Shown here: positions 1 through 64,000 of the stretch, in pieces
Layout: every line of letters starts with the position of its first letter
How positions within the stretch are numbered: the first letter of the stretch is position 1
NCBI GenBank assembly: GCA_021735655.1
Contig: JAIPGM010000002.1
Location: 192,001-256,000 of the forward strand
DNA length: 64,000 bases
Reading direction: 5' to 3'
Source of the DNA: Candidatus Omnitrophota bacterium
GTDB taxonomy: Bacteria > Omnitrophota > Gorgyraeia > Duberdicusellales > 4484-171
Translations under genes and position numbers: made by a program
The notes under the pieces: generated by a model
Seen by the model: the letters and a program-made list of their open reading frames with translations, nothing else
What the model was told of the DNA's origin: nothing
Database searches by the model: none

Positions 1-2
1 CT

Positions 3-224
3 TTCGGCCCTTTTAAAACGCAAATCCACTCTTTACCGGGAGAGCTAAAAGACAAGATATCTTCAGTGCTCGAGGAAGAGTTTACTTTTCTTTTTGAGCA
101 ACTAAAGATAAAAGGTACCAAGGAGCATGTCGATAATTACGTTAAAGTGGTGAGCTTCGATAAAGAAAAAGATTATTTTTTAGCCGAAGAAAAAGATTTA
201 GGTGAACTAGAAGGGGCTGACTAA
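3..224 (+). CDS. 3' end of an upstream CDS (C-terminal fragment, unknown product); stop at 222-224, translationally coupled to ilvD
   Basis: Open frame from window edge to TAA at 222-224; GGAGG RBS for ilvD lies within its last codons. Confidence 0.3.
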   Translation, partial: FGPFKTQIHSLPGELKDKISSVLEEEFTFLFEQLKIKGTKEHVDNYVKVVSFDKEKDYFLAEEKDLGELEGAD

Positions 225-242
225 TTAAAATGGAGGCAACTA

Positions 243-1901
243 ATGCGTTCAGATAAAATAAAAAAAGGTATTGAAAGAATGCCTAACCGGGCATTGCTTT
301 ACGGAACTGGTGTTCATTCGAGCCATCTGAGTCGGCCTTTTATTGCAATTGCATCAAGCTTTAGCGATTTAATACCTGGTCATATTAACATGCGTACTTT
401 AGAGCGTTACATTGAACGGGGTATCGAGAATGCTGGTGGAGCCCCTTTCATTTTCGGCGTTCCAGGAATCTGTGACGGTATTGCTATGGGTCATGAAGGA
501 ATGAAACAATCGCTACCTTCTCGAGAATTAATTTCTGACATTATTGAAAGTATGGCTTCCGCCTATGCCTTAGATGGACTAGTTCTTCTTACCAACTGTG
601 ATAAAATTACTCCGGGTATGATTATGGGTTCCTTAAGGATGAACATACCTACGATTGTAGTTACAGCTGGGCCAATGCTTTCGGGAAATTTTAAAAATCA
701 ACGACTTTCTTTAGTTCGTGATACCTTCGAGGCGGTTGGGCGCTATAAGGCCGGTAAGATTGGCGATAGCGAACAAAAAAAATTAGAAATTGAAGCTTGT
801 CCGTCTTGTGGTTCTTGCCAAGGGCTTTATACGGCAAATACTATGGCTTGCCTTACTGAGACCATTGGACTCTCACTTACCGGCTGCGCAACTGCCCCCG
901 CAGTTTTAAATAAAAAGATACGCATTGCCTACGAAAGTGGACAAAAAATTGTAGAGTTAGTTAAACAGGATATAAAGCCTCGTGATATTGTAAATAAAAA
1001 GTCTCTTGAAAATGCAATTAGGGTTGATGTGGCTTTGGGAGGGTCAACCAACACAGTTTTACATCTTATGGCCATTGCTAATGAGGCTAAGGTGAAGCTA
1101 ACCTTGAATGATTTTGATCGGATAAGCCTTGATACACCTCACATTACCAATTTACGGCCTGCTGGCGACCATTTTATGGAGGATTTGGATAGAGCTGGAG
1201 GCATACCAGCAGTTTTAAAACGTCTAACGAATAAACTGAATCAAAATCCAACAGTTTCTTTAAAACCAGTTAAAGAAATTGCTAAGAACGCAGTTGTTTA
1301 TGACCATGATGTGATTCGATCACTAGATAAGTCCTATCATAAGGAAGGTGGTATTGCTATTCTTTTTGGTAACTTAGCGCCTGAAGGAGCAGTAGTTAAA
1401 CAGTCAGCCGTAGATCCAGAGATGCTAAAATTTTCCGGCAAGGCTCATATTTTTGACTCTGAAGAAGAAGCAATGGCAGCTATCTTAAACAAAAAAATTA
1501 AAAAAGGACAAGTTGTAGTTATCCGCTATGAAGGTCCTAGCGGTGGTCCTGGCATGCGTGAAATGCTTTCACCTACCTCAGCTATAGTCGGATTAAATCT
1601 CCATAAGCATGTGGCTTTGATTACTGATGGGCGTTTTTCCGGAGGAACCCGAGGTCCTTGCATTGGTCATATTTCTCCCGAGGCAGCTCAAGGTGGTTTA
1701 TTGGCCTATTTAAAAGATGGTGATTTAATCACGATCGATATAGCTAAGCGAAAAATAGAAGTTAAGCTTTCAGAGAGTGAAATAAAAATTAGAAAAAAAG
1801 TAATGAAAATTAAGGCTCCCAAGGCTAGCAAAGGGTATTTAAGTCGCTATGCTAGGCTGGTAAGCTCGGCTTCTGACGGAGCGGTGCTTAAGGAGTCTTA
1901 A
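243..1901 (+). CDS. ilvD: dihydroxy-acid dehydratase
   Basis: 552 aa; ILVD/EDD family motifs ([27 protein letters not shown]); GGAGG RBS 7 nt upstream. Confidence 0.9.
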
Positions 1902-1944
1902 AAGGTTGATGTCTGGGCCTCAGTTGACATAAATGCGAAACCTA

Positions 1945-1973
1945 TTGACAGGGGTATGACTCTTTGTTATTAT
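1945..1973 (+). promoter_or_regulatory. sigma70-like promoter TTGACA-17-TATTAT, 10 nt upstream of mreB ATG (near-leaderless)
   Basis: TTGACA 1945-1950, TATTAT 1968-1973; no SD before ATG 1984. Confidence 0.4.
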
Positions 1974-1983
1974 TAAAATTACT

Positions 1984-3054
1984 ATGAATAAAGCAATGAA
2001 ACTGATTAATTCAATAGTGAAAAAGGCTCAGGATCTATTAGGTACTTTTTCTAGCGATATTGGTATAGATTTAGGTACAGCTACGACCCTAGTTTATGTA
2101 CGTGGTGAAGGAATTGTTTTGTGTGAGCCTTCAGTTGTTGCTATTTATAAGGATACGGGAGTGCCCTTAGCTGTTGGCGATGAAGCTAAGCGTATGCTTG
2201 GGAAAACTCCTGGAAGTATTGTTGCTATCCGACCGATGAAGGATGGCGTTATTGCTGACTTCGGTGTGACCGAAGAGATGCTGCGTTATTTTATTAAAAA
2301 AGCTTATCCGCGTAAATTTATTATTGGACCAAGAATCGTTGTTGCTGTTCCTTCGGGGATTACTGAAGTAGAGCAGCGAGCAGTTAAGGATTCTGCTCAT
2401 CGAGCCGGAGCGCGAGAGGTAATACCGGTTGAAGAGCCAATTGCTGCTGCCATTGGTGTGGGCTTACCGATCGCTGAACCTCAAGGCAACATGATAATTG
2501 ATATCGGAGGCGGAACTACCGAGATTGCTGTTATTTCGCTGGGCGGAATAGTTTTCGCTCGTTCAATTCGCATTGGCGGCGATGAGATGGATGCAGCGAT
2601 AATTGAACATATGAAGAAAAATTATAATTTAATGATTGGTGAGCGAACAGCTGAAGAGATAAAGATTAAGGTTGGTTCAGCATGGCCAATCGAAGAGGAA
2701 ATGACGATTGAGGTCAGAGGACGTGATCTTATTACCGGTCTTCCTAAATTTATCAAGGCCCATTCGGATGAAATTCGTAAAGCCTTGGAGTCTCCGCTAA
2801 GAGAGATTTTAGAAGCAACGAAAGTTACCTTAGAGCGTACACCTCCGGAATTAGCAGCTGATCTTATTGAAAGAGGAATTGTTCTTTGCGGCGGCGGAGC
2901 ATTGTTAAGGGGGATGGATAAGTTAATTTCTGAAGAAACCGGCTTGGCTTGTTTTGTGGCCGACGATCCTTTAACCGCAGTAGCCTTAGGTACTGGAAAA
3001 ATCCTAGAAGAACCAAAATTTCTAAAGAAGCTTTCCCTTGTATCTTCCTTCTAA
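1984..3054 (+). CDS. mreB: rod shape-determining protein MreB (actin-like ATPase)
   Basis: [14 protein letters not shown] phosphate-1 motif, [11 protein letters not shown]; 356 aa. Confidence 0.9.
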
Positions 3055-3763
3055 ATTAAAAGTTAAGTCTTTTGTTCTAATTTTCATATCTCTTTTTCTG
3101 CTTTTTTTTACCTTTCGTGGTTTCGTCCGTTACTTAATTTTTTTTAGTGCTAACCAATTTTTGCATTATCCAACAAGGAATAAGCAGCATTTAGTTGAAC
3201 TTAAACAAAAAAATTTAGAATTAATTTTAAAACTAGCTAGATATGAGTCTCTTTACCAAGAGAACCAAAATTTAAAGAAAGCGCTAAATTTTAAAACTAA
3301 TACTCAATATCACTTGATTGGTGCAGAAGTTTTAGCATTTTCTCCTTCAGCTTGGCAGCGATTGATAGTTGTTAATGTTGGTGAGGATCAAGGCGTCACA
3401 AAGGGTCTTTTCGCTATTGATCAGGACGGCAATCTTTTAGGGAGGATTGTTGAGGCCGATAAAAAATTTGCCTACCTAATGTTGGTTGGTGATCCTGACT
3501 TTACCGCATCGGTATTTATTGGTCAAGGTGCCCTAGGACTTTTAAAGGGAGGAGTAACCGGAGCTCAGGTTCTCTATGTTGAAGACAGCGATAATATAAA
3601 ATTAGGGGATAAGGTTTGGCTCAAAGTTGCTCAGTTATCTTCAGCAATAGAAATTGGTAAAGTAAAAAGCCTAAGCAAAACTGATGATAGTTTATTTTGG
3701 AATGTTGGAGTAGAAATGTTTCAAGAAGATGTAACTTTCAATCAAATATATATCGTCAAATGA
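3038..3763 (+). CDS. mreC: rod shape-determining protein MreC
   Basis: N-terminal TM plus coiled coil plus MreC beta domain; overlaps mreB stop; synteny. Confidence 0.75.
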
Positions 3764-4230
3764 TTAAACCCTCCCTAAGAGCTTTCATTATTATTTCAGT
3801 TTTTTTCCTTTTGGACTTAATAAAGCCTTTTGGTTATTTTTTATCGGTTGAATTCATTTTTTTGGGGCTTATTATCATTGCGCTTAATGAATCGCTAGCA
3901 ATAGCCTTGGTTGCTAGTTTTTTGTCAGCGTGCTTTCGCAATTTTTTTATTCTCAATGGATCTGCGGTTACTTTATTTGAATTTTTGTTTATCTGTTTAC
4001 TTATTCAATATATACGCTCGCGCCGTATTTTTTTAGCTAAGCCACAACAACTATTTATTGTTAAAGGGGTCATTGTGTTTTTGAGCCTTTGTGTACATAT
4101 TTTAGTTAATTCAGTGCAATTGGGATTGTTTATTTCGTTTTTTTCATTCCAGTTCCTCATTCAATCAATTTGCGTTTATTATTTTATTGATTATTTACTT
4201 AACCAAAAAGCGCTCCCAGCTTATCATTAG
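3697..4230 (+). CDS. mreD: rod shape-determining protein MreD (polytopic membrane protein)
   Basis: Hydrophobic 177 aa protein between mreC and PBP2. Confidence 0.55.
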   Translation: MECWSRNVSRRCNFQSNIYRQMIKPSLRAFIIISVFFLLDLIKPFGYFLSVEFIFLGLIIIALNESLAIALVASFLSACFRNFFILNGSAVTLFEFLFICLLIQYIRSRRIFLAKPQQLFIVKGVIVFLSLCVHILVNSVQLGLFISFFSFQFLIQSICVYYFIDYLLNQKALPAYH

Positions 4231-4295
4231 GGTATGTTTAAATGAGCTAACTCCATAACTTTTTATTTTTTAAAAAGTTAGGTTACTTTTTAACT

Positions 4296-6023
4296 ATGTT
4301 AAGAAAATTTTTTCAGAAAATCAACAATCTTTTTTCCCTTTCAACCTTAGAAAAAGTATATTTTATAGGTTTTTGCGTATTGCTCGGAACCTTAAGTTGG
4401 TACCAGCTCTTTCGTGGCGAGTATTATTTTCAACGCGCAAAAAATAATTATCTTAAAGTGCTTCCTTTGTCGTCTATGCGCGGGGAAATTTTGGATCGAA
4501 ATGGAATTTCTATTGCATATGATCGGGCTGAATTTAACCTAGGTGTGATTCCTTATCAGGTTAAAACGATTAAGGACTCATTATTTCAAGAATTAAGTGA
4601 CTATTCAAGCTTAAGTGTCGGATCTTTAAATAAAAATTATCGTAGAAACTTAAGTAGTTTTTTTAGTCCAGTAGATATAATTACTAATGTTGATAAGACT
4701 AAAGCCTTGGAATTGAATGAAAAATTTAGCGATTCTTTAGTTATTACTACTCGGCCACAGCGTTATTATTCTAACCCTTACGCTTTTGCTCATATTTTAG
4801 GTTATGTTAAACAGGCCAAATCATTTTACGAACAGTTAAAAAGTTATGGCTATAGTCCGATGGAACGTGTTGGTTTCGGTGGCATTGAGCAGTTCTATGA
4901 TACTTACCTTAAGGGTTCCGACGGTGGAGAGCTTGTTGAGGTTGATTCTCATGGAAGAATTATGGGTTATTTGGGTCAACAACGCCCACAAAAAGGTAAA
5001 GATATCTATCTAACTGTCGACAGTCTTGTCCAGCAAGCTGCTTATGAATCGTTGGGCGATAGACCTGGTGCTGTTATTTTAATGAATGCCGACAATGGTG
5101 AATTGATTTCTCTTTGTTCGAGGCCGGCTTTTAATCCTAATAGTTTTATAGAGGGCAAAAATACCAGCAGCTTTTTGAATAATTCGAAAAGCCCCTTGCT
5201 TAATCGAGCTCTTCAGGCTAAGTATCCAATGGGCTCGACCTTTAAGCCAATTGTTGCAGTTGCTGCCTTAGAAGAGGATAAATCTAAATCCTCAACAACT
5301 TTTGATTGCAATGGAGAATTACGCCTAGGGATTGCAAAATTTAGATGTTCACATGTGCATGGACGACAGAATCTTTTTGAAGCGATAGCCCACTCTTGCA
5401 ATGTTTATTTTTACAATTTAGGGCTTAAAATTGGACCAGATGCACTTTCAAGATGGGCTCGAAAGTTTGGCCTTGATTCCCTAACCGATGTAGATTTACC
5501 TTTTGAGGCTAGGGGTTTTGTGCCTGATGTGCGTTGGAAACAAAAAAAACTTAAAAGTAATTGGTTTGCCGGTGATACGGTTAATTTTTCGATTGGTCAG
5601 GGTTTCATGACCGCGACACCTTTGGCGACTATGCGAGCGATGAATGTTTTTGCCAGTAAAGGGTATTTAGTTAAACCTCAACTAATTAAAAAAATCGACT
5701 CAGTTGAGTCTGGAGCAATAGATAAGACTTATCTTGGTATTTCCGAAAGAACTCTTGAAAAAGTAAGTCAAGGTTTGCGTGAAACAATACTGAGAGAAGA
5801 CGGAACAGCTAGGATTCTTAATCGTTTAAACCTCAAGTTCAGCGGTAAAACCGGAACTGCTCAAAATTCCGGTAGACCCCACGGTTGGTTTATTGGTTTT
5901 TTTTCCTATCAAGAGAAAACTTATACTATTTGCGTATTACTTGAACATGGCGGATCTAGTTATGAAGCGGTAAAGATAGCCTATTACTTTGTTAAAAAAA
6001 TAACCGAAAACAAGATTTTATGA
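4296..6023 (+). CDS. mrdA: penicillin-binding protein 2 (elongasome transpeptidase)
   Basis: STFK active-site motif (GSTFKP), SxN-like and KTG(T) (SGKTGTAQ) motifs; N-terminal TM. Confidence 0.85.
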   Translation: MLRKFFQKINNLFSLSTLEKVYFIGFCVLLGTLSWYQLFRGEYYFQRAKNNYLKVLPLSSMRGEILDRNGISIAYDRAEFNLGVIPYQVKTIKDSLFQELSDYSSLSVGSLNKNYRRNLSSFFSPVDIITNVDKTKALELNEKFSDSLVITTRPQRYYSNPYAFAHILGYVKQAKSFYEQLKSYGYSPMERVGFGGIEQFYDTYLKGSDGGELVEVDSHGRIMGYLGQQRPQKGKDIYLTVDSLVQQAAYESLGDRPGAVILMNADNGELISLCSRPAFNPNSFIEGKNTSSFLNNSKSPLLNRALQAKYPMGSTFKPIVAVAALEEDKSKSSTTFDCNGELRLGIAKFRCSHVHGRQNLFEAIAHSCNVYFYNLGLKIGPDALSRWARKFGLDSLTDVDLPFEARGFVPDVRWKQKKLKSNWFAGDTVNFSIGQGFMTATPLATMRAMNVFASKGYLVKPQLIKKIDSVESGAIDKTYLGISERTLEKVSQGLRETILREDGTARILNRLNLKFSGKTGTAQNSGRPHGWFIGFFSYQEKTYTICVLLEHGGSSYEAVKIAYYFVKKITENKIL

Positions 6024-7117
6024 GATCTCATTCATTAAGAGCAACAGTAGTTAATCTTAAAGGGCTAAAAACAGTTGCTATTTGCTTACTAATTTTTAAT
6101 GCTTTAAGTTTAATTTCAATATATAGTAGCTTGCATCAGGCGGGAGAGTTTGTAGGTCAGCAAATCCTTTATCGACAGTTACTTTGGATAGCAGTATCTT
6201 GGCTTGCCTTGCTAATTTTTGCTAATATTAATTACCGTATTTATTTCGATTTAGCTCATTTAATTTATGGGTTTAACTTGTTATTACTTTTTTGGGTGTT
6301 ATTTTTTGGCAAAAAAGTAATGGGAGCCCAACGTTGGATTGAAATTTTTGGGTTTACCTTTCAGCCTTCCGAGTTATCAAAAATAGCGACTATTATTATT
6401 TTAGCGAAGTTTTTTTCTTCACGTCAGGAATCGATTCATGCTTTTTTGCTGCCGTTGGGTTTTACTGCTTTTAATGCCCTGGTTATACTTATTCAACCAG
6501 ATTTAGGCACAGCTTTAATTATTGTTTTTCTTTTTCTCGCTTTAGGATTATTTTCACGAATTCCTAAGCGGTACTTTTTTGGTTTAATTGCTATTGGTCT
6601 TTTAATATCGCCATTTTTAATTGGTTCATTAAAGGATTATCAAAAGCGGCGTTTGCTTGTATTTATGAATTCGGATCTTGACCCTTTAGGTGCTGGCTAC
6701 ACAATTATTCAGTCAAAGATTGCAGTTGGCTCTGGTAAGTTTACTGGTCGGGGATTTCTTTCCGGAACTCAAAATCAATTTAATTTTCTTCCTGAACGCC
6801 ATACCGATTTTATATTTACGGTTATTGCTGAAGAGTGGGGTTTTTTTGGCTCACTTTTTTTAATTATTCTTTATTGGTTAATTTTAAGTAAAGTTCTTCA
6901 ACGGGCCAAAGAAACTCAAGATCAATTTGCTTGTTTTTTGTGCTTGGGGATAAGTTTACTTTTTTTCCTGCATATATTTATTAATATCGGTATGACTTTA
7001 GGTATTTTACCGGTAGTAGGGCTGCCGCTTATTTTTTTAAGCTATGGAGGAAGCAGCTTGTTGGTTTCCTTTATCCTTTTAGGTATTTTTTTCAACATTT
7101 CCCGAAGTCGTAAATAA
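6020..7117 (+). CDS. rodA: rod shape-determining protein RodA (SEDS family glycosyltransferase)
   Basis: FtsW/RodA/SpoVE family, 10 TM; overlaps mrdA stop. Confidence 0.85.
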   Translation: MRSHSLRATVVNLKGLKTVAICLLIFNALSLISIYSSLHQAGEFVGQQILYRQLLWIAVSWLALLIFANINYRIYFDLAHLIYGFNLLLLFWVLFFGKKVMGAQRWIEIFGFTFQPSELSKIATIIILAKFFSSRQESIHAFLLPLGFTAFNALVILIQPDLGTALIIVFLFLALGLFSRIPKRYFFGLIAIGLLISPFLIGSLKDYQKRRLLVFMNSDLDPLGAGYTIIQSKIAVGSGKFTGRGFLSGTQNQFNFLPERHTDFIFTVIAEEWGFFGSLFLIILYWLILSKVLQRAKETQDQFACFLCLGISLLFFLHIFINIGMTLGILPVVGLPLIFLSYGGSSLLVSFILLGIFFNISRSRK

Positions 7118-7159
7118 TTCCCAAAAATAGTTATTCTAATTGTGTCAAAGTAACTTAAT

Positions 7160-8791
7160 ATGAATTTTGCAAATTTTCGGAAACCTCAGCGTTACATCGG
7201 CAATGAATGGAATGTCATAAAAAAATCACCTTCAGGAAAAATTTCTTTTTGCCTCTGTTATCCTGATTTGTATGAGCTTGGGATGAGCAATTTAGGCATG
7301 CACATCGTCTATGGCTTGCTTAACCAACACCCTGATTTATTTTGTGAACGTACTTTTATGCCGGCTGAAGATTTATCAACTTATCTTCGCGAAAAAAATA
7401 AACCTTTATTTTCACTTGAAACAAAAAAACCCCTAAATGAATTTGAAATTATTGGTTTTCATCTTGGTTGTGAGCTTAATTTCACCAATGTTTTGCATAT
7501 TTTAACTCTCGGATTAATACCAGCTAAAGCCAAAGATCGTAAACAACAAATCGTTGTTGGCGGCGGGGTTGCTAACCCTGAACCATTATCTGAATTCATC
7601 GATGTTTTTTATTTGGGTGAATTTGAGGAGGTTGCTGATGATTTCGTTAAGGTAATAAGAAAATACAAAGATAAAGAATCGCGTTTAAGGGCTTTGGCTG
7701 AAATTGAAGGGTTTTATGTGCCTAAATTCTACGAAGTTAACTTTGTCGATGGTGGATATGATTTTCGACGAAAATACGAATATGCTCGGCTTCCTTTGAA
7801 ACGAGTTTACGTAAAGGATTTAGATCGTGCCTTTGTTCCTCAAAGTTGGCTGACTCCTCACACCGAAATCATTCATGATCGTATCCCGATAGAAATTGCC
7901 AGAGGTTGCCCTAATCGTTGCAGTTTTTGCCAAGCTCAAGCACTTTATGCTCCCTATCGTGAGCGAAAAATAGCAACTATCCAAAATATATTAAAAGTAG
8001 CCTATGAGAAAAGTGGCTATGAGAATTTTTCATTCCTTGGGCTTTCGGCTTCTGACTATTCCCAAATTGAGGAGCTTATTGATTTATGCTCTGATTATTG
8101 TCAGAATCGTCGAATTGGTTTGTCTTTGCCGTCTTTACGGGCTAGTGACATTGTCGGACGCCTTTATAGAAAACTATCGAAACTTAAAAAAGCTTCATTA
8201 ACTATTGCTATTGAAGCGGCACGAGCCCCCTTGAGGGAAAGTCTTAATAAAAGAATCGGTACCAAAATTTTGTTTGAGGCAGCAAAAATACTTAAAAGTG
8301 TAGGCGCTAAGTCGATAAAGATTTACTTTATGTATGGTTTTCCTCAAGAAAACGAAGAAGACCTGTTGGCTATTGGTGAATTTTTAAAATCTTTATCAAG
8401 AAGTAGTCATATTAAATTAAATGTAAGCATCAATGCTTTTATACCTAAGCCTTTTTCTTTAGCTGAGGGATTTTTGATGCAAAGTGAAACGGTCTTAAAC
8501 AAAAAACGAGAAGTAATTATTAAAAATCTTCCCCAGCGATCGCGAGTGAGTGTTACTTTTTCTTCCATCCAGCGTAGCATTTTCGAAGCTATTGTTTCAG
8601 GCAGTGATCGGGAATTTGGTAAAGTTATTTATCGCGCTTACTCTAAGGGGGTTTGCTTTGATGGCAATAGAGAGAATTTTTCCTGGCCGACATGGCAAGA
8701 GTCGATGGTTCAAGAAAAAGTTGACCCTAAGGATTACCTTAACCGACAAGCTAAAAATTTTCCTTGGTCGTTCATTAATTCCAAACCATAA
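7160..8791 (+). CDS. B12-binding-domain radical SAM protein (TIGR03960-like)
   Basis: N-terminal QRYIGNEWN, CxxxCxxC-like radical SAM cluster motif CPNRCSFCQA. Confidence 0.7.
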   Translation: MNFANFRKPQRYIGNEWNVIKKSPSGKISFCLCYPDLYELGMSNLGMHIVYGLLNQHPDLFCERTFMPAEDLSTYLREKNKPLFSLETKKPLNEFEIIGFHLGCELNFTNVLHILTLGLIPAKAKDRKQQIVVGGGVANPEPLSEFIDVFYLGEFEEVADDFVKVIRKYKDKESRLRALAEIEGFYVPKFYEVNFVDGGYDFRRKYEYARLPLKRVYVKDLDRAFVPQSWLTPHTEIIHDRIPIEIARGCPNRCSFCQAQALYAPYRERKIATIQNILKVAYEKSGYENFSFLGLSASDYSQIEELIDLCSDYCQNRRIGLSLPSLRASDIVGRLYRKLSKLKKASLTIAIEAARAPLRESLNKRIGTKILFEAAKILKSVGAKSIKIYFMYGFPQENEEDLLAIGEFLKSLSRSSHIKLNVSINAFIPKPFSLAEGFLMQSETVLNKKREVIIKNLPQRSRVSVTFSSIQRSIFEAIVSGSDREFGKVIYRAYSKGVCFDGNRENFSWPTWQESMVQEKVDPKDYLNRQAKNFPWSFINSKP

Positions 8792-8794
8792 GTT

Positions 8795-9091
8795 ATGATT
8801 AATAAAAAGTTTCCCTTAGAAGTAATTTTAGAAAAGAGTCAGGAAATGATTTATTTTTCGCAGTTAGACTTAATTCATCTCCTGGAGCGAGCTTTGAGGA
8901 GGACTAGATTACCACTTTATTTCACTCAAGGCTTTAGTCCAAGAGTTAAGATAAGTTTTAAAAGTGGTTTAAAACTAGGTTTAGCCGGTAGAATAACAAC
9001 CATTTTTTATTTCACTGAAGACATTCCTTTTGTAGTTTTAAAAGAGAATCTCCAGCCACAGTTACCTCAAGGATTAGTAATAATAAAATAA
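8795..9091 (+). CDS. short DUF2344/TIGR03936-like radical-SAM-linked protein (probably truncated)
   Basis: 98 aa; conventional partner of the upstream rSAM gene; family members are usually >200 aa. Confidence 0.4.
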   Translation: MINKKFPLEVILEKSQEMIYFSQLDLIHLLERALRRTRLPLYFTQGFSPRVKISFKSGLKLGLAGRITTIFYFTEDIPFVVLKENLQPQLPQGLVIIK

Positions 9092-9095
9092 GGAT

Positions 9096-9560
9096 CTAGC
9101 GAACAAGGAAAGTGCTTTTGATACTTGTAGCCTTAAAAAATTCCTTAGTGAAATTTTTAGCTAATTCGTGGTCATACTTTTTGCAGGAAAAAATATTAAT
9201 ATAGGACTTTTGCCAATGTTCGGAAAAATGCCCGGTAATTGAGCTAGTTTCGATAAATTGTAGCAAGGAATAGCCTTTGGTGAAGGGTTTATCTAGACCA
9301 AAATAAGGCAGCTGAGCTTTACCGTACTTCTTCATTTTAATCAACTTACATAAGGTATTAACATATTCGGTAAGCTTCTTTTTTGAACTCATGATTGATA
9401 AGTCACATCCTGAAAGATCGAGGATTAATTCGTAACCAAAGATTGGTTTTTTAATTTTGGAGGAAGAAAGAGTAGTGTCGTTGGTCGAAAGGGGCCTGCT
9501 GGCAAGGCCAACCCCAGAGTAATTTTCTTGACTGCTAATCAGGTAGTGTTTGGTTCCCAT
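9096..9560 (-). CDS. pyruvoyl-dependent decarboxylase of the SpeH/SpeD (AdoMetDC class 1) family; could be SAM or arginine decarboxylase
   Basis: ELILDLSGCD and IETSSITGHFSEH align with the SpeD GCD/ESHxxIHxxPE motifs. Confidence 0.6.
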   Translation of the reverse strand: MGTKHYLISSQENYSGVGLASRPLSTNDTTLSSSKIKKPIFGYELILDLSGCDLSIMSSKKKLTEYVNTLCKLIKMKKYGKAQLPYFGLDKPFTKGYSLLQFIETSSITGHFSEHWQKSYINIFSCKKYDHELAKNFTKEFFKATSIKSTFLVR

Positions 9561-9757
9561 CCCCTTTAAGTATTTCTTTTTGATATAACATAAAAACTAA
9601 ACGCCTTAGTGAACTATCTTTTTATATCATAAATTTTATCGCTTGGCAAGATTTTTTTTCACTTTTTTTAATGAGACTTACCCAGAACCAGAACGAAGTT
9701 CAGTTCTGGGTTTAGTCGAATTAATCCCGAGGAGCGAAGCGACGAGGGATAACCGTT

Positions 9758-10990
9758 TTATTCCGCTTTAACCGGGCTTTCTTCTCGTATCTTTGTTGGC
9801 AATCCAATCTTGTTTAACAAATCAATAAATGGATCAGGGTTTAACTCTTCGACATTTACCATTGTTTTTATATCCCAAATGCCTTGAGCAATCAGCATGG
9901 CCGTGGCAACTGGGGGGACTCCAGCAGTGTAGGAAATAGCTTGAGACTCAACTTCCTTATAACATTCGGCGTGGTCACAGTTGTTATAAATAAAAATTTC
10001 CTTGTCTTTGCCGTCTTTTTTTCCTTTAATTAGATTTCCGATACAGGTTTTTCCGGTGTAGTTAGGTGCAAGTGATAAGGGATCTGGCAAAACGGCCTTT
10101 AATACTTTTAATGGCACCACTTCGACTCCTTCTGCGGTTGTGACCGGTTTCACTGAGGTTAAACCCAATCTAGTGAGGACAGTAAAGATATTGATATAAT
10201 GGTCGCTAAAACCCATCCAGAAGCGGATACTATTAGCATCGATATTCTTTGACAATGAATGGATTTCGTCGTGACCGCTTAAGTAAATAGTTTGTTTTCC
10301 AACTTCCGGAAAATCATAGGTTTTTTTAACTGAGTGGACAGGTAGACATTCCCATTTTCGGTCAATCCAGGTCCAGACTTTTATAAATTCACGAAGGTTT
10401 ATCTCCGGATCAAAGTTGGTAGCAAAATATTTTCCGTGGTCTCCGGCATTAACATCCATCATATCAATAGTGTCGATTGTGTCAAAGTGGTGCTTTACAG
10501 CATAGGCGCAGTAGGCGTTGACCACTCCTGGATCAAAGCCTGCTCCGAGGATTGCGGTGATTTGTTTTTCCGAGCATTCATCCTTTCGTTTCCATTCATA
10601 ATTAGCGTACCAAGGTGGATTCTCGCAAACCTTATTTGGATCTTCATATATGGCAGTGTCTATATAGGATACGCCAGCCTGGATGCAAGATTCAAGCAGT
10701 GCTTTATTTATATAGGTGGTGGCAAGGTTAATTATTATTTCTGAATTAGTTTCTTTAATTAGTTTTACCGTAGCCGAAACATCATAGGCATCTATTTGAC
10801 GAGAGTGAAGTTTTTTGCTTTTATCTTTTAGGCTATTTTTTCTTTTAATGCTTTCTATGATTTTTTCACACTTATCTTGTGTGCGAGATGCAATACAAAT
10901 ATCACCTAAAATATCGTTATTTTGAGCGCACTTATGCGCAGCTACATGGGCAACTCCACCAGCACCGACAATCATTACGTTTTTTTTCAT
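9758..10990 (-). CDS. carboxy(nor)spermidine dehydrogenase (saccharopine dehydrogenase family)
   Basis: N-terminal Rossmann IVGAGGVAHVAA; 410 aa; adjacent to nspC. Confidence 0.8.
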   Translation of the reverse strand: MKKNVMIVGAGGVAHVAAHKCAQNNDILGDICIASRTQDKCEKIIESIKRKNSLKDKSKKLHSRQIDAYDVSATVKLIKETNSEIIINLATTYINKALLESCIQAGVSYIDTAIYEDPNKVCENPPWYANYEWKRKDECSEKQITAILGAGFDPGVVNAYCAYAVKHHFDTIDTIDMMDVNAGDHGKYFATNFDPEINLREFIKVWTWIDRKWECLPVHSVKKTYDFPEVGKQTIYLSGHDEIHSLSKNIDANSIRFWMGFSDHYINIFTVLTRLGLTSVKPVTTAEGVEVVPLKVLKAVLPDPLSLAPNYTGKTCIGNLIKGKKDGKDKEIFIYNNCDHAECYKEVESQAISYTAGVPPVATAMLIAQGIWDIKTMVNVEELNPDPFIDLLNKIGLPTKIREESPVKAE

Positions 10991-11026
10991 CGTAGTATTC
11001 TCCTTGTTTATTGCTTTATTTTTAAG

Positions 11027-12130
11027 CTATGACAGATTGTTTAAAAAGTCTTTATATTCAAAATGACGAACGACCTTTAAACCCCCGGTTTTCTTTTTTA
11101 TGACGATTGATGGCATTGGTAATCCATTAAACCAGTTTTTTTTAACCATGGTATATCCGGCAACATCATTAATTTTAATTATGCTGCCTATCTTTAATCG
11201 AGATTTAAATTTATAGGTTCCAAATATATCTCCGGCTAAACAGGAGCGACCAGCAATCATATATTCAAATTGTCCCTTAGCGGAAGTTTTAATTTTAGCC
11301 TCGGTTCGATAAACTAAAAGATCCAATAAATGCGCTTCGATTGAGGAGTCGACAATGGCAATATTTAGCTTGTTATGGACTATATCCAGTACGCTGGTTA
11401 TTAGTTCGGCTGACTGAGTGATAACCGCTTCTCCAGGTTCCAAATAAATTTGGACCGCAAATTTATCGCTAAAGTTCTTTAGTAATCTCGAAAATTTATC
11501 TACCGGATAACCGGGCTTGGTAAAGTATATTCCGCCGCCTAAGCTTACCCAGCTTACTTTATGCAATAAATCTCGGTAGTTTCGGGCGATAATATTTAGA
11601 TTGTTAGAAAAATTTTTAAAATTATCATTTTCGCAGTTAAAATGAAACATGAGGCCGCTTATTAAATGAACTACGTTTTGAACAGCTTTTTTGTCAACCA
11701 CACCAAGACGTGAGTACTTACGAGCCGGATTGGCTAAATCAAAGTGTGAATAACTGATTTCGGGGTTAATTCTTAAACCAATTTTTAAACCAGAGGTGTT
11801 CCCATGGAATTTTTTTAGTTGCCCGATTGAATTAAAAATAATCTTATCGGCATAGCGACGAATAGTTTTTATTTCCTTTTCAGAGAAAGCAACACTGTAA
11901 ATTTGGACTTCTTTTTGAAACTTTTCGTATCCTAGGCGAGCTTCGTGGAGAGAGCTGCTGGTCGTACCATCAAGGTATTTTTTCATTAAACCAAAGACGC
12001 TCCAGGTAGAAAAACACTTTAAAGCTAAAACGAACTTTGCTCCAGAAGATTTTTTAATCCGTTCGATTAGCTTGAGGTTTTTTAATAATTTATCCTCGTG
12101 AATTAAATAATAAGGGGTTGCTAGTTTCAT
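11027..12130 (-). CDS. nspC: carboxy(nor)spermidine decarboxylase
   Basis: 367 aa, PLP-dependent fold III decarboxylase; NspC-typical N-terminus YYLIHEDKL. Confidence 0.8.
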   Translation of the reverse strand: MKLATPYYLIHEDKLLKNLKLIERIKKSSGAKFVLALKCFSTWSVFGLMKKYLDGTTSSSLHEARLGYEKFQKEVQIYSVAFSEKEIKTIRRYADKIIFNSIGQLKKFHGNTSGLKIGLRINPEISYSHFDLANPARKYSRLGVVDKKAVQNVVHLISGLMFHFNCENDNFKNFSNNLNIIARNYRDLLHKVSWVSLGGGIYFTKPGYPVDKFSRLLKNFSDKFAVQIYLEPGEAVITQSAELITSVLDIVHNKLNIAIVDSSIEAHLLDLLVYRTEAKIKTSAKGQFEYMIAGRSCLAGDIFGTYKFKSRLKIGSIIKINDVAGYTMVKKNWFNGLPMPSIVIKKKTGGLKVVRHFEYKDFLNNLS

Positions 12131-12205
12131 ATTTTATTTAAATTTGGTCTATATTAACAATATTTAATTATTCTGGCAAGCCTTTTATTGAACTTTCCTT
12201 TTTGC

Positions 12206-12234
12206 TTGTTAACCGAGACAATTTCTGTTAAAAT
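12206..12234 (+). promoter_or_regulatory. promoter for tRNA-Thr: TTGTTA-17-TAAAAT with TG extended -10
   Basis: -35 at 12206-12211, TGnTAAAAT at 12226-12234, tRNA starts 12255. Confidence 0.4.
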
Positions 12235-12254
12235 CGATTACTAATTTGAATATT

Positions 12255-12327
12255 GCCGAGATAGCTCAGTTGGCAGAGCAGGGGCTTCGTAAGTCTCAGG
12301 TCGAGAGTTCGAATCTCTCTCTCGGCT
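12255..12327 (+). tRNA. tRNA-Thr (anticodon CGU)
   Basis: Cloverleaf folded by hand: acceptor GCCGAGA/UCUCGGC, D arm GCUC-AGUUGGCA-GAGC, anticodon loop UUCGUAA, T loop UUCGAAU; no encoded CCA. Confidence 0.85.
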
Positions 12328-12349
12328 TAGAATAAGGAAGATCACTTTA

Positions 12350-13597
12350 ATGCGGTACTTAAAAATACTCAAGAAACGGAATTTTTTCCTTCTTTGGTTT
12401 GGCCAAATAATTTCTCAATTTGGCGATCGGCTCACTCAGATTGCTCTGGTTGGTTTAGTATCGGCGGCTTCAAAATCTTCGGCCCAGTTGGCGGTTGTAA
12501 TGAGCATGGCGATTGTGCCAGTTTTTATTATTTCACCAATATCTGGTGTGTATATTGACCGTTGGGATAAGCGTAAAACACTCTACCTTTGCGATTCAAT
12601 AAGGGTTATTCTTATGTTGTTAATACCGTTTGTTTTCCTTAAATCGCATTCACTTATTCCGATATATGCTTTAATTTTCCTTTCTTTTAGTGCTGGTCGG
12701 TTTTTCATTCCGGCTAAGATGGCCTTCTTACCCCGAGTGGTTGAAAAAAAAGATATATTTATGGCTAACTCATTAATATCTAATACCGCAACCATTGCTG
12801 CCGTATTAGGAATTGGTTTGGGTGGGGTATTGGTCGAAAGATATGGGCTAGTCGTTGGCTTTAATCTCGACGCGGCAACTTTTTTTATTTCGGGTATGTC
12901 AATTTTTTTAATTTCGGTTCAAGGCAAAGGTGAGTTCTTAGCTAAAGACATTTTAGATATTGGAAAAAATGTTGTCGCTAGCGTAAAGAAATCATTTTTG
13001 TATGAATTAAAAGAAGGGATTGGCTATATTTTTAAATCAAAAGAAACAAAGTACGCTTTTAAAATATTTTTCTTTCTTTTTTCATATATCGGAGCTTTGT
13101 ACGTCGTGTTCATTCGATTTATTCAAAATACCTTATCTTCAGTTACCAAGGATGTAGGCTTTGCTGCAGTTGGTTTAGGGGCAGGAATTTTTTTGGGAAC
13201 CTTAGCTTATGGTCGAATTGCCCATAAGTTTTCAATTAAAAAAGTTATTAACTGGTCAGTATTGCTTTCATCTTTTTTTATTGTATTTTTTGCAGTATTC
13301 TTAAGGGGATATCCCTATACTATTTGTTTAATTTTGCTGGCTTTCGGGCTAGGAATTATGATTTCTCCGGCTTTTGTTGGGGTCAATGCTTTAATTCATC
13401 GAGAGAGTGACGAGAATCTGCTAGGCAGAATTTTTAGCGGCTTAGAGTTTACTTCCCATTTAGGATTTTTAGTTGCAATGCTTTGTGCTTCAATACTAGC
13501 TGATATTATGACTCCCTTTACAATTGTAGTTTCGGTCGGTATAATCGGATCATTTTTTTCCTTATGTTTTATTTTTTGTGATGATTACAGTAGCTGA
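12350..13597 (+). CDS. MFS transporter
   Basis: 12 predicted TM, MFS motif GxxxDRxGKR-like (DRWDKRK). Confidence 0.7.
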   Translation: MRYLKILKKRNFFLLWFGQIISQFGDRLTQIALVGLVSAASKSSAQLAVVMSMAIVPVFIISPISGVYIDRWDKRKTLYLCDSIRVILMLLIPFVFLKSHSLIPIYALIFLSFSAGRFFIPAKMAFLPRVVEKKDIFMANSLISNTATIAAVLGIGLGGVLVERYGLVVGFNLDAATFFISGMSIFLISVQGKGEFLAKDILDIGKNVVASVKKSFLYELKEGIGYIFKSKETKYAFKIFFFLFSYIGALYVVFIRFIQNTLSSVTKDVGFAAVGLGAGIFLGTLAYGRIAHKFSIKKVINWSVLLSSFFIVFFAVFLRGYPYTICLILLAFGLGIMISPAFVGVNALIHRESDENLLGRIFSGLEFTSHLGFLVAMLCASILADIMTPFTIVVSVGIIGSFFSLCFIFCDDYSS

Positions 13598-14867
13598 ATG
13601 TAAAAAACCTCAGTCTAAGCTTCGAAGCGAAAAATTTTTGACTCCAAAGAAGCTCTATCTACCACTTTCTCAACATACCGGAAAACCTTCCAGTTGTTGT
13701 GTTAAGGTTGGTGATTTTATTGAAGAGTCGCAAGTAATCGCCAATCAAGATGGCTACATCTCTTCCTATTTGCATGCCCCAGCTAGTGGCAAGGTAATAG
13801 CAATTAATGCTTGGAACAATCCGGTTTTAGGGAGATCTGAAGCAATTATTTTAGAACCACAAGGAGTTAGTAAAAAATATTTACCGAGAGAGGGCATTGA
13901 GAACCTTACTAAGGAAAAGCTTATTGAAATTATTGCTGCTAGCGGTATCGTTGGCATGGGTGGAGCAGCCTTTCCTACTCAAGTTAAACTCAAAAGTCCC
14001 AAACCGATCGACACCTTAATTATTAACGGCTGTGAATGCGAACCTTATCTCACTACCGATCATCGTTTAATGGTTGAGAATTTAAAAGAAATCTTTCTCG
14101 GTATCGAAATTATTTGCCGGATAATTAAACCCAAAGTGGTAATTTTTGCTGTCGAAGAAAACAAATCGGATGCAATAAAGCAGATAAATCTATTAATACA
14201 TACGAAGAAGTTTTCCTTGCTAGCAGCTCGCACAGCGGTTTTGCCTTCTTATTATCCCCAGGGCGGCGAAAAGCAATTAATTTACAGTACTACTAGACGT
14301 AAGGTTCCTGGCGGAAAGTTGCCTTTGGATCTTGGCTGTTTGGTGCATAATGTTGCAACCTGTTTTGCTATTTACGAAGCAGTTTATTATAGTAAGCCCT
14401 TAATCGAGCGTTTAGTGAGTTTTTGTGGCGAGGCCTTGACTGCCCCAAAAAACATTTGGGTTAAAATCGGAACTTCACTCAAAGAACTGTTTGACCAAAA
14501 AATTATAGAATTTAGAACTGAACCGGAGAAGATAATTTCCGGAGGCCCAATGATGGGGACGAGTTTGGACAGTTTGGATTACCCAATCCTTAAATCAACT
14601 GGAGGGTTTTTGTTTCTAACTAAAGGGCCAAAAGAACTGACAGAAGGTTCTTGTTTGCGTTGTGCGCGTTGTGTCGACGCTTGTCCGATGGAACTTTTAC
14701 CTTTAGAGTACTATAAACGAGCAAAAAAAGGCGAGTATCAGGATTTAAGCACTTTTAATATAAATGATTGCATTGAATGCGGTTGCTGTGCTTTTAGCTG
14801 TCCGGCTAAAATTCCGCTTGTGCATTATATAAAAGCAGGAAAACGTTATGCCCCTAAAAATAAGTAG
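13578..14867 (+). CDS. rnfC: Rnf electron transport complex subunit C
   Basis: GMGGAAFPT motif, two 4Fe-4S CxxCxxCxxxCP motifs. Confidence 0.85.
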   Translation: MMITVAECKKPQSKLRSEKFLTPKKLYLPLSQHTGKPSSCCVKVGDFIEESQVIANQDGYISSYLHAPASGKVIAINAWNNPVLGRSEAIILEPQGVSKKYLPREGIENLTKEKLIEIIAASGIVGMGGAAFPTQVKLKSPKPIDTLIINGCECEPYLTTDHRLMVENLKEIFLGIEIICRIIKPKVVIFAVEENKSDAIKQINLLIHTKKFSLLAARTAVLPSYYPQGGEKQLIYSTTRRKVPGGKLPLDLGCLVHNVATCFAIYEAVYYSKPLIERLVSFCGEALTAPKNIWVKIGTSLKELFDQKIIEFRTEPEKIISGGPMMGTSLDSLDYPILKSTGGFLFLTKGPKELTEGSCLRCARCVDACPMELLPLEYYKRAKKGEYQDLSTFNINDCIECGCCAFSCPAKIPLVHYIKAGKRYAPKNK

Positions 14868-15798
14868 TTCACCACATTTTTTATCAAAAGTCGATACTCA
14901 GCATTTAATGACTCAAGTGCTTGTAGGCTTAATCCCGGTAATTTGCGCTTCAGTATACTTTTTCGGCCTAAGGGCAGGATTGCTTATTTTGAACTGTATG
15001 GTGACCGCAATAGCCACTGAGGCGGTTATTCTATACTTACGTAAGAAAGCTTTAGCGATAACTGATGGTAGTGCCGCAGTTACTGGGTTGCTTTTAGCCT
15101 TGATTTTGCCTCCGACGACTAAGTGGTATGCCGCTACTATGGGTTCAGTTTTTGCAATTTTTATTGGAAAACATATTTTCGGTGGCCTAGGTGCTAATAT
15201 ATTTAATCCGGCCTTAATTGCCAGGGCCTTTTTGATGGCTGCTTACCCTAAAATGCTGACCACTTTTAGCGCGCCGATTCGTTGGTTAATTGTGAAGCCT
15301 CAACAATGGGATTCTATAAGTCAAGCTACACCTTTAGTATTAAAAAAATTTAGTCAGGAAATTACACCTAATCTTGATTTATTTATTGGCAATATTTCCG
15401 GCAGCCTCGGTGAGACATCAGCTATTTGCATAATTATTGGCGGATTGTATCTTTTGATTCGAAAAATTGCTGATTGGCGAATTCCTTTGTCGCTGATTGT
15501 GACTGTGGTCATAATTTCAGAGATTGGTTTTATTTTAAGGCCAACTAACGCCGACGTGTTGTTTCATCTTTTTAGTGGAGGGTTGTTGTTGGGGGCGCTG
15601 TTTATGGCTACCGATCCAGCTACGACCCCGATTACTAAAAAAGGACGATATATTTTCGGTATAGCTTGTGGTGCATTGATTATGGTAATTCGCTATTTTG
15701 GTGGTTTACCGGAGGCGGTCATGTATTCGATTCTTTTCATGAATGCCTTGACGCCTTTAATTAATCGCTATACGCTCCCAAAGGCATTTGGAAGATGA
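14848..15798 (+). CDS. rnfD: Rnf complex subunit D
   Basis: NqrB/RnfD family membrane protein; operon position. Confidence 0.8.
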   Translation: MPLKISSSPHFLSKVDTQHLMTQVLVGLIPVICASVYFFGLRAGLLILNCMVTAIATEAVILYLRKKALAITDGSAAVTGLLLALILPPTTKWYAATMGSVFAIFIGKHIFGGLGANIFNPALIARAFLMAAYPKMLTTFSAPIRWLIVKPQQWDSISQATPLVLKKFSQEITPNLDLFIGNISGSLGETSAICIIIGGLYLLIRKIADWRIPLSLIVTVVIISEIGFILRPTNADVLFHLFSGGLLLGALFMATDPATTPITKKGRYIFGIACGALIMVIRYFGGLPEAVMYSILFMNALTPLINRYTLPKAFGR

Positions 15799-16397
15799 AA
15801 GAAATAATTAAAATTATTGTAGTTTTAACTTTAGTCTGCATTATTTGTGCGTTTTTTTTAGCTTTAGTTCAAGGCTTAGCTGAGAAAAAAATTGAGTTTA
15901 ATGCTGCTAAAAGAATAAAGGACGCGATATCTAATCTTGCTCCTGGTTATTCAGATATTGAAGAAATTGTTGTAGAGGAAGATGTCATTTATAAGTTAAA
16001 AGATAAATCAGGAAAGTCAATCGGCTATGCTTTCTCAGCTCAAGGCCAAGGCTACCAGGGAAAGATAAAAATCTTAGCGGTAGCCAACCCTTCCTTGAAT
16101 CGCCTTGAGGGAATTGAAATAGTCGACTCTTTAGAGACTCCTGGTTTAGGAGCAAAGATACAGGAAGAACCTTTTAGTGGTCAGTTTAAGGGACTTAATT
16201 TAGGCGAATCAATCCAGTGTGTTAAGGGTGCTTCGACTGATGACGATAAGGTCCCGGCTGTTAGTCAAGCGACAAAAGTCTACTCAAAGAGTCAAATTGA
16301 AGCAATTACTGGAGCAACCGTTTCCTCAAGGGCAGTGGTTAATATCTTAAATGAACGTATTAAAATATTACATAAGCAGTTAAAGAAAGATAACTAG
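15795..16397 (+). CDS. rnfG: Rnf complex subunit G (FMN-binding)
   Basis: FMN-binding domain motif SGATVSSRAV. Confidence 0.8.
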   Translation: MKEIIKIIVVLTLVCIICAFFLALVQGLAEKKIEFNAAKRIKDAISNLAPGYSDIEEIVVEEDVIYKLKDKSGKSIGYAFSAQGQGYQGKIKILAVANPSLNRLEGIEIVDSLETPGLGAKIQEEPFSGQFKGLNLGESIQCVKGASTDDDKVPAVSQATKVYSKSQIEAITGATVSSRAVVNILNERIKILHKQLKKDN

Positions 16398-16410
16398 GGT
16401 TTGTTAGAAA

Positions 16411-16992
16411 ATGAAAAAAGAATTTATTAAAGGCCTTTGGAAAGAGCATCCGGTATTTCGTCAACTTCTTGGTATGTGCCCGACCTTAGCCGTAACTACT
16501 TCGGCGATTAACGGTCTTTCTATGGGGCTGGCGGTAATTTTTGTTTTGTTTTTTTCATCCTTAGTGGTTGCTTTGATTAAAAAATTAATTCCCCATCAAG
16601 TAAGAATTGCTGTTTATACTGTGATTATTGCTACCTTTGTTACTATCGTTGATCTGTTCTTCAAGGCTCAATTTCCTGAGATTAGTCGTGCTCTCGGGCC
16701 TTATATTCCTTTAATTATTGTTAACTGCATTATTTTAGGAAGGTGTGAAGCCTTTGCTTCAAAGCACTCAGTTTCATCATCTTTATTTGATGCTTTGGGG
16801 ATGGGTTTAGGCTTTACTTGGGGGGTATTTTTGCTCGGTTCAATTCGAGAGCTATTTGGTGCCGGAACAATTCTCGGATTTCGTTTATTTCCTTTAAGCT
16901 ATAATCCGTTGATCGTAATGATTCTTCCGGCTGGAGCATTTCTAGTCCTAGGTTTTTTAGTCGCAACAATGAATAAATTAGAACAAAAATGA
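16411..16992 (+). CDS. rnfE: Rnf complex subunit E
   Basis: NqrD/RnfE family; operon position. Confidence 0.8.
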   Translation: MKKEFIKGLWKEHPVFRQLLGMCPTLAVTTSAINGLSMGLAVIFVLFFSSLVVALIKKLIPHQVRIAVYTVIIATFVTIVDLFFKAQFPEISRALGPYIPLIIVNCIILGRCEAFASKHSVSSSLFDALGMGLGFTWGVFLLGSIRELFGAGTILGFRLFPLSYNPLIVMILPAGAFLVLGFLVATMNKLEQK

Positions 16993-17573
16993 ACGAATTA
17001 TTATTAATTTTTATTTCAGCGATTTTAGTCAACAATTTGGTGCTTTCTTACTTTCTCGGAATTTGTCCTTTCTTGGGCGTTTCAGGAAAGGTTGAATCAG
17101 CCTTTGGGATGGGGTTGGCGGTTACTTTTGTGATGGTTTTGGCAACTAGCATTAGTTGGTTAATTTATCATTTAGTTTTAGTAAAGTTTGGATTGCTTTT
17201 TTTGCAATACGTAATCTTTATCTTAGTGATCGCATCTTTAGTTCAGATGGTCGAAATGTTTATTCGCAAATTTTCAAATTCGCTTTATCAAGCTCTAGGT
17301 ATATATTTACCATTAATCACCACTAATTGTGCCATTTTGGGTGCGGCTCTTTTTATGGTAACTAGAAACTACTCATTTTTAGAATCAGTAGTTTTTGGAT
17401 TTTCTGGTGGTTTGGGTTTTTCTTTAGTTCTTTTGGTTATGGCTGGAATTCGCCAAGAACTTGATTATGCTGATATTCCTGAGGTATTTAAAGGTGCACC
17501 AATAACTTTAATTATTGCTGGTTTACTAGCATTAATTTTTATGGGATTTTCTGGTTTGTTTAGCAGTATATAA
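16989..17573 (+). CDS. rnfA: Rnf complex subunit A
   Basis: NqrE/RnfA family; operon position. Confidence 0.8.
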   Translation: MNELLLIFISAILVNNLVLSYFLGICPFLGVSGKVESAFGMGLAVTFVMVLATSISWLIYHLVLVKFGLLFLQYVIFILVIASLVQMVEMFIRKFSNSLYQALGIYLPLITTNCAILGAALFMVTRNYSFLESVVFGFSGGLGFSLVLLVMAGIRQELDYADIPEVFKGAPITLIIAGLLALIFMGFSGLFSSI

Positions 17574-17574
17574 A

Positions 17575-18378
17575 ATGATTATTAGCGCAGTGGTAACTTT
17601 AGGTTTGGTTGGTTTTCTTTTTGCGTTACTTTTAGCTTTTTTGAGTAAAAAGTTACAGGTTGAAGAAGACCCAAAAGTTAAAACGGTTCTTGAGATCGTT
17701 CCTGGCTTGAACTGCGGAGCTTGTGGCTTTTCCGGTTGTCGCCCATTTGCTGAAGCAGTAGCTAGAGAATCTAAAATTTTTAATGGTTGTCTTCCTGGTG
17801 GTCAGGAAATTAACGATAAGATATCACAAATTCTCGGCATTACCGGTTGTTCGGGATTAAAAAGTCAGGTTGTTATCTGTTGTTGTGGTGCTGATGAGAC
17901 TGCGAAAAAAATATCAACCAAATATATTGGGCCGCAAACCTGCCAAGCAGCCCAGATTACTGGTGGGGCCTTAGATTGCCGATATGGATGTTTTGGTTTT
18001 GGTGATTGTTTAGGAATTTGTCCGGTCGGCGCCTTAACTTTGGATAAAAAGAAAATTAAGGTTGATATTGCTAAATGCATTGGTTGTGGCCAATGTGTTG
18101 AGATTTGTCCGCGCAATCTATTTAAAATAACTCCCTTGCCTGAAATTACTGGTTTTTATTCGGTTGCTTGCAGCAATAAGGAGAAAGCAATGAATGTAAA
18201 GAAGGTTTGCGCTCAAGGGTGTATTGCTTGCACAATTTGCACTCGAGTGCCTGAATCACCTTACTACATGAAAGATAATCTTTCTTATATTGATTATTCC
18301 AAATCAAACAACACTGAACCGCTTCAGGCAGGAATGGACAAATGCCCAACTAAATGTATAGTAAAACTTGATGGATAA
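17575..18378 (+). CDS. rnfB: Rnf complex subunit B (polyferredoxin)
   Basis: N-terminal TM, multiple 4Fe-4S CxxCxxCxxxCP motifs. Confidence 0.8.
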   Translation: MIISAVVTLGLVGFLFALLLAFLSKKLQVEEDPKVKTVLEIVPGLNCGACGFSGCRPFAEAVARESKIFNGCLPGGQEINDKISQILGITGCSGLKSQVVICCCGADETAKKISTKYIGPQTCQAAQITGGALDCRYGCFGFGDCLGICPVGALTLDKKKIKVDIAKCIGCGQCVEICPRNLFKITPLPEITGFYSVACSNKEKAMNVKKVCAQGCIACTICTRVPESPYYMKDNLSYIDYSKSNNTEPLQAGMDKCPTKCIVKLDG

Positions 18379-18763
18379 AGAAGTCGTCAGGGTTGAAAAA
18401 GTTATTGGGGATAAAGTAAGAGTTCAATTTGAAAGAAAAGTTAGTTGCTCTTGTTGTCGTTTAGAATCCGTTTGCGCTCAGAGAAAGGGAAATTTTGATA
18501 TTGAGCGAAGAGGTTTTTCTTTAAAGGCGGGCGATAAAGTAGAGGTTGCTATTGATGGAAATAAAGGGCTACTTGCTGTGGTTTTAACTTTTTTCTTTCC
18601 GGCAGCCGTATTTATGGCTAGCGTAATCATTTTTCAAGACAAAGGCGAGCTGATAAGTTTTTTTATTGCTTTGGTGATTGTCTGCTTATATTATTTAATC
18701 CTTAAACTGATAGTCAAAAGATTTAAAAACAAATTTGAGTTAAAAATTTTAAAAAAGCTATGA
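18368..18763 (+). CDS. RseC/MucC-family protein (Rnf/Rsx-associated)
   Basis: N-terminal Cys cluster CSCCRLESVC plus two C-terminal TM helices; immediately follows rnfB. Confidence 0.6.
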   Translation: MMDKEVVRVEKVIGDKVRVQFERKVSCSCCRLESVCAQRKGNFDIERRGFSLKAGDKVEVAIDGNKGLLAVVLTFFFPAAVFMASVIIFQDKGELISFFIALVIVCLYYLILKLIVKRFKNKFELKILKKL

Positions 18764-19359
18764 ATATAGCAATATTAGCCTCTGGTAATGGCAGTAATTT
18801 TGAAGCAATTGCTAAAGCGATAAGGCGCGGCCAGATTAGGGCAGAAGTGAAACTTTTAATTACTGATAAGCCACAAGCCTTTGCTCGATTCAGAGCGAAG
18901 AAGTTAAAAATAAAAGATATTTTTATTAATCCTGATAATTATCCATCGAGACTTCTGTTTGATAAAAAACTAGTAGAGGTTTTAAAGATTGATAAAATTG
19001 ATTTAGTAGTTTTGGCCGGATATATGAGAATTCTCTCACCGTACTTTGTAAAAAAATATAAAAATAAAATTTTAAATATTCATCCTTCTCTACTTCCGCG
19101 TTTTAAGGGTGTTAACGCTATCGCTCGAGCTTTTAACCATGGATCTAAATTAACTGGGGTTACTGTACATTTTGTGGATAGTAAAGTTGATCATGGACCA
19201 GTAATTCTACAAAGTTCAATTTTAATAAAAAAAAGCATGAAGCTAAAAAGCTTAGAGAAAGAAATTCATAAACTGGAACATAAGTTATACCCCTTAGCGA
19301 TTAAGTTGTTTGCTGAAAAAAAGTTAAAAGTAAGGGGGAGGAAAGTTGCGATTAACTAA
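18760..19359 (+). CDS. purN: phosphoribosylglycinamide formyltransferase
   Basis: ILASGNGSNFEAI N-terminus, formyl transferase fold, 199 aa. Confidence 0.85.
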   Translation: MNIAILASGNGSNFEAIAKAIRRGQIRAEVKLLITDKPQAFARFRAKKLKIKDIFINPDNYPSRLLFDKKLVEVLKIDKIDLVVLAGYMRILSPYFVKKYKNKILNIHPSLLPRFKGVNAIARAFNHGSKLTGVTVHFVDSKVDHGPVILQSSILIKKSMKLKSLEKEIHKLEHKLYPLAIKLFAEKKLKVRGRKVAIN

Positions 19360-19780
19360 GCTTGTTATCTTGGTTTTTGGTTTATTCTTGTTGTTAGGGG
19401 CTGGAGAGTCAGGCCAAATAGTTAAGGCCACGGTCAATAAGAATAAGGTCTCAACAGGAGAATTGTTAATTTATACTGTAACTATTGAGGGTATTTTTAA
19501 AGATCCTCAAGTAACCCCACCAGAATTTAAGGACTTTAAAGTTAGTTCGCAAAGCAATTCGCAAAACTACTATTTTTCTGGATCCGGAACTAAAATAAAC
19601 ATAACGTTAATTTATACATTACTTGCTCTCAAGGCTGGTAATTTTAGTCTTGGCCCAACAGTCATTAAAGATGAGGGGGAAGAGTACAAAAGTAACGTTG
19701 TTGATATTGCTGTAGAGGGTAAGCCTTTTAAGGAAAAAAAGAAAATCCTACCGTATATTGATGAAGGCCTAGAAATTTAA
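19346..19780 (+). CDS. secreted hypothetical protein, BatD-N-terminal-like domain only
   Basis: Signal peptide; weak resemblance to BatD N-terminal beta domain; 144 aa. Confidence 0.35.
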   Translation: MRLTKLVILVFGLFLLLGAGESGQIVKATVNKNKVSTGELLIYTVTIEGIFKDPQVTPPEFKDFKVSSQSNSQNYYFSGSGTKINITLIYTLLALKAGNFSLGPTVIKDEGEEYKSNVVDIAVEGKPFKEKKKILPYIDEGLEI

Positions 19781-21828
19781 GGAATTCTACGTATATTTTC
19801 CTCGGCCTTTCGGGCATTAAGATAATCCCCATACTCATAAAATAAGTCATGAGCTTTTAGGAAATTTTCTTTAGCTTTTTGGTTTTCTCCTAAAGCGGAG
19901 TAGGTTCTGCCCATGCCGAAGTATACCTGCGGAGAATCAGGTTTTATTATTAAAGCTTTACGGAAGTGCTGAATTGCTTTTTTGTATTGAACTAAGTTGG
20001 TATAAGTTTCCCCTAGGCTATAATGTATTTGAAAGTTGTCAGGGTCAAGGCGCAATGCCTTCTCAAGGTAGTTTAGGGCTTTTTGTTGTTCTGAGGCGTT
20101 TTTATTTTTTAGGCCTAGTTCATTATGGGCCTTAGACAGGCTAACATATATATCGGGAGATTCCGGAATTGAAGCAAGGACTTTTTCATATTTAGTAATT
20201 GCTCTTTCGTATTGACCTAAAGTTAAATAAGTATTCGCTAATCCGAGTTCCGCTGAGATAGAGGTTGGGTCTAATCTTAGGGCCTTTTCGAAATTATCTA
20301 TTGCCTTTTGAGAATCGCCTAAAAGTCTATAGACATCGCCCAAAGATAAATAGGTTAGAAAATAATCATCTTTTAGTTTTTGTGACCTTAGAAGATACTG
20401 TAATGCTTTTTGATATTGGCCAAGCCTTAGGTACACACTTCCAATGCTGCGGTAAATCTCTGGGTCTTTAGAATTTTTGGCTTCGGCATTTTCAATTGCT
20501 CGTTCAAGATATTGCAATGCTTCTTCAGGAATTCCTAAATCAGCGTAAATCTTGCTTAAAGCCTCGATGATGCCCGGGTAGTCAGGCTGTGCGAGAAAGA
20601 CCTGTTTGAATTCTTCAAGAGCTTCCTTGGGCCTATCAAGAATGCGGTAACATTCACCTAAAGGAAAATGAATTGTTGGGTTTCTAGGATCCAGTTTTAG
20701 CGCATAATTAAAAGCAGCCAGGGCTTGTTTGTGGCGACCCAAATTCATGTAGGTTTCACCGAGCAGCACTTGTGCGTAGATATAACCTGGTGAAATTTCA
20801 AGAGTTTTTCTACAGAAGGCTATTACTTTGTCGAAATTTTTGTTTTCACCTTGAGAATACCGATAGGCTTGACTTAGATAAAAGTTTGCTTTATAGAGTT
20901 TAAATAGTGTTTTATTACTGTCAGCTTCGGGTGGGTACAAGAAAACTTTGTTAACTTCACCAGTTGATGATTTGAATAAAACTGTTTTTGTTTTTTTATT
21001 AAAGTTATCGTTTATTGTAGCGCGTTTGATTTGGATAAAAGAAGAGTAGTTTTCGACTATTTCTCTAGTTATTCTTTCAACTTCTTTATCGGGCGTTGGG
21101 ATATCCGGACTATACTTTTTAATTCGGACATTAAAATCGACTATTATCCGAGAGCTTTGGTAGCGAACATCAATATCGTTAACTTCAAAGTTATCGTTTA
21201 AGCTCGGGGCCAAAAAGGTTCTAGAAATTCTTTCTTGAATTAGCATAGGAATAAACTCAGCTAAGCCAACATTATATTTGCGGAGGTAACGACCACGATC
21301 ATCTTCTAGTATGTTTTTATCGATAAAGGGAGTTTGAAAAGAAATAATTCGTTTTTCAAATTCATAGGCGGATATGTTAGTCGCTAAACCATAAGTGGCT
21401 AAGGTTAGTCTTATCTGATCAGGAATAAATATCAGTTCGTATTGGTTCATCCTGATTAAATTTATTCCTTTTAGACGTTGGATATCGGATTTAACAAAAC
21501 AATAAAATATTGGCGGAGCATCCATATTGAGAAGGGCTCGTTGTATTGATTGAGAAATTTTTCTGACAGTTTCAGACAAGTCTTCATCAACTTTTCCTTC
21601 TTCGTTTACTTTAAATTTGCCAGCTTCATCAAAAAATTCAACCGGGGCATAAACCCAAAGAGTCTCTCCAACCAGCCAAGTGCTTACTTCGATTTTATGC
21701 TCTTCCCTACAGATTTTTTTTATTATTTCGGCAATATCTTTACGTGAATAGGTTGGTGGGACAGAACAGGAAATTAGTAGAAGAGCGCAAAAACTAAGCA
21801 GGAGGTTTTTGAGAGGTATTTTTTGCAT
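19777..21828 (-). CDS. TPR-repeat lipoprotein (N-terminal non-TPR domain plus about 10 TPRs)
   Basis: Lipobox LLISCS; many TPR units in C-terminal half; overlaps the tandem FtsH gene by about 35 nt (co-operonic). Confidence 0.7.
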   Translation of the reverse strand: MQKIPLKNLLLSFCALLLISCSVPPTYSRKDIAEIIKKICREEHKIEVSTWLVGETLWVYAPVEFFDEAGKFKVNEEGKVDEDLSETVRKISQSIQRALLNMDAPPIFYCFVKSDIQRLKGINLIRMNQYELIFIPDQIRLTLATYGLATNISAYEFEKRIISFQTPFIDKNILEDDRGRYLRKYNVGLAEFIPMLIQERISRTFLAPSLNDNFEVNDIDVRYQSSRIIVDFNVRIKKYSPDIPTPDKEVERITREIVENYSSFIQIKRATINDNFNKKTKTVLFKSSTGEVNKVFLYPPEADSNKTLFKLYKANFYLSQAYRYSQGENKNFDKVIAFCRKTLEISPGYIYAQVLLGETYMNLGRHKQALAAFNYALKLDPRNPTIHFPLGECYRILDRPKEALEEFKQVFLAQPDYPGIIEALSKIYADLGIPEEALQYLERAIENAEAKNSKDPEIYRSIGSVYLRLGQYQKALQYLLRSQKLKDDYFLTYLSLGDVYRLLGDSQKAIDNFEKALRLDPTSISAELGLANTYLTLGQYERAITKYEKVLASIPESPDIYVSLSKAHNELGLKNKNASEQQKALNYLEKALRLDPDNFQIHYSLGETYTNLVQYKKAIQHFRKALIIKPDSPQVYFGMGRTYSALGENQKAKENFLKAHDLFYEYGDYLNARKAEENIRRIP

Positions 21829-24800
21829 ACTTTTTAAAAATTAGTTCTAGTTCAGATTGGGTAAGCTCTTCTTTTTTTAACAATTCACTTGTTAAATGTT
21901 CGAATAAATCTTTTTCTTTTTCTAATAAAGCAACGGTTGATTTAAGGCAATCCTGAAGTAATTCTTGAGTTTCCATATCTAACTTTGATTTCATTTCTTC
22001 AGACAGTAGATTGTTTTCGTTTTGTTCAAATAAAAAGTCACCAATGTATCCTGAACGACCCATGCCCCAACGCCAAACCATTGATCTAGCATACCACATC
22101 GAAGTTTTAAAATCCTGAGAAACACCATTGGTAGTGCTGGCAGTAATTTTCTCAGCAGCATATCCACCAAGAAAAATCTTGATAGTGGACAATAGTTCTT
22201 CCTTGGTGCCGGCGGAACGATCTCCTTTGGTAGCATACCAAGCTACACCTAAAGTTTTGTCTCTTGGAATAATAGATAACTTAAAGGGGAAATTTCCTTT
22301 TCCAAAAAAATACTCAGCTAAACAATGTCCGGCTTCATGGTAGGCGGTGGCCTTAAGCTCCTCGGGGGTTAATTTTAATTTCTTTTTTAAGCCTAATTCT
22401 ATTCTTTCTCGAGCTTCATCGAGCTCTTTCATACCCAGAATAGTTTTTTTCATTTTAGCAGTTAGAAGAGTGCCTTCTTTAATTAAATTAGCTATATCAG
22501 CCGGGGAATAACCCGGAGTAATACCGGCAAACATTTCAGGGTCAATCTCATCTTTGTTATACTTAGTTTTAGAAAGATAAAACTGAAATAACTGCTTTCT
22601 TTCGTCAAAGGTTGGTAAAGAAACATGGAGTTTTCGATCAAACCTTCCCGGCCTAAGAACCGCTTTATCCAAGTTACTTTCATCGGTATTGGTAGCGCCA
22701 ATAATAACAATATTATATTCAGCATCCTTTTCCTTTAAACCGTCCATTTCAACTAAAAATTGGTTTAAAGTTTGATTATGTTCTTGAGTACCGCCGAAAC
22801 CTTTGTCCATAGCCCTTTTGGCGCATAAAGCATCAATTTCATCAATAAAAATTATACAGCCACCTTTGGCTAATGCTTGCTCTCTAGCTTCCCTGAACAT
22901 TTGGCGCACTCGGCTTGCGCCCACACCGACAAACATTTCTACGAATTCTGAACCAGCCTTAGCGATAAAAGGGATCCCTGCCTCATTAGCGATAGCAGAG
23001 GCAAGATAAGTTTTTCCGCATCCAGGAGGGCCAAGCATTAACAAACCCTTAATAATTTGTCCACCCATTTGTTTTAGGTTGGCTCGGTCTTTTATTAAGC
23101 TGACAATTTCTTTGGCTTCGTCTTTTGCGCCTTCCATACCAATGATATCATCCCAACCTATAGAATCTTTTTTTGACTTTTTCATTCCTTCCATTATATA
23201 AGTAAGCCTAGTTTTCCCATGTTTTTTGAAGGTTTCTTCTATTTGATCGTAATCTAACTCTTCTTCTTTTAATAAACGGTTAGCAATTTCATCTAAAATT
23301 ACTTTTTCTCGACGTAATATTTCATTGACTTCATCCAAACATTTATTAATGATATCTTCTTTGTCTCTTTCAGAAATTTGCGAAGGGAAGCCATGTTCTT
23401 GAGTTATACCTCCTGGGCCCGAAGTCCCCATGCCCCACTGATCTACCATTTTCATCGCTAGATTGTTTGCTTGTTTAAGATCTTTCCCTACTCCGGAAGA
23501 TACCGAACCAAAGCGAATTTTTTCAGCAGCATAACCACCAAGAAAACTCTTTATTTGACCTAAAAGATATTCTTTATCCGGGATGTGGCGTTCTTCTTTG
23601 TCCCTTGTCCAGGTAACCCCTCCGGCTGAACGTCTAGGAATAATACTAGCCTTAAAAACATCTTGAGTTGGCACTAAAAAGTAAGTAGCCAGTGTGTGTC
23701 CGGCTTCATGGTAGGCGGCAATTTTTTTATCTTGGAGAGATAACACATATTCAGCTTTTATCCCGATATCGATTCTTTCTTTTGCGTCATGGATGTCGGA
23801 CAAATCAACTTGATTTTTTTTCTTACGGGTAGCAATTAGAGAAGATTCACGAACAATGTTTGCTATGTCAGCTGGGCTATTGCCAACTGTAAAACGAGCT
23901 AACTTAGCAAAATCAATTTTTTCCTTATTGTAGGAAATCTTGGTGAAATAGTATTGTAAAAGATCTTCACGTTCTTTTAACCCGGGGAGCCCAACATAAA
24001 CTTTGCGGTCGAATCGTCCGGGACGCATTAGGGCGCTATCAAGTTCACTCTCGGGAACATTTGTCGCCGCGATTATTACGATATTGTCTTTGGCAGTATC
24101 TAACCCGTCCAATTCAGTTAAAAGCTGATTAACGGTAGCATTATAATCTTGACCGGCACGGCCGCCTCCGGAACTTTCTATTCTCGGTCGGGCGAAAGTA
24201 TCAATTTCATCGATAAAAATTATACAACCACCATCTATTTCAGCGGAGATTCTGGCTTCCTTAAATAGGCTTTTTACTCGATTGGCGCCAACCCCGACAA
24301 ACATACCTTGGAATTCACTACCGGCAACGTGAAGAAAGGGGAGTTTCGTTTCAGTAGCGATAGCTTTAGCCAGATAAGTCTTTCCGCATCCAGGAGGGCC
24401 AATCATTAAAACACCTTTAATAATTTTTCCGCCAACCCGGTCTAAATTAGTATGGTCATTTATGAGCTGAATTACTTCCCAGACTTCCTTCTTTATGTTT
24501 TCCATCCCAATAACGTCAGACCATCTGACATTCACTGATTGCGGTTTTACTTTTTTTGATTTTAATTTATCAAGACCTCCCCCCCAAAGAAAGTATACAA
24601 ATATACTTGTCGTTATTGCACCGGATACAGTACCGACAATTAGCATAAAAAAGATTTGCAGAGGAATACCGGCAAGCATTGATTTACGAAAAAAAGAATC
24701 TAACTGGAAGAAGGTTCGAAGGCCAACAGTGGTTAAAGCAATTATGCTTAGAATTAGGAGAATAGCTACACTTATTATCGTAACTTTTATCCAGTGTAGT

Positions 24801-24841
24801 TTTATATACTTTGTTAATCGTTGATTTGAGCTATTTGCCAT
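21794..24841 (-). CDS. internally duplicated FtsH-like membrane protease: TM-TM-AAA+-M41-AAA+-M41 (start moved to MANSS ATG with GGGAGG RBS)
   Basis: Two copies each of Walker A GPPGCGKT, Walker B IIFIDEID, pore loop MFVGVG, SRH ATN..RPGRFDR and zinc site HEAGH. Confidence 0.85.
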
Positions 24842-24977
24842 GGATTCGCCTCCCGAGATTAAGAATACCATATATTTTTATTATTGTCTACTTCTTAGAT
24901 GTTGCCAACACCTATTTTAATAAGGTTTCCCTGCTCTGTAAGCGATTACATCTATATTCATATATATAAAAAATAGC

Positions 24978-25005
24978 TTGCTAAAACAACCGAATAAGCT
25001 ATAAT
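24978..25005 (+). promoter_or_regulatory. sigma70-like promoter TTGCTA-16-TATAAT, 7 nt upstream of hflK ATG (leaderless)
   Basis: -35 at 24978-24983, -10 at 25000-25005, ATG 25013, no SD. Confidence 0.45.
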
Positions 25006-25012
25006 CTATTTT

Positions 25013-26026
25013 ATGGAATTTCAAAGTCGACAGCCCGATGAAATCTTTCAAAATTTAAAACAAAAATTTAGTGGCCAGAGGCCGAAAGGTTTTTGGTTTC
25101 CTTTACTAATTGGTATTGCTATCTTGTCTATATTTTTAAACGGGGCCGGACTTTCTCCCAATCCTTTTTATACTATTCAGCCAGACGAAGTTGGTGTTGT
25201 TTTACGTTTTGGAAAATTCATCAAGGCCACTAATCCTGGTCTTCATTTTAAGTATCCTTTAATTGAAAGAGTTATCCCAGTTAAGGTTGAGAAAGTTTAC
25301 ACTGAAGAGTTTGGCTTTAGAACTCAATCCCCAGGGGTAAGAACTGTCTATAGCCCGAAGTCGTTTGATGATGAGTCGTTAATGCTTACCGGAGATTTAA
25401 ATGTATTAGATTTAGAATGGATTGTTCAATATAAAATAAGTGACCCTTTCGGTGCTTTGTTTAATATACGAAAATTGGTTAAGGCTATACGTGATGTTTC
25501 TGAGTCAGTAGTTCGAAGATTAGTCGGCGATCATTCTTTTAACGAAGTTCTTACTACCGAACGAATAGAGATAAATAATCAAATTCAAGATGAGATGCAA
25601 GAAATTCTTGATTCTTACAACTGTGGAATTCAAATCGTTAAGGTAAAATTACAAGATGTTAACCCGCCTGACCCGGTTAAACCAGCCTTTAATGAAGTAA
25701 ACCAGGCAAAGCAGGAGCGAGAGAAGTTGAAGAACCAGGCTTGGGAAGTTTATAACCAAAAAATACCACAAGCCAAGGGCGAAGCTCTTAAGTTATTTCA
25801 AGAAGCTGAGGGTTACGCTACCGAGAAGGTTAATTGGGCAAAGGGTGATGCGGAGCGTTTCTTGCTGCTTTATAAAGAATACACCAAAGCTAAAGATGTC
25901 ACCTTGAAACGACTGTACTTAGAAAACATGAGTCAAATTCTTAAAAAAGCTGGTAAAAAATACATTCTTGATCCTAAAGAAAAGGGGATTCTTCCCTTAC
26001 TAAAGCTAGAGAGTCAAAATGAATAA
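25013..26026 (+). CDS. hflK: SPFH/band-7 protein HflK (FtsH modulator)
   Basis: N-terminal TM plus SPFH domain plus HflK C-terminal coiled coil. Confidence 0.8.
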   Translation: MEFQSRQPDEIFQNLKQKFSGQRPKGFWFPLLIGIAILSIFLNGAGLSPNPFYTIQPDEVGVVLRFGKFIKATNPGLHFKYPLIERVIPVKVEKVYTEEFGFRTQSPGVRTVYSPKSFDDESLMLTGDLNVLDLEWIVQYKISDPFGALFNIRKLVKAIRDVSESVVRRLVGDHSFNEVLTTERIEINNQIQDEMQEILDSYNCGIQIVKVKLQDVNPPDPVKPAFNEVNQAKQEREKLKNQAWEVYNQKIPQAKGEALKLFQEAEGYATEKVNWAKGDAERFLLLYKEYTKAKDVTLKRLYLENMSQILKKAGKKYILDPKEKGILPLLKLESQNE

Positions 26027-26966
26027 GAAGTTTGGTTTAATTCCTTTAATAATTATTTTTGTAGTTATTTTGCTAGGCAATCCTTTTTATGTCATAACTG
26101 AAGGCCAACAGGCAGTGATTACTTTATTAGGTAAACCAAAGCGTATAGTTATTGAGTCAGGATTAAAGTTAAAGGTTCCTTTTCTTGAGAAAGTAAATAA
26201 ATTTGAAAAGCGAATATTAGAGTGGGATGGTTACCCTAACGAGATACCAACTAAAGATAAACGTTACATTTGGATTGATACTACTGCTCGTTGGAGAATA
26301 GTCGATGCTTTGAAATTTTTTAAAGCCGCTTCCTCAGAACGTGGTGCCCAAACCATACTCGACGGGATTATTGATGCAGCGGTCAGAGATGCGATTACCG
26401 CTCAGAAATCAACTGAAGTTGTGCGGTCTTCGAACAGGTTACTGGAAAGTCTAAAAACTGCTAAAACCGAAGAAGGCTTTGTTGATGAGAGCGCCTTGGA
26501 TGCAACTGAGATTGGTCGAGACAAAATTCGTGAAGAGATAGTTGAAAAAGCAAGGGGAGACTTAGGCTCTCGCTATGGAATCGAGCTAATTGATGTCAGA
26601 ATTAAACGAATTAATTATATCGAAAAAGTTCAACAGGATGTCTACGAGCGAATGATTGCTGAACGTAAACGAGCCGCTGAGCAATATCGTTCTGAAGGAA
26701 GAGGGATTAGGGCTGATGTTGAAGGGCGTACCGAAAAAGAGCTTAAGTCGATTCTTTCAGAAGCTTATAAGAAGGCTCAAACCATTAAAGGTGAAGCTGA
26801 TGCCGAGTCTACAAAGATTTATGCTGATGCTTATGGGAAAGATCCTGAATTCTTCGCATTTTTAAAAACTCTCGAAACTTACAATGATACCGTTGATAAA
26901 AATACGATAATTATCCTAACTACTGAAGGGGAGTATTATAAGTATTTGAATGCAATCAATCCTTAA
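26019..26966 (+). CDS. hflC: SPFH/band-7 protein HflC
   Basis: SPFH domain; overlaps hflK stop. Confidence 0.8.
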   Translation: MNKKFGLIPLIIIFVVILLGNPFYVITEGQQAVITLLGKPKRIVIESGLKLKVPFLEKVNKFEKRILEWDGYPNEIPTKDKRYIWIDTTARWRIVDALKFFKAASSERGAQTILDGIIDAAVRDAITAQKSTEVVRSSNRLLESLKTAKTEEGFVDESALDATEIGRDKIREEIVEKARGDLGSRYGIELIDVRIKRINYIEKVQQDVYERMIAERKRAAEQYRSEGRGIRADVEGRTEKELKSILSEAYKKAQTIKGEADAESTKIYADAYGKDPEFFAFLKTLETYNDTVDKNTIIILTTEGEYYKYLNAINP

Positions 26967-26993
26967 AGTCCTTCTGCTTATTTTCCCACACAA

Positions 26994-27845
26994 ATGAATA
27001 CTGCAACTTTATTAATATCTTGTCCCGATCAAAAAGGCATAACCGCAAGTATTACCGATTTTATTTATCGGCATCAAGGAAATATTGAACATGCCGATCA
27101 ACATATCGATTTTCAATCTAATATCTTTTTCATGCGGATCGAATGGTCTTTGGATAATTTTGAAATTCCCAAAGATAAAATTAAAGAATCATTCAATTCT
27201 CTAGCTGATAAGTTCAGAATGAACTTTTCGCTTCATTTTAGTTCTAAAATTCCCCGAATGGCAATTTTTGTCTCAAAGCAAACCCATTGTCTCTACGATT
27301 TACTGCTTAAATACAAACAGGGGCACTTGCGTTGCGAGATACCTTTAATAATTAGTAATCATTCCGAAGTTAAAGAAATTGCTAAAAGTTTTAACCTGAA
27401 GTTTTTCTATTCAGTTAAGAATCAAAAAAATAAAGTAGCTTCTGAAAATAAAGAGCTGACCTTACTAGCTAAGGAAAAAGTAGATTTTCTTGTCTTAGCC
27501 AGATACGGACAAATTTTTACCAAAGAGTTTGTTGAAAATTTCCCTAGTCGAATTATAAATATCCATCATTCTTTTTTACCGGCCTTTATTGGCTCAGATC
27601 CTTATCGTCAGGCTTATTCTCGGGGAGTTAAAATTATTGGAGCAACTAGTCATTACGTAACTGAAGCTCTTGATGCTGGGCCGATTATTGATCAGGACAT
27701 TACTAGGGTTAGTCACCGCGACTGCTTAGAAGATTTGAAGCGGGAAGGCCAAGATTTAGAGCGCACAGTCCTAAGTCGGGCAGTTCGTTGGCACCTTGAG
27801 CACAAAATCTTAGTTTATGCTAATAAAACTGTTGTTTTTGATTAA
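26994..27845 (+). CDS. purU: formyltetrahydrofolate deformylase
   Basis: N-terminal ACT domain plus formyl transferase domain, 283 aa. Confidence 0.85.
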   Translation: MNTATLLISCPDQKGITASITDFIYRHQGNIEHADQHIDFQSNIFFMRIEWSLDNFEIPKDKIKESFNSLADKFRMNFSLHFSSKIPRMAIFVSKQTHCLYDLLLKYKQGHLRCEIPLIISNHSEVKEIAKSFNLKFFYSVKNQKNKVASENKELTLLAKEKVDFLVLARYGQIFTKEFVENFPSRIINIHHSFLPAFIGSDPYRQAYSRGVKIIGATSHYVTEALDAGPIIDQDITRVSHRDCLEDLKREGQDLERTVLSRAVRWHLEHKILVYANKTVVFD

Positions 27846-27886
27846 ATATTGCAATATTTTTAATATATGTTAAAATAACCATCTTT

Positions 27887-27924
27887 GTAAGCGCAGAAAA
27901 TAACCGCGCTTACACCTCTTTTTT
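27887..27924 (+). terminator. rho-independent terminator after purU
   Basis: Perfect 8-bp stem GTAAGCGC/GCGCTTAC with 11-nt loop, followed by CTCTTTTTT. Confidence 0.7.
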
Positions 27925-27954
27925 AAATTTTACAATATTCAAGGGAGGAGCGTA

Positions 27955-29238
27955 ATGAAAAAAATACTTAAGTTTACTGCTATCATTGTCTTATTGTTGT
28001 TTGTTTTTGGCTGTTCTGGTCAAAAACCTAAAGACGGCACAGTGGTCGTTTGGCATTGGATGACCGACAGAAAAGATGCTTTTTTAGAGTTAGCTAAAAA
28101 GTATCAGGCTGAAACCGGCGTAACTGTTGAATTTAAACTGCTATTTCCTCCGGAAACCTATTCAATGAAGGTTACTGCCGGAGCCCGAGCAAAAACCCTA
28201 CCTGATATTTTTGGTATTTTAGGTGAGAAAAAAACAGTTGGTTCGTTCATTCGGGCAAAGCATATATCTGATCTTACTTCCGATATGACTGCTGATTCAA
28301 AAACATGGCAGAAACGTTTTTACCCTCAAACTTTAGATGTAGTTGTATTTAAGAAAAACAATTATTCTGGTGTCAAACCGGGAATATACGGTGTCCCAAT
28401 AGATACTACGGTTATGCAGTTTGTTTATAACAAATCACTTCTTAATGATTTAGGCTTGCCAGGACCTCCGGAAACTTTTGAGGATTTTATCAACTATGCA
28501 AATCGAGTAAAAGAAAAAGAAAAAACTTTCGGTTTTGTTTGTGGCTGGGGTGAAGGCTGGTTGCTTAATGCTTTAGCGACTGAATGGGCAATAAACCTTA
28601 TGGGGGAAAAGAAGTTTTTAAGTACCCTTGAAGGGAGTGTTTCTTATACTGACCCTGACTGGATAAAGGTTTTTTCATTATTCGAGACCTTGCGTAACTC
28701 CGGCATTCTTTCACCGAATATCGCGACTATGACCAACAAAGAGTCAGAGAATGCTTTTTCTAAAGGCAAAGCTTTGTTTTCTTTTAATGGTAGTTGGTCA
28801 ATGAATGTTTATGCACAACTTAATCCCGAACTTAATTATGGCTTTTTTTCACTTCCCAAGGTTTCGAAAAATTATCCGGTAAAGGTTTGGGGAGGTTCAG
28901 GAACCTCGTTTATGGTTAATGACCGTTCTCCTAATAAGGACAAAGCCATTGAATTTCTTAAATGGTTAACCAAAAAGGAACAACAGATCTTTTTGATTAA
29001 GGAAACTAACAATCTGCCGGCGATTAAAGGCTGTGAAGATCAGATGTCAGAAAGGCTTAAAAAACTTACTTTAAATTTAAATAACCTTACTCATCCTGAT
29101 GTTTGGCCGGGCAATGAGGATTCAAGGGTAATTGAATCTTTGAATCGTGGCCTGCAGCAAATAGTCATGGGCCTCAAAAAACCTCAAGAGGTTGCTAAAG
29201 AGGTGCAGGAAAAGAAAGACAAAATTGTAAAAAGATGA
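27955..29238 (+). CDS. sugar ABC transporter substrate-binding lipoprotein (SBP family 1)
   Basis: Lipobox FGCSG; SBP_bac_1-like; GGGAGG RBS. Confidence 0.75.
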   Translation: MKKILKFTAIIVLLLFVFGCSGQKPKDGTVVVWHWMTDRKDAFLELAKKYQAETGVTVEFKLLFPPETYSMKVTAGARAKTLPDIFGILGEKKTVGSFIRAKHISDLTSDMTADSKTWQKRFYPQTLDVVVFKKNNYSGVKPGIYGVPIDTTVMQFVYNKSLLNDLGLPGPPETFEDFINYANRVKEKEKTFGFVCGWGEGWLLNALATEWAINLMGEKKFLSTLEGSVSYTDPDWIKVFSLFETLRNSGILSPNIATMTNKESENAFSKGKALFSFNGSWSMNVYAQLNPELNYGFFSLPKVSKNYPVKVWGGSGTSFMVNDRSPNKDKAIEFLKWLTKKEQQIFLIKETNNLPAIKGCEDQMSERLKKLTLNLNNLTHPDVWPGNEDSRVIESLNRGLQQIVMGLKKPQEVAKEVQEKKDKIVKR

Positions 29239-30149
29239 ATTCTTCGGTAAAAGAGAATAGCGTAAATTTTTCATTCATTTTTCCAGCCCTTTTTATTTTT
29301 TCGGTTTTTTATATCTACCCCTTCTTTTACAGTTTCATTTTAAGTTTAACTAATTATGATCTGATTGGAGATTTTAACTTAAAAGAATACTATATCGGCT
29401 TTGGTAATTTTCAAGACGCCTTAACCGACAAAGACTGGTGGAGTTCGATGTATAACGGAGGCTTCATCACCTTTTGGGCTTTGACTTTTCAAAATATTTT
29501 AGCATTTGCTTTAGCTCTTGCTGTCGATAAGGTAGTACGGTTAAAGAAATTTTATCGAGTCGTATTTTTTATTTTGCCGGTTCTTTCAGAAATTATAATC
29601 GGTTTATTAATGAAACAACTTTTGATTGGTGAGCCTATCGGCAGGGATGTGTTTAATCATATTTTAACTAACCTCCATTTGGGATTTTTAGCTCAGGATT
29701 GGATTGGCGGAGAGAATGTACGTCTGGTTACGGCCTTAGTCCATTGCTGGAAAGGCTTTGGGTGGGCGTTTGTTATATTTTTTGCTGGTTTACAAACTAT
29801 TCCTGAACAACTATACGAGGCAGCAAAAATTGACGGCGCTGGAGCCTGGCAGCAATTTCGTAAAATTACCGTCCCTTTGCTTATGCCCGTCATTACTCTA
29901 ATTATTGTTCTTACAATATTAGGCACTATGCAGGCCTTTGCTATGATCTTAGCTTTAAATGCCGGGGCTGGAGGCCAAACGACGGTGCCGGTTATGATTA
30001 TTTTTTCTCATATTGGCGGAGCCAGTAAGCTGGCCGGGCTAGCCTGCGCCGAGGGTCTTATTCTAGGGGTGATGCTGGTTATAGTTTCATTTACTATGTT
30101 TTTTGTTTCCAAAAAAGTAAAGGAAAAATATGGTGTATTACCGAGCTAA
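29235..30149 (+). CDS. sugar ABC transporter permease (MalF/UgpA-like)
   Basis: EAA loop AAKIDGAGAWQQFRKITVP; 6 TM. Confidence 0.8.
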   Translation: MNSSVKENSVNFSFIFPALFIFSVFYIYPFFYSFILSLTNYDLIGDFNLKEYYIGFGNFQDALTDKDWWSSMYNGGFITFWALTFQNILAFALALAVDKVVRLKKFYRVVFFILPVLSEIIIGLLMKQLLIGEPIGRDVFNHILTNLHLGFLAQDWIGGENVRLVTALVHCWKGFGWAFVIFFAGLQTIPEQLYEAAKIDGAGAWQQFRKITVPLLMPVITLIIVLTILGTMQAFAMILALNAGAGGQTTVPVMIIFSHIGGASKLAGLACAEGLILGVMLVIVSFTMFFVSKKVKEKYGVLPS

Positions 30150-30969
30150 GAAAATAGTCACTTTAATTATTTTACATACATTTCTTTTTAGTGTTGCCTT
30201 GAGTTGTATTTTTCCTTTTTTCTGGATGATTAACGTATCCTTAAAAACTCAAAGCCAATATGATGCTGACTCAGGCTTAAAAATTTCTAGTTCTTTAAAT
30301 TGGGACAACTATTACAAAGTAATAGTTGAAGGTGAATTTTGGCGTTATATTGTTAACAGTGTTATTTATACGTTCTCTACGGTTATTTTTATTGTTCTTG
30401 TATCTTCTTTAGCCGCCTATGGATTTTCCCGTCTTCATTTTCCCGGTAAGAATATTATCTTTTTTATGTTTTTGGCGGCGATGATGATACCGCTTCCAGC
30501 CGGTTTTGTTCCAGTGTATGCACTCTTGCAACAACTAGGTCTCTTAAATCGAACCGGATATGTTTTAGCTATGACAAATATCGGTCTTTCTTTCAGTATC
30601 TACCTTTTAAAAACTTTTTTTGACCAATTGCCGCGCGATCTTGAGGATGCAGCCAGAATGGACGGTTGCACCAAGTTTCAAATTTATTGGCATGTTGGTT
30701 TGCCTTTAGTTGCTCCAGCTCTTGGCGTAGTTGTTATTTTCAACGCTTTAAATGTTTGGAATGAGTTTGTTTTAGCTAAACTTATATTTACTGACGAACA
30801 ATTTATGCCCCTTCAAGCTGGATTAATGGAATTTACTGGGAAAATGGTAACCCAACACACTCTGATCATGGCCGCTTTAACCATAGCGGCTCTTCCGATA
30901 ATTCTATTGTATATTAAGATGCAAAAGCAATTTATTAAAGGGCTTACTGCCGGAGCAGTGGTAGGATAA
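30130..30969 (+). CDS. sugar ABC transporter permease (MalG/UgpE-like)
   Basis: EAA loop DAARMDGCTKFQIYWHVGLP. Confidence 0.8.
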   Translation: MVYYRAKKIVTLIILHTFLFSVALSCIFPFFWMINVSLKTQSQYDADSGLKISSSLNWDNYYKVIVEGEFWRYIVNSVIYTFSTVIFIVLVSSLAAYGFSRLHFPGKNIIFFMFLAAMMIPLPAGFVPVYALLQQLGLLNRTGYVLAMTNIGLSFSIYLLKTFFDQLPRDLEDAARMDGCTKFQIYWHVGLPLVAPALGVVVIFNALNVWNEFVLAKLIFTDEQFMPLQAGLMEFTGKMVTQHTLIMAALTIAALPIILLYIKMQKQFIKGLTAGAVVG

Positions 30970-33284
30970 TGAAAACTATAGTTAAAAATTTAATTTTACT
31001 TTTATTTCTATCTAACCTCTTAATAGTTGAAAGTTACTCTCAAGAAACTGCGAAACTTGAGAAGTCCAAACATGTTAATAGTGCTTGGTCTCTACGCGGT
31101 CAGAAAAAATACGAACAAGCCTACGAAGAAGTAGACGCTTGCATTGCTAACCTGACTGATAATGCTAATCGCCTAGCGAAAGCTTTAACTGGGCCAACCG
31201 ATGAAGTTAAAAAATCTAGCTATCAAAATATGAATGATATTGCTGAATGTTACTTTATTAGAGCTGAAATATTTCGTGATCAGACAAAGTATGAGGAAGC
31301 TAGTAAAGCTTTCAGCGTCATTATTGAAAAATATCCTTACGCTCAGTGCTTTGACCCCCGGGGCTGGTTTTGGTCTCCGGCCAATGCAGCAAAAGACGCT
31401 ATAAAGGAAATAGCTAATGTTAAACTAGAAGAAAAAATTACCATCGAACCAGAGGTTCCAATCAGTCTTTACGACCCCGGGTTGGAATTCCCGGTTGATT
31501 ACTTAAAATATGGTGAATTTAAAGGTGAGGGAACTGAAGATTACGAATATATTACTAGTGACCCAATAGGCCTATCTAAAGCTGTTGGTGAGGGAATTTA
31601 TCCAAACACTAGTTCGATTAAATTTGATCCAGGATTCATTGCGATCAAGAAAACACTTTCTAGTATTGACCACTGGAAGATCTTAAATAGCCGAAACTTA
31701 AAATTAGCTTTTTATAAGTGGAATATGGCTCCTGAGCCTCAGGGAGTGAAGCAATTTCATTTAGCGGAAATTTTAGAAAGAAGTGGCCTGGTTGAATCGG
31801 CGATAAAAGCTTACTATGCTGCATTGGTTCATTTTCCAAAAAGTTATGGCTGGACTTATTGGCATACACCTTGGTATGTATCTAAGGTGGCACTTTACCG
31901 AATAAAATATTTACTTAAAAAAAATCCCGAACTCAATCTTGCTCTCGAAGGAGCTGAAGTTAAAATAATTAACGGCTACGATAACGATATTCGTAATGAT
32001 ATCTTCTTAGTCAGCCCAGGTCGTTTAGTCGCACTTTCATTCTGGGAAAAAAGCTTCATTGACAACTCTTGTTCTGCTCGCAAGCAAAAACTTGGAGAAG
32101 TTGTTAAGAGTAGCGGAAATATAATTAAACTAGTCAATTATCAACCCGGAGGATGGCAACTATTGTTAAATGATAAGCCATTTATGGTCAAAGCAATAAC
32201 TTACGGACCTACTAGAGTTGGAGAATCTCCTGATGATGGTAGTATGCAGAACTGGACTACTCAGGATTTAAATGAAAATGGAATTATTGACTCAGGTTTT
32301 GAAACTTGGGTTGATAAAAACCAAAATAATCTTCAAGATGAAGGGGAAAAAGTGGTTGGCGATTTTGCTCTTCTTAAGCAAATGGGGGCTAACTCGATTA
32401 GGCTCTATCATCAGCCTCTAGAATTAAATAAAAAAATTCTTCGACAAATGTATGAAAAATATGGTATATATGTACTACTGGGTGATTTCCTTGGTAAATA
32501 CGCCTTAGGTAGTGGTGCAGATTGGGACCCAGGAACCGATTATGATAATCCGGACCAAAAGCAGAAAATGCTTGAAAGTATTGAGAAAATGGTCCGAGAG
32601 TTTAAGGATGAACCCTACGTTCTGATGTGGCTTTTAGGTAACGAAAACGTTTATGGTCTAGGATGTAATGCTGACAAGAAGCCAGAAAGCTTCTTTAAAT
32701 TTGCTAATGAGGCAGCCCGCCTCATTAAGTCTTTAGATCCAAAAAAGCGTCCAGTAGCCATTGTTTCAGGGGATATTCTGTATTTAGATATCTTTGCTAA
32801 AAATTGCCCTGACATTGATATTTTTGGTACCAATGCTTATCGGGGAAAATATGGGTTTTTAGATATTTGGGATGAAGTTAGCCGAGTTGCGAATAAAGCA
32901 ACGATGATAACCGAGTATGGTACTTCTTCTTATGCCAAGGGTTACTCTTTGGAGGAAGCTGAACAATACCAAGCCGGCTATCATCGAGCTTGTTGGGAAG
33001 ATATAATCTGTAACTCTGCTGGTTTCGGAGCTGGAAATGCCGTTGGCGGAATAGCTTTCGAATGGATAGACGAGTGGTGGAAGGCGTATAAGCCTGCTTA
33101 CCACGATCGTAAAGGTCTTTTTAGCGGGCCGTTTCTTGATGGATATATGCATGAAGAATGGCTTGGTGTCTCTGGTCAGGGCGATGGAAGTAAATCACCT
33201 TATTTGCGCCATTTAAAAAAGTCTTATTTTACGTACAAAGAACTTTGGAATCAACCTTGCGAAGAAAGGGTAAGTAAAAATTAG
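30969..33284 (+). CDS. secreted two-domain protein: N-terminal helical (TPR-like) domain plus C-terminal clan GH-A TIM-barrel glycoside hydrolase (family uncertain)
   Basis: Signal peptide; LLGNENVYG (acid/base region), ITEYGTSSY (nucleophile region), FEWIDEWWK shared with paralog 34646-36028. Confidence 0.55.
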   Translation: MKTIVKNLILLLFLSNLLIVESYSQETAKLEKSKHVNSAWSLRGQKKYEQAYEEVDACIANLTDNANRLAKALTGPTDEVKKSSYQNMNDIAECYFIRAEIFRDQTKYEEASKAFSVIIEKYPYAQCFDPRGWFWSPANAAKDAIKEIANVKLEEKITIEPEVPISLYDPGLEFPVDYLKYGEFKGEGTEDYEYITSDPIGLSKAVGEGIYPNTSSIKFDPGFIAIKKTLSSIDHWKILNSRNLKLAFYKWNMAPEPQGVKQFHLAEILERSGLVESAIKAYYAALVHFPKSYGWTYWHTPWYVSKVALYRIKYLLKKNPELNLALEGAEVKIINGYDNDIRNDIFLVSPGRLVALSFWEKSFIDNSCSARKQKLGEVVKSSGNIIKLVNYQPGGWQLLLNDKPFMVKAITYGPTRVGESPDDGSMQNWTTQDLNENGIIDSGFETWVDKNQNNLQDEGEKVVGDFALLKQMGANSIRLYHQPLELNKKILRQMYEKYGIYVLLGDFLGKYALGSGADWDPGTDYDNPDQKQKMLESIEKMVREFKDEPYVLMWLLGNENVYGLGCNADKKPESFFKFANEAARLIKSLDPKKRPVAIVSGDILYLDIFAKNCPDIDIFGTNAYRGKYGFLDIWDEVSRVANKATMITEYGTSSYAKGYSLEEAEQYQAGYHRACWEDIICNSAGFGAGNAVGGIAFEWIDEWWKAYKPAYHDRKGLFSGPFLDGYMHEEWLGVSGQGDGSKSPYLRHLKKSYFTYKELWNQPCEERVSKN

Positions 33285-33364
33285 AATTACAGAAACACGA
33301 AATAACCACGGGAAGTGTAAAATTTCTGTAATTCTAGTAAGTAGTTAAGGTAGTCCGTGGTTAT
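33282..33364 (+). promoter_or_regulatory. interleaved perfect inverted repeats (14 bp and 10 bp) in the GH1-to-CBM-like intergenic region; candidate RNA pseudoknot or switch
   Basis: TAGAATTACAGAAA 33282-33295 pairs with TTTCTGTAATTCTA 33323-33336; ATAACCACGG 33302-33311 pairs with CCGTGGTTAT 33355-33364. Confidence 0.5.
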
Positions 33365-33386
33365 AAGAAAAGAGGAGGTTCACGAA

Positions 33387-34577
33387 ATGGGCAAAAGACT
33401 TTTGTTGAGCATTTTCTGTTTTGTTGCGGCGACTGGATTTGTCGTAGGCAGCTATGCCTTGAGTGGCGAATGTTTGGCTGTAGATAATTTCTTTGTCTAT
33501 ACCGACAAAAATTCACCACAGAATAACTTTATTCCTAGTGGTTGGATGGGTGACTATGGGGATTTGCGGATGAACGACCAGGCAACTGATGAGTACGCTT
33601 CTGGAGCAACCTCAATTAAGATCACCTATACCGCAAAAAAAGCCCAAAATCAGGGCTGGGCTGGTATTTTCTGGCAATCAGCACAAGGCAACTGGGGCGA
33701 GAAAGATACTGGAATTGATTTAAGTCGTTACAACAAGCTTGTTTTAAAAGCTAAGGGTGAAAACGGCGGCGAGGTAATAACCAAAATAAAGGTTGGTGGA
33801 ATTACTAATAATTCAGCTACTGGAGAGCCAGTATCTTTTCCTGACACTCTTGATGTAGAATCGGGACCAATACGCCTAACTAATGACTGGCAAGAATATT
33901 CTATAAATCTTGCTGAGCAAGATTTATCTAACGTTAACGGCGGCTTTGCTATAATTTTCAACGTTGATCATGCTGAAGGTGGACAAACAATCTATCTAGA
34001 TGAAATTCACTTTACTTATGATGCCGGACTAAAAAAAGAAGAAGCAAGAGTTAATCTTCCTTTTTATGTTTATGCTGATTCAAACTCTTTAGACAATCAC
34101 TTCATTCCCAGTGGTTGGATGCCGGCAACTGCCGCAAGAGATTTGCATATAAACACAAATTGGAAAAATTACCCTTTTTCAGGTGACAGCTCGATAAGAG
34201 TTGAATACAAAAATGAATCAGGAACACGTTGGGCTGGCATCTATTGGCAGCAACCGGCAAATAACTGGGGAACAGTACCTAATGCTGGATATAATCTTCA
34301 AGGGGCCAGCAAACTTACTTTTTGGGCTCGTGGAGACAGCGGAGCTGAAGTAATCAATGAATTCAAAGTTGGAGGAATTTCCAGCGGCGAGTATATTGAT
34401 TCTGACAGTGCCAGTATCGGCCCAGTTCAGTTATCTCCTGAATGGAAAAAGTATGAGATTGATTTGACCGGTAAAGACCTTTCATACATTATTGGTGGTT
34501 TTTGCTGGGCAACTAACATCGACGTAAACGATCCAGAAGGAATAGTATTTTACCTCGATGAAATTGCTTACGAATAA
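33387..34577 (+). CDS. secreted protein with two tandem about 190-aa CBM-like repeats (start moved to ATG after AAGAGGAGG RBS)
   Basis: Signal peptide; repeats share FIPSGWM, WAGI(F/Y)WQ, NWG, KVGGI and YLDEI blocks. Confidence 0.6.
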   Translation: MGKRLLLSIFCFVAATGFVVGSYALSGECLAVDNFFVYTDKNSPQNNFIPSGWMGDYGDLRMNDQATDEYASGATSIKITYTAKKAQNQGWAGIFWQSAQGNWGEKDTGIDLSRYNKLVLKAKGENGGEVITKIKVGGITNNSATGEPVSFPDTLDVESGPIRLTNDWQEYSINLAEQDLSNVNGGFAIIFNVDHAEGGQTIYLDEIHFTYDAGLKKEEARVNLPFYVYADSNSLDNHFIPSGWMPATAARDLHINTNWKNYPFSGDSSIRVEYKNESGTRWAGIYWQQPANNWGTVPNAGYNLQGASKLTFWARGDSGAEVINEFKVGGISSGEYIDSDSASIGPVQLSPEWKKYEIDLTGKDLSYIIGGFCWATNIDVNDPEGIVFYLDEIAYE

Positions 34578-34591
34578 ACGGAAATAATAAA

Positions 34592-34621
34592 CCCTACTAG
34601 AGACTTTGTTCTCTAGTAGGG
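34592..34621 (+). terminator. perfect 12-bp stem hairpin (CCCTACTAGAGA/TCTCTAGTAGGG, 6-nt loop) downstream of the CBM-like gene
   Basis: Direct inspection; followed by AT-rich, T-containing tract. Confidence 0.5.
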
Positions 34622-34645
34622 CAGTCTTAATTTAAATTTTATTTT

Positions 34646-36028
34646 ATGTTTAAAAACTTTAAATTTACTTGGGCTAATTTTAAAATAGACAGAAAACGTG
34701 CTCAACGTCTTTGTGTAGCATTCATTTTTTTAATGCTGATTGGAATATTTGGCTATCTTTTAGCTTATACCCGTTTTTTAACCCTTCAATCTAAAACGAT
34801 AAGCCTTATTTCTCTGAACAAAAAATTAACAGCTAAACTTAAAAATTGTCGGGAGCGACTTGAATTATGTCAAGATCGCTTTGTAAAAAAAGTTGAAATA
34901 ATCCCTAATTCTTGCGGTGGTTACAACTTTTATGTTAAAGGAAAACCTTTTCTAGTAAAAGGCGTAGGCTATAATCCTACGCCAATAGGTAAAGGTTACG
35001 ACTATGAACTTTTCAGCGATGAGACTAAACCTTGGCTCGTTGACGGTAAACTTATGAAAGAGGCCGGCATAAACTGTGTCCGTATTTATTCAACTGGTAG
35101 TGATTTAGAAAAAGTTAAAGAATTTATCAGTGATATGTATGAAAAATTTGGTATTTATACTTTAGTTAGCGATTGGCTAGGATTGTGGGATTATCCACGA
35201 GCAAACTATGCCGATCAAAAATTTCGTGAACGAACTAAGAAAAGAATTTTAGGAATCGTTGAAGCCTTAAAAAATGAAGAAGGCCTATTAATGTGGATCC
35301 TTGGTAATGAAAATAACTATACCTTTTCCGGGCGTATTGGATTTTGGACTTCAAATGAAATCGAAAAGCTTCCTGAAGCTTGTGATAAGCAAAATAAACG
35401 CGCTGAGATTTACTACAGTTTTGTTAATGACCTCACTTTAGCGATTAAAAAAATAGACCCGTTGCATCCAATAGCTTTAGGCAATGGTGAGGCTAACTTT
35501 CTTCAAATTGCCTCTCAACAGGCCAAAGATGTAGATCTTCTAGCAATAATTATCTATCGTGGTAAAAGTTTCGGTAATTTATTCAATAGCGTTCGTCACT
35601 CTTTCGATAAACCGATTATGCTTTCAGAATTTGGCTCCGATTCTTATGATGCTTATCGTGAGAAGGAAGACCAGGATATTCAATCTGAATTTTTAATTTC
35701 GCAGTGGAAAGATTTGTATGCTAATACCACAATCAGCGGTAACTGCGAAGCAAATGCGATCGGTGGGTCTCTTTTTGAATGGAATGATGAGTGGTGGAAG
35801 CATAATGAGGGTTACAGCGATGGCTGGAGCATCCACGATACCGAAGCTGGCTGGTCTCACGGAGCCTATTTTTTTGATATTCGTGCCAAAAATAATTTGA
35901 ATATGAATGAAGAATGGTTTGGTATCGTTAGCTTAAGTAAAGACAAGGAAAATGGAATAAATAAAAGGAATCCTAAAAAGTCTTACTACGATCTTCGTAC
36001 TTTTTTCGGCCAACCTTATACCGATTAA
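34646..36028 (+). CDS. membrane-anchored clan GH-A glycoside hydrolase, paralog of the C-terminal domain of 30969-33284
   Basis: N-terminal TM; ILGNENNYTF, LSEFGSDSY and FEWNDEWWK motifs. Confidence 0.55.
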   Translation: MFKNFKFTWANFKIDRKRAQRLCVAFIFLMLIGIFGYLLAYTRFLTLQSKTISLISLNKKLTAKLKNCRERLELCQDRFVKKVEIIPNSCGGYNFYVKGKPFLVKGVGYNPTPIGKGYDYELFSDETKPWLVDGKLMKEAGINCVRIYSTGSDLEKVKEFISDMYEKFGIYTLVSDWLGLWDYPRANYADQKFRERTKKRILGIVEALKNEEGLLMWILGNENNYTFSGRIGFWTSNEIEKLPEACDKQNKRAEIYYSFVNDLTLAIKKIDPLHPIALGNGEANFLQIASQQAKDVDLLAIIIYRGKSFGNLFNSVRHSFDKPIMLSEFGSDSYDAYREKEDQDIQSEFLISQWKDLYANTTISGNCEANAIGGSLFEWNDEWWKHNEGYSDGWSIHDTEAGWSHGAYFFDIRAKNNLNMNEEWFGIVSLSKDKENGINKRNPKKSYYDLRTFFGQPYTD

Positions 36029-36072
36029 TAACAGTTTTGTTGCACAGACTATTTTGATATAATGTAATTTGG

Positions 36073-36705
36073 ATGAAAAATTATTGGAATCTAGCCATAA
36101 CTTTCTCTTTGATTTTTCATAGTGCCTTAATTATACGCTTACCTCAATTGACTTTTTTTAGCAAAAAAAGAAACGCTGTTAAAACGGAAATTAAAAAAGA
36201 AGTAACCATGGTACCTGAAAATGTTAAAGAGAAGGTAAAGGTCAGGACTGATTCGATAGCCCTAATCGAACCTGCACCTTATACTGAAAATATTATGGAT
36301 ACGCTTATAAAAAATGGCGGTATTACCACAATGAGTAAAACTGATGTTTTTGAAAAAAACATTAAAGAAATCGTTCTTTCTGAAATACCGCCACACAATA
36401 AGGAACTAAAAAAAAATCCAGCCTATATGAACTATTATCGTCTTATCCGAGAAAAAATACGTAGTAATACTTATCGTTACTATCGCTCAAGTAATACTGG
36501 TAAGGTATTGTTAAGCTTCATCGTGCTTAAAGACGGTGACTTAGGTGAGTTTTTTCTAGACGATGAATCAGTGGCTGATGATGGTTTGCGCCAGATAACT
36601 CTAGAAAGCATTAAAGATGCAGCTCCTTTTCCGCCTTTCCCTGATGAGTTAAGTAATTATACCCAGCTTAGCTTTCGTATCCCAATTTACTTTAAAAATA
36701 ATTAA
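36073..36705 (+). CDS. TonB C-terminal-domain-like protein
   Basis: N-terminal TM, C-terminal TonB_C-like block (GKVLLSFIVLKDGDL...FPPFPDEL). Confidence 0.5.
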   Translation: MKNYWNLAITFSLIFHSALIIRLPQLTFFSKKRNAVKTEIKKEVTMVPENVKEKVKVRTDSIALIEPAPYTENIMDTLIKNGGITTMSKTDVFEKNIKEIVLSEIPPHNKELKKNPAYMNYYRLIREKIRSNTYRYYRSSNTGKVLLSFIVLKDGDLGEFFLDDESVADDGLRQITLESIKDAAPFPPFPDELSNYTQLSFRIPIYFKNN

Positions 36706-36853
36706 TCTGGGTTACCTGCGAAGTGGCCCTGCCGTCTTGCTCAGGGGCTTCTCGCCGTAACGAAGTGCGATTGAGGGTGCAAAAGGAAAGAATTAACCCA
36801 AGAGTAGCCGAGCAACTTTATGGAAATGCATAATTCGACTAAGCCCTCATTAC

Positions 36854-36881
36854 TTGACATTCGAGGTTAGGATTATATAAT
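36854..36881 (+). promoter_or_regulatory. consensus sigma70 promoter TTGACA-16-TATAAT, 6 nt upstream of ATG (leaderless)
   Basis: -35 at 36854-36859, -10 at 36876-36881, ATG 36888, no SD. Confidence 0.55.
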
Positions 36882-36887
36882 ATAGCG

Positions 36888-37691
36888 ATGATAAGGAAGC
36901 CGGCGGTAAGCGGGCAATTTTACCCTAGTGATAAAAGAGATCTTGAGGCTACAATCGATGGATTTAAGCCTAAAAGAAACAATAAAATTTCTGCTAAGGG
37001 TATAATTCTTCCTCATGCTGGTTACGCTTATTCAGGACGGGTAGCAGTTGAAACAATCAGTAGAGTTTTAGCTAAAAAAAAATTGATTTTACTTGGACCC
37101 AATCATACTGGGTTGGGTGAAAAGTTTAGTCTTTGGGGTAAAGGAAAGTGGGAGACCCCTTTGGCCTCAATTAATATTGACGAAGAGTTAAGCAAGCGTA
37201 TTTTAGGAACCGGAAGCTTAATTGCTGAAGATAAGCTTGCTCATCAGCACGAACATTCTTTAGAGGTTCAGTTACCGATTCTATATCGTTTTTTTGGACA
37301 ATTTAGTTTTGTTCCGATCGCTTGTCAACAAGCGAGCCTTGCAAATTATCGTAAGGTTGCAGCTCAGATTTGCCAAGCGATAAAAGCTCAAGAGGATGAA
37401 GTTCTTTTCATTGCTTCGACTGACCTAACTCATTATGAACCTGATATAACAGCAAGGGTCAAGGATAGGACAGTTATCGAAGCAATTATTAACTTGGACG
37501 AAGAAGAGCTACTAAACAAAGTTAAGGCAAAAGGCATAACTATGTGCGGTGTGGCTCCGGTAGCGATTCTTCTTTGTTGTTTAAAAGCGGTTGGCGCCAA
37601 AAAAGCAGAAGTTTGTCTTTATCAGACTAGCGGCGACGCAGGTGGAGATAAAACTTCAGTTGTCGGTTATGTAGGGATGATTATTAAATAA
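36888..37691 (+). CDS. MEMO1-family protein (AmmeMemoRadiSam system protein B)
   Basis: 267 aa, N-terminal RKPAVSGQFYP, His-rich motifs typical of MEMO1/LigB-like fold. Confidence 0.75.
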   Translation: MIRKPAVSGQFYPSDKRDLEATIDGFKPKRNNKISAKGIILPHAGYAYSGRVAVETISRVLAKKKLILLGPNHTGLGEKFSLWGKGKWETPLASINIDEELSKRILGTGSLIAEDKLAHQHEHSLEVQLPILYRFFGQFSFVPIACQQASLANYRKVAAQICQAIKAQEDEVLFIASTDLTHYEPDITARVKDRTVIEAIINLDEEELLNKVKAKGITMCGVAPVAILLCCLKAVGAKKAEVCLYQTSGDAGGDKTSVVGYVGMIIK

Positions 37692-37715
37692 ACGATTTTA
37701 AATTAGGAGAAAATA

Positions 37716-38057
37716 ATGGATCAAGAAGCTCAAAAGAAAGTGGATGAAAGTTGGAAAAATCAGGTACGTAAAGAAAAGGAAGAAACCGAAAACAAAAATG
37801 ATACTTATCATCAGCCGAATTTTTCAATATTTTTATCATCTTTAGGAATGCAAGCTATGATTGCAATGGGAAAACTAGAAAACCCTTTAACTAAAAAGCT
37901 TGAGATCAACCTTGAGCAAGCAAGATTTTTAATTGACACTATCGGAGTAATTAAGGAAAAAACTAAAGGTAACCTTAGCCCTGAAGAGGAAACTTTGTTG
38001 AACGATTCACTTTATAGTTTACGCATGATTTACGTGGAGTCTAAAGGTGATAAATAA
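37716..38057 (+). CDS. DUF1844-like small acidic protein
   Basis: 113 aa; recalled family pattern (F.IFL..LG.QA...G...NP.T......L..A...ID.........KTKGNL). Confidence 0.4.
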   Translation: MDQEAQKKVDESWKNQVRKEKEETENKNDTYHQPNFSIFLSSLGMQAMIAMGKLENPLTKKLEINLEQARFLIDTIGVIKEKTKGNLSPEEETLLNDSLYSLRMIYVESKGDK

Positions 38058-38214
38058 AGATCTTTTAAGTATTCTTGCTTGTCCGGCCTGTAAAGGTTCA
38101 GTTAATTTAGAGAATCAGACAGTTGTCTGTGAAGTTTGCGCTAAGGCTTATCCGATTAAGGACGGTATTCCAATAATGATTGTCGAGGAGGCAGAAAAAC
38201 ATGAAATCAAGTAA
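38047..38214 (+). CDS. Trm112/UPF0434-like zinc-ribbon protein (55 aa, GTG start; not in supplied ORF track)
   Basis: Translation VINKDLLSILACPACKGSVNLENQTVVCEVCAKAYPIKDGIPIMIVEEAEKHEIK; CPxC...CxxC, DGIPIM core. Confidence 0.6.
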   Translation: MINKDLLSILACPACKGSVNLENQTVVCEVCAKAYPIKDGIPIMIVEEAEKHEIK

Positions 38215-38665
38215 AGTGAAAAAAGTTTTAATTATCCACGGACCCAACCTGCATCTTTTGGGTAAGCGCGAACCAGACATCTACGGAAACTTTAGCTTGT
38301 TAGATTTAAATCGTGACTTAAAGCTTAAAGCTAAAAAAAGTAAGATTGCGATAGCGATTTTTCAGTCTAATTCTGAAGGAGAAATCGTTGAAAAAATAAC
38401 TAACTCTAAGTATGATTTTTTAATAATTAACCCCGCTGCTTACACACATACTTCAGTGGCCATTCGTGATGCGCTTCTTGGCGTAAATAAACCTACCCTT
38501 GAGGTGCATATTTCAAATATTTACCGGCGAGAAGACTTTAGAAAAAAATCCCTAGTCAGCGACGTTGTCTTAGGAATTATTGGTGGGTTAGGTAAATGGA
38601 GTTACTTATTGGCCTTAGATGCCGCCATTGCCTTCTTTAAGAATAACCTTTCAGCAAAAAAGTGA
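38201..38665 (+). CDS. aroQ: 3-dehydroquinate dehydratase type II (start moved to ATG after GAGGAGG)
   Basis: LIIHGPNLHLLGKREPDIYG signature. Confidence 0.9.
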   Translation: MKSSKVKKVLIIHGPNLHLLGKREPDIYGNFSLLDLNRDLKLKAKKSKIAIAIFQSNSEGEIVEKITNSKYDFLIINPAAYTHTSVAIRDALLGVNKPTLEVHISNIYRREDFRKKSLVSDVVLGIIGGLGKWSYLLALDAAIAFFKNNLSAKK

Positions 38666-39726
38666 AAGCAAGAATTAAAAAGTGCTCGCAATTAATGCGC
38701 AAAAGCGGTTACGAAGCGCTTTTTGTTTCGGACCCTTTGAATCTTGCGTATCTAACTGGATCTCGAGAAGTTGAAGGGTACCTTCTCATTTCCACCAAAA
38801 ACAAACCGATTTTTTTTACCAATTTTATATATCAAACAACGGCTAAAAAGTTGAGCGATTGCAATCTTGTTATTGCTAAGCAAGCTGAAAGCACCTTTAA
38901 ACTTGTTGCCGACTGCGCTGCCCGCTTAAAAATTAAACGTCTTGGCTTCGAGGCTCAAAGTTTTAATTTTAAACAATATCAAAAACTCAAATTTTTGCTG
39001 ACCGAGAAGAAAATAAACTGCTTGATAACTGATGGTTTAATCGAAAATCTACGGGCAATCAAAGAGCCCGATGAGCTCAAACTAATAAAGAAATCAATCC
39101 AAATTAGTGAAGAAGCTTTTCAATTTGCCAGGGAAATATTTGAAGGTTCAATGAGTGAAAAAGGGCTAAAGATTGAGCTGGAGCGTTTTTTAAGGCTCAA
39201 AGGAGACAATGAAATTGCCTTTAGTTCAATCGTTGCTTCTGGTAAAAATACAGCCTTTCCGCATCATTGCTCGAATGAAACGATAATTGGTAATAAATTT
39301 TTCCTAATTGACTTAGGTTCAAAATATTATGGATATTGCGCTGACTTGACAAGGGTATTCTTCTGCGGTAGAATGCCCCTTCTTTTTAGAAAAATACACG
39401 ATACAGTACGAAAAAGCCAAGCTCAGGCTATAGCAAAAATCAAAGCTGGGGTTAGAGCTTGTGATGTAGATAGTACAGCACGCAAAATAATCGATAAACA
39501 AGGCTGGGGAAAATATTTTGGACATAGTTTAGGGCACGGCGTTGGAATGGCCGTACACGAAGCACCCCGAATTGGACCAAAAAACACCACCGTGCTAAAA
39601 GAAGGTATGGTGGTTACAATCGAGCCGGGTATTTATTTAAATAATAAATTCGGCATCCGACTAGAAGATATGGTGTTGGTAAAAAAAGATAAGTCAGAGG
39701 TGTTGAGTGGGCATGGTAATTGGTGA
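38662..39726 (+). CDS. pepP: Xaa-Pro aminopeptidase (M24B)
   Basis: HSLGHGVGMAVHEAPRIG metal-binding motif; conserved aroQ-pepP-efp synteny. Confidence 0.8.
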   Translation: MKARIKKCSQLMRKSGYEALFVSDPLNLAYLTGSREVEGYLLISTKNKPIFFTNFIYQTTAKKLSDCNLVIAKQAESTFKLVADCAARLKIKRLGFEAQSFNFKQYQKLKFLLTEKKINCLITDGLIENLRAIKEPDELKLIKKSIQISEEAFQFAREIFEGSMSEKGLKIELERFLRLKGDNEIAFSSIVASGKNTAFPHHCSNETIIGNKFFLIDLGSKYYGYCADLTRVFFCGRMPLLFRKIHDTVRKSQAQAIAKIKAGVRACDVDSTARKIIDKQGWGKYFGHSLGHGVGMAVHEAPRIGPKNTTVLKEGMVVTIEPGIYLNNKFGIRLEDMVLVKKDKSEVLSGHGNW

Positions 39727-40267
39727 GTTAAGGCCAGGAATGGCTATTATTTATAACGATCAGCTTTATTTATTAATTAACTGCGAGCACACCAAAATTG
39801 CTAGAGGCCCGGCCTTCTGTCGAGCAAGGTTAAGAAATTTAAAAACTGATCAGGTGCTTGAGCGAACTTTGCGTGATTCTGACAATGTTGAACCGGCTTT
39901 TATTGAAAAACGTAAACTTCAATATCAGTACCATCAAGACGACCAGTACCACTTTATGGACTTAGAAACCTATGAAGATCTTTTATTGCATAAATCGCGA
40001 ATTGCCGATAAATCTTTTTGGCTAGTAGACAACCTGGAGCTGGTCGGTCTTTTTTACGATAATAAACTTATTGATTTAGAATTTCCGCCTTCTTTAATAT
40101 TTAAAGTTACTGAAACTGATCCTGGATTTAGAGGCGATACAGTTAAACAAGGCACTAAGCCGGCAACACTTGAAACCGGATTGGTTATTAATGTGCCGAA
40201 TTTCATAAATAGCGGTGAAAATATTAGGGTGAATACAAAAACTAAGGATTATTTGGGCCGAGCATAA
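39707..40267 (+). CDS. efp: elongation factor P
   Basis: 186 aa, KPGKG-region analog and OB domains; synteny. Confidence 0.85.
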   Translation: MGMVIGELRPGMAIIYNDQLYLLINCEHTKIARGPAFCRARLRNLKTDQVLERTLRDSDNVEPAFIEKRKLQYQYHQDDQYHFMDLETYEDLLLHKSRIADKSFWLVDNLELVGLFYDNKLIDLEFPPSLIFKVTETDPGFRGDTVKQGTKPATLETGLVINVPNFINSGENIRVNTKTKDYLGRA

Positions 40268-40278
40268 AGGGGGCAAAT

Positions 40279-40698
40279 ATGGAAGTTGAAAAACTAAAAA
40301 AGTTTATAGAATTCATGGATCAGAATAATCTCGCCGAGTTAGAAATTGAGGAAGGAGACAAACGCATTCGTTTAAAACGAAACATTTCCAGTGCCCCGGT
40401 TGCAAATTATCATCCGATAATCCCGACGCCTGAAGTTGCTGGCTCTAAAAACGAAAATACTGTTGAGATAAAGTCACCAATGGTAGGAACATTCTATCGA
40501 GCTCCTTCACCAGGAGCAAAACCTTATGCCGAGGTTGGGCAAATTATTAAACCTGGAGACGTGGTTTGCATTGTTGAGGCGATGAAGCTCATGAATGAGA
40601 TTAAAGCTGAAGTTGGCGGCAAGATTGTTCAAGTTCCGGTTGAAAACGGCGAACCAGTTGAGTTTGGTCAAAGTCTATTTATAATCGAAGCGGCATAA
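40279..40698 (+). CDS. accB: acetyl-CoA carboxylase biotin carboxyl carrier protein
   Basis: Biotinylation motif EAMKLMNEI. Confidence 0.9.
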   Translation: MEVEKLKKFIEFMDQNNLAELEIEEGDKRIRLKRNISSAPVANYHPIIPTPEVAGSKNENTVEIKSPMVGTFYRAPSPGAKPYAEVGQIIKPGDVVCIVEAMKLMNEIKAEVGGKIVQVPVENGEPVEFGQSLFIIEAA

Positions 40699-40732
40699 AT
40701 AAAATGTTAGTATTTGATTTTGAGGAAAAATA

Positions 40733-42085
40733 ATGTTTTCAAAAATACTGATAGCCAATAGAGGCGAGATCGCAATTCGGATAATTAGGGCTTGTAAGGA
40801 TCTTGGCGTTAAGACCGTTGCTGTATATTCTGAAGCTGATAAAAATTCTTTGCATTTAGAATTTGCTGATGAAGCAATCTGTATCGGCAAAGCAGCATCT
40901 TCTGAAAGCTACCTTAACATTTCAAGTCTCATTAGCGCAGCTGAAATTACTGATAGTGATGCTATACATCCCGGTTATGGGTTCTTGGCCGAAAATCCTC
41001 ACTTTGCTGAAATTTGTGAATCTTGCGGTATAAAATTTATTGGGCCTTCGGCAGAAAATATTCGCCTGATGGGAGACAAAATAAAGGCTAAAGAAACTAT
41101 GCGTAAGGCCGGCTTGCCTTTAATTCCCGGTAGCAAAGCTGGTGTAAAATCTAAACAAGAGGCCTTAGATTTAGCTAAGCAAATTGGCTATCCGCTCATT
41201 TTAAAAGCAAAAGCCGGCGGAGGCGGTAAGGGGATGCGAGTTTGCCATAGTGATGTCAGGCTGGTAAGCGCTCTCCTAACTGCTCAATCTGAAGCTGAAG
41301 CTGCCTTTGGTGATTCTGAAGTATACATTGAAAAACTTATCGAGAACCCACGACACGTTGAAGTTCAAATCGCTGCTGACAATTATGGCAATGCAGTTTA
41401 CCTTGGAGAAAGAGATTGTAGTATCCAGCGCCGTCATCAAAAAATTATCGAAGAAACGCCATCTCCAGCTATAGACGCTCGGCAACGTAAAAAATTGGGT
41501 GAATTGTGTCTTAAGGGGGTTAAATTTATAAATTATTGTAGTGTTGGCACTATCGAATTTCTTCTTGATTCCAAGGGTGATTTTTATTTTATGGAAATGA
41601 ATACTCGAATTCAAGTTGAACATACAGTAACTGAAGAAGTGACCGGAATTGATCTTGTAAAATTACAAATTGCCACAGCCGCCGGAAAACAACTCAAGCT
41701 AAAGCAAGATGACATATCTTTAAAGGGTGCTGCTATTGAGTGTAGAATCAATGCCGAAGATCCTGAAAGAGGGTTTATGCCTTCACCAGGGTCAATCAAC
41801 TTTTGCTATTTACCCGGAGGCAATAACGTAAGAGTCGATACTCATATCTACTCCGGGTATCGCATTCCGCCTTATTATGATTCATTAATTGCAAAAGTAA
41901 TTACTAAAGCTAATACTCGTGCCGAAGCTTTGAGAATAATGGATCGTGCGCTCAGCGAGCTTATCATTGAACCAATTAAAACAACGACCTCTTTTTGCAG
42001 AAGTGTAATTAACGACGTTGATTTTAAAAACGGCAAATACCATACTGGATTTTTGGATAAATTTGTTGAACTTAAAGAAGAATAA
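40733..42085 (+). CDS. accC: biotin carboxylase
   Basis: 450 aa ATP-grasp; N-terminal KILIANRGEIA. Confidence 0.9.
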   Translation: MFSKILIANRGEIAIRIIRACKDLGVKTVAVYSEADKNSLHLEFADEAICIGKAASSESYLNISSLISAAEITDSDAIHPGYGFLAENPHFAEICESCGIKFIGPSAENIRLMGDKIKAKETMRKAGLPLIPGSKAGVKSKQEALDLAKQIGYPLILKAKAGGGGKGMRVCHSDVRLVSALLTAQSEAEAAFGDSEVYIEKLIENPRHVEVQIAADNYGNAVYLGERDCSIQRRHQKIIEETPSPAIDARQRKKLGELCLKGVKFINYCSVGTIEFLLDSKGDFYFMEMNTRIQVEHTVTEEVTGIDLVKLQIATAAGKQLKLKQDDISLKGAAIECRINAEDPERGFMPSPGSINFCYLPGGNNVRVDTHIYSGYRIPPYYDSLIAKVITKANTRAEALRIMDRALSELIIEPIKTTTSFCRSVINDVDFKNGKYHTGFLDKFVELKEE

Positions 42086-42112
42086 TTAGCCCCGAGGGGG
42101 CCTACTAAGGAG

Positions 42113-42697
42113 GTGCATATGGGTTTTTTAACTATTTTAGTTTATATTATTTTATCCTTGGTTGTGGGAATATTGTTGATTGGGATATCTTGGGATCCAA
42201 CCGTTTTACAGATCGCGGTAACTTATCTAGAAGGGCAATTTTTTTCTGACTACTGGATGCGAGTTATTGCTGGTTTGTTAGGGATACTATTCATCCTTAT
42301 GTGTTTTAGTTATTTGCAACGAACTCTGCAACGCTCCCGACGCGATAAATCTTTAACCTTTGAATCAGAGCAAGGAAAAGTTAGTATAACTTTGTTTGCC
42401 ATTGAAGATATGCTGAGAAAAATTCTTGAATCTCGTCCAGAAGTTTCTCACATTAGGGTTAAGGTATTACTAAAAAAGAAGTGCATCGAAGTTATGATCA
42501 GAGGCATTTTAACCGCCGAAGTTAATTTGGTAGATTTCACAAAAGAAATACAAGAAAACGTTAAGGAAAAAATGCATACTCTTCTTGGCGAAGACAAAGA
42601 GGTTCAGGTTAATCTTGAAATACGTAAGGTAGCAATTGGAGCAAAAAAGGGGCTGGTTGAGGAACATGAACCAGAAATACCTTTCAGGAACTATTAA
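42113..42697 (+). CDS. membrane-anchored Asp23/Gls24-like (DUF322) protein
   Basis: Two N-terminal TM helices plus Asp23-like C-terminal region; position after accBC mirrors Firmicute yqhY. Confidence 0.4.
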   Translation: MHMGFLTILVYIILSLVVGILLIGISWDPTVLQIAVTYLEGQFFSDYWMRVIAGLLGILFILMCFSYLQRTLQRSRRDKSLTFESEQGKVSITLFAIEDMLRKILESRPEVSHIRVKVLLKKKCIEVMIRGILTAEVNLVDFTKEIQENVKEKMHTLLGEDKEVQVNLEIRKVAIGAKKGLVEEHEPEIPFRNY

Positions 42698-42713
42698 TTA
42701 GGAGGTAATCGGA

Positions 42714-43736
42714 ATGAAAATAGGTATTCTTACCGGTGGTGGCGACTGCCCAGGTTTAAACTCAGTAATACGCGCCGTGGTACGTAAAGCGATTAATGAT
42801 GGCCAAGAAGTTATCGGCCTGCGCTATGGCTGGAAAGGCCTTCTTGAAAAAGATACCGTACCTTTAGATTTAAGGTCAGTATCAGGAATTCTTCCCAAGG
42901 GAGGAACCATTCTTGGCACCTCACGGACAAATCCCTATAAAAAAGAAAATGGCGTTAAAATAGCAAAGGAAAACTTTAAAGCCTTGGGCTTGGATGCGCT
43001 AGTAGCTATTGGTGGTGAAGATACGTTAGGAGTAGCCTCAAAATTATCTGAAGAGGGCTTTAAAATCGTCGGAGTGCCTAAGACTATTGATAATGATCTT
43101 GGGGCGACTGACTTTACTTTTGGTTTTGACACAGCAATTAATATCGTAATGGAGTGTATCGATCGTTTACATACAACAGCCGAATCTCACAATCGAATTA
43201 TGGTCGTTGAGGTCATGGGTAGACATGCTGGTTGGATTGCTGCCTATTCAGGGATAGCTGGAGGAGCTGATTATATACTTATTCCGGAAATACCAATTGA
43301 CATTCAAGAAGTTTGCTCTTCGATACAAAAACGCCATGAAAGAGGAAAAAATTTTAGTATCGTGGTTGTTTCAGAAGGAGCTTTTTTCAAAGAAGAGAAT
43401 TTATGCTTGCAGGAAAAGAAATTGGACGAATTCGGTCATGTACGCCTAGGTGGCATTGGCCACACCCTTGGCAAAATGATTGAAGACAAAACAGGCTATG
43501 AAACTCGAGTTACAGTTTTAGGTCACATTCAACGCGGCGGCTCTCCGTCAGCCTTTGATAGAGTTTTGGGCACCCGGTTTGGAATTAAAGCCTATGATTT
43601 AGTAAAGAGTGGCAAGTTTGGACGAATGGCCAGCTTAAAGGGAAATCAAGTTGTAGATGTCGCATTAAAAGACGCGATAACTAAGCTGAAAACTTTAAAC
43701 CTTGATCTTTATGAGATAGCCTCAATATTCTTTTAG
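42714..43736 (+). CDS. pfk: 6-phosphofructokinase, probably pyrophosphate-dependent
   Basis: GGGDCPGLN and MGRHAGWIA motifs; GGEDT and PKTIDND at positions that discriminate PPi- from ATP-dependent enzymes. Confidence 0.8.
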   Translation: MKIGILTGGGDCPGLNSVIRAVVRKAINDGQEVIGLRYGWKGLLEKDTVPLDLRSVSGILPKGGTILGTSRTNPYKKENGVKIAKENFKALGLDALVAIGGEDTLGVASKLSEEGFKIVGVPKTIDNDLGATDFTFGFDTAINIVMECIDRLHTTAESHNRIMVVEVMGRHAGWIAAYSGIAGGADYILIPEIPIDIQEVCSSIQKRHERGKNFSIVVVSEGAFFKEENLCLQEKKLDEFGHVRLGGIGHTLGKMIEDKTGYETRVTVLGHIQRGGSPSAFDRVLGTRFGIKAYDLVKSGKFGRMASLKGNQVVDVALKDAITKLKTLNLDLYEIASIFF

Positions 43737-43751
43737 AAACAAATAATTCTA

Positions 43752-44315
43752 ATGAATAAAATAATTACTGAGTCTTTGAATCAACATAGAGAGGCAGTAG
43801 CTTTCCTTGAAAGTAACTGCCAACTTCTTGAAAAGATAGCTGGAATTTTTATTGAAACCTTAAAACAAAAAGGTAAGGTTATTTTCATGGGCAATGGTGG
43901 TAGTGCTGCCGATGCTCAACATCTTGCGGCTGAACTGATCGGAAGATTTAAGCTTAACCGGGCACCTCTAGCAGCATTAGCTCTTTCCACCAATACTTCG
44001 ACCATCACAGCGGTCGGTAATGATTTTGGATTCAAAGAAGTGTTTGCTCGCCAGGTTGAAGCTTTGACTGAGGCCCGTGATTGTATTGTTGGCATTTCGA
44101 CTTCGGGAAAGTCGGAAAACGTCATTATCGCAATCAAAAAAGCAAAAGAGATCGGAGCTAAAACAATAGGATTTTTAGGTAAGGACGGTGGAGATCTAGC
44201 TAAAATTGTTGATTTACCTCTAATAGTTTCAGTGAACGATACTCCGCGGATACAAGAGATGCATCTTTTGGCCGGACACATCATTTGTGAAATAGTTGAA
44301 AAAGAACTTTGTTAA
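43752..44315 (+). CDS. gmhA: D-sedoheptulose 7-phosphate isomerase (SIS domain)
   Basis: GNGGSAADAQHLAAEL SIS motif. Confidence 0.85.
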   Translation: MNKIITESLNQHREAVAFLESNCQLLEKIAGIFIETLKQKGKVIFMGNGGSAADAQHLAAELIGRFKLNRAPLAALALSTNTSTITAVGNDFGFKEVFARQVEALTEARDCIVGISTSGKSENVIIAIKKAKEIGAKTIGFLGKDGGDLAKIVDLPLIVSVNDTPRIQEMHLLAGHIICEIVEKELC

Positions 44316-44364
44316 TATTTCGATTAGCCGCTTTTTAAAAAACTAAATTTCCTAAATACTCACT

Positions 44365-44832
44365 GTGACTATGGCTAAAACACAAACTTTAATTAAGCTA
44401 AAAGCGATTGCTCGCGACTTAAGAAAAAAGGGCAAGCGACTAGTTTTTACTAATGGTTGTTTTGACCTACTTCATCCCGGTCACATCAAAGTACTGAAAG
44501 AAGCTAAACAAAAAGGCGATATCCTAATTGTTGCTGTAAATAGTGATTCTTCAATTAAAAAAATTAAAGGTCCGAGTCGACCAATTCTAAAAGAAAAAGC
44601 ACGAATAAAACTTCTTGAACACATCGACCTCATTGACTATATCATTATTTTTAAAACCCCAACCCCATATAGTCTAATTAAAGCGCTGAAGCCCGATGTC
44701 TTAGTTAAAGGCGGAGACTGGCAAAAAAAAGATATTGTCGGTAGCGATCTTGTTGGTCAGGTTCATCGAGTAAAACTCTCGCCAAGGCATTCAACCACGG
44801 CCATTATCAAAATTATCAAGGAGCGGAGTTGA
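44365..44832 (+). CDS. D-glycero-beta-D-manno-heptose 1-phosphate adenylyltransferase (HldE domain II-like cytidylyltransferase)
   Basis: FTNGCFDLLHPGH nucleotidyltransferase motif. Confidence 0.8.
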   Translation: MTMAKTQTLIKLKAIARDLRKKGKRLVFTNGCFDLLHPGHIKVLKEAKQKGDILIVAVNSDSSIKKIKGPSRPILKEKARIKLLEHIDLIDYIIIFKTPTPYSLIKALKPDVLVKGGDWQKKDIVGSDLVGQVHRVKLSPRHSTTAIIKIIKERS

Positions 44833-45236
44833 AAAAAAATCTCTTGCGAGTGGTTGATGTGAATTTTAATCGCTCTAAAGAAGGCTTACGTGTCATTGAG
44901 GATATTTTTCGCTTTGTGTTCGAGGACAATTCTTCTAGACGTAAGGTGAGAACCTTGCGCCATGCATTAGATGCGATTGCTCAAGATAGACTTTTAAAAG
45001 AAGCGATTTTGAATCGAGATTCTAATCGAGATATTGGAAAAAAAATTGACAACCTTGAAACAAAACGTTCAGACGCCAAAGATATACTTTATATTAATTT
45101 TCAGCGCGTAAAAGAGTCTTTACGTGTTCTTGAAGAATTTTTTAAAATTTTGCTTCCGAATAGAGTTTCCGAAATTAAAAAGTTACGCTATAAAGTATAT
45201 ACTTTAGAAAAAGATACTCGCAAAAAATACAAATAA
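44829..45236 (+). CDS. hypothetical protein translationally coupled (ATGA overlap) to thiC
   Basis: 135 aa ORF with conserved-looking N-terminus; no recognised family. Confidence 0.35.
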   Translation: MKKNLLRVVDVNFNRSKEGLRVIEDIFRFVFEDNSSRRKVRTLRHALDAIAQDRLLKEAILNRDSNRDIGKKIDNLETKRSDAKDILYINFQRVKESLRVLEEFFKILLPNRVSEIKKLRYKVYTLEKDTRKKYK

Positions 45237-46489
45237 TGTTTAGTAAGAAACTAATCAAGCAAATAGCTAAAAAAGAGAGAATAACTGCCAGTTTCCTAGA
45301 GCAACAGCTAAGTCGTGGCCGAGCAGTAATACTTGCCAGCAAAAAACACCTTAATTGCCAGCCTACAGCTATCGGAGAAGGCTTAAAGGTAAAAATTAAT
45401 ACTAATATTGGTCTTTCAACCAATCGGACCAACACCGCTCTCGAACTAAGTAAATTAAAAGTAGCCCTTGATAATGGCACCGATACAATTATGGATTTAA
45501 GCGTCAATAAAAATTTAAGTATTTTTCGACAGAAACTTCTTAAAAAATGCCCGGTGCCCTTAGGGACAGTTCCAATATATGAAATAGCCAATGAGGTAAA
45601 AAAAAGAAAGGGCGACGTCAATAAAATGACGTTTGATGATATTTGGGACGTATTGAAACAACAAGCTGAAGAAGGAGTGGACTTTTTTACAATTCATGCC
45701 GGAATTTTAAAAAAAACGGTTCAAAGCATCAAGCGTACCAAGCGAACAGGTGGGATTGTTAGCAGAGGTGGAGCACTTTTAGCTCAATGGATGTTGGTTA
45801 ATAAAAAAGAAAATTTACTTTATGAAAATTTTGACAAAATACTTGAACTTGCTAAAATTCACAATATCACCTTAAGTTTGGGGGACGCTCTACGCCCGGG
45901 GTCAATAGTCGATTCGACTGATAGGCCACAACTAGCGGAATTGCGTGTTTTGGGAAAGTTAGTAAAACGTTGTCGTGAAAAAAATGTTCAAGTAATGGTA
46001 GAGGGGCCAGGTCATATACGATTAGATGAAATTGCAATGAATATGTTGTTAGAGAAAAAATTTTGCTACCACGCTCCGTTTTATGTATTGGGACCTTTAC
46101 CGATCGATATCGCTGCCGGTTATGATCATATTGGTTCAGCAATTGGAGGGGCCTTGGCAGCTTTCTATGGTGCTAGTTTTCTTTGCGTAGTTACTCCGGC
46201 TGAGCATCTGCGTCATCCGAGTATAAATGATATAAAAGAAGGGGTTATAGCCTCACGCATTGCTGCTCACTCAGTAGACGTATTACGGTTTAAAGATGAG
46301 TGGAGGAAAAATCAGGAAGTTTCTCTCTATCGATCTAAAAGGAATTGGGAAAAAGTTTTTCCTTTGTTAATCGATGAGGCTAAGGCTAGGCGCTACAGAA
46401 AGGGCCTAAATCTTTCTGAAGACCTTTGCACAATGTGTGGTGATTTTTGTTCTCTCAAAATAGCTGACAAGTGTAATCTTTTGAAATGA
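45236..46489 (+). CDS. thiC: phosphomethylpyrimidine synthase (short-form ThiC)
   Basis: 417 aa radical SAM ThiC with C-terminal CTMCGDFCS cluster. Confidence 0.85.
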   Translation: MFSKKLIKQIAKKERITASFLEQQLSRGRAVILASKKHLNCQPTAIGEGLKVKINTNIGLSTNRTNTALELSKLKVALDNGTDTIMDLSVNKNLSIFRQKLLKKCPVPLGTVPIYEIANEVKKRKGDVNKMTFDDIWDVLKQQAEEGVDFFTIHAGILKKTVQSIKRTKRTGGIVSRGGALLAQWMLVNKKENLLYENFDKILELAKIHNITLSLGDALRPGSIVDSTDRPQLAELRVLGKLVKRCREKNVQVMVEGPGHIRLDEIAMNMLLEKKFCYHAPFYVLGPLPIDIAAGYDHIGSAIGGALAAFYGASFLCVVTPAEHLRHPSINDIKEGVIASRIAAHSVDVLRFKDEWRKNQEVSLYRSKRNWEKVFPLLIDEAKARRYRKGLNLSEDLCTMCGDFCSLKIADKCNLLK

Positions 46490-46491
46490 AC

Positions 46492-46562
46492 GCGGGCGTG
46501 GTTCAATGGTAGAATATGACCTTCCCAAGGTTGAGACGGCGGTTCGATTCCGCTCGCCCGCT
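46492..46562 (+). tRNA. tRNA-Gly (anticodon CCC)
   Basis: Near-identical architecture to E. coli tRNA-Gly(CCC): GCGGGCG acceptor, anticodon loop UUCCCAA, T loop UUCGAUU. Confidence 0.85.
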
Positions 46563-46727
46563 AATACGATCTAATTTTTCTTAAAGTATTGCCGTCAAAA
46601 AAGTGGGACGAGGTGAAAATTTCAATAAATAATAATTGATTGAAATTTTTCTAATTTACGATAAGATATTGTAGTTTTCATCAACTAATACCTAAGTTAA
46701 CCAACAGCTCTTATACTTAATTCTGCA

Positions 46728-47363
46728 ATGGGTAAATTGTTTTTATTCTTAATTATTATTTTTGTTTTCATTTCCTGTACTGCCACTGAATCTTTCCATC
46801 GACAACCTCAACCTGAAGTAGCACCGTTAAAAAAAATAAACTATATTATTAAGTCAGGAGACTCTCTATGGAAAATATCTAAGCGTTACGGGACTACGCC
46901 AGAAGAACTTATGAAAATAAATAAAATTCCTTCTCCTAATAATTTACAAATCGGCCAAAAAATATTAATACCACATTCGGAGAAAAAAGTTAAAGGAGAT
47001 TTTAGCTGGCCGCTTAAGGGAAATGTTGTTAATTTTTTCGGCGAAAATGTCGATAACTCAGTTAATCGTGGCTTAAACATACAGACAAATTCTATCAGCA
47101 AGGAAGTAAAATCCGCTGCTAAAGGTAAGGTTGTTTTTGCTAATCAACTTAAAGGCTGGGGGCATACAGTTATTTTACAGCACCTTGGTGATTTTTATAC
47201 AATCTATGCAAATCTTGAGCCTTCATTAATTAAGGAAGGTTCAATCGCTAAAAGTAATCAAATTATCGGTAATGTCGCTTCAGGAAAAAGTGGCAATCAT
47301 ATATTACATTTTGAGATTCGCAAGCGCTATATACCCCAAGATCCGTTACAGTATCTGAATTAA
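46728..47363 (+). CDS. LysM-domain M23 peptidase lipoprotein
   Basis: Lipobox FISCT; LysM block YIIKSGDSLWKIS; M23 HxxxD/HxH-region (HLGDFYTIY, HILHFEI). Confidence 0.75.
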   Translation: MGKLFLFLIIIFVFISCTATESFHRQPQPEVAPLKKINYIIKSGDSLWKISKRYGTTPEELMKINKIPSPNNLQIGQKILIPHSEKKVKGDFSWPLKGNVVNFFGENVDNSVNRGLNIQTNSISKEVKSAAKGKVVFANQLKGWGHTVILQHLGDFYTIYANLEPSLIKEGSIAKSNQIIGNVASGKSGNHILHFEIRKRYIPQDPLQYLN

Positions 47364-47368
47364 ATTTT

Positions 47369-48931
47369 ATGAGTAACAAACCCTGGACTACAAAACTCTC
47401 AGTTTTAGACAAAAGAGTTAGTGCTTTTAGCGAAGGCTATCGTCAAAACATTGCTCTTTTGGGTAATGATGCCGAAGAGACAGCTTATCTTTTACAGAAT
47501 TACCGAGAACTAAAAAACCACAATCAATTTGTCTATATCCATATCTCGACAGTTTATGCCGGAAAAAAAGAGTTATTGAAGGCGACAATCCTTTCTTTAC
47601 TCAGTAGCTATGCCGATAAGACTGATAGCCTCGATAATCTTATTTATGCCGTGAGCTCAGTTCTTCCTTTAACTACCGAGAATATAAAAAACTGTCTCAA
47701 GAAAAACTCTATCTGTTTTTTGGATATTTTGGAAATAATTAACGCTTTTATTAACGAAAGTGGTTCACGTTGCGTTTTTATTATCGAAGAATTTCTAGGG
47801 GTAGTTGCTCTCTTTGAAAACTTCTATTCTGATTTCTCAAAGTTTATAATTTTACAACAAAATTGCATGATCATTCTTGCCGCTTCTTCGGAACGATTGG
47901 CTCAAAAAGTTCTTTCTGATGAATTAAATTTACTATTTGGTAACTTTGAGATTATTTCTCTAAGCGAAGAGTCTTTTCTCAATAGCTTCGTTTATTTAAA
48001 AAATTTACTCCCATCAATTACCCCATCACCGTTTTTTTTATCGTTTTTTGCTAACTTTTTGGGTTCAAACTGTATATATTATGACTCTCTGGCTAAAAGT
48101 ATAAAAGACAAGTACCAGTCTGATAATGAAGAGAGCGCAATAATTTCTATATTGGAGGAATTTTTATATAGGCAAGAGACATACTGTTTCCAACGTTTTA
48201 TCAAAAATATAGACAAATTAAAATTTATTTTTAAGGATTTTCAGCCAACCCTTAAATTACTGACGTCGATCAGTCAAGGCTATATGCGTAAAAAAGAACT
48301 CTTAGCTTTAGGGTTTTGTGATTCCAAAGAATTAAATAGCAAATTGCAAAAACTGATTGACTCAAATTACATAGTTAATTTTGGAAATATCTATAAAATC
48401 CGCGATTCTTTATTCTCATTTTGGTTATCACATGTATTCGAACTACACTCTTTATTCCCCTTACATAACCCTAAACAGCGGAAACAATTTTTTAAAGAAA
48501 AACTTAAAAAGGAAATATCTCTTTTTAAAGATGAGTTTTATACGGATTCCTTAAAGAAAGTTTTGCAACTCTTTGCTTCCTTTAAAAATGACACTTTGAA
48601 ACTCGGGAAGACCAGGTACAGCTTGCCGACTATAGAACGAACCAAAACTATTTCCTACCCTCAAAGAGATTTCCACTTTATCATCGGAGAAGGAAAAGAA
48701 ATAATTTTTGCCGGAATCAAAGGTAAAGATGCCGACGATATTGACATGACTGATTTTATTGAGAAGGGAGCAAACATCCGCGGTAAGGGAGTGAAAAAAA
48801 TATTTATATCATTAGGTACATTGCCATCAGCCACACGTTTAATTGCTAAAAATAATAAAATCGCCATTTGGGATCTTCAGGAGCTCAATAAACTTTTACA
48901 TATATATAATAAACCGGTTTTTTCTCAATAA
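47369..48931 (+). CDS. hypothetical 520-aa protein, archaeal-type-ATPase-like with degenerate P-loop and restriction-endonuclease-like C-terminus (DUF234-like)
   Basis: LLGNDAEETAYLL sits where Walker A would be (no Lys); VFIIEEF Walker-B-like; charged C-terminal block. Confidence 0.3.
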   Translation: MSNKPWTTKLSVLDKRVSAFSEGYRQNIALLGNDAEETAYLLQNYRELKNHNQFVYIHISTVYAGKKELLKATILSLLSSYADKTDSLDNLIYAVSSVLPLTTENIKNCLKKNSICFLDILEIINAFINESGSRCVFIIEEFLGVVALFENFYSDFSKFIILQQNCMIILAASSERLAQKVLSDELNLLFGNFEIISLSEESFLNSFVYLKNLLPSITPSPFFLSFFANFLGSNCIYYDSLAKSIKDKYQSDNEESAIISILEEFLYRQETYCFQRFIKNIDKLKFIFKDFQPTLKLLTSISQGYMRKKELLALGFCDSKELNSKLQKLIDSNYIVNFGNIYKIRDSLFSFWLSHVFELHSLFPLHNPKQRKQFFKEKLKKEISLFKDEFYTDSLKKVLQLFASFKNDTLKLGKTRYSLPTIERTKTISYPQRDFHFIIGEGKEIIFAGIKGKDADDIDMTDFIEKGANIRGKGVKKIFISLGTLPSATRLIAKNNKIAIWDLQELNKLLHIYNKPVFSQ

Positions 48932-48938
48932 AAAGATC

Positions 48939-49439
48939 ATGACAAGAATATTAGTACTTTCCGATACCCACATACCGACCGCTGCGGATAATCTGTCAGC
49001 AGTAATAGCCAAAGAAGCAAAAAAAAGTGATTGCTGTCTTCATGCCGGAGATTTTGTATCCTATTCGGTTTTTGAAGCTTTATCTAGCTTCAAAAAAACC
49101 TACGGCGTTTATGGCAATATGGATCAAGAACGAATTAAAATAGAGCTTCCTGAACAGCAAATTCTAAAATTTGAAGATGTTACCTTAAGTTTAACCCATG
49201 GGGCCGGGCATCCGGCAAATCTAATTGGCTACCTTCAGAATAAGTTTTCGGAAAAAATCGATGAAATTGATATTTTTGTTTTTGGTCATTCTCATTGTGC
49301 AACCGATGAGGAAATTGACAAAAAAATTTATTTTAATCCCGGATCACCAACAGACAAAGTATTTGCATGTTATCGTTCATATGGTATCTTAGAAATAAAT
49401 GGCTCTGAAATAAAAAGGAGGATTATAAAAATTGAGTGA
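48939..49439 (+). CDS. metallophosphoesterase, YfcE/MJ0936 family (start moved to MTRILVLSDTH)
   Basis: DTH, GD, GNMD, GHSH metallophosphatase motifs. Confidence 0.75.
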   Translation: MTRILVLSDTHIPTAADNLSAVIAKEAKKSDCCLHAGDFVSYSVFEALSSFKKTYGVYGNMDQERIKIELPEQQILKFEDVTLSLTHGAGHPANLIGYLQNKFSEKIDEIDIFVFGHSHCATDEEIDKKIYFNPGSPTDKVFACYRSYGILEINGSEIKRRIIKIE

Positions 49440-49902
49440 ACTTTGGGCTCCTTGGAGAATAAATTATGTACAAGACAAAAAGGCAAAGGGTTGCGTTTTT
49501 TGTAAAATCCTAAAAGCAAAAAATGACACCCAAGACAATGTTCTTTTACGGTCAAAACATTGTTTTGCCGTTTTAAATAAATTTCCTTATAATAACGGAC
49601 ACACATTAATAGTAACTAATCGTCACATTAAATCACTAGAACAGTTAAAAGATCAAGAGTTATTAAACATTAACAAAACTTTAATTTCGGTAAAATCAAG
49701 ACTTAAAAAAATTCTCAAGCCCGATGGGTTTAATATCGGAATTAACATTGAAAAGTCGGCCGGGGCAGGAATAGTGGGCCATATTCATATTCATCTTGTG
49801 CCTCGCTGGACTGGTGATACAAATTTTATGCCAGTGACCGCAAGTACAAAAATAATCTCCCAAAGCCTCAAAGAATTAAGTCGACAATTTAAAAATAAAT
49901 AG
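49432..49902 (+). CDS. HIT-family nucleotide hydrolase
   Basis: Histidine triad HIHIHLVPR. Confidence 0.8.
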   Translation: MSELWAPWRINYVQDKKAKGCVFCKILKAKNDTQDNVLLRSKHCFAVLNKFPYNNGHTLIVTNRHIKSLEQLKDQELLNINKTLISVKSRLKKILKPDGFNIGINIEKSAGAGIVGHIHIHLVPRWTGDTNFMPVTASTKIISQSLKELSRQFKNK

Positions 49903-49908
49903 TACAAT
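49881..49908 (+). promoter_or_regulatory. sigma70-like promoter TCGACA-16-TACAAT, 8 nt upstream of ATG (leaderless)
   Basis: -35 at 49881-49886, -10 at 49903-49908, ATG 49917, no SD. Confidence 0.4.
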
Positions 49909-49916
49909 CAAACACT

Positions 49917-50957
49917 ATGGTGCACTACACAACTATATTTTCTTCCTTCCATACTCTCTATCGTCTAACTACTACGCTTGATGATTTGCCAAGCTTTGCT
50001 ATGGGTGTATGTCGCCTTTACCGCAACGCTTTTAATGCTGATAAGGTAGTAATAATTTGTAAAAGTGTTTCTAGCCAGACAACTCTTAAAGTCTGCTGCG
50101 AAAATAAAAATTCCTATATAAAAAAGGGAGGCAATTCTATTCTTACCAGAATAGAAAAAGAACTTCTTAAACAAGAAAAAGAAATTCTTTCAACCAACCG
50201 TTTCATTTACCCTTTTATATTTACCCATATTCTAGGAGGAATTTATGTGAAGCGTGATTCAAAAACCAACAAGTTTGATGAGACTGAAAAAAAATGGTTT
50301 TTGTCGCTTTGCGAAGAAGCAAGCATGAGTCTAAAAATATTTGATTTGTATAGCGAGCAAAAAAAGATAGTACTTAGCTACATTAAATCTTTATCACAAT
50401 TCTTAAACCAATATGTACCAACTTCTTATTTGCACACTAAAATTATTTCTCGTTTGATTAAAGCTTTAGGTAAAGCGATGAAGCTGTCGGAAGTTGAAAT
50501 TAAATCTCTGGAACACGCTTCTTTATTGCACGATATAGGAAAAATGCAAGTTCCTTCACAACTATTAAAAAAACAAAAACCACTAACAGACAAAGAGTTT
50601 AAACTTATCGCAAAGCACCCTCGAAAAGGTGCTAATTTATTTAAAAATTTAGAAATTCTGAAGCCGGCCATACCGATAATCTTACACCATCATGAACGTT
50701 ATGATGGAAAAGGATACCCTTCAAAGTTAAAAAAAGAACAAATCCCCTTAGCTTCAAGAATATTATCAGTGTTAGATACCTTCGACGCCATGTATTTTGG
50801 ACGACCTTATCGACGTAAACGTCGCCTAAAAGAAATTGAGAAAGAATTTAAGGAGCAGCGTGGAAAGCAATTTGACCCTAAGGTAGTTGATGTATTTCTT
50901 GCGATTTTGAAAAGAAAAAGTATACAAAAATACTTCAAATCTTCCCCAAAAAAGTAA
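49917..50957 (+). CDS. HD-GYP domain c-di-GMP phosphodiesterase with N-terminal GAF-like region
   Basis: HDIGK and HHHERYDGKGYP motifs. Confidence 0.8.
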   Translation: MVHYTTIFSSFHTLYRLTTTLDDLPSFAMGVCRLYRNAFNADKVVIICKSVSSQTTLKVCCENKNSYIKKGGNSILTRIEKELLKQEKEILSTNRFIYPFIFTHILGGIYVKRDSKTNKFDETEKKWFLSLCEEASMSLKIFDLYSEQKKIVLSYIKSLSQFLNQYVPTSYLHTKIISRLIKALGKAMKLSEVEIKSLEHASLLHDIGKMQVPSQLLKKQKPLTDKEFKLIAKHPRKGANLFKNLEILKPAIPIILHHHERYDGKGYPSKLKKEQIPLASRILSVLDTFDAMYFGRPYRRKRRLKEIEKEFKEQRGKQFDPKVVDVFLAILKRKSIQKYFKSSPKK

Positions 50958-50970
50958 CCACAAGGAATTC

Positions 50971-50999
50971 TTGATTTTTACCCCTATTTATCTTATAAT
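50971..50999 (+). promoter_or_regulatory. sigma70-like promoter TTGATT-17-TATAAT, 6 nt upstream of ATG (leaderless)
   Basis: -35 at 50971-50976, -10 at 50994-50999, ATG 51006, no SD. Confidence 0.45.
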
Positions 51000-51005
51000 A
51001 ATCAT

Positions 51006-51536
51006 ATGAGAGGAAAGCAGCTTTATCTTTTTGGTCTCAAAAGTGATAGTTCAAATACTCCGCCACAGCAAAAAATTAAGCTACCTTTAGATATATTAAC
51101 TATAGCTAGTGTGGTTTTTGTTCTTTCATTGATTATTTCATTTTCTCTGGGAGTGGAGAAAGGCAAAAAAATTGCTTCTAGTAAAATCGCAATAGAACCC
51201 CAGGAAAGATTACCCCGTTTAGACGTTGCTGTCGATAAGCAATCCGTCGAACCAGATAGTTCGAAACAGGATTCTTTAGTTGAAGAGAAAATCGTTCCAA
51301 ACGAAATAGTAAAAAATAAGCAAAAATACAATATTCAAGTAGCTAGTTTTTATAAAGAAAATACAGCTCGCAAAGAAGCAGAACAATTAAAAGAAAATGG
51401 TTATCCGACCTCAGTATCCCGAAAAGGTAAATACGTTGTTATCTATGTCGGGGATTTTGACGATGAGGGGGAAGCCAAATCTAATTTTGAACTTTTGCAA
51501 AAAAGATACAAAGACTGCATATTGCGACAACTATAA
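51006..51536 (+). CDS. SPOR-domain protein (N-terminal TM)
   Basis: C-terminal SPOR block YNIQVASFYKENTARKEAEQLKENGYPTSV...YVVIYVGDF. Confidence 0.7.
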   Translation: MRGKQLYLFGLKSDSSNTPPQQKIKLPLDILTIASVVFVLSLIISFSLGVEKGKKIASSKIAIEPQERLPRLDVAVDKQSVEPDSSKQDSLVEEKIVPNEIVKNKQKYNIQVASFYKENTARKEAEQLKENGYPTSVSRKGKYVVIYVGDFDDEGEAKSNFELLQKRYKDCILRQL

Positions 51537-51546
51537 GGAGGATTAA

Positions 51547-51792
51547 ATGGGACTACATCCATCATTGAAACGATCAGATGTAAAGGGTAATCGTTCAGTA
51601 ATGAAACGAACTGAACGGATAAAGTGGCTTATCGGAAAAGGCAAATGGAACGAAGGCGATCCAGTTTTAGGTTTACCTAAAATAAAAATTATAAAATTAA
51701 AAGCCATAAAGAAAGAAAAGCAAAAACCTGAAGAAGAAGGGCAACCTACCGAAGGTGCAAAAAAACCAGTTGAGAAAAAATCAAAAGATTAA
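51547..51792 (+). CDS. small highly basic hypothetical protein
   Basis: 81 aa, Lys/Arg-rich, strong AAGGAGG RBS. Confidence 0.45.
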   Translation: MGLHPSLKRSDVKGNRSVMKRTERIKWLIGKGKWNEGDPVLGLPKIKIIKLKAIKKEKQKPEEEGQPTEGAKKPVEKKSKD

Positions 51793-51798
51793 CCAAGA

Positions 51799-52560
51799 AT
51801 GAAAATATTCTATATTCTTCTGATAGCAATATTTTTTTCTATGACTTTGGTTTCAGCCTTTGATCTTTATGAAGTAGCTAATGATAAGGCACAAATTCGG
51901 GTCGATTCTACAAGTTTGTCAGGCTCTTTGGGTTTCTTCAACCAAGGAGACTCAGTCGAAGTAGTTGGAGAGAAGTTTGATTGGTACCGCGTTGTTTTGC
52001 CAAAAGAGACTACTTGTTATGTTTATAGCAAGCTCATTGAAGTGCTAGACGGAGGAATGGTGAGAATTAGCGCAACAAATGTTAATTTACGCTATCAACC
52101 TTCGCTTGAAGCCCCAATTATTGGTAAAGCATTAAAAGATGAAGTATTTTCACTCCTTGGAGATAATGGGGAGTGGCTTAAAATTAATAATAATTCAAAG
52201 GCTAGAGGTTGGGTACATAAAAAATTCCTAAAAAAACAGGATTCGTCTCAAAATTTAGCCTTACTTGAAGAAAGAATTGTAACTTCCGATACGGCTACGA
52301 TCTACAATACGATTACCATTCTAAGCCAGCTAGGAAAAAATAAACCGGAGTTGCTACCCCGGTTTTTAGAAAAGGCCAAAAGATTATCACTCAAACCAGC
52401 AAGCGCCTACCTAGACATCTTACAAAACATTCTTGAGCCCAAAGATCAAAAGAAGGCTTACTTTTATCAAGCTCAAAACAACGCCCTTAGTGATCAAGAT
52501 ATTCAAAGGGCCTTAAGTTTGTTTCAGACAATGATCGAAACCAAAAATATTAGCCAATAG
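51799..52560 (+). CDS. secreted protein with two bacterial SH3 domains
   Basis: Signal peptide; two SH3b-like blocks (..GDSVEVVGEKFDWYRV.., ..DEVFSLLGDNGEWLKI..). Confidence 0.55.
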   Translation: MKIFYILLIAIFFSMTLVSAFDLYEVANDKAQIRVDSTSLSGSLGFFNQGDSVEVVGEKFDWYRVVLPKETTCYVYSKLIEVLDGGMVRISATNVNLRYQPSLEAPIIGKALKDEVFSLLGDNGEWLKINNNSKARGWVHKKFLKKQDSSQNLALLEERIVTSDTATIYNTITILSQLGKNKPELLPRFLEKAKRLSLKPASAYLDILQNILEPKDQKKAYFYQAQNNALSDQDIQRALSLFQTMIETKNISQ

Positions 52561-52566
52561 ACACTA

Positions 52567-53178
52567 ATGGCAATTACTTACTTACTTATCGTATTTTTTA
52601 TCCTTTTGTTTTCAATAACTATGCACGAATTTGCGCATGGTTGGATTGCTTATAAGCTCGGCGATCCGACCCCTAAAGATCGTGGTCGTTTAACTTTAAA
52701 CCCTTTTGCTCATATTGATTTAATCGGAACAATAGTTGTGCCTTTTCTTATTGTTTTTATCAGTCGAGGATTGCTTCCGCCGATTGGCCGAGCCAAACCA
52801 ATACCGATTAACCCTTCACATTTTAAAAACCCTAAGCAAGATATGATGTTAGTTGGAGCAGCAGGGCCACTAACCAATATCGCCATTGCCATAGTTTTTA
52901 TTCTATTAGCAAAAGTAAGCAGCCCACTGATCTCGGAAATACTTGCTTTTGGTGCGGTCTTAAATCTTGTCTTGGCAATTTTTAATCTTATTCCGATACC
53001 ACCGCTTGACGGATCACGAATAGTTGCCGGATTGTTGCCATCGCGACAATACCAAGCCTATCGTAAAATCGAAAGATTTGGATTTTTTATATTGATACCG
53101 TTTATTTTTTTAATTATTGCTACCGGGTTATTTGGAAAAATTATTAATTTTTTACAAAAGATAGTTTACTCTTTATGA
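52567..53178 (+). CDS. small site-2 (M50) family metalloprotease
   Basis: HEFAHGWIA (HExxH) in TM1, LDG motif; 203 aa. Confidence 0.75.
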   Translation: MAITYLLIVFFILLFSITMHEFAHGWIAYKLGDPTPKDRGRLTLNPFAHIDLIGTIVVPFLIVFISRGLLPPIGRAKPIPINPSHFKNPKQDMMLVGAAGPLTNIAIAIVFILLAKVSSPLISEILAFGAVLNLVLAIFNLIPIPPLDGSRIVAGLLPSRQYQAYRKIERFGFFILIPFIFLIIATGLFGKIINFLQKIVYSL

Positions 53179-54284
53179 GCACTACTTTAACTGCGACGAC
53201 TATAACCGTTGGTTTAAAAAGTAATCCTTACCGGATATATATCGGGAATAACCTTTTAAAAAAAATATCAACACACATTGCTAAACTTAAGTTAGGTAAT
53301 TTTGGAATAGTGATCACCTCGCCAAAGATATACTCAATTTACCAAAAACAAATCATAAAAAACTTCGGACCCAATAAATACAAAATTATTAAAGTTGCTG
53401 ACGGCGAAGCTGCTAAATCTAAAAAGTGGCTTTTTAGAGTTCTTGATGAAATAGCTCGTTGTGATAATTACAAACTTAGTCCATTCATAATTTGCTTGGG
53501 TGGAGGCACAGTTGGGGATTTAGGCGGATTTGTTGCCGCAATTTATAAACGCGGAATACCCTATATACAAATTCCAACAACTCTTTTGGCTCAGATTGAT
53601 TCTAGTATCGGCGGTAAGACTGCGATAGACATGCCACATGCAAAAAATATCATCGGATCTTTCTATCAGCCTAAGGCAGTATTCATTGATCCTTGCTTTT
53701 TAGCCACATTACCGCTGGCCTATTTTAAAGAAGGGTTGTCTGAAATAGTTAAATATGGGGTTATTAAAGATGCTGAATTTTTTCGTTTTCTGAAAGTAAA
53801 TCATTCTAAAATCTTAAAACGTGACTCAGTTTCTATTTTTAAAATCGTCTCAGTTTGTGCGAGAATAAAAGCCCAAATAGTAGAGAAGGACGAGAAAGAA
53901 ACAAAAGGTTTAAGAACCGTGCTTAACTTTGGCCATACCTTTGCCCATGCCTTAGAAAGCGCTTTAAAATATCAAAAAATTTCACATGGCGAAGCTGTAT
54001 CTCTAGGGATGATTTACGCTGGAAAATTATCTTTACTGCTTGGAAAATGCAATAAAACCTCTTTTTTCGAACTTCTAGATATATTACGGCTTTTTGGCTT
54101 GCCGATAGGTATAAAATTTGATCCAGCAAGGATTTATCGGTCTTTAGTCCATGATAAGAAGTTTATTTCAGGAAAAATTCGCATGGTCCTTTTAAAGAAA
54201 ATAGGCAAAGTAGAAGTCGTTGATTCGATCAGCCCTTTAGACATAAAAAGAGCGTTTAAAGTTTTCTATCCCGCCTCACATTGA
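53175..54284 (+). CDS. aroB: 3-dehydroquinate synthase
   Basis: GGGTVGDLGGFVAA, IPTTLLAQIDSSIGGKTAI motifs. Confidence 0.9.
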   Translation: MSTTLTATTITVGLKSNPYRIYIGNNLLKKISTHIAKLKLGNFGIVITSPKIYSIYQKQIIKNFGPNKYKIIKVADGEAAKSKKWLFRVLDEIARCDNYKLSPFIICLGGGTVGDLGGFVAAIYKRGIPYIQIPTTLLAQIDSSIGGKTAIDMPHAKNIIGSFYQPKAVFIDPCFLATLPLAYFKEGLSEIVKYGVIKDAEFFRFLKVNHSKILKRDSVSIFKIVSVCARIKAQIVEKDEKETKGLRTVLNFGHTFAHALESALKYQKISHGEAVSLGMIYAGKLSLLLGKCNKTSFFELLDILRLFGLPIGIKFDPARIYRSLVHDKKFISGKIRMVLLKKIGKVEVVDSISPLDIKRAFKVFYPASH

Positions 54285-54335
54285 CAAAGCCCTATAAATA
54301 TGGTATATTTATACCGAATATAGGTTTATTAAGCG

Positions 54336-54701
54336 TTGCGGCTAATAAAATCAATAGTTGGAAGAGCTAATATGGATGAAAGACGGCAATACCCCAGAGT
54401 AAACATTTCTCTCCCAGTCGAATGTAAAATGTTACCCTCGCGGGACTATTTCTATACAGTAAGTAAGGATTTAAGTCAGGTAGGCTTAAAGATTGTAAGT
54501 AACGAATTTATGCCTAAGAATGAGCTTTTAAAATTAAGTTTGAATCTGATCAACAAGATGCTTGATGTTAAAGCTAGGGTAGTTTGGTGCAGCCAGGAAC
54601 GTGCTTCGGAGAGATACTCGGCTGGCGTTGAGTTTGTGGAAATTGAAGATCACTCGCGCAATGAACTTACCGCATTTTTAGCTACAACCGAAAACTCATA
54701 A
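54336..54701 (+). CDS. PilZ-domain c-di-GMP receptor
   Basis: RQYPRVN...(D)LSQVGLKI = RxxxR and D/NxSxxG PilZ motifs. Confidence 0.7.
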   Translation: MRLIKSIVGRANMDERRQYPRVNISLPVECKMLPSRDYFYTVSKDLSQVGLKIVSNEFMPKNELLKLSLNLINKMLDVKARVVWCSQERASERYSAGVEFVEIEDHSRNELTAFLATTENS

Positions 54702-54702
54702 A

Positions 54703-54846
54703 ATGGCAAAAGCTGAAGAAAAAAGAAAAAATTGCCTAGGTTGCAATAAGTCACTGGTGCGATCCCAGTGGTACTATCGCAATGGCGGCTATTTTTGCAA
54801 CAAGTCTTGTTTCAAAACCAATCTTAAAAAGCAAGAATCCAAATAA
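54703..54846 (+). CDS. 47-aa zinc-ribbon protein (CxxC-x17-CxxxC; not in supplied ORF track)
   Basis: Translation MAKAEEKRKNCLGCNKSLVRSQWYYRNGGYFCNKSCFKTNLKKQESK; fills the gap exactly between the two PilZ genes. Confidence 0.45.
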   Translation: MAKAEEKRKNCLGCNKSLVRSQWYYRNGGYFCNKSCFKTNLKKQESK

Positions 54847-54852
54847 ACCTTA

Positions 54853-55203
54853 ATGAAAGAGCGACGAAAATCAACGCGCATCAATAAGGTTCTTTCGGTG
54901 AAGCTATCGGATTCTGAATTTGATATTTTAACCGAAACTAAAAATATTAGCGCAACCGGTGCCTATTGTCCAGTTTCAAAACCACTGGACCTGATGACTA
55001 AACTACGCTTGGTGCTTCTAATCCCAATTCAAAAAAATCGCACGAAAACGATAAAGAAAATAAGTTGCGAAGGTATCGTTGTGCGACTTGAAACGACTAA
55101 AGACAAAGGAAAATACCCTTATCGTGCTGGAATATTCTTTAACGAAATTAATGATCAGGATAAGAAGTCGCTCCTCTCTTATATACAGTCCTCATTAAAA
55201 TAA
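54853..55203 (+). CDS. PilZ-domain protein
   Basis: RRKSTRINK...NISATGAY PilZ motifs. Confidence 0.7.
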   Translation: MKERRKSTRINKVLSVKLSDSEFDILTETKNISATGAYCPVSKPLDLMTKLRLVLLIPIQKNRTKTIKKISCEGIVVRLETTKDKGKYPYRAGIFFNEINDQDKKSLLSYIQSSLK

Positions 55204-55222
55204 AACTTTTTTAGCCCAATCG

Positions 55223-55753
55223 ATGCTCAAACTTCAATTTCCTAAACCGGTAAAGTTTATCTGTGGTTTTATCTATTCTACCGAAAAATCTTATCAGCAG
55301 GTTAAAAGTATCTTGGAAAGTAAATTCGGAAAGGTTGATTTCGAAACTCAACCAATAGACTTTACTTTTACTGACTACTACGAAGAAGAAATGGGTAAAA
55401 ACCTCAAGCGACGGTTTATTTCATTTAGAAAGTTACAAAACCCTAAACGATTTACCACAATTAAGCTTTTTTGTTTAAAACTGGAAAAAAAGTTTGCATT
55501 AAATAATAAACGGCAAATAAACATTGATCCTGGATACCTTAATGAAGCAAAATTAGTTTTAACTACTACCAAGGATTTTTCACACCGTATCTATCTTGAC
55601 AAGGGAATCTATGCTGAGATAACTTTGCTGTTTAAAGATGGTGCTTTCTGTAATTTGGAAACTACCTTTCCCGACTATCGAACTAAAACCTACAAAGGAA
55701 TCTTTCACCTAATTCGTGATACTTACCGTCAAAATCTAAAAAATGAATATTGA
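55223..55753 (+). CDS. hypothetical protein, translationally coupled to the AmmeMemoRadiSam radical SAM gene
   Basis: 176 aa, no recognised motifs; 11-nt overlap with next gene. Confidence 0.35.
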   Translation: MLKLQFPKPVKFICGFIYSTEKSYQQVKSILESKFGKVDFETQPIDFTFTDYYEEEMGKNLKRRFISFRKLQNPKRFTTIKLFCLKLEKKFALNNKRQINIDPGYLNEAKLVLTTTKDFSHRIYLDKGIYAEITLLFKDGAFCNLETTFPDYRTKTYKGIFHLIRDTYRQNLKNEY

Positions 55754-56696
55754 AGGTAAAATCAATAAGATTGAGCCATTGTTAGAGGCCCTCAACCAGC
55801 GTCTTAAAACCTGCGATATTTGCCCCAGAAACTGCTATACAGACCGCTTAGCCGGCCAAAAGGGGTATTGCGGAGGAGGAAAGGATATGGCCCTTTTTAC
55901 GGCCTTTTTGCATTGTGGAGAAGAACCAGCAATAAGTGGTGAAAACGGCTCAGGCACAGTGTTCTTTTCTGGCTGCAATCTTAAGTGTATTTACTGTCAA
56001 AACTATGAATTTTCGCAAATTAAGAAGGGTAAATTAACCACAATTGATAAGCTGACCGACATTATGCTCGGTTTAGAAAAAGATGGAGCCCATAATATCA
56101 ACTTGGTTACTCCGACCCATTTTCTTCCTCAGATACTAAAATCGCTTTATCTAGCCCTAAAAAGAGGCCTTAAAATACCAATAGTTTATAATACTTCAGG
56201 ATACGAGAAAAAAGAGGTCATAAGTCAATTAGAAGGAGTTGTTGATATATATCTGACTGATTTACGTTATCTAAATAGTGAGTTAGCGAAAAAGTACTCT
56301 AATGCCGAAGATTATCCAATGGTGGCTACTGAGAGTATTAAAGAAATGTACCGGCAATACCCACAAGCGATCTGGGACGAAGATATATTAAAACAAGGTA
56401 CAATTGTCCGCCACCTAGTCCTTCCTGGATATTTAAGCGAATCAAAAAAGGTCTTAAACTGGATTAAGGACAATACTCCTAAAGTTTTACCCAGTGTTAT
56501 GTTTCAATATCAACCTTACTTTAAGGCAAATACTTACCCAGAGATAAATCGACCAATCAACAAAAACGAATATAAAGAAATTAAACAGTTTGTCGAGGAA
56601 CTAGGCCTAGAAGGAGGCTGGATTCAAGAATTTGGACCACAGAGCGATTTGGCCGGAGTACATTTTAAGGCCGATCAAAAAGATAGCTTCATCTAG
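55743..56696 (+). CDS. AmmeMemoRadiSam system radical SAM enzyme (PFL-activase-like)
   Basis: CDICPRNC...GYCG N-terminal Cys motif plus CNLKCIYCQN radical SAM cluster. Confidence 0.8.
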   Translation: MNIEGKINKIEPLLEALNQRLKTCDICPRNCYTDRLAGQKGYCGGGKDMALFTAFLHCGEEPAISGENGSGTVFFSGCNLKCIYCQNYEFSQIKKGKLTTIDKLTDIMLGLEKDGAHNINLVTPTHFLPQILKSLYLALKRGLKIPIVYNTSGYEKKEVISQLEGVVDIYLTDLRYLNSELAKKYSNAEDYPMVATESIKEMYRQYPQAIWDEDILKQGTIVRHLVLPGYLSESKKVLNWIKDNTPKVLPSVMFQYQPYFKANTYPEINRPINKNEYKEIKQFVEELGLEGGWIQEFGPQSDLAGVHFKADQKDSFI

Positions 56697-56967
56697 TCTT
56701 CTCAGTAAAGAAACCTACCTTTTTTTCCTTTTCCGGACCTTTAATAATAATATGGTGAATATTAGCAAGAGGGATAATAGCCAAATCATCACCTTTAGTT
56801 TGAGCATCAATAATCATTAAAGGCTGAAAGACGCTAACCGTCGGTTCAATAATTTTATAAATAGAATCAGTTTCGTATTGTTGACCGTTGTTAAGATAGA
56901 TAACGGCCGTGTTTTTCCTGCTTTTCTTTAAGAATTCCTCAGTAGTCTTTATTGCAATAATATCCAT
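56689..56967 (-). CDS. hypothetical protein with weak Sm/Hfq-like pattern
   Basis: AAGGAGG RBS; VIYLNNGQQYETDSIYKI and IIPLANIHHII loosely resemble Hfq Sm1/Sm2. Confidence 0.3.
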   Translation of the reverse strand: MDIIAIKTTEEFLKKSRKNTAVIYLNNGQQYETDSIYKIIEPTVSVFQPLMIIDAQTKGDDLAIIPLANIHHIIIKGPEKEKKVGFFTEKTR

Positions 56968-57080
56968 AAGGAGCCTCCTTTTAGGTATTGTAACCGCAAG
57001 TAGCTAATGTGTCAAATTGAGCAATTCGATGGAGGAGAAACGGAGAAACTTTCTGTGTTTTTTAGTGTTTTTTTGTATAC

Positions 57081-57108
57081 TTGAAAATATTGTCAATTCT
57101 GGTATAAT
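57081..57108 (+). promoter_or_regulatory. near-consensus sigma70 promoter TTGAAA-16-TATAAT for the RHH gene
   Basis: -35 at 57081-57086, -10 at 57103-57108; AAGGAG RBS before ATG 57148. Confidence 0.5.
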
Positions 57109-57147
57109 AAATACAAGTTAAATGGCTGCTAACAATAAGGAGTAACG

Positions 57148-57363
57148 ATGGCTATAAAAAAGACTAAAAAAGGGCGCCCCAAAAAGGCTATTAAATACAC
57201 TAAAACAATAAATGTTCGCCTAACCAGCGATCAATGGGTACAAGTCCTTAATTGGGCCCAAAGAGCCAATCTGGAGCCTTCGGTATATATCCGCAAGATT
57301 CTTCTAGACTTTCTTAATATCGAACATGAAATAAGTGTCGGTAAAAGTTCGGCTAAGAAATAG
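57148..57363 (+). CDS. ribbon-helix-helix (CopG/MobC-like) DNA-binding protein, orphan
   Basis: Basic N-tail then INVRLTSDQW..L...A...NL..S.YIRKIL pattern typical of RHH. Confidence 0.45.
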   Translation: MAIKKTKKGRPKKAIKYTKTINVRLTSDQWVQVLNWAQRANLEPSVYIRKILLDFLNIEHEISVGKSSAKK

Positions 57364-57712
57364 AACCCCGGATAAGAACTCGCAACTAAAACATAAGGAA
57401 AGAGTGCCGGTTTAGAGACTAAAAAGCCCAGGAAAACCGCATACCTTCTACTTCCGATAATATATCTTATGTTAACTTTTATAAATGAGTGATTTGGCCT
57501 CTTTGTTTAATGTCACTAATGACTTTTGGTGTTTTGACAATAACCTGTGAATTTAACCAATGGTCTTTACTTTCTATTGGGTATTACATAATAACCTTAC
57601 TTTAAAGTCTAGACTAAAAGAGCTCTTAAAGTTGATTGGAAAGGGTGTTTTGGGGCGATTTTAAGTTAACTTAACTGCCTTGGAAGCAGATATAGAAGCC
57701 TTCAGTTTGGAT

Positions 57713-58318
57713 TTACCAACAACTGTAAGTACTACAAAAATCCCACTGCATTACCCAAACTGCATCAGTGCCTCCCGGATGCTGAAAGTACCCAGTAGTT
57801 ACATTACCATCATCAATCACAGCATCAATTCTTTTTGCGGAAGCAAGCGGTAAAGAGCAATTATTTGGGCCGTCGGGATAGCAATAATCTTCAAACTCTA
57901 CACAAAGTTCAATATCTCCGGCAGGATCAGTCGGCTGCCTGCGGCGATTGGTATTAGTCGTAAATGTATAGATTCCTCCCCAGGGATGTACTCCACTTTT
58001 CTGATCTAAATAGGGCCCGTCCCAACCCGGCCAATCACCAGTTAAGTCCGGTGGTGTTGTACTCGGCCAGGCTCTAGTAGGGTTTCTTATTAGGTGTGAC
58101 TCTATAACCCGACCTTCACTATCGCCTCCATGAGGCCACTTGCCTGTGTCAGCATAAAGAGATCCACAAGCAGTCTTCATGGCTTTAAAATCAGCTATTG
58201 CCTTAGCAACTTTAGCCTTCTCAATAGCCTTAAAAGCATTAGGTGCAATGATTGCGGCAAGGATAGCTATGATAGCAATAACCACTATAAGCTCGATAAG
58301 AGTAAAACTTTTTTTCAT
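57713..58318 (-). CDS. type IV pilin / pseudopilin (prepilin-type N-terminal methylation domain)
   Basis: FTLIELIVVIAIIAILAAI prepilin motif, C-terminal Cys pair. Confidence 0.8.
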   Translation of the reverse strand: MKKSFTLIELIVVIAIIAILAAIIAPNAFKAIEKAKVAKAIADFKAMKTACGSLYADTGKWPHGGDSEGRVIESHLIRNPTRAWPSTTPPDLTGDWPGWDGPYLDQKSGVHPWGGIYTFTTNTNRRRQPTDPAGDIELCVEFEDYCYPDGPNNCSLPLASAKRIDAVIDDGNVTTGYFQHPGGTDAVWVMQWDFCSTYSCW

Positions 58319-58340
58319 GTCGCCTTCCTCATCAATACGT

Positions 58341-59744
58341 TTAATCTTCTCTTATAATTTCAATAAGAGCCTCCACCACCTGTGGATTAAATTGAGACCC
58401 TTTACTTTCATTTAAGCGCTCGATTGCCTCTGCAACTTCCATAGCCGGCCGATAGGCTCGGACTGAAACCATGGCATCATAAGCATCAGCAACTGAAATA
58501 ATTTGCGTACAAATATCCATTTTTTTACCCTCAATTTTATCAGGATATCCTTTTCCATCGTAGCGTTCGTGATGAGAACGAACAATCGTCAATAACTGCT
58601 CATCAAAGGCCACTGGTTTTAAAATGTGCTCACCGATTATTGGGTGATTTCTGATTATTTCCCATTCTTCTTCGGTAAGACGGGTCTTTTTGTTTAGTAT
58701 GTTTTTCTGAATGCTGAGCTTTCCAATGTCATGAAGCTCAGCGGCTCGCTTAAGTAATTCTATCCTTTCGGGAGATAATTTCATTTTTTGGCCGATTTTT
58801 TCGGCATATTCAACAACCCGATCAGAATGTCCGTGAGTATAGGGATCCTTAGCCTCAAGAATTCGAATTAAAGCCTGCATTGCCCGATAAAAATAATCAC
58901 GCATTTTGTTTTGGGATTTAGATAAACTCTTAGCCATAGTATTAAAAGATTGAGCTAACTCACCAATTTCATCATGCCCCTTAATACTAACTTGATATTC
59001 TAGCTCACCATTAGCTAGATGATGGGTACCTTCGACTAATCTCTCAATACGATCGGTAATTCGCCAAGAAATAATCATGCCCAAAACCACTGAGAGCATA
59101 ATACCGACGATAAAAACTAACATGGCTCGGTTGTGGACTCGCTTGCGCAAATTATAAACCGAATCAGCCATAATATCGACTCCTAACATGGCTATAGCTT
59201 GACCGGCTTGATTAATTATCGGTGCATAACCTGACAAAGTGGCCCCCCACTCATCAATTTCTAACTTTGTGTCAGCCGACGGCCCATCAAAAGCTTTCAA
59301 CATTTCCGGAAAACGTGAGGCATCATATTTGTCACCCGGATAAGAAGTAAGTCCTTGCTCTATATCCTCGGGTGTATAGCCTGAAGGATCAACAATAAAT
59401 TGCCATACCCCCTCCTCTTCTGTCTTAGCTAAGGTATAAATATATTTAATTTGAGGGTTGACAGATCGAACCTTGTTCAGTTTTTCAGCAATTACTTTAA
59501 AATTTTCAGTCTGTATGCCCTTCTTATTTAACGGTATTTGAATGAGCTTATCCGGGTCAACCAGTAAAGCCGCGGTTTGAGCTATGATCTTAAGTTTATC
59601 GCGCAAATCATTAAACTGGCTATTTAAAGTGTATTTATAGATTAGGAAATTACTGAGGGTTCCAGAAAGAAGCATACAAAAAATAAAGGCCAAAGTAACC
59701 TTTACTTGAAAACCACGCAGTGGCTTAAAGGTAATCCGTTTCAT
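58341..59744 (-). CDS. HD-GYP phosphodiesterase with extracytoplasmic sensor and HAMP
   Basis: Two TM flanking sensor domain, HAMP, HDIGK and HHERYDGKGYP. Confidence 0.8.
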   Translation of the reverse strand: MKRITFKPLRGFQVKVTLAFIFCMLLSGTLSNFLIYKYTLNSQFNDLRDKLKIIAQTAALLVDPDKLIQIPLNKKGIQTENFKVIAEKLNKVRSVNPQIKYIYTLAKTEEEGVWQFIVDPSGYTPEDIEQGLTSYPGDKYDASRFPEMLKAFDGPSADTKLEIDEWGATLSGYAPIINQAGQAIAMLGVDIMADSVYNLRKRVHNRAMLVFIVGIMLSVVLGMIISWRITDRIERLVEGTHHLANGELEYQVSIKGHDEIGELAQSFNTMAKSLSKSQNKMRDYFYRAMQALIRILEAKDPYTHGHSDRVVEYAEKIGQKMKLSPERIELLKRAAELHDIGKLSIQKNILNKKTRLTEEEWEIIRNHPIIGEHILKPVAFDEQLLTIVRSHHERYDGKGYPDKIEGKKMDICTQIISVADAYDAMVSVRAYRPAMEVAEAIERLNESKGSQFNPQVVEALIEIIRED

Positions 59745-59752
59745 ACTTAAAT

Positions 59753-59762
59753 ATTATACCAA
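59753..59762 (-). promoter_or_regulatory. extended -10 (TGGTATAAT) 8 nt upstream of the HD-GYP start codon (leaderless)
   Basis: Minus-strand TTGGTATAAT ATTTAAGT ATG; no SD. Confidence 0.4.
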
Positions 59763-59808
59763 AGTTAGATCGTTTTGATAGGGATAAAAGATATGCTTTC
59801 GGCGAGAA

Positions 59809-62790
59809 TTAAAACATTTCGATAACCAAAGTAAATTTATCTACCAGTTCAGGATCAAATTGAGTCCCAGAACATCTTCTTATTTCTGCAACAGCTTCTT
59901 CTTTGCTCACGCCTAGGTGATAAGGACGAACATTAGTCATAGCATCATAGGAATCTAAGATAGTAAGTATTCTGCACTCTAAGGGTATTTGTTCCCCTTT
60001 TAATCCAGTCAAATAACCCTTACCATTCCACCACTCATGATGGTAAAGAATCAAATTTGCAATATGCGATAATTCTTTAGAACGGCTAGCTATGATATGG
60101 CCGATCTTTACATGTTCCTTCATTTTTTCATATTCTTTTTCCGATAGTCTTTTTGGTTTAAATAAGATTTTATCCGGTATTCCTACCTTACCTAAATCAT
60201 GCATTTTAGCTAAAAGATCAAGGTTTCTTTTCTCATTGTCAGAAAGAGCTATAGCATCGGCCATTTTATCGGCCAAGACTGAAAGTCTCTCTAGGTGACC
60301 CTGAGATATAAAGTCTCTTTCCGATAAAGCAGCTACTAGCATCTCGATAACCTTATTTTCAGGAATTTCAGGCTTAGCTGAGCGATCCTCATACATATTA
60401 TCGTCGGCTCGCTGATAAACATCATAAACGGTTTCTTTTCCGGTATCTTGAGCGGTGGCCACACCAATTGAGATATGCATCGGGACTACTGGTTTCTTAC
60501 TATTATAAATATTGATTAACTTTTTTATTTTATCTCGTTTAACTAAGGCTTCCTTATAATCAACCTGTGGCAATATAATACAAAACTCATCACCACCAAC
60601 TCGAGCAATCAAATCCATCTTTCTAAAAGGAGTAGTTATGACCTTGGTTGCTGCGACTAATAACTTATCACCACTTTTATGGCCAAAGGTATCATTAACT
60701 AGTTTCAGCCGATCGATATCCAAAGATAAAATACTTAAAGGTAATGAACGGGAAAAATCTTTGCTTAAACGAGCCATCTCCTCAGCAAAAAAGGCACGAT
60801 TATAAATACCGGTGAGCGGATCATAGGAATTAACGTATTTAAGATGCTGCTCGCTTTGTTTTAATAACCTCTCGGCCCTTACGCGTTTTGTGATATCGCG
60901 GATATTGCACTGAATAATTTTCTTACTTCCAACCAAATAAAGACTACTAATTAGTTCAACCTCTACCTTTTCACCATTTTTTTTCTCAAGAGTCAAATTA
61001 TCATAGCGTAGGCTTTTTTCACTCCTTAGTTTTTTAAAAGCTTGCCAAGCAGTGTCATTGTTCTTTGCAAACCCAAGATTGCAAAACTCATTACCAATAA
61101 TTTCCGATTCTGAGTAACCCAACATATTGACTAAGGCTGGATTAACGGCAATTATTTTTTTCGACAAGACATCAATGATCATCATACCATCGCAAGCAGT
61201 TTCAAAAAGACGACGATAGCGAGATTCCGAAGATTGTAGGGCCCTCTCTGCTTTCTTTCGCTCAGTAATATCACTATGTACCTCAACTGCAATTCTACCA
61301 CATTCCGAATGATCAATCAGTGAAGACTTTACATAACACCAAATACGAGCCCCATCCTTCTTTATGTTTTCGACCTCCCCTTTCCATTCGCCTTCCTTTT
61401 TTAAAATAAGTGCAATTTTATCCTTAATTTCCTTAGGGGTTCTATTGCCTGGAGCATTAATTACCGAGATGTCCTTGCCAATCAGCTCCCCGGATTTATA
61501 ACCAAACATTTTTTCAAATTTAGAATTTGCAGAAATAATCTTGGCATCACGCAAACAAACTAAAACAACCCCTTCGGCTAGATTTTTCATTACTTCATTG
61601 TTAATGACCAACTCATTTTGGATTTTTTGTTTTTCGGTAACATCTTCTCCAGAGCCTAATGTTGAAATAATTTTCCCGTCATTGTCACGTAAAAATGAAT
61701 TATGCCAACCAATGATTCTTTTTTCTCCAGAAGCAGTCAAAACGTTGTTTTCGAAATATTCAACCGGAGCCAATTCCCCAGAAATAAGCTGACTATATAC
61801 TTCTTTAACTTTAGCCCTTTCATCTTCAGGAATAAAATTATCAAACCAATTTTTTCCAATAATTTCTTGTTCAGAATAACCTAATATTTCACATCCCTTT
61901 TTATTGATTAGGCTGACTTTCTGATCAGAATCAATCACGATAATTATGACATTGGCAATTTTAAGATATTCCTGAATGCGCGCCTTTTCCCCCTTTATAT
62001 CTTTTAGGGCTTTTCTCTGCTCATCAATATCTTGCACTTGAAAAACAAAATACAAAGGCCTACCGTCAACACCACAAACTAATGAAGCAGTTAAAAGAAT
62101 CCAGATTACTTCTCCGTCTTTGCGAACATAACGTTTTTCAATGCAATAATAAGGTAAACTCCCCTTTAGCATCTTCTCAACGTAATCGATCTCAATGCCG
62201 ATGTCCTCAGGATGAGTTATTTCCTGAAAATTACTACTTAATAATTCTTTCTTCGAATAGCCTAAGATTGAACACAAAGATTTATTAACTTTTAAAAAAG
62301 TACCATTAGGCTCAACTAAAGCTATGCCGATTCCGGAAACCTCAAACATAGTTTTAAAACGCGATTCACTTTCGTTTAAAGAATGGATTAATTCTTGATT
62401 TTTGGTGGCGTCTTGAAAGATACCTTGGACTACCGGTTTGCCACCAGAAAAAGTTAACAAAGTAGTTATCAAGACTGGTTTTACTTCTCCGGTTTTAGTT
62501 ATTATCTCTGCCTCGCGGATAATTTCCCCATTTTGCTTTATCAGCCGTTTAAACATTTTAACGTATTCTTGGGATTTCTCAGGCGGATGGATTGAAGACT
62601 GGTGCATTCCAATAAGTTCTTTTCTTTTTCTGGCAAAAAGATTTTCAGCGGCCTTGTTACACTCTATGATTAAACCAGATTCAGCTTCGGCCCAAAGGAT
62701 AGCAACTCGTGTATTATCGATTAAGGATTTTTTTAACATAAAACCGCCAAAAATAAAAAAAGCGTCAGTTTTTCTAACGCTTTTGAACAT
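59809..62790 (-). CDS. multi-PAS GGDEF plus HD-GYP bifunctional c-di-GMP enzyme (start uncertain: 62790 or Met18 at 62739)
   Basis: About 5 PAS/PAC units, intact GGDEF (RVGGDEF), HD-GYP (HDLGK, HHEWWNGKGY). Confidence 0.8.
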   Translation of the reverse strand: MFKSVRKTDAFFIFGGFMLKKSLIDNTRVAILWAEAESGLIIECNKAAENLFARKRKELIGMHQSSIHPPEKSQEYVKMFKRLIKQNGEIIREAEIITKTGEVKPVLITTLLTFSGGKPVVQGIFQDATKNQELIHSLNESESRFKTMFEVSGIGIALVEPNGTFLKVNKSLCSILGYSKKELLSSNFQEITHPEDIGIEIDYVEKMLKGSLPYYCIEKRYVRKDGEVIWILLTASLVCGVDGRPLYFVFQVQDIDEQRKALKDIKGEKARIQEYLKIANVIIIVIDSDQKVSLINKKGCEILGYSEQEIIGKNWFDNFIPEDERAKVKEVYSQLISGELAPVEYFENNVLTASGEKRIIGWHNSFLRDNDGKIISTLGSGEDVTEKQKIQNELVINNEVMKNLAEGVVLVCLRDAKIISANSKFEKMFGYKSGELIGKDISVINAPGNRTPKEIKDKIALILKKEGEWKGEVENIKKDGARIWCYVKSSLIDHSECGRIAVEVHSDITERKKAERALQSSESRYRRLFETACDGMMIIDVLSKKIIAVNPALVNMLGYSESEIIGNEFCNLGFAKNNDTAWQAFKKLRSEKSLRYDNLTLEKKNGEKVEVELISSLYLVGSKKIIQCNIRDITKRVRAERLLKQSEQHLKYVNSYDPLTGIYNRAFFAEEMARLSKDFSRSLPLSILSLDIDRLKLVNDTFGHKSGDKLLVAATKVITTPFRKMDLIARVGGDEFCIILPQVDYKEALVKRDKIKKLINIYNSKKPVVPMHISIGVATAQDTGKETVYDVYQRADDNMYEDRSAKPEIPENKVIEMLVAALSERDFISQGHLERLSVLADKMADAIALSDNEKRNLDLLAKMHDLGKVGIPDKILFKPKRLSEKEYEKMKEHVKIGHIIASRSKELSHIANLILYHHEWWNGKGYLTGLKGEQIPLECRILTILDSYDAMTNVRPYHLGVSKEEAVAEIRRCSGTQFDPELVDKFTLVIEMF

Positions 62791-62940
62791 CTAAGCTGTT
62801 TTTTAGTTAATCTATTTATTTGTTTTTTCCACATAATATTTCGTGGCATATATAATATAACACGATTTTAACATATTATCAAGGTAATTTAGGCAATCGG
62901 CCGACCGATCCAGCAATAAAATATTGCTCAGTAAGGATTT

Positions 62941-63648
62941 TTAAGATTTTTTTAATTTAAGGTAGGCTTGTCTTCTGGCCTCAGGAAATCTCTCAATGGC
63001 ATATCTAACTGTGATTCGGGGCATTTTTAGCTGATATTTACTTAAAAACCTCTCCTCTAACGACTGGTCACGCTTACCAACCTCACGTAACATCCAACCA
63101 GTTGCCTTATGAATTAAATCTTCTTTGTCGCAAAGTAACATTTTAGCTACTTTTAAAGTATCTTTAAACTGATTATTTTTTATGAAGTAAGCTGTTGAAA
63201 CAATGGCTATTCGTCTTTCCCAAAGGTTCTTTGATTTCGCTAATTTAAATAAAATGCTTCGGTTCTTATCCCAAAGGTAAGCCCCAACAATATTGGCAGC
63301 AGTTAAATCAACTAAGTCCCAATTGTTAACATAGCTGGTGTTTTGTAAATATAATCTATAAATTTCGGCTTTCTTGCCAGTAGTAGCTTCTTGAAATTTT
63401 AAAACAAGAATTATCAGTGCTAATAAGCGTTCTTCGTGAATTGGTGATTTAATAAGTTTTTTTAAAACAACCAGGCTTATATTTTGATATTCTTTGGCAA
63501 GTTTACGAATTTGAGGCACAGTGACTCCGATAAAAATATCACCTTCAGCATATTCACCGGAACCAGTTTTAAAAAAACTCTGTAAGATTTTAGCTTTTTT
63601 CTTATTACTATAATTAGCAAGAGTCTTTTTAATCTGCGGCAAAGTCAT
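62941..63648 (-). CDS. DNA alkylation repair protein (AlkD/AlkC-like HEAT-repeat glycosylase)
   Basis: 235 aa, DNA_alkylation family pattern (ILQSFFKTG..Y..GD.F.GV..P..R). Confidence 0.65.
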   Translation of the reverse strand: MTLPQIKKTLANYSNKKKAKILQSFFKTGSGEYAEGDIFIGVTVPQIRKLAKEYQNISLVVLKKLIKSPIHEERLLALIILVLKFQEATTGKKAEIYRLYLQNTSYVNNWDLVDLTAANIVGAYLWDKNRSILFKLAKSKNLWERRIAIVSTAYFIKNNQFKDTLKVAKMLLCDKEDLIHKATGWMLREVGKRDQSLEERFLSKYQLKMPRITVRYAIERFPEARRQAYLKLKKS

Positions 63649-63696
63649 AACATTGCAATTTGAAGCCCAGAAACATCAGCTTAGAGGCTTTTTAGA

Positions 63697-63897
63697 CTAA
63701 ACTTTTTTTCTAACTAGCCGCTTAATGTTTGTCGGTGGCTTTTGTATGCTTATTCCACTTCTTCGTAAAGCTTTCAACATTCGGTCGTAAACTTGATAGA
63801 GCGTTCGGCCTTCAGTGAGGTGGTTGAGACACAAGGCAGCATAACCTTTACGGTTTTCCATCTTAAAAATCCTTACCTTTTGAACGCTAATTTTCAT
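63697..63897 (-). CDS. hypothetical 66-aa protein
   Basis: Strong AGAGGAGG RBS; no family recognised. Confidence 0.35.
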   Translation of the reverse strand: MKISVQKVRIFKMENRKGYAALCLNHLTEGRTLYQVYDRMLKALRRSGISIQKPPTNIKRLVRKKV

Positions 63898-64000
63898 GCT
63901 TACCTCCTCTCTTCTTACTTTACCAGTTATTCTGCTCCATTCGCTTACGATTACAAGAACCCCTTTGCTTCATTTTTCCAACAAATTCATCTTTGTAAGA

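Follow-up and report, generated by a model that had tools for sequence, protein, structure and literature searches.

In the window, the whole 64-kb stretch of DNA analysed here, which comes from a Candidatus Omnitrophota MAG of 37% GC, promoter elements of the sigma70 type end a few nucleotides before the ATG of several genes devoid of a Shine-Dalgarno (SD) sequence. These elements exist, far beyond chance, and are kept with their distance to the ATG across lineages. They are probably functional, RNA polymerase beginning transcription at the A of the start codon or 1–3 nt ahead of it, and the recurrence of this predicted leaderless or near-leaderless architecture in the window appears real. 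The transcripts would be translated without any SD interaction, the ribosome probably binding the 5'-terminal AUG directly with the initiator tRNA. By analogy with studied bacteria, such recruitment on a 5'-terminal AUG would be 70S/IF2-stimulated and SD-independent.

Promoter geometry and predicted transcript ends

Six promoter/ATG pairs had been proposed by a sequence-only reading of the window. When their coordinates were checked again, five were exact; the sixth site, the −10 element of a sensor gene, is present, but the span first given (59753–59762) was one base too long. Five of the pairs lie on the plus strand. Upstream of mreB (1945–1986), TTGACA (1945–1950) is followed after a 17-nt spacer by TGtTATTAT (hexamer 1968–1973) and, after a gap of 10 nt, by ATG 1984. 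The hflK promoter (24978–25015) combines TTGCTA (24978–24983), a 16-nt spacer and TATAAT (25000–25005), with a gap of 7 nt before ATG 25013. That of the Memo/AmmeMemoRadiSam-B gene (36854–36890; Memo below) carries a perfect TTGACA (36854–36859), a 16-nt spacer and TATAAT (36876–36881), ending 6 nt before ATG 36888, and is the sole 12/12 promoter match across 30–45 kb. Rfam and tRNA scans detected two tRNAs only; the 182-nt spacer that precedes Memo contains no known RNA element. The HD-GYP (HD_5) gene displays TCGACA (49881–49886), a 16-nt spacer and TACAAT (49903–49908), with a gap of 8 nt before ATG 49917 (whole arrangement 49881–49919), and the SPOR-domain gene TTGATT (50971–50976), a 17-nt spacer and TATAAT (50994–50999), with a gap of 6 nt before ATG 51006 (50971–51008). 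On the minus strand, the HAMP/HD-GYP sensor gene (59742–59781) has a weak −35, CTATCA (59781–59776), which matches the consensus at 3/6 positions only, a 17-nt spacer and a −10 of the extended type, TGGTATAAT (59761–59753), with a gap of 8 nt before its ATG (59744–59742). An additional locus, outside these six, was found on the plus strand at a TonB_C-like gene of 210 aa (36055–36075), where TGaTATAAT (hexamer 36058–36063) ends 9 nt before ATG 36073.

The start codon is ATG at every candidate locus. As the sequence-only reading had claimed, none of the six carries an SD, here defined as a core of at least 4 nt located 3–12 nt before the ATG, and this extends to the TonB_C-like gene (0/7).

The transcription start site (TSS) was placed 7–8 nt past the −10 hexamer, according to established promoter geometry. 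With this placement, Memo, SPOR and hflK (gaps of 6–7 nt) are the only loci predicted to be strictly leaderless, and HD-GYP, the sensor gene, 36073 and mreB (gaps of 8–10 nt) would have leaders of about 1–3 nt, that is, about 2 nt for the sensor gene, 1–2 nt for 36073 and, with a predicted TSS at A1981, 3 nt for mreB. The known signature of bacterial leaderless transcription is a Pribnow box located 6–8 nt from the gene start (PMC6028130; PMC3160421); gaps of 8 nt (HD-GYP and sensor genes), 9 nt (36073) and 10 nt (mreB) are at or beyond the edge of this range. Because each added 5' nucleotide approximately halves leaderless translation in Caulobacter and Escherichia coli (PMC8459731), the loci with gaps of 8–10 nt might be poorly translated in a leaderless manner or might take another SD-independent route.

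Enrichment over chance and conservation across lineages

All 61 ORF-opening ATGs of the window were scored, a site being called strong if 10 or more of its 12 hexamer positions matched, or if TGn accompanied a −10 with at least 5/6 matches. The null consisted of 2000 dinucleotide-preserving shuffles of the 45 nt upstream of each ATG. Strong sites ending 5–10 nt before the ATG were found in 9 of the 61 cases, against a shuffle mean of 0.23 (sd 0.48, maximum 3), and only two were found in the window at gaps of 11–60 nt. This combined −35/−10 or TGn criterion was needed because the gap profile of the −10 alone is noisy. The −10 hexamer alone gives a weaker signal that is still present (10 observed versus 3.8 shuffled, 8 of the 2000 shuffles reaching 10). 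It precedes 9/50 gene starts versus 63/1549 of the remaining ATGs (Fisher p=2.6e-4); TATAAT tops its 20 letter permutations at the short-gap position (5 versus at most 3). The expectation of the sequence-only reading, namely that −10 elements should stand out next to real starts when compared with random ATGs and shuffled DNA, is thus clearly borne out in the window.

Chance would nevertheless account for the whole set if −10-like hexamers were simply common in A/T-rich upstream DNA and six had been picked by eye. Indeed, promoter-like matches at the 9/12 level occur near the shuffled rate (44 versus 37.8), and two sites, one at 18335 and a TATACT before the gene at 46728, are unconserved and look accidental. 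However, the excess of strong sites, the presence of the feature on just 1/56 intergenic non-start ATGs and its cross-lineage conservation at five loci make this explanation extremely improbable, and for the whole set it is effectively refuted.

At the level of the clade, the histogram of gaps peaks at 6–7 nt (23 observed versus 6.3 expected); a negative-control set (L139–L172) gave 4 observed versus 2.9 expected, and the −10-alone gap profile, a noisy measure, displays no enrichment in distant Omnitrophota loci. An extra 18.5 kb from the same assembly sample (SRR12088349; locus L176 overlaps the window) provided one further case, TGgTATAAT-N7-ATG ahead of a GGDEF response-regulator gene. A ruvA-like gene (L176:2248) was rejected, its gap being only 4 nt.

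The loci of relatives are designated by L-numbers; those compared for hflK, SPOR, 36073 and Memo belong to lineages that are only about 65–88% identical in protein. For hflK, SPOR and 36073, the −10 is 86–100% identical over four lineages each, versus 39–69% for the upstream and spacer sequences, and the distance from promoter to ATG is held at 6–9 nt across lineages for these three genes and Memo. The hflK −35 (conserved as TTGCYA at the correct spacing), its −10 and a gap of 7–8 nt are kept in L173, L174 and L175, whereas spacer and discriminator diverge. Upstream of 36073, TGnTATAAT is 100% kept with a gap of 8–9 nt in L082, L085 and L088, versus 39% identity further upstream. In L090, L091 and L092, the SPOR gene keeps TTGATT and TATAAT, the latter ending 7 nt before the ATG; in L092, this ATG is the second one, which aligns with the M1 of the others.

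L082 and L088 retain the Memo arrangement TATAAT-N6-ATG, which is thus kept in three lineages including that of the window. In these two loci, the intergenic spacer is just 19 nt, and identity is 90–97% over a stretch made up of this spacer and the final 32 nt of the upstream gene, versus 77–83% over the remainder of that gene. In L085, Memo has a longer leader and an SD, GGAG. The arrangement is not kept in Omnitrophota whose Memo proteins share 58% identity or less. A genome scan with a single Memo protein found no relatives, and a repeat with an alignment retrieved only relatives with at most 58% identity, whose Memo genes are mostly SD-led; because of this SD use, these distant relatives are uninformative on the promoter of the window. 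The HD-GYP promoter is kept in two of four lineages: L092 has it with a gap of 7 nt, and it is degenerate in the other two, L090 and L091, whose HD-GYP gene starts 4 nt after the HIT gene. No orthologue of the sensor gene at 59744 was found by tblastn in all 177 fetched loci.

Start codons and the mreB promoter series

Another explanation would be that the promoter-adjacent ATGs are not real starts, translation beginning downstream on a short leadered mRNA. This is most likely what happens at an FtsH-like gene, one of two false positives among the nine strong sites. On the minus strand (24841–24908), TTGGCA-17-AATAAT (24908–24880) ends 8 nt before ATG 24871, which was rejected as a leaderless start: GGGAGG-N7 precedes ATG 24841, 30 nt downstream, L173 and L174 keep both this SD and this start, and L173 has its promoter-proximal ATG out of frame. 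The other false positive, at 18335 (RseC-like gene at 18371), lies within the rnf operon. For the LysM/M23 gene at 46728, also rejected, the conserved −10 is TAAGAT, which in the window is located about 60 nt before the gene.

The same explanation fits in part mreB, whose start is placed by the automatic gene call at a second ATG (1996), with which the N-termini of most MreB relatives align. It is, however, very unlikely as a general account. At none of the six loci, nor at 36073, is the ATG followed by an in-frame start that has a credible SD, and the N-termini encoded by Memo, hflK, SPOR, HD-GYP and 36073 are conserved from residue 1, the M1 of Memo being nearly invariant (most homologues have 267 aa). 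For Memo, hflK, SPOR and the TonB-like gene, the promoter-adjacent ATGs are the true N-termini. Furthermore, the mreB gene of L093 has GTA at codon 5, where the second Met would be, so that the gap-10 ATG is its only possible start. In the window, the mreB start is ambiguous (ATG 1984 or 1996).

The mreB promoter itself, TTGACA-N16-18-TGnTANNNT, is invariant in 28/28 distinct relatives. The first in-frame ATG lies exactly 7 nt past the −10 in seven of these 28 lineages, with at least four different discriminator sequences, and never closer. The gap is 10 nt in three lineages, all of which have an A as the eighth nucleotide past the −10. Globally, the gaps found in relatives are 7, 10 and 13–77 nt, in addition to SD-led forms. 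Leaders of 30–32 nt devoid of SD and ending in runs of A are found in L094 and L096–L099. The mreB gene of L125/L126 has a longer leader with an SD, AAGGAG; as in Memo of L085, an SD is often present where a relative's copy of the gene has a longer leader.

SD use, operon position and known leaderless systems

The motif occurs at 7/23 operon heads versus 2/43 internal genes (p=0.007), and at 6/7 loci the upstream spacer is 44–182 nt or the upstream gene divergent. The proposal of the sequence-only reading that leaderless starts are found at operon heads thus holds for six of the seven loci, but not for HD-GYP: located 14 nt after the preceding HIT gene, it is not an operon head, and its promoter is internal, part of it lying within the 3' end of HIT, stop codon included. 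The coexistence of canonical and leaderless initiation, also proposed by that reading, is observed as well, but this picture omits the largest class of genes, since an SD core is found in 21 of the 66 window genes and is missing from 45. The absence of SD is therefore not diagnostic here. About 10% of the genes and roughly a quarter of the operon heads would be promoter-abutted, shares estimated from about 82 kb, and about a third of the genes are SD-led; the remaining ones are SD-less yet leadered or translationally coupled. One gene of the window, PilZ-1, is SD-less with a conserved distant promoter and a leader of about 60 nt, and the automatic caller gives it a TTG start.

As most genes lack an SD, an SD-independent mechanism acting on leadered mRNAs clearly exists in this genome. 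It could also serve the candidates from upstream transcripts, especially HD-GYP and those Memo orthologues whose spacers are 14–19 nt long. The promoters might be real but not the principal source of mRNA for these genes, translation being SD-independent, leadered or coupled, on longer transcripts, as for most genes of this genome, with the A/T box keeping the start unstructured or binding bS1. The abundance of SD-less genes, the existence of leadered genes devoid of SD whose promoters are distant and conserved (PilZ-1 and the mreB genes with 30–32 nt leaders) and likely read-through into HD-GYP and into Memo of L082/L088 are consistent with this possibility. It is nonetheless unlikely. Indeed, the element that is kept is not a general A/T richness but TATAAT with TGn or with a −35 at 16–18 nt, it outnumbers its own letter permutations, −35 sequences such as TTGATT (SPOR) and TTGCYA (hflK) are kept at the correct spacing, the motif is missing from nearly all internal operon genes, and the ATG of mreB never comes closer to the −10 than the predicted TSS. 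Leaderless or near-leaderless initiation from the adjacent promoters thus remains the favoured reading.

This predicted mode resembles that of the group C genomes of GeneMarkS-2, found among Actinobacteria and Deinococcus-Thermus, for example Mycobacterium tuberculosis and Deinococcus deserti (PMC6028130; PMC4007540), with a Pribnow box at 6–8 nt, no SD, a location mostly at operon heads and SD-led genes in the same genome. The share of operon heads predicted to be leaderless, about 25% here (from about 82 kb), compares with 25–50% predicted for group C (PMC6028130; PMC4007540). Unlike these high-GC genomes, which display a degenerate TANNNT, the A/T-rich genome analysed here uses a full E. 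coli-like TTGACA-17-TATAAT or TGnTATAAT; most of its remaining genes also lack an SD, and Omnitrophota are not among the reported phyla. The non-SD ribosome-binding motif of the Bacteroidetes-type group B, which is A/T-rich, lies shortly upstream of all genes, those inside operons included, and involves no promoter, differs from the motif found here, which is concentrated at operon heads and has a conserved −35 at 16–18 nt or a TGn.

Zheng et al. (2011) described 'TA-led' genes, with a TA-like signal about 10 bp upstream, in 207/953 bacterial genomes (PMC3160421). As in this survey, the mode of initiation is deduced here from sequence and orthologues switch mode with phylogenetic distance (PMC3160421), and the TAtaaT-type box is that of medium- or low-GC genomes such as Aquifex (PMC3160421). 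The survey is, however, older than the Omnitrophota genomes, in which the switch can be traced gene by gene, three lineages having a Memo gene predicted to be leaderless, and L085 an SD-led one.

Like the leaderless mRNAs of Caulobacter and E. coli, the candidates have AUG starts only, with a predicted leader of zero or near-zero length at the best three loci (PMC8459731). Unlike them, four loci have predicted leaders of 1–3 nt, which are inhibitory in those models. Low 5' structure, which favours leaderless translation in Caulobacter (PMC8459731), is not evident as a determinant here: compared with 50 further genes (Mann-Whitney p about 0.9), the candidates do not have less structured predicted 5' ends, and that of Memo contains a hairpin of −9.6 kcal/mol from +12 to +28, within its first 30 nt, the AUG itself being unpaired. 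The FtsH-like gene, with a predicted transcript start at or near ATG 24871 and a GGGAGG-led start 30 nt further on, is reminiscent of E. coli mRNAs carrying a 5'-terminal uAUG and an SD-led start (PMC4965119); this likeness is limited to that locus, which is outside the six first proposed.

The promoter-abutted starts reveal no new mechanism. Leaderless initiation is a known mode, apparently not yet reported for Omnitrophota, as no paper linking leaderless mRNAs with this phylum was found in the literature. The evidence leans, if only slightly, towards a low-GC, low-SD genome in which about a quarter of the transcription units would be leaderless, and towards repeated switches of the essential genes mreB and Memo between strictly leaderless, short SD-less leadered and SD-led forms within one family, with an invariant promoter. 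If this is true, the clade provides a natural series on selection for or against leaders, and its series of orthologues, especially the 28 mreB promoters with ATGs stacked at the predicted TSS, a comparative handle on leader gain and loss. Automatic callers disagree on several gene starts (mreB at 1984 or 1996, the TTG of PilZ-1, the FtsH-like gene), and with about 10% of genes promoter-abutted and two thirds without SD, start calling in Omnitrophota MAGs should change. More largely, predicted leaderless initiation would be extended to an uncultured phylum whose E. coli-like promoters can be read from sequence.

Promoters adjoining start codons in the window

[quoted passage not shown] Counting the gap from the end of the -10 hexamer to the ATG, these are mreB (TTGACA-17-TGtTATTAT, ATG 1984, gap 10 nt), hflK (TTGCTA-16-TATAAT, ATG 25013, 7 nt), a Memo gene of the AmmeMemoRadiSam-B type (TTGACA-16-TATAAT, ATG 36888, 6 nt), an HD-GYP gene (TCGACA-16-TACAAT, ATG 49917, 8 nt), a SPOR gene (TTGATT-17-TATAAT, ATG 51006, 6 nt) and, on the minus strand, a HAMP/HD-GYP sensor gene (TGGTATAAT at 59761-59753, ATG 59744, 8 nt). 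The gene identities are borne out by Pfam. The sensor -10 is present, but the range first reported was one base too long; its -35 has only 3/6 matches. The leaderless interpretation is supported for the six loci as a set.

The frequency of such sites was evaluated, independently of annotation, at the 5'-most ATG of every ORF of at least 100 codons (n=61 in the window). A site was considered strong if it displayed at least 10/12 hexamer matches at a 16–18 nt spacer, or TGn and at least 5/6 matches in the -10. Nine strong sites end 5–10 nt before an ATG, versus a mean of 0.23 (sd 0.48, maximum 3) in 2000 dinucleotide-preserving shuffles of the upstream 45 nt, so that the proposal withstands the comparison with chance; only two strong sites occur at gaps of 11–60 nt. 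When only the -10 hexamer is scored, the criterion is weaker, as had been feared for an A/T-rich genome (G+C of the window, 37%), yet the excess is significant (10 observed versus 3.8 shuffled, 8/2000 shuffles reaching 10). Indeed, the hexamer precedes 9/50 start ATGs versus 4.1% of other ATGs (p=2.6e-4) and 1/56 intergenic non-start ATGs, and TATAAT is commoner at that position than each of the 19 other permutations of its letters. The motif had been assigned to operon heads, where it is enriched (7/23 versus 2/43 internal genes, p=0.007), but the HD-GYP promoter overlaps the stop codon of the HIT gene.

Two of the nine strong sites are false positives rather than leaderless starts. One, at 18335, lies within the rnf operon and is unconserved. 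The other, TTGGCA-17-AATAAT (24841-24908 region, minus strand), ends 8 nt before ATG 24871 of an FtsH-like gene, which was rejected as a leaderless start because GGGAGG-N7-ATG 24841 is conserved and the upstream ATG is out of frame in the related locus L173. This promoter is nevertheless real, serving a leadered mRNA. The transcript is predicted to begin at or adjoining ATG 24871, in the window the two ATGs share one reading frame, and the arrangement resembles E. coli 5'-terminal uAUG mRNAs. The gene itself (21794-24871, minus strand) encodes a protein of ~1015–1025 aa with tandem modules (two AAA and two Peptidase_M41); this duplicated form is also found in L173 (1020 aa), and L174 (570 aa) and L175 (515 aa) carry single-module forms.

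In all sets except the window, the number of strong sites expected at gaps of 5–10 nt was the mean count per position at gaps 15–60 multiplied by six. Observed sites per ORF start amount to 23/525 in the clade (6.3 expected), 11/138 in group L131-L137 (1.0), 8/364 in distant Omnitrophota (2.3), 15/1285 in other phyla (7.3) and 4/601 in L139-L172 (2.9). In L131-L137, metagenome loci whose MreB is 60–62% identical, the leaderless signature is even cleaner, TTGACA-17-TATAAT ending 5–6 nt before the ATG in several orthologous genes. An extra 18.5 kb outside the window was available from the same assembly sample (SRR12088349); L176 directly overlaps the window and L177 matches it via gene 62941-63648 and neighbours. 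It provides one further clean case, TGgTATAAT-N7-ATG before a GGDEF response-regulator gene (L177:1864). Together with HD-GYP 49917 and sensor 59744, c-di-GMP enzymes thus represent 3/8 promoter-abutted genes. This may be a coincidence given the local gene content: c-di-GMP genes are concentrated in the region 49917-62790, which encodes two PilZ proteins and three HD-GYP proteins, one HD-GYP being fused to PAS-GGDEF.

Conservation of promoters and start codons

Syntenic loci of relatives were located via Memo, 3-dehydroquinate synthase and HflK homologues, and others by a metagenome scan with MreB. Four lineages retain the hflK elements TTGC(T/C)A and TA(T/G/C)AAT, at gaps of 7, 7, 8 and 7 nt; the protein is 80–88% identical across lineages and the promoter spacer just 43%. 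TTGATT and TATAAT of SPOR are identical in four lineages (gaps 6, 7, 7 and 7 nt); in L092, 1 nt separates the box from the called ATG and 7 nt separate it from a second ATG, which aligns with M1 elsewhere. A TonB_C-like gene at 36073, absent from the initial list, has a TGnTATAAT that is 100% conserved in four lineages at a gap of 8–9 nt.

For Memo, tgtTATAAT-N6-ATG is kept in L082 and L088 (69–70% identity), where just 19 nt separate the upstream gene; between these two loci, identity is 90–97% over the spacer and the final 32 nt of that gene, and 77–83% over the rest of the gene. The 182-nt spacer before Memo (36706-36887), which supplies the perfect TTGACA -35, is specific to the window genome, with no match in the other fetched loci and no Rfam family. 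L085 has instead TTGACA-17-TATTCT, a leader of ~30 nt and a GGAG SD; there, a pilin-like gene is inserted before Memo on the other strand. Two high-GC (62–67%) Memo loci from outside Omnitrophota (L015:1992 and L019:1723) carry a -10-like box 5–6 nt before the ATG and have in common a TGTCAAT -35-like element.

The HD-GYP promoter is kept in the window (gap 8) and L092 (gap 7) but degenerate in L090 and in L091, whose HD-GYP genes begin 4 nt after the HIT gene; because of the overlap with the HIT stop codon, part of its conservation may be coding constraint. No orthologue of sensor 59744 was found by tblastn in any of the 177 fetched loci.

The Memo protein of the window is 100% identical to one from a 'Candidatus Omnitrophica bacterium' MAG. 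Its homologues are mostly 267 aa long, with a nearly invariant M1 and an invariant R3, which identifies ATG 36888 as the true start. Orthologues of the hflK, SPOR, HD-GYP and 36073 products show N-termini conserved from residue 1, and none of the loci has a credible SD-led in-frame start downstream. Globally, conserved, functional-looking promoters have their -10 ending 6–10 nt before true SD-less start codons. The case for leaderless mRNAs is strong for hflK, SPOR, Memo and the additional member 36073, and moderate for HD-GYP 49917.

The mreB promoter was compared in 34 related loci (28 distinct sequences, MreB 71–91% identical), all of which have a perfect TTGACA, a 16–18 nt spacer and TGnTANNNT. 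The distance from the -10 to the first in-frame ATG is exactly 7 nt in seven distinct sequences, among which at least four unrelated discriminators occur; it is 10 nt in three, including the window, and 13–77 nt in the remainder, never less than 7 nt. Such truncation and pile-up would be expected if transcription starts there and the ATG has repeatedly been moved to the 5' end. The eighth nucleotide past the -10 is A in all three gap-10 sequences, and the series predicts that the window leader should be 3 nt, ACU. Versions with long leaders either carry an SD (AAGGAG in L125/L126) or have runs of A at the leader end. In most relatives, the MreB N-terminus corresponds to the second Met of the window protein (ATG 1996), in agreement with the automatic call; L093, the closest relative, has GTA there and can therefore start at the promoter-proximal ATG only. 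The case for the mreB promoter is good, with a 3-nt leader and a start codon, 1984 or 1996, that is ambiguous.

SD-led, promoter-abutted and other genes

An SD core of at least 4 nt at 3–12 nt from the start is found in 21/66 window genes (at least 5 nt in 16/66). Since most genes are SD-less, absence of an SD is no evidence by itself. The proposed mixture of SD-led and leaderless genes is incomplete, as there are three classes: SD-led (about one third), promoter-abutted (7/66) and a majority that lacks an SD yet is leadered or coupled. Both an SD and a nearby promoter are lacking in many closely packed genes. In several SD-led genes (27955 and 56967, minus strand), only 19–21 nt separate the -10 from the ATG, which would place the 5' end of the leader almost at the SD; the genome is compact, and short leaders seem to be a general feature of it.

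PilZ-1 is an SD-less leadered example, with a conserved TTGACA-17-TGgTATATT promoter ~60 nt upstream. Its listed TTG start (54336) is probably wrong, because relatives start at an SD-less ATG (MDERR...) ~60 nt past the promoter. A perfect inverted repeat within 54281-54340 (9-nt arms 54293-54301/54305-54313; 12-nt arms in L090) overlaps this promoter, possibly as an operator or as a hairpin. Elsewhere, 56968-57712 comprises 745 nt without any ORF of at least 80 aa; a 71-aa ORF beginning near 57148 is preceded by TTGAAA-16-TGnTATAAT (57081-57108, gap 39), and L090 and L092 have called 71-aa ORFs at the equivalent position.

Initiation mechanism and known systems

From standard promoter geometry, transcription of Memo, SPOR and hflK would start at the A of the ATG, and that of the remaining loci 1–3 nt upstream; the truncation of mreB gaps at 7 indirectly supports this position. 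By analogy (PMC8459731), the ribosome would bind the 5'-terminal AUG directly. Against this, the loci show no unusual lack of structure at their predicted 5' ends, Memo having a hairpin of -9.6 kcal/mol at +12 to +28. In Caulobacter, leaderless translation is roughly halved per added 5' nucleotide (PMC8459731); therefore, the loci with gaps of 8–10 nt may be inefficient or use the SD-independent route of the majority.

GeneMarkS-2 'group C' genomes, which include 90% of Actinobacteria and 97% of Deinococcus-Thermus, have a Pribnow box 6–8 nt from the start of operon first genes, and 25–50% of their operons are predicted to be leaderless (PMC6028130). Zheng et al. found 'TA-led' genes in 207/953 bacterial genomes and a mode of initiation of orthologues that changes with phylogenetic distance (PMC3160421). 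On sequence grounds, the window loci match this group C or TA-led class; a Bacteroidetes-type non-SD motif is excluded. The literature search found no paper linking leaderless mRNAs with Omnitrophota. The main value of these loci lies in gene-start annotation in Omnitrophota and in a comparative series on leader gain and loss.
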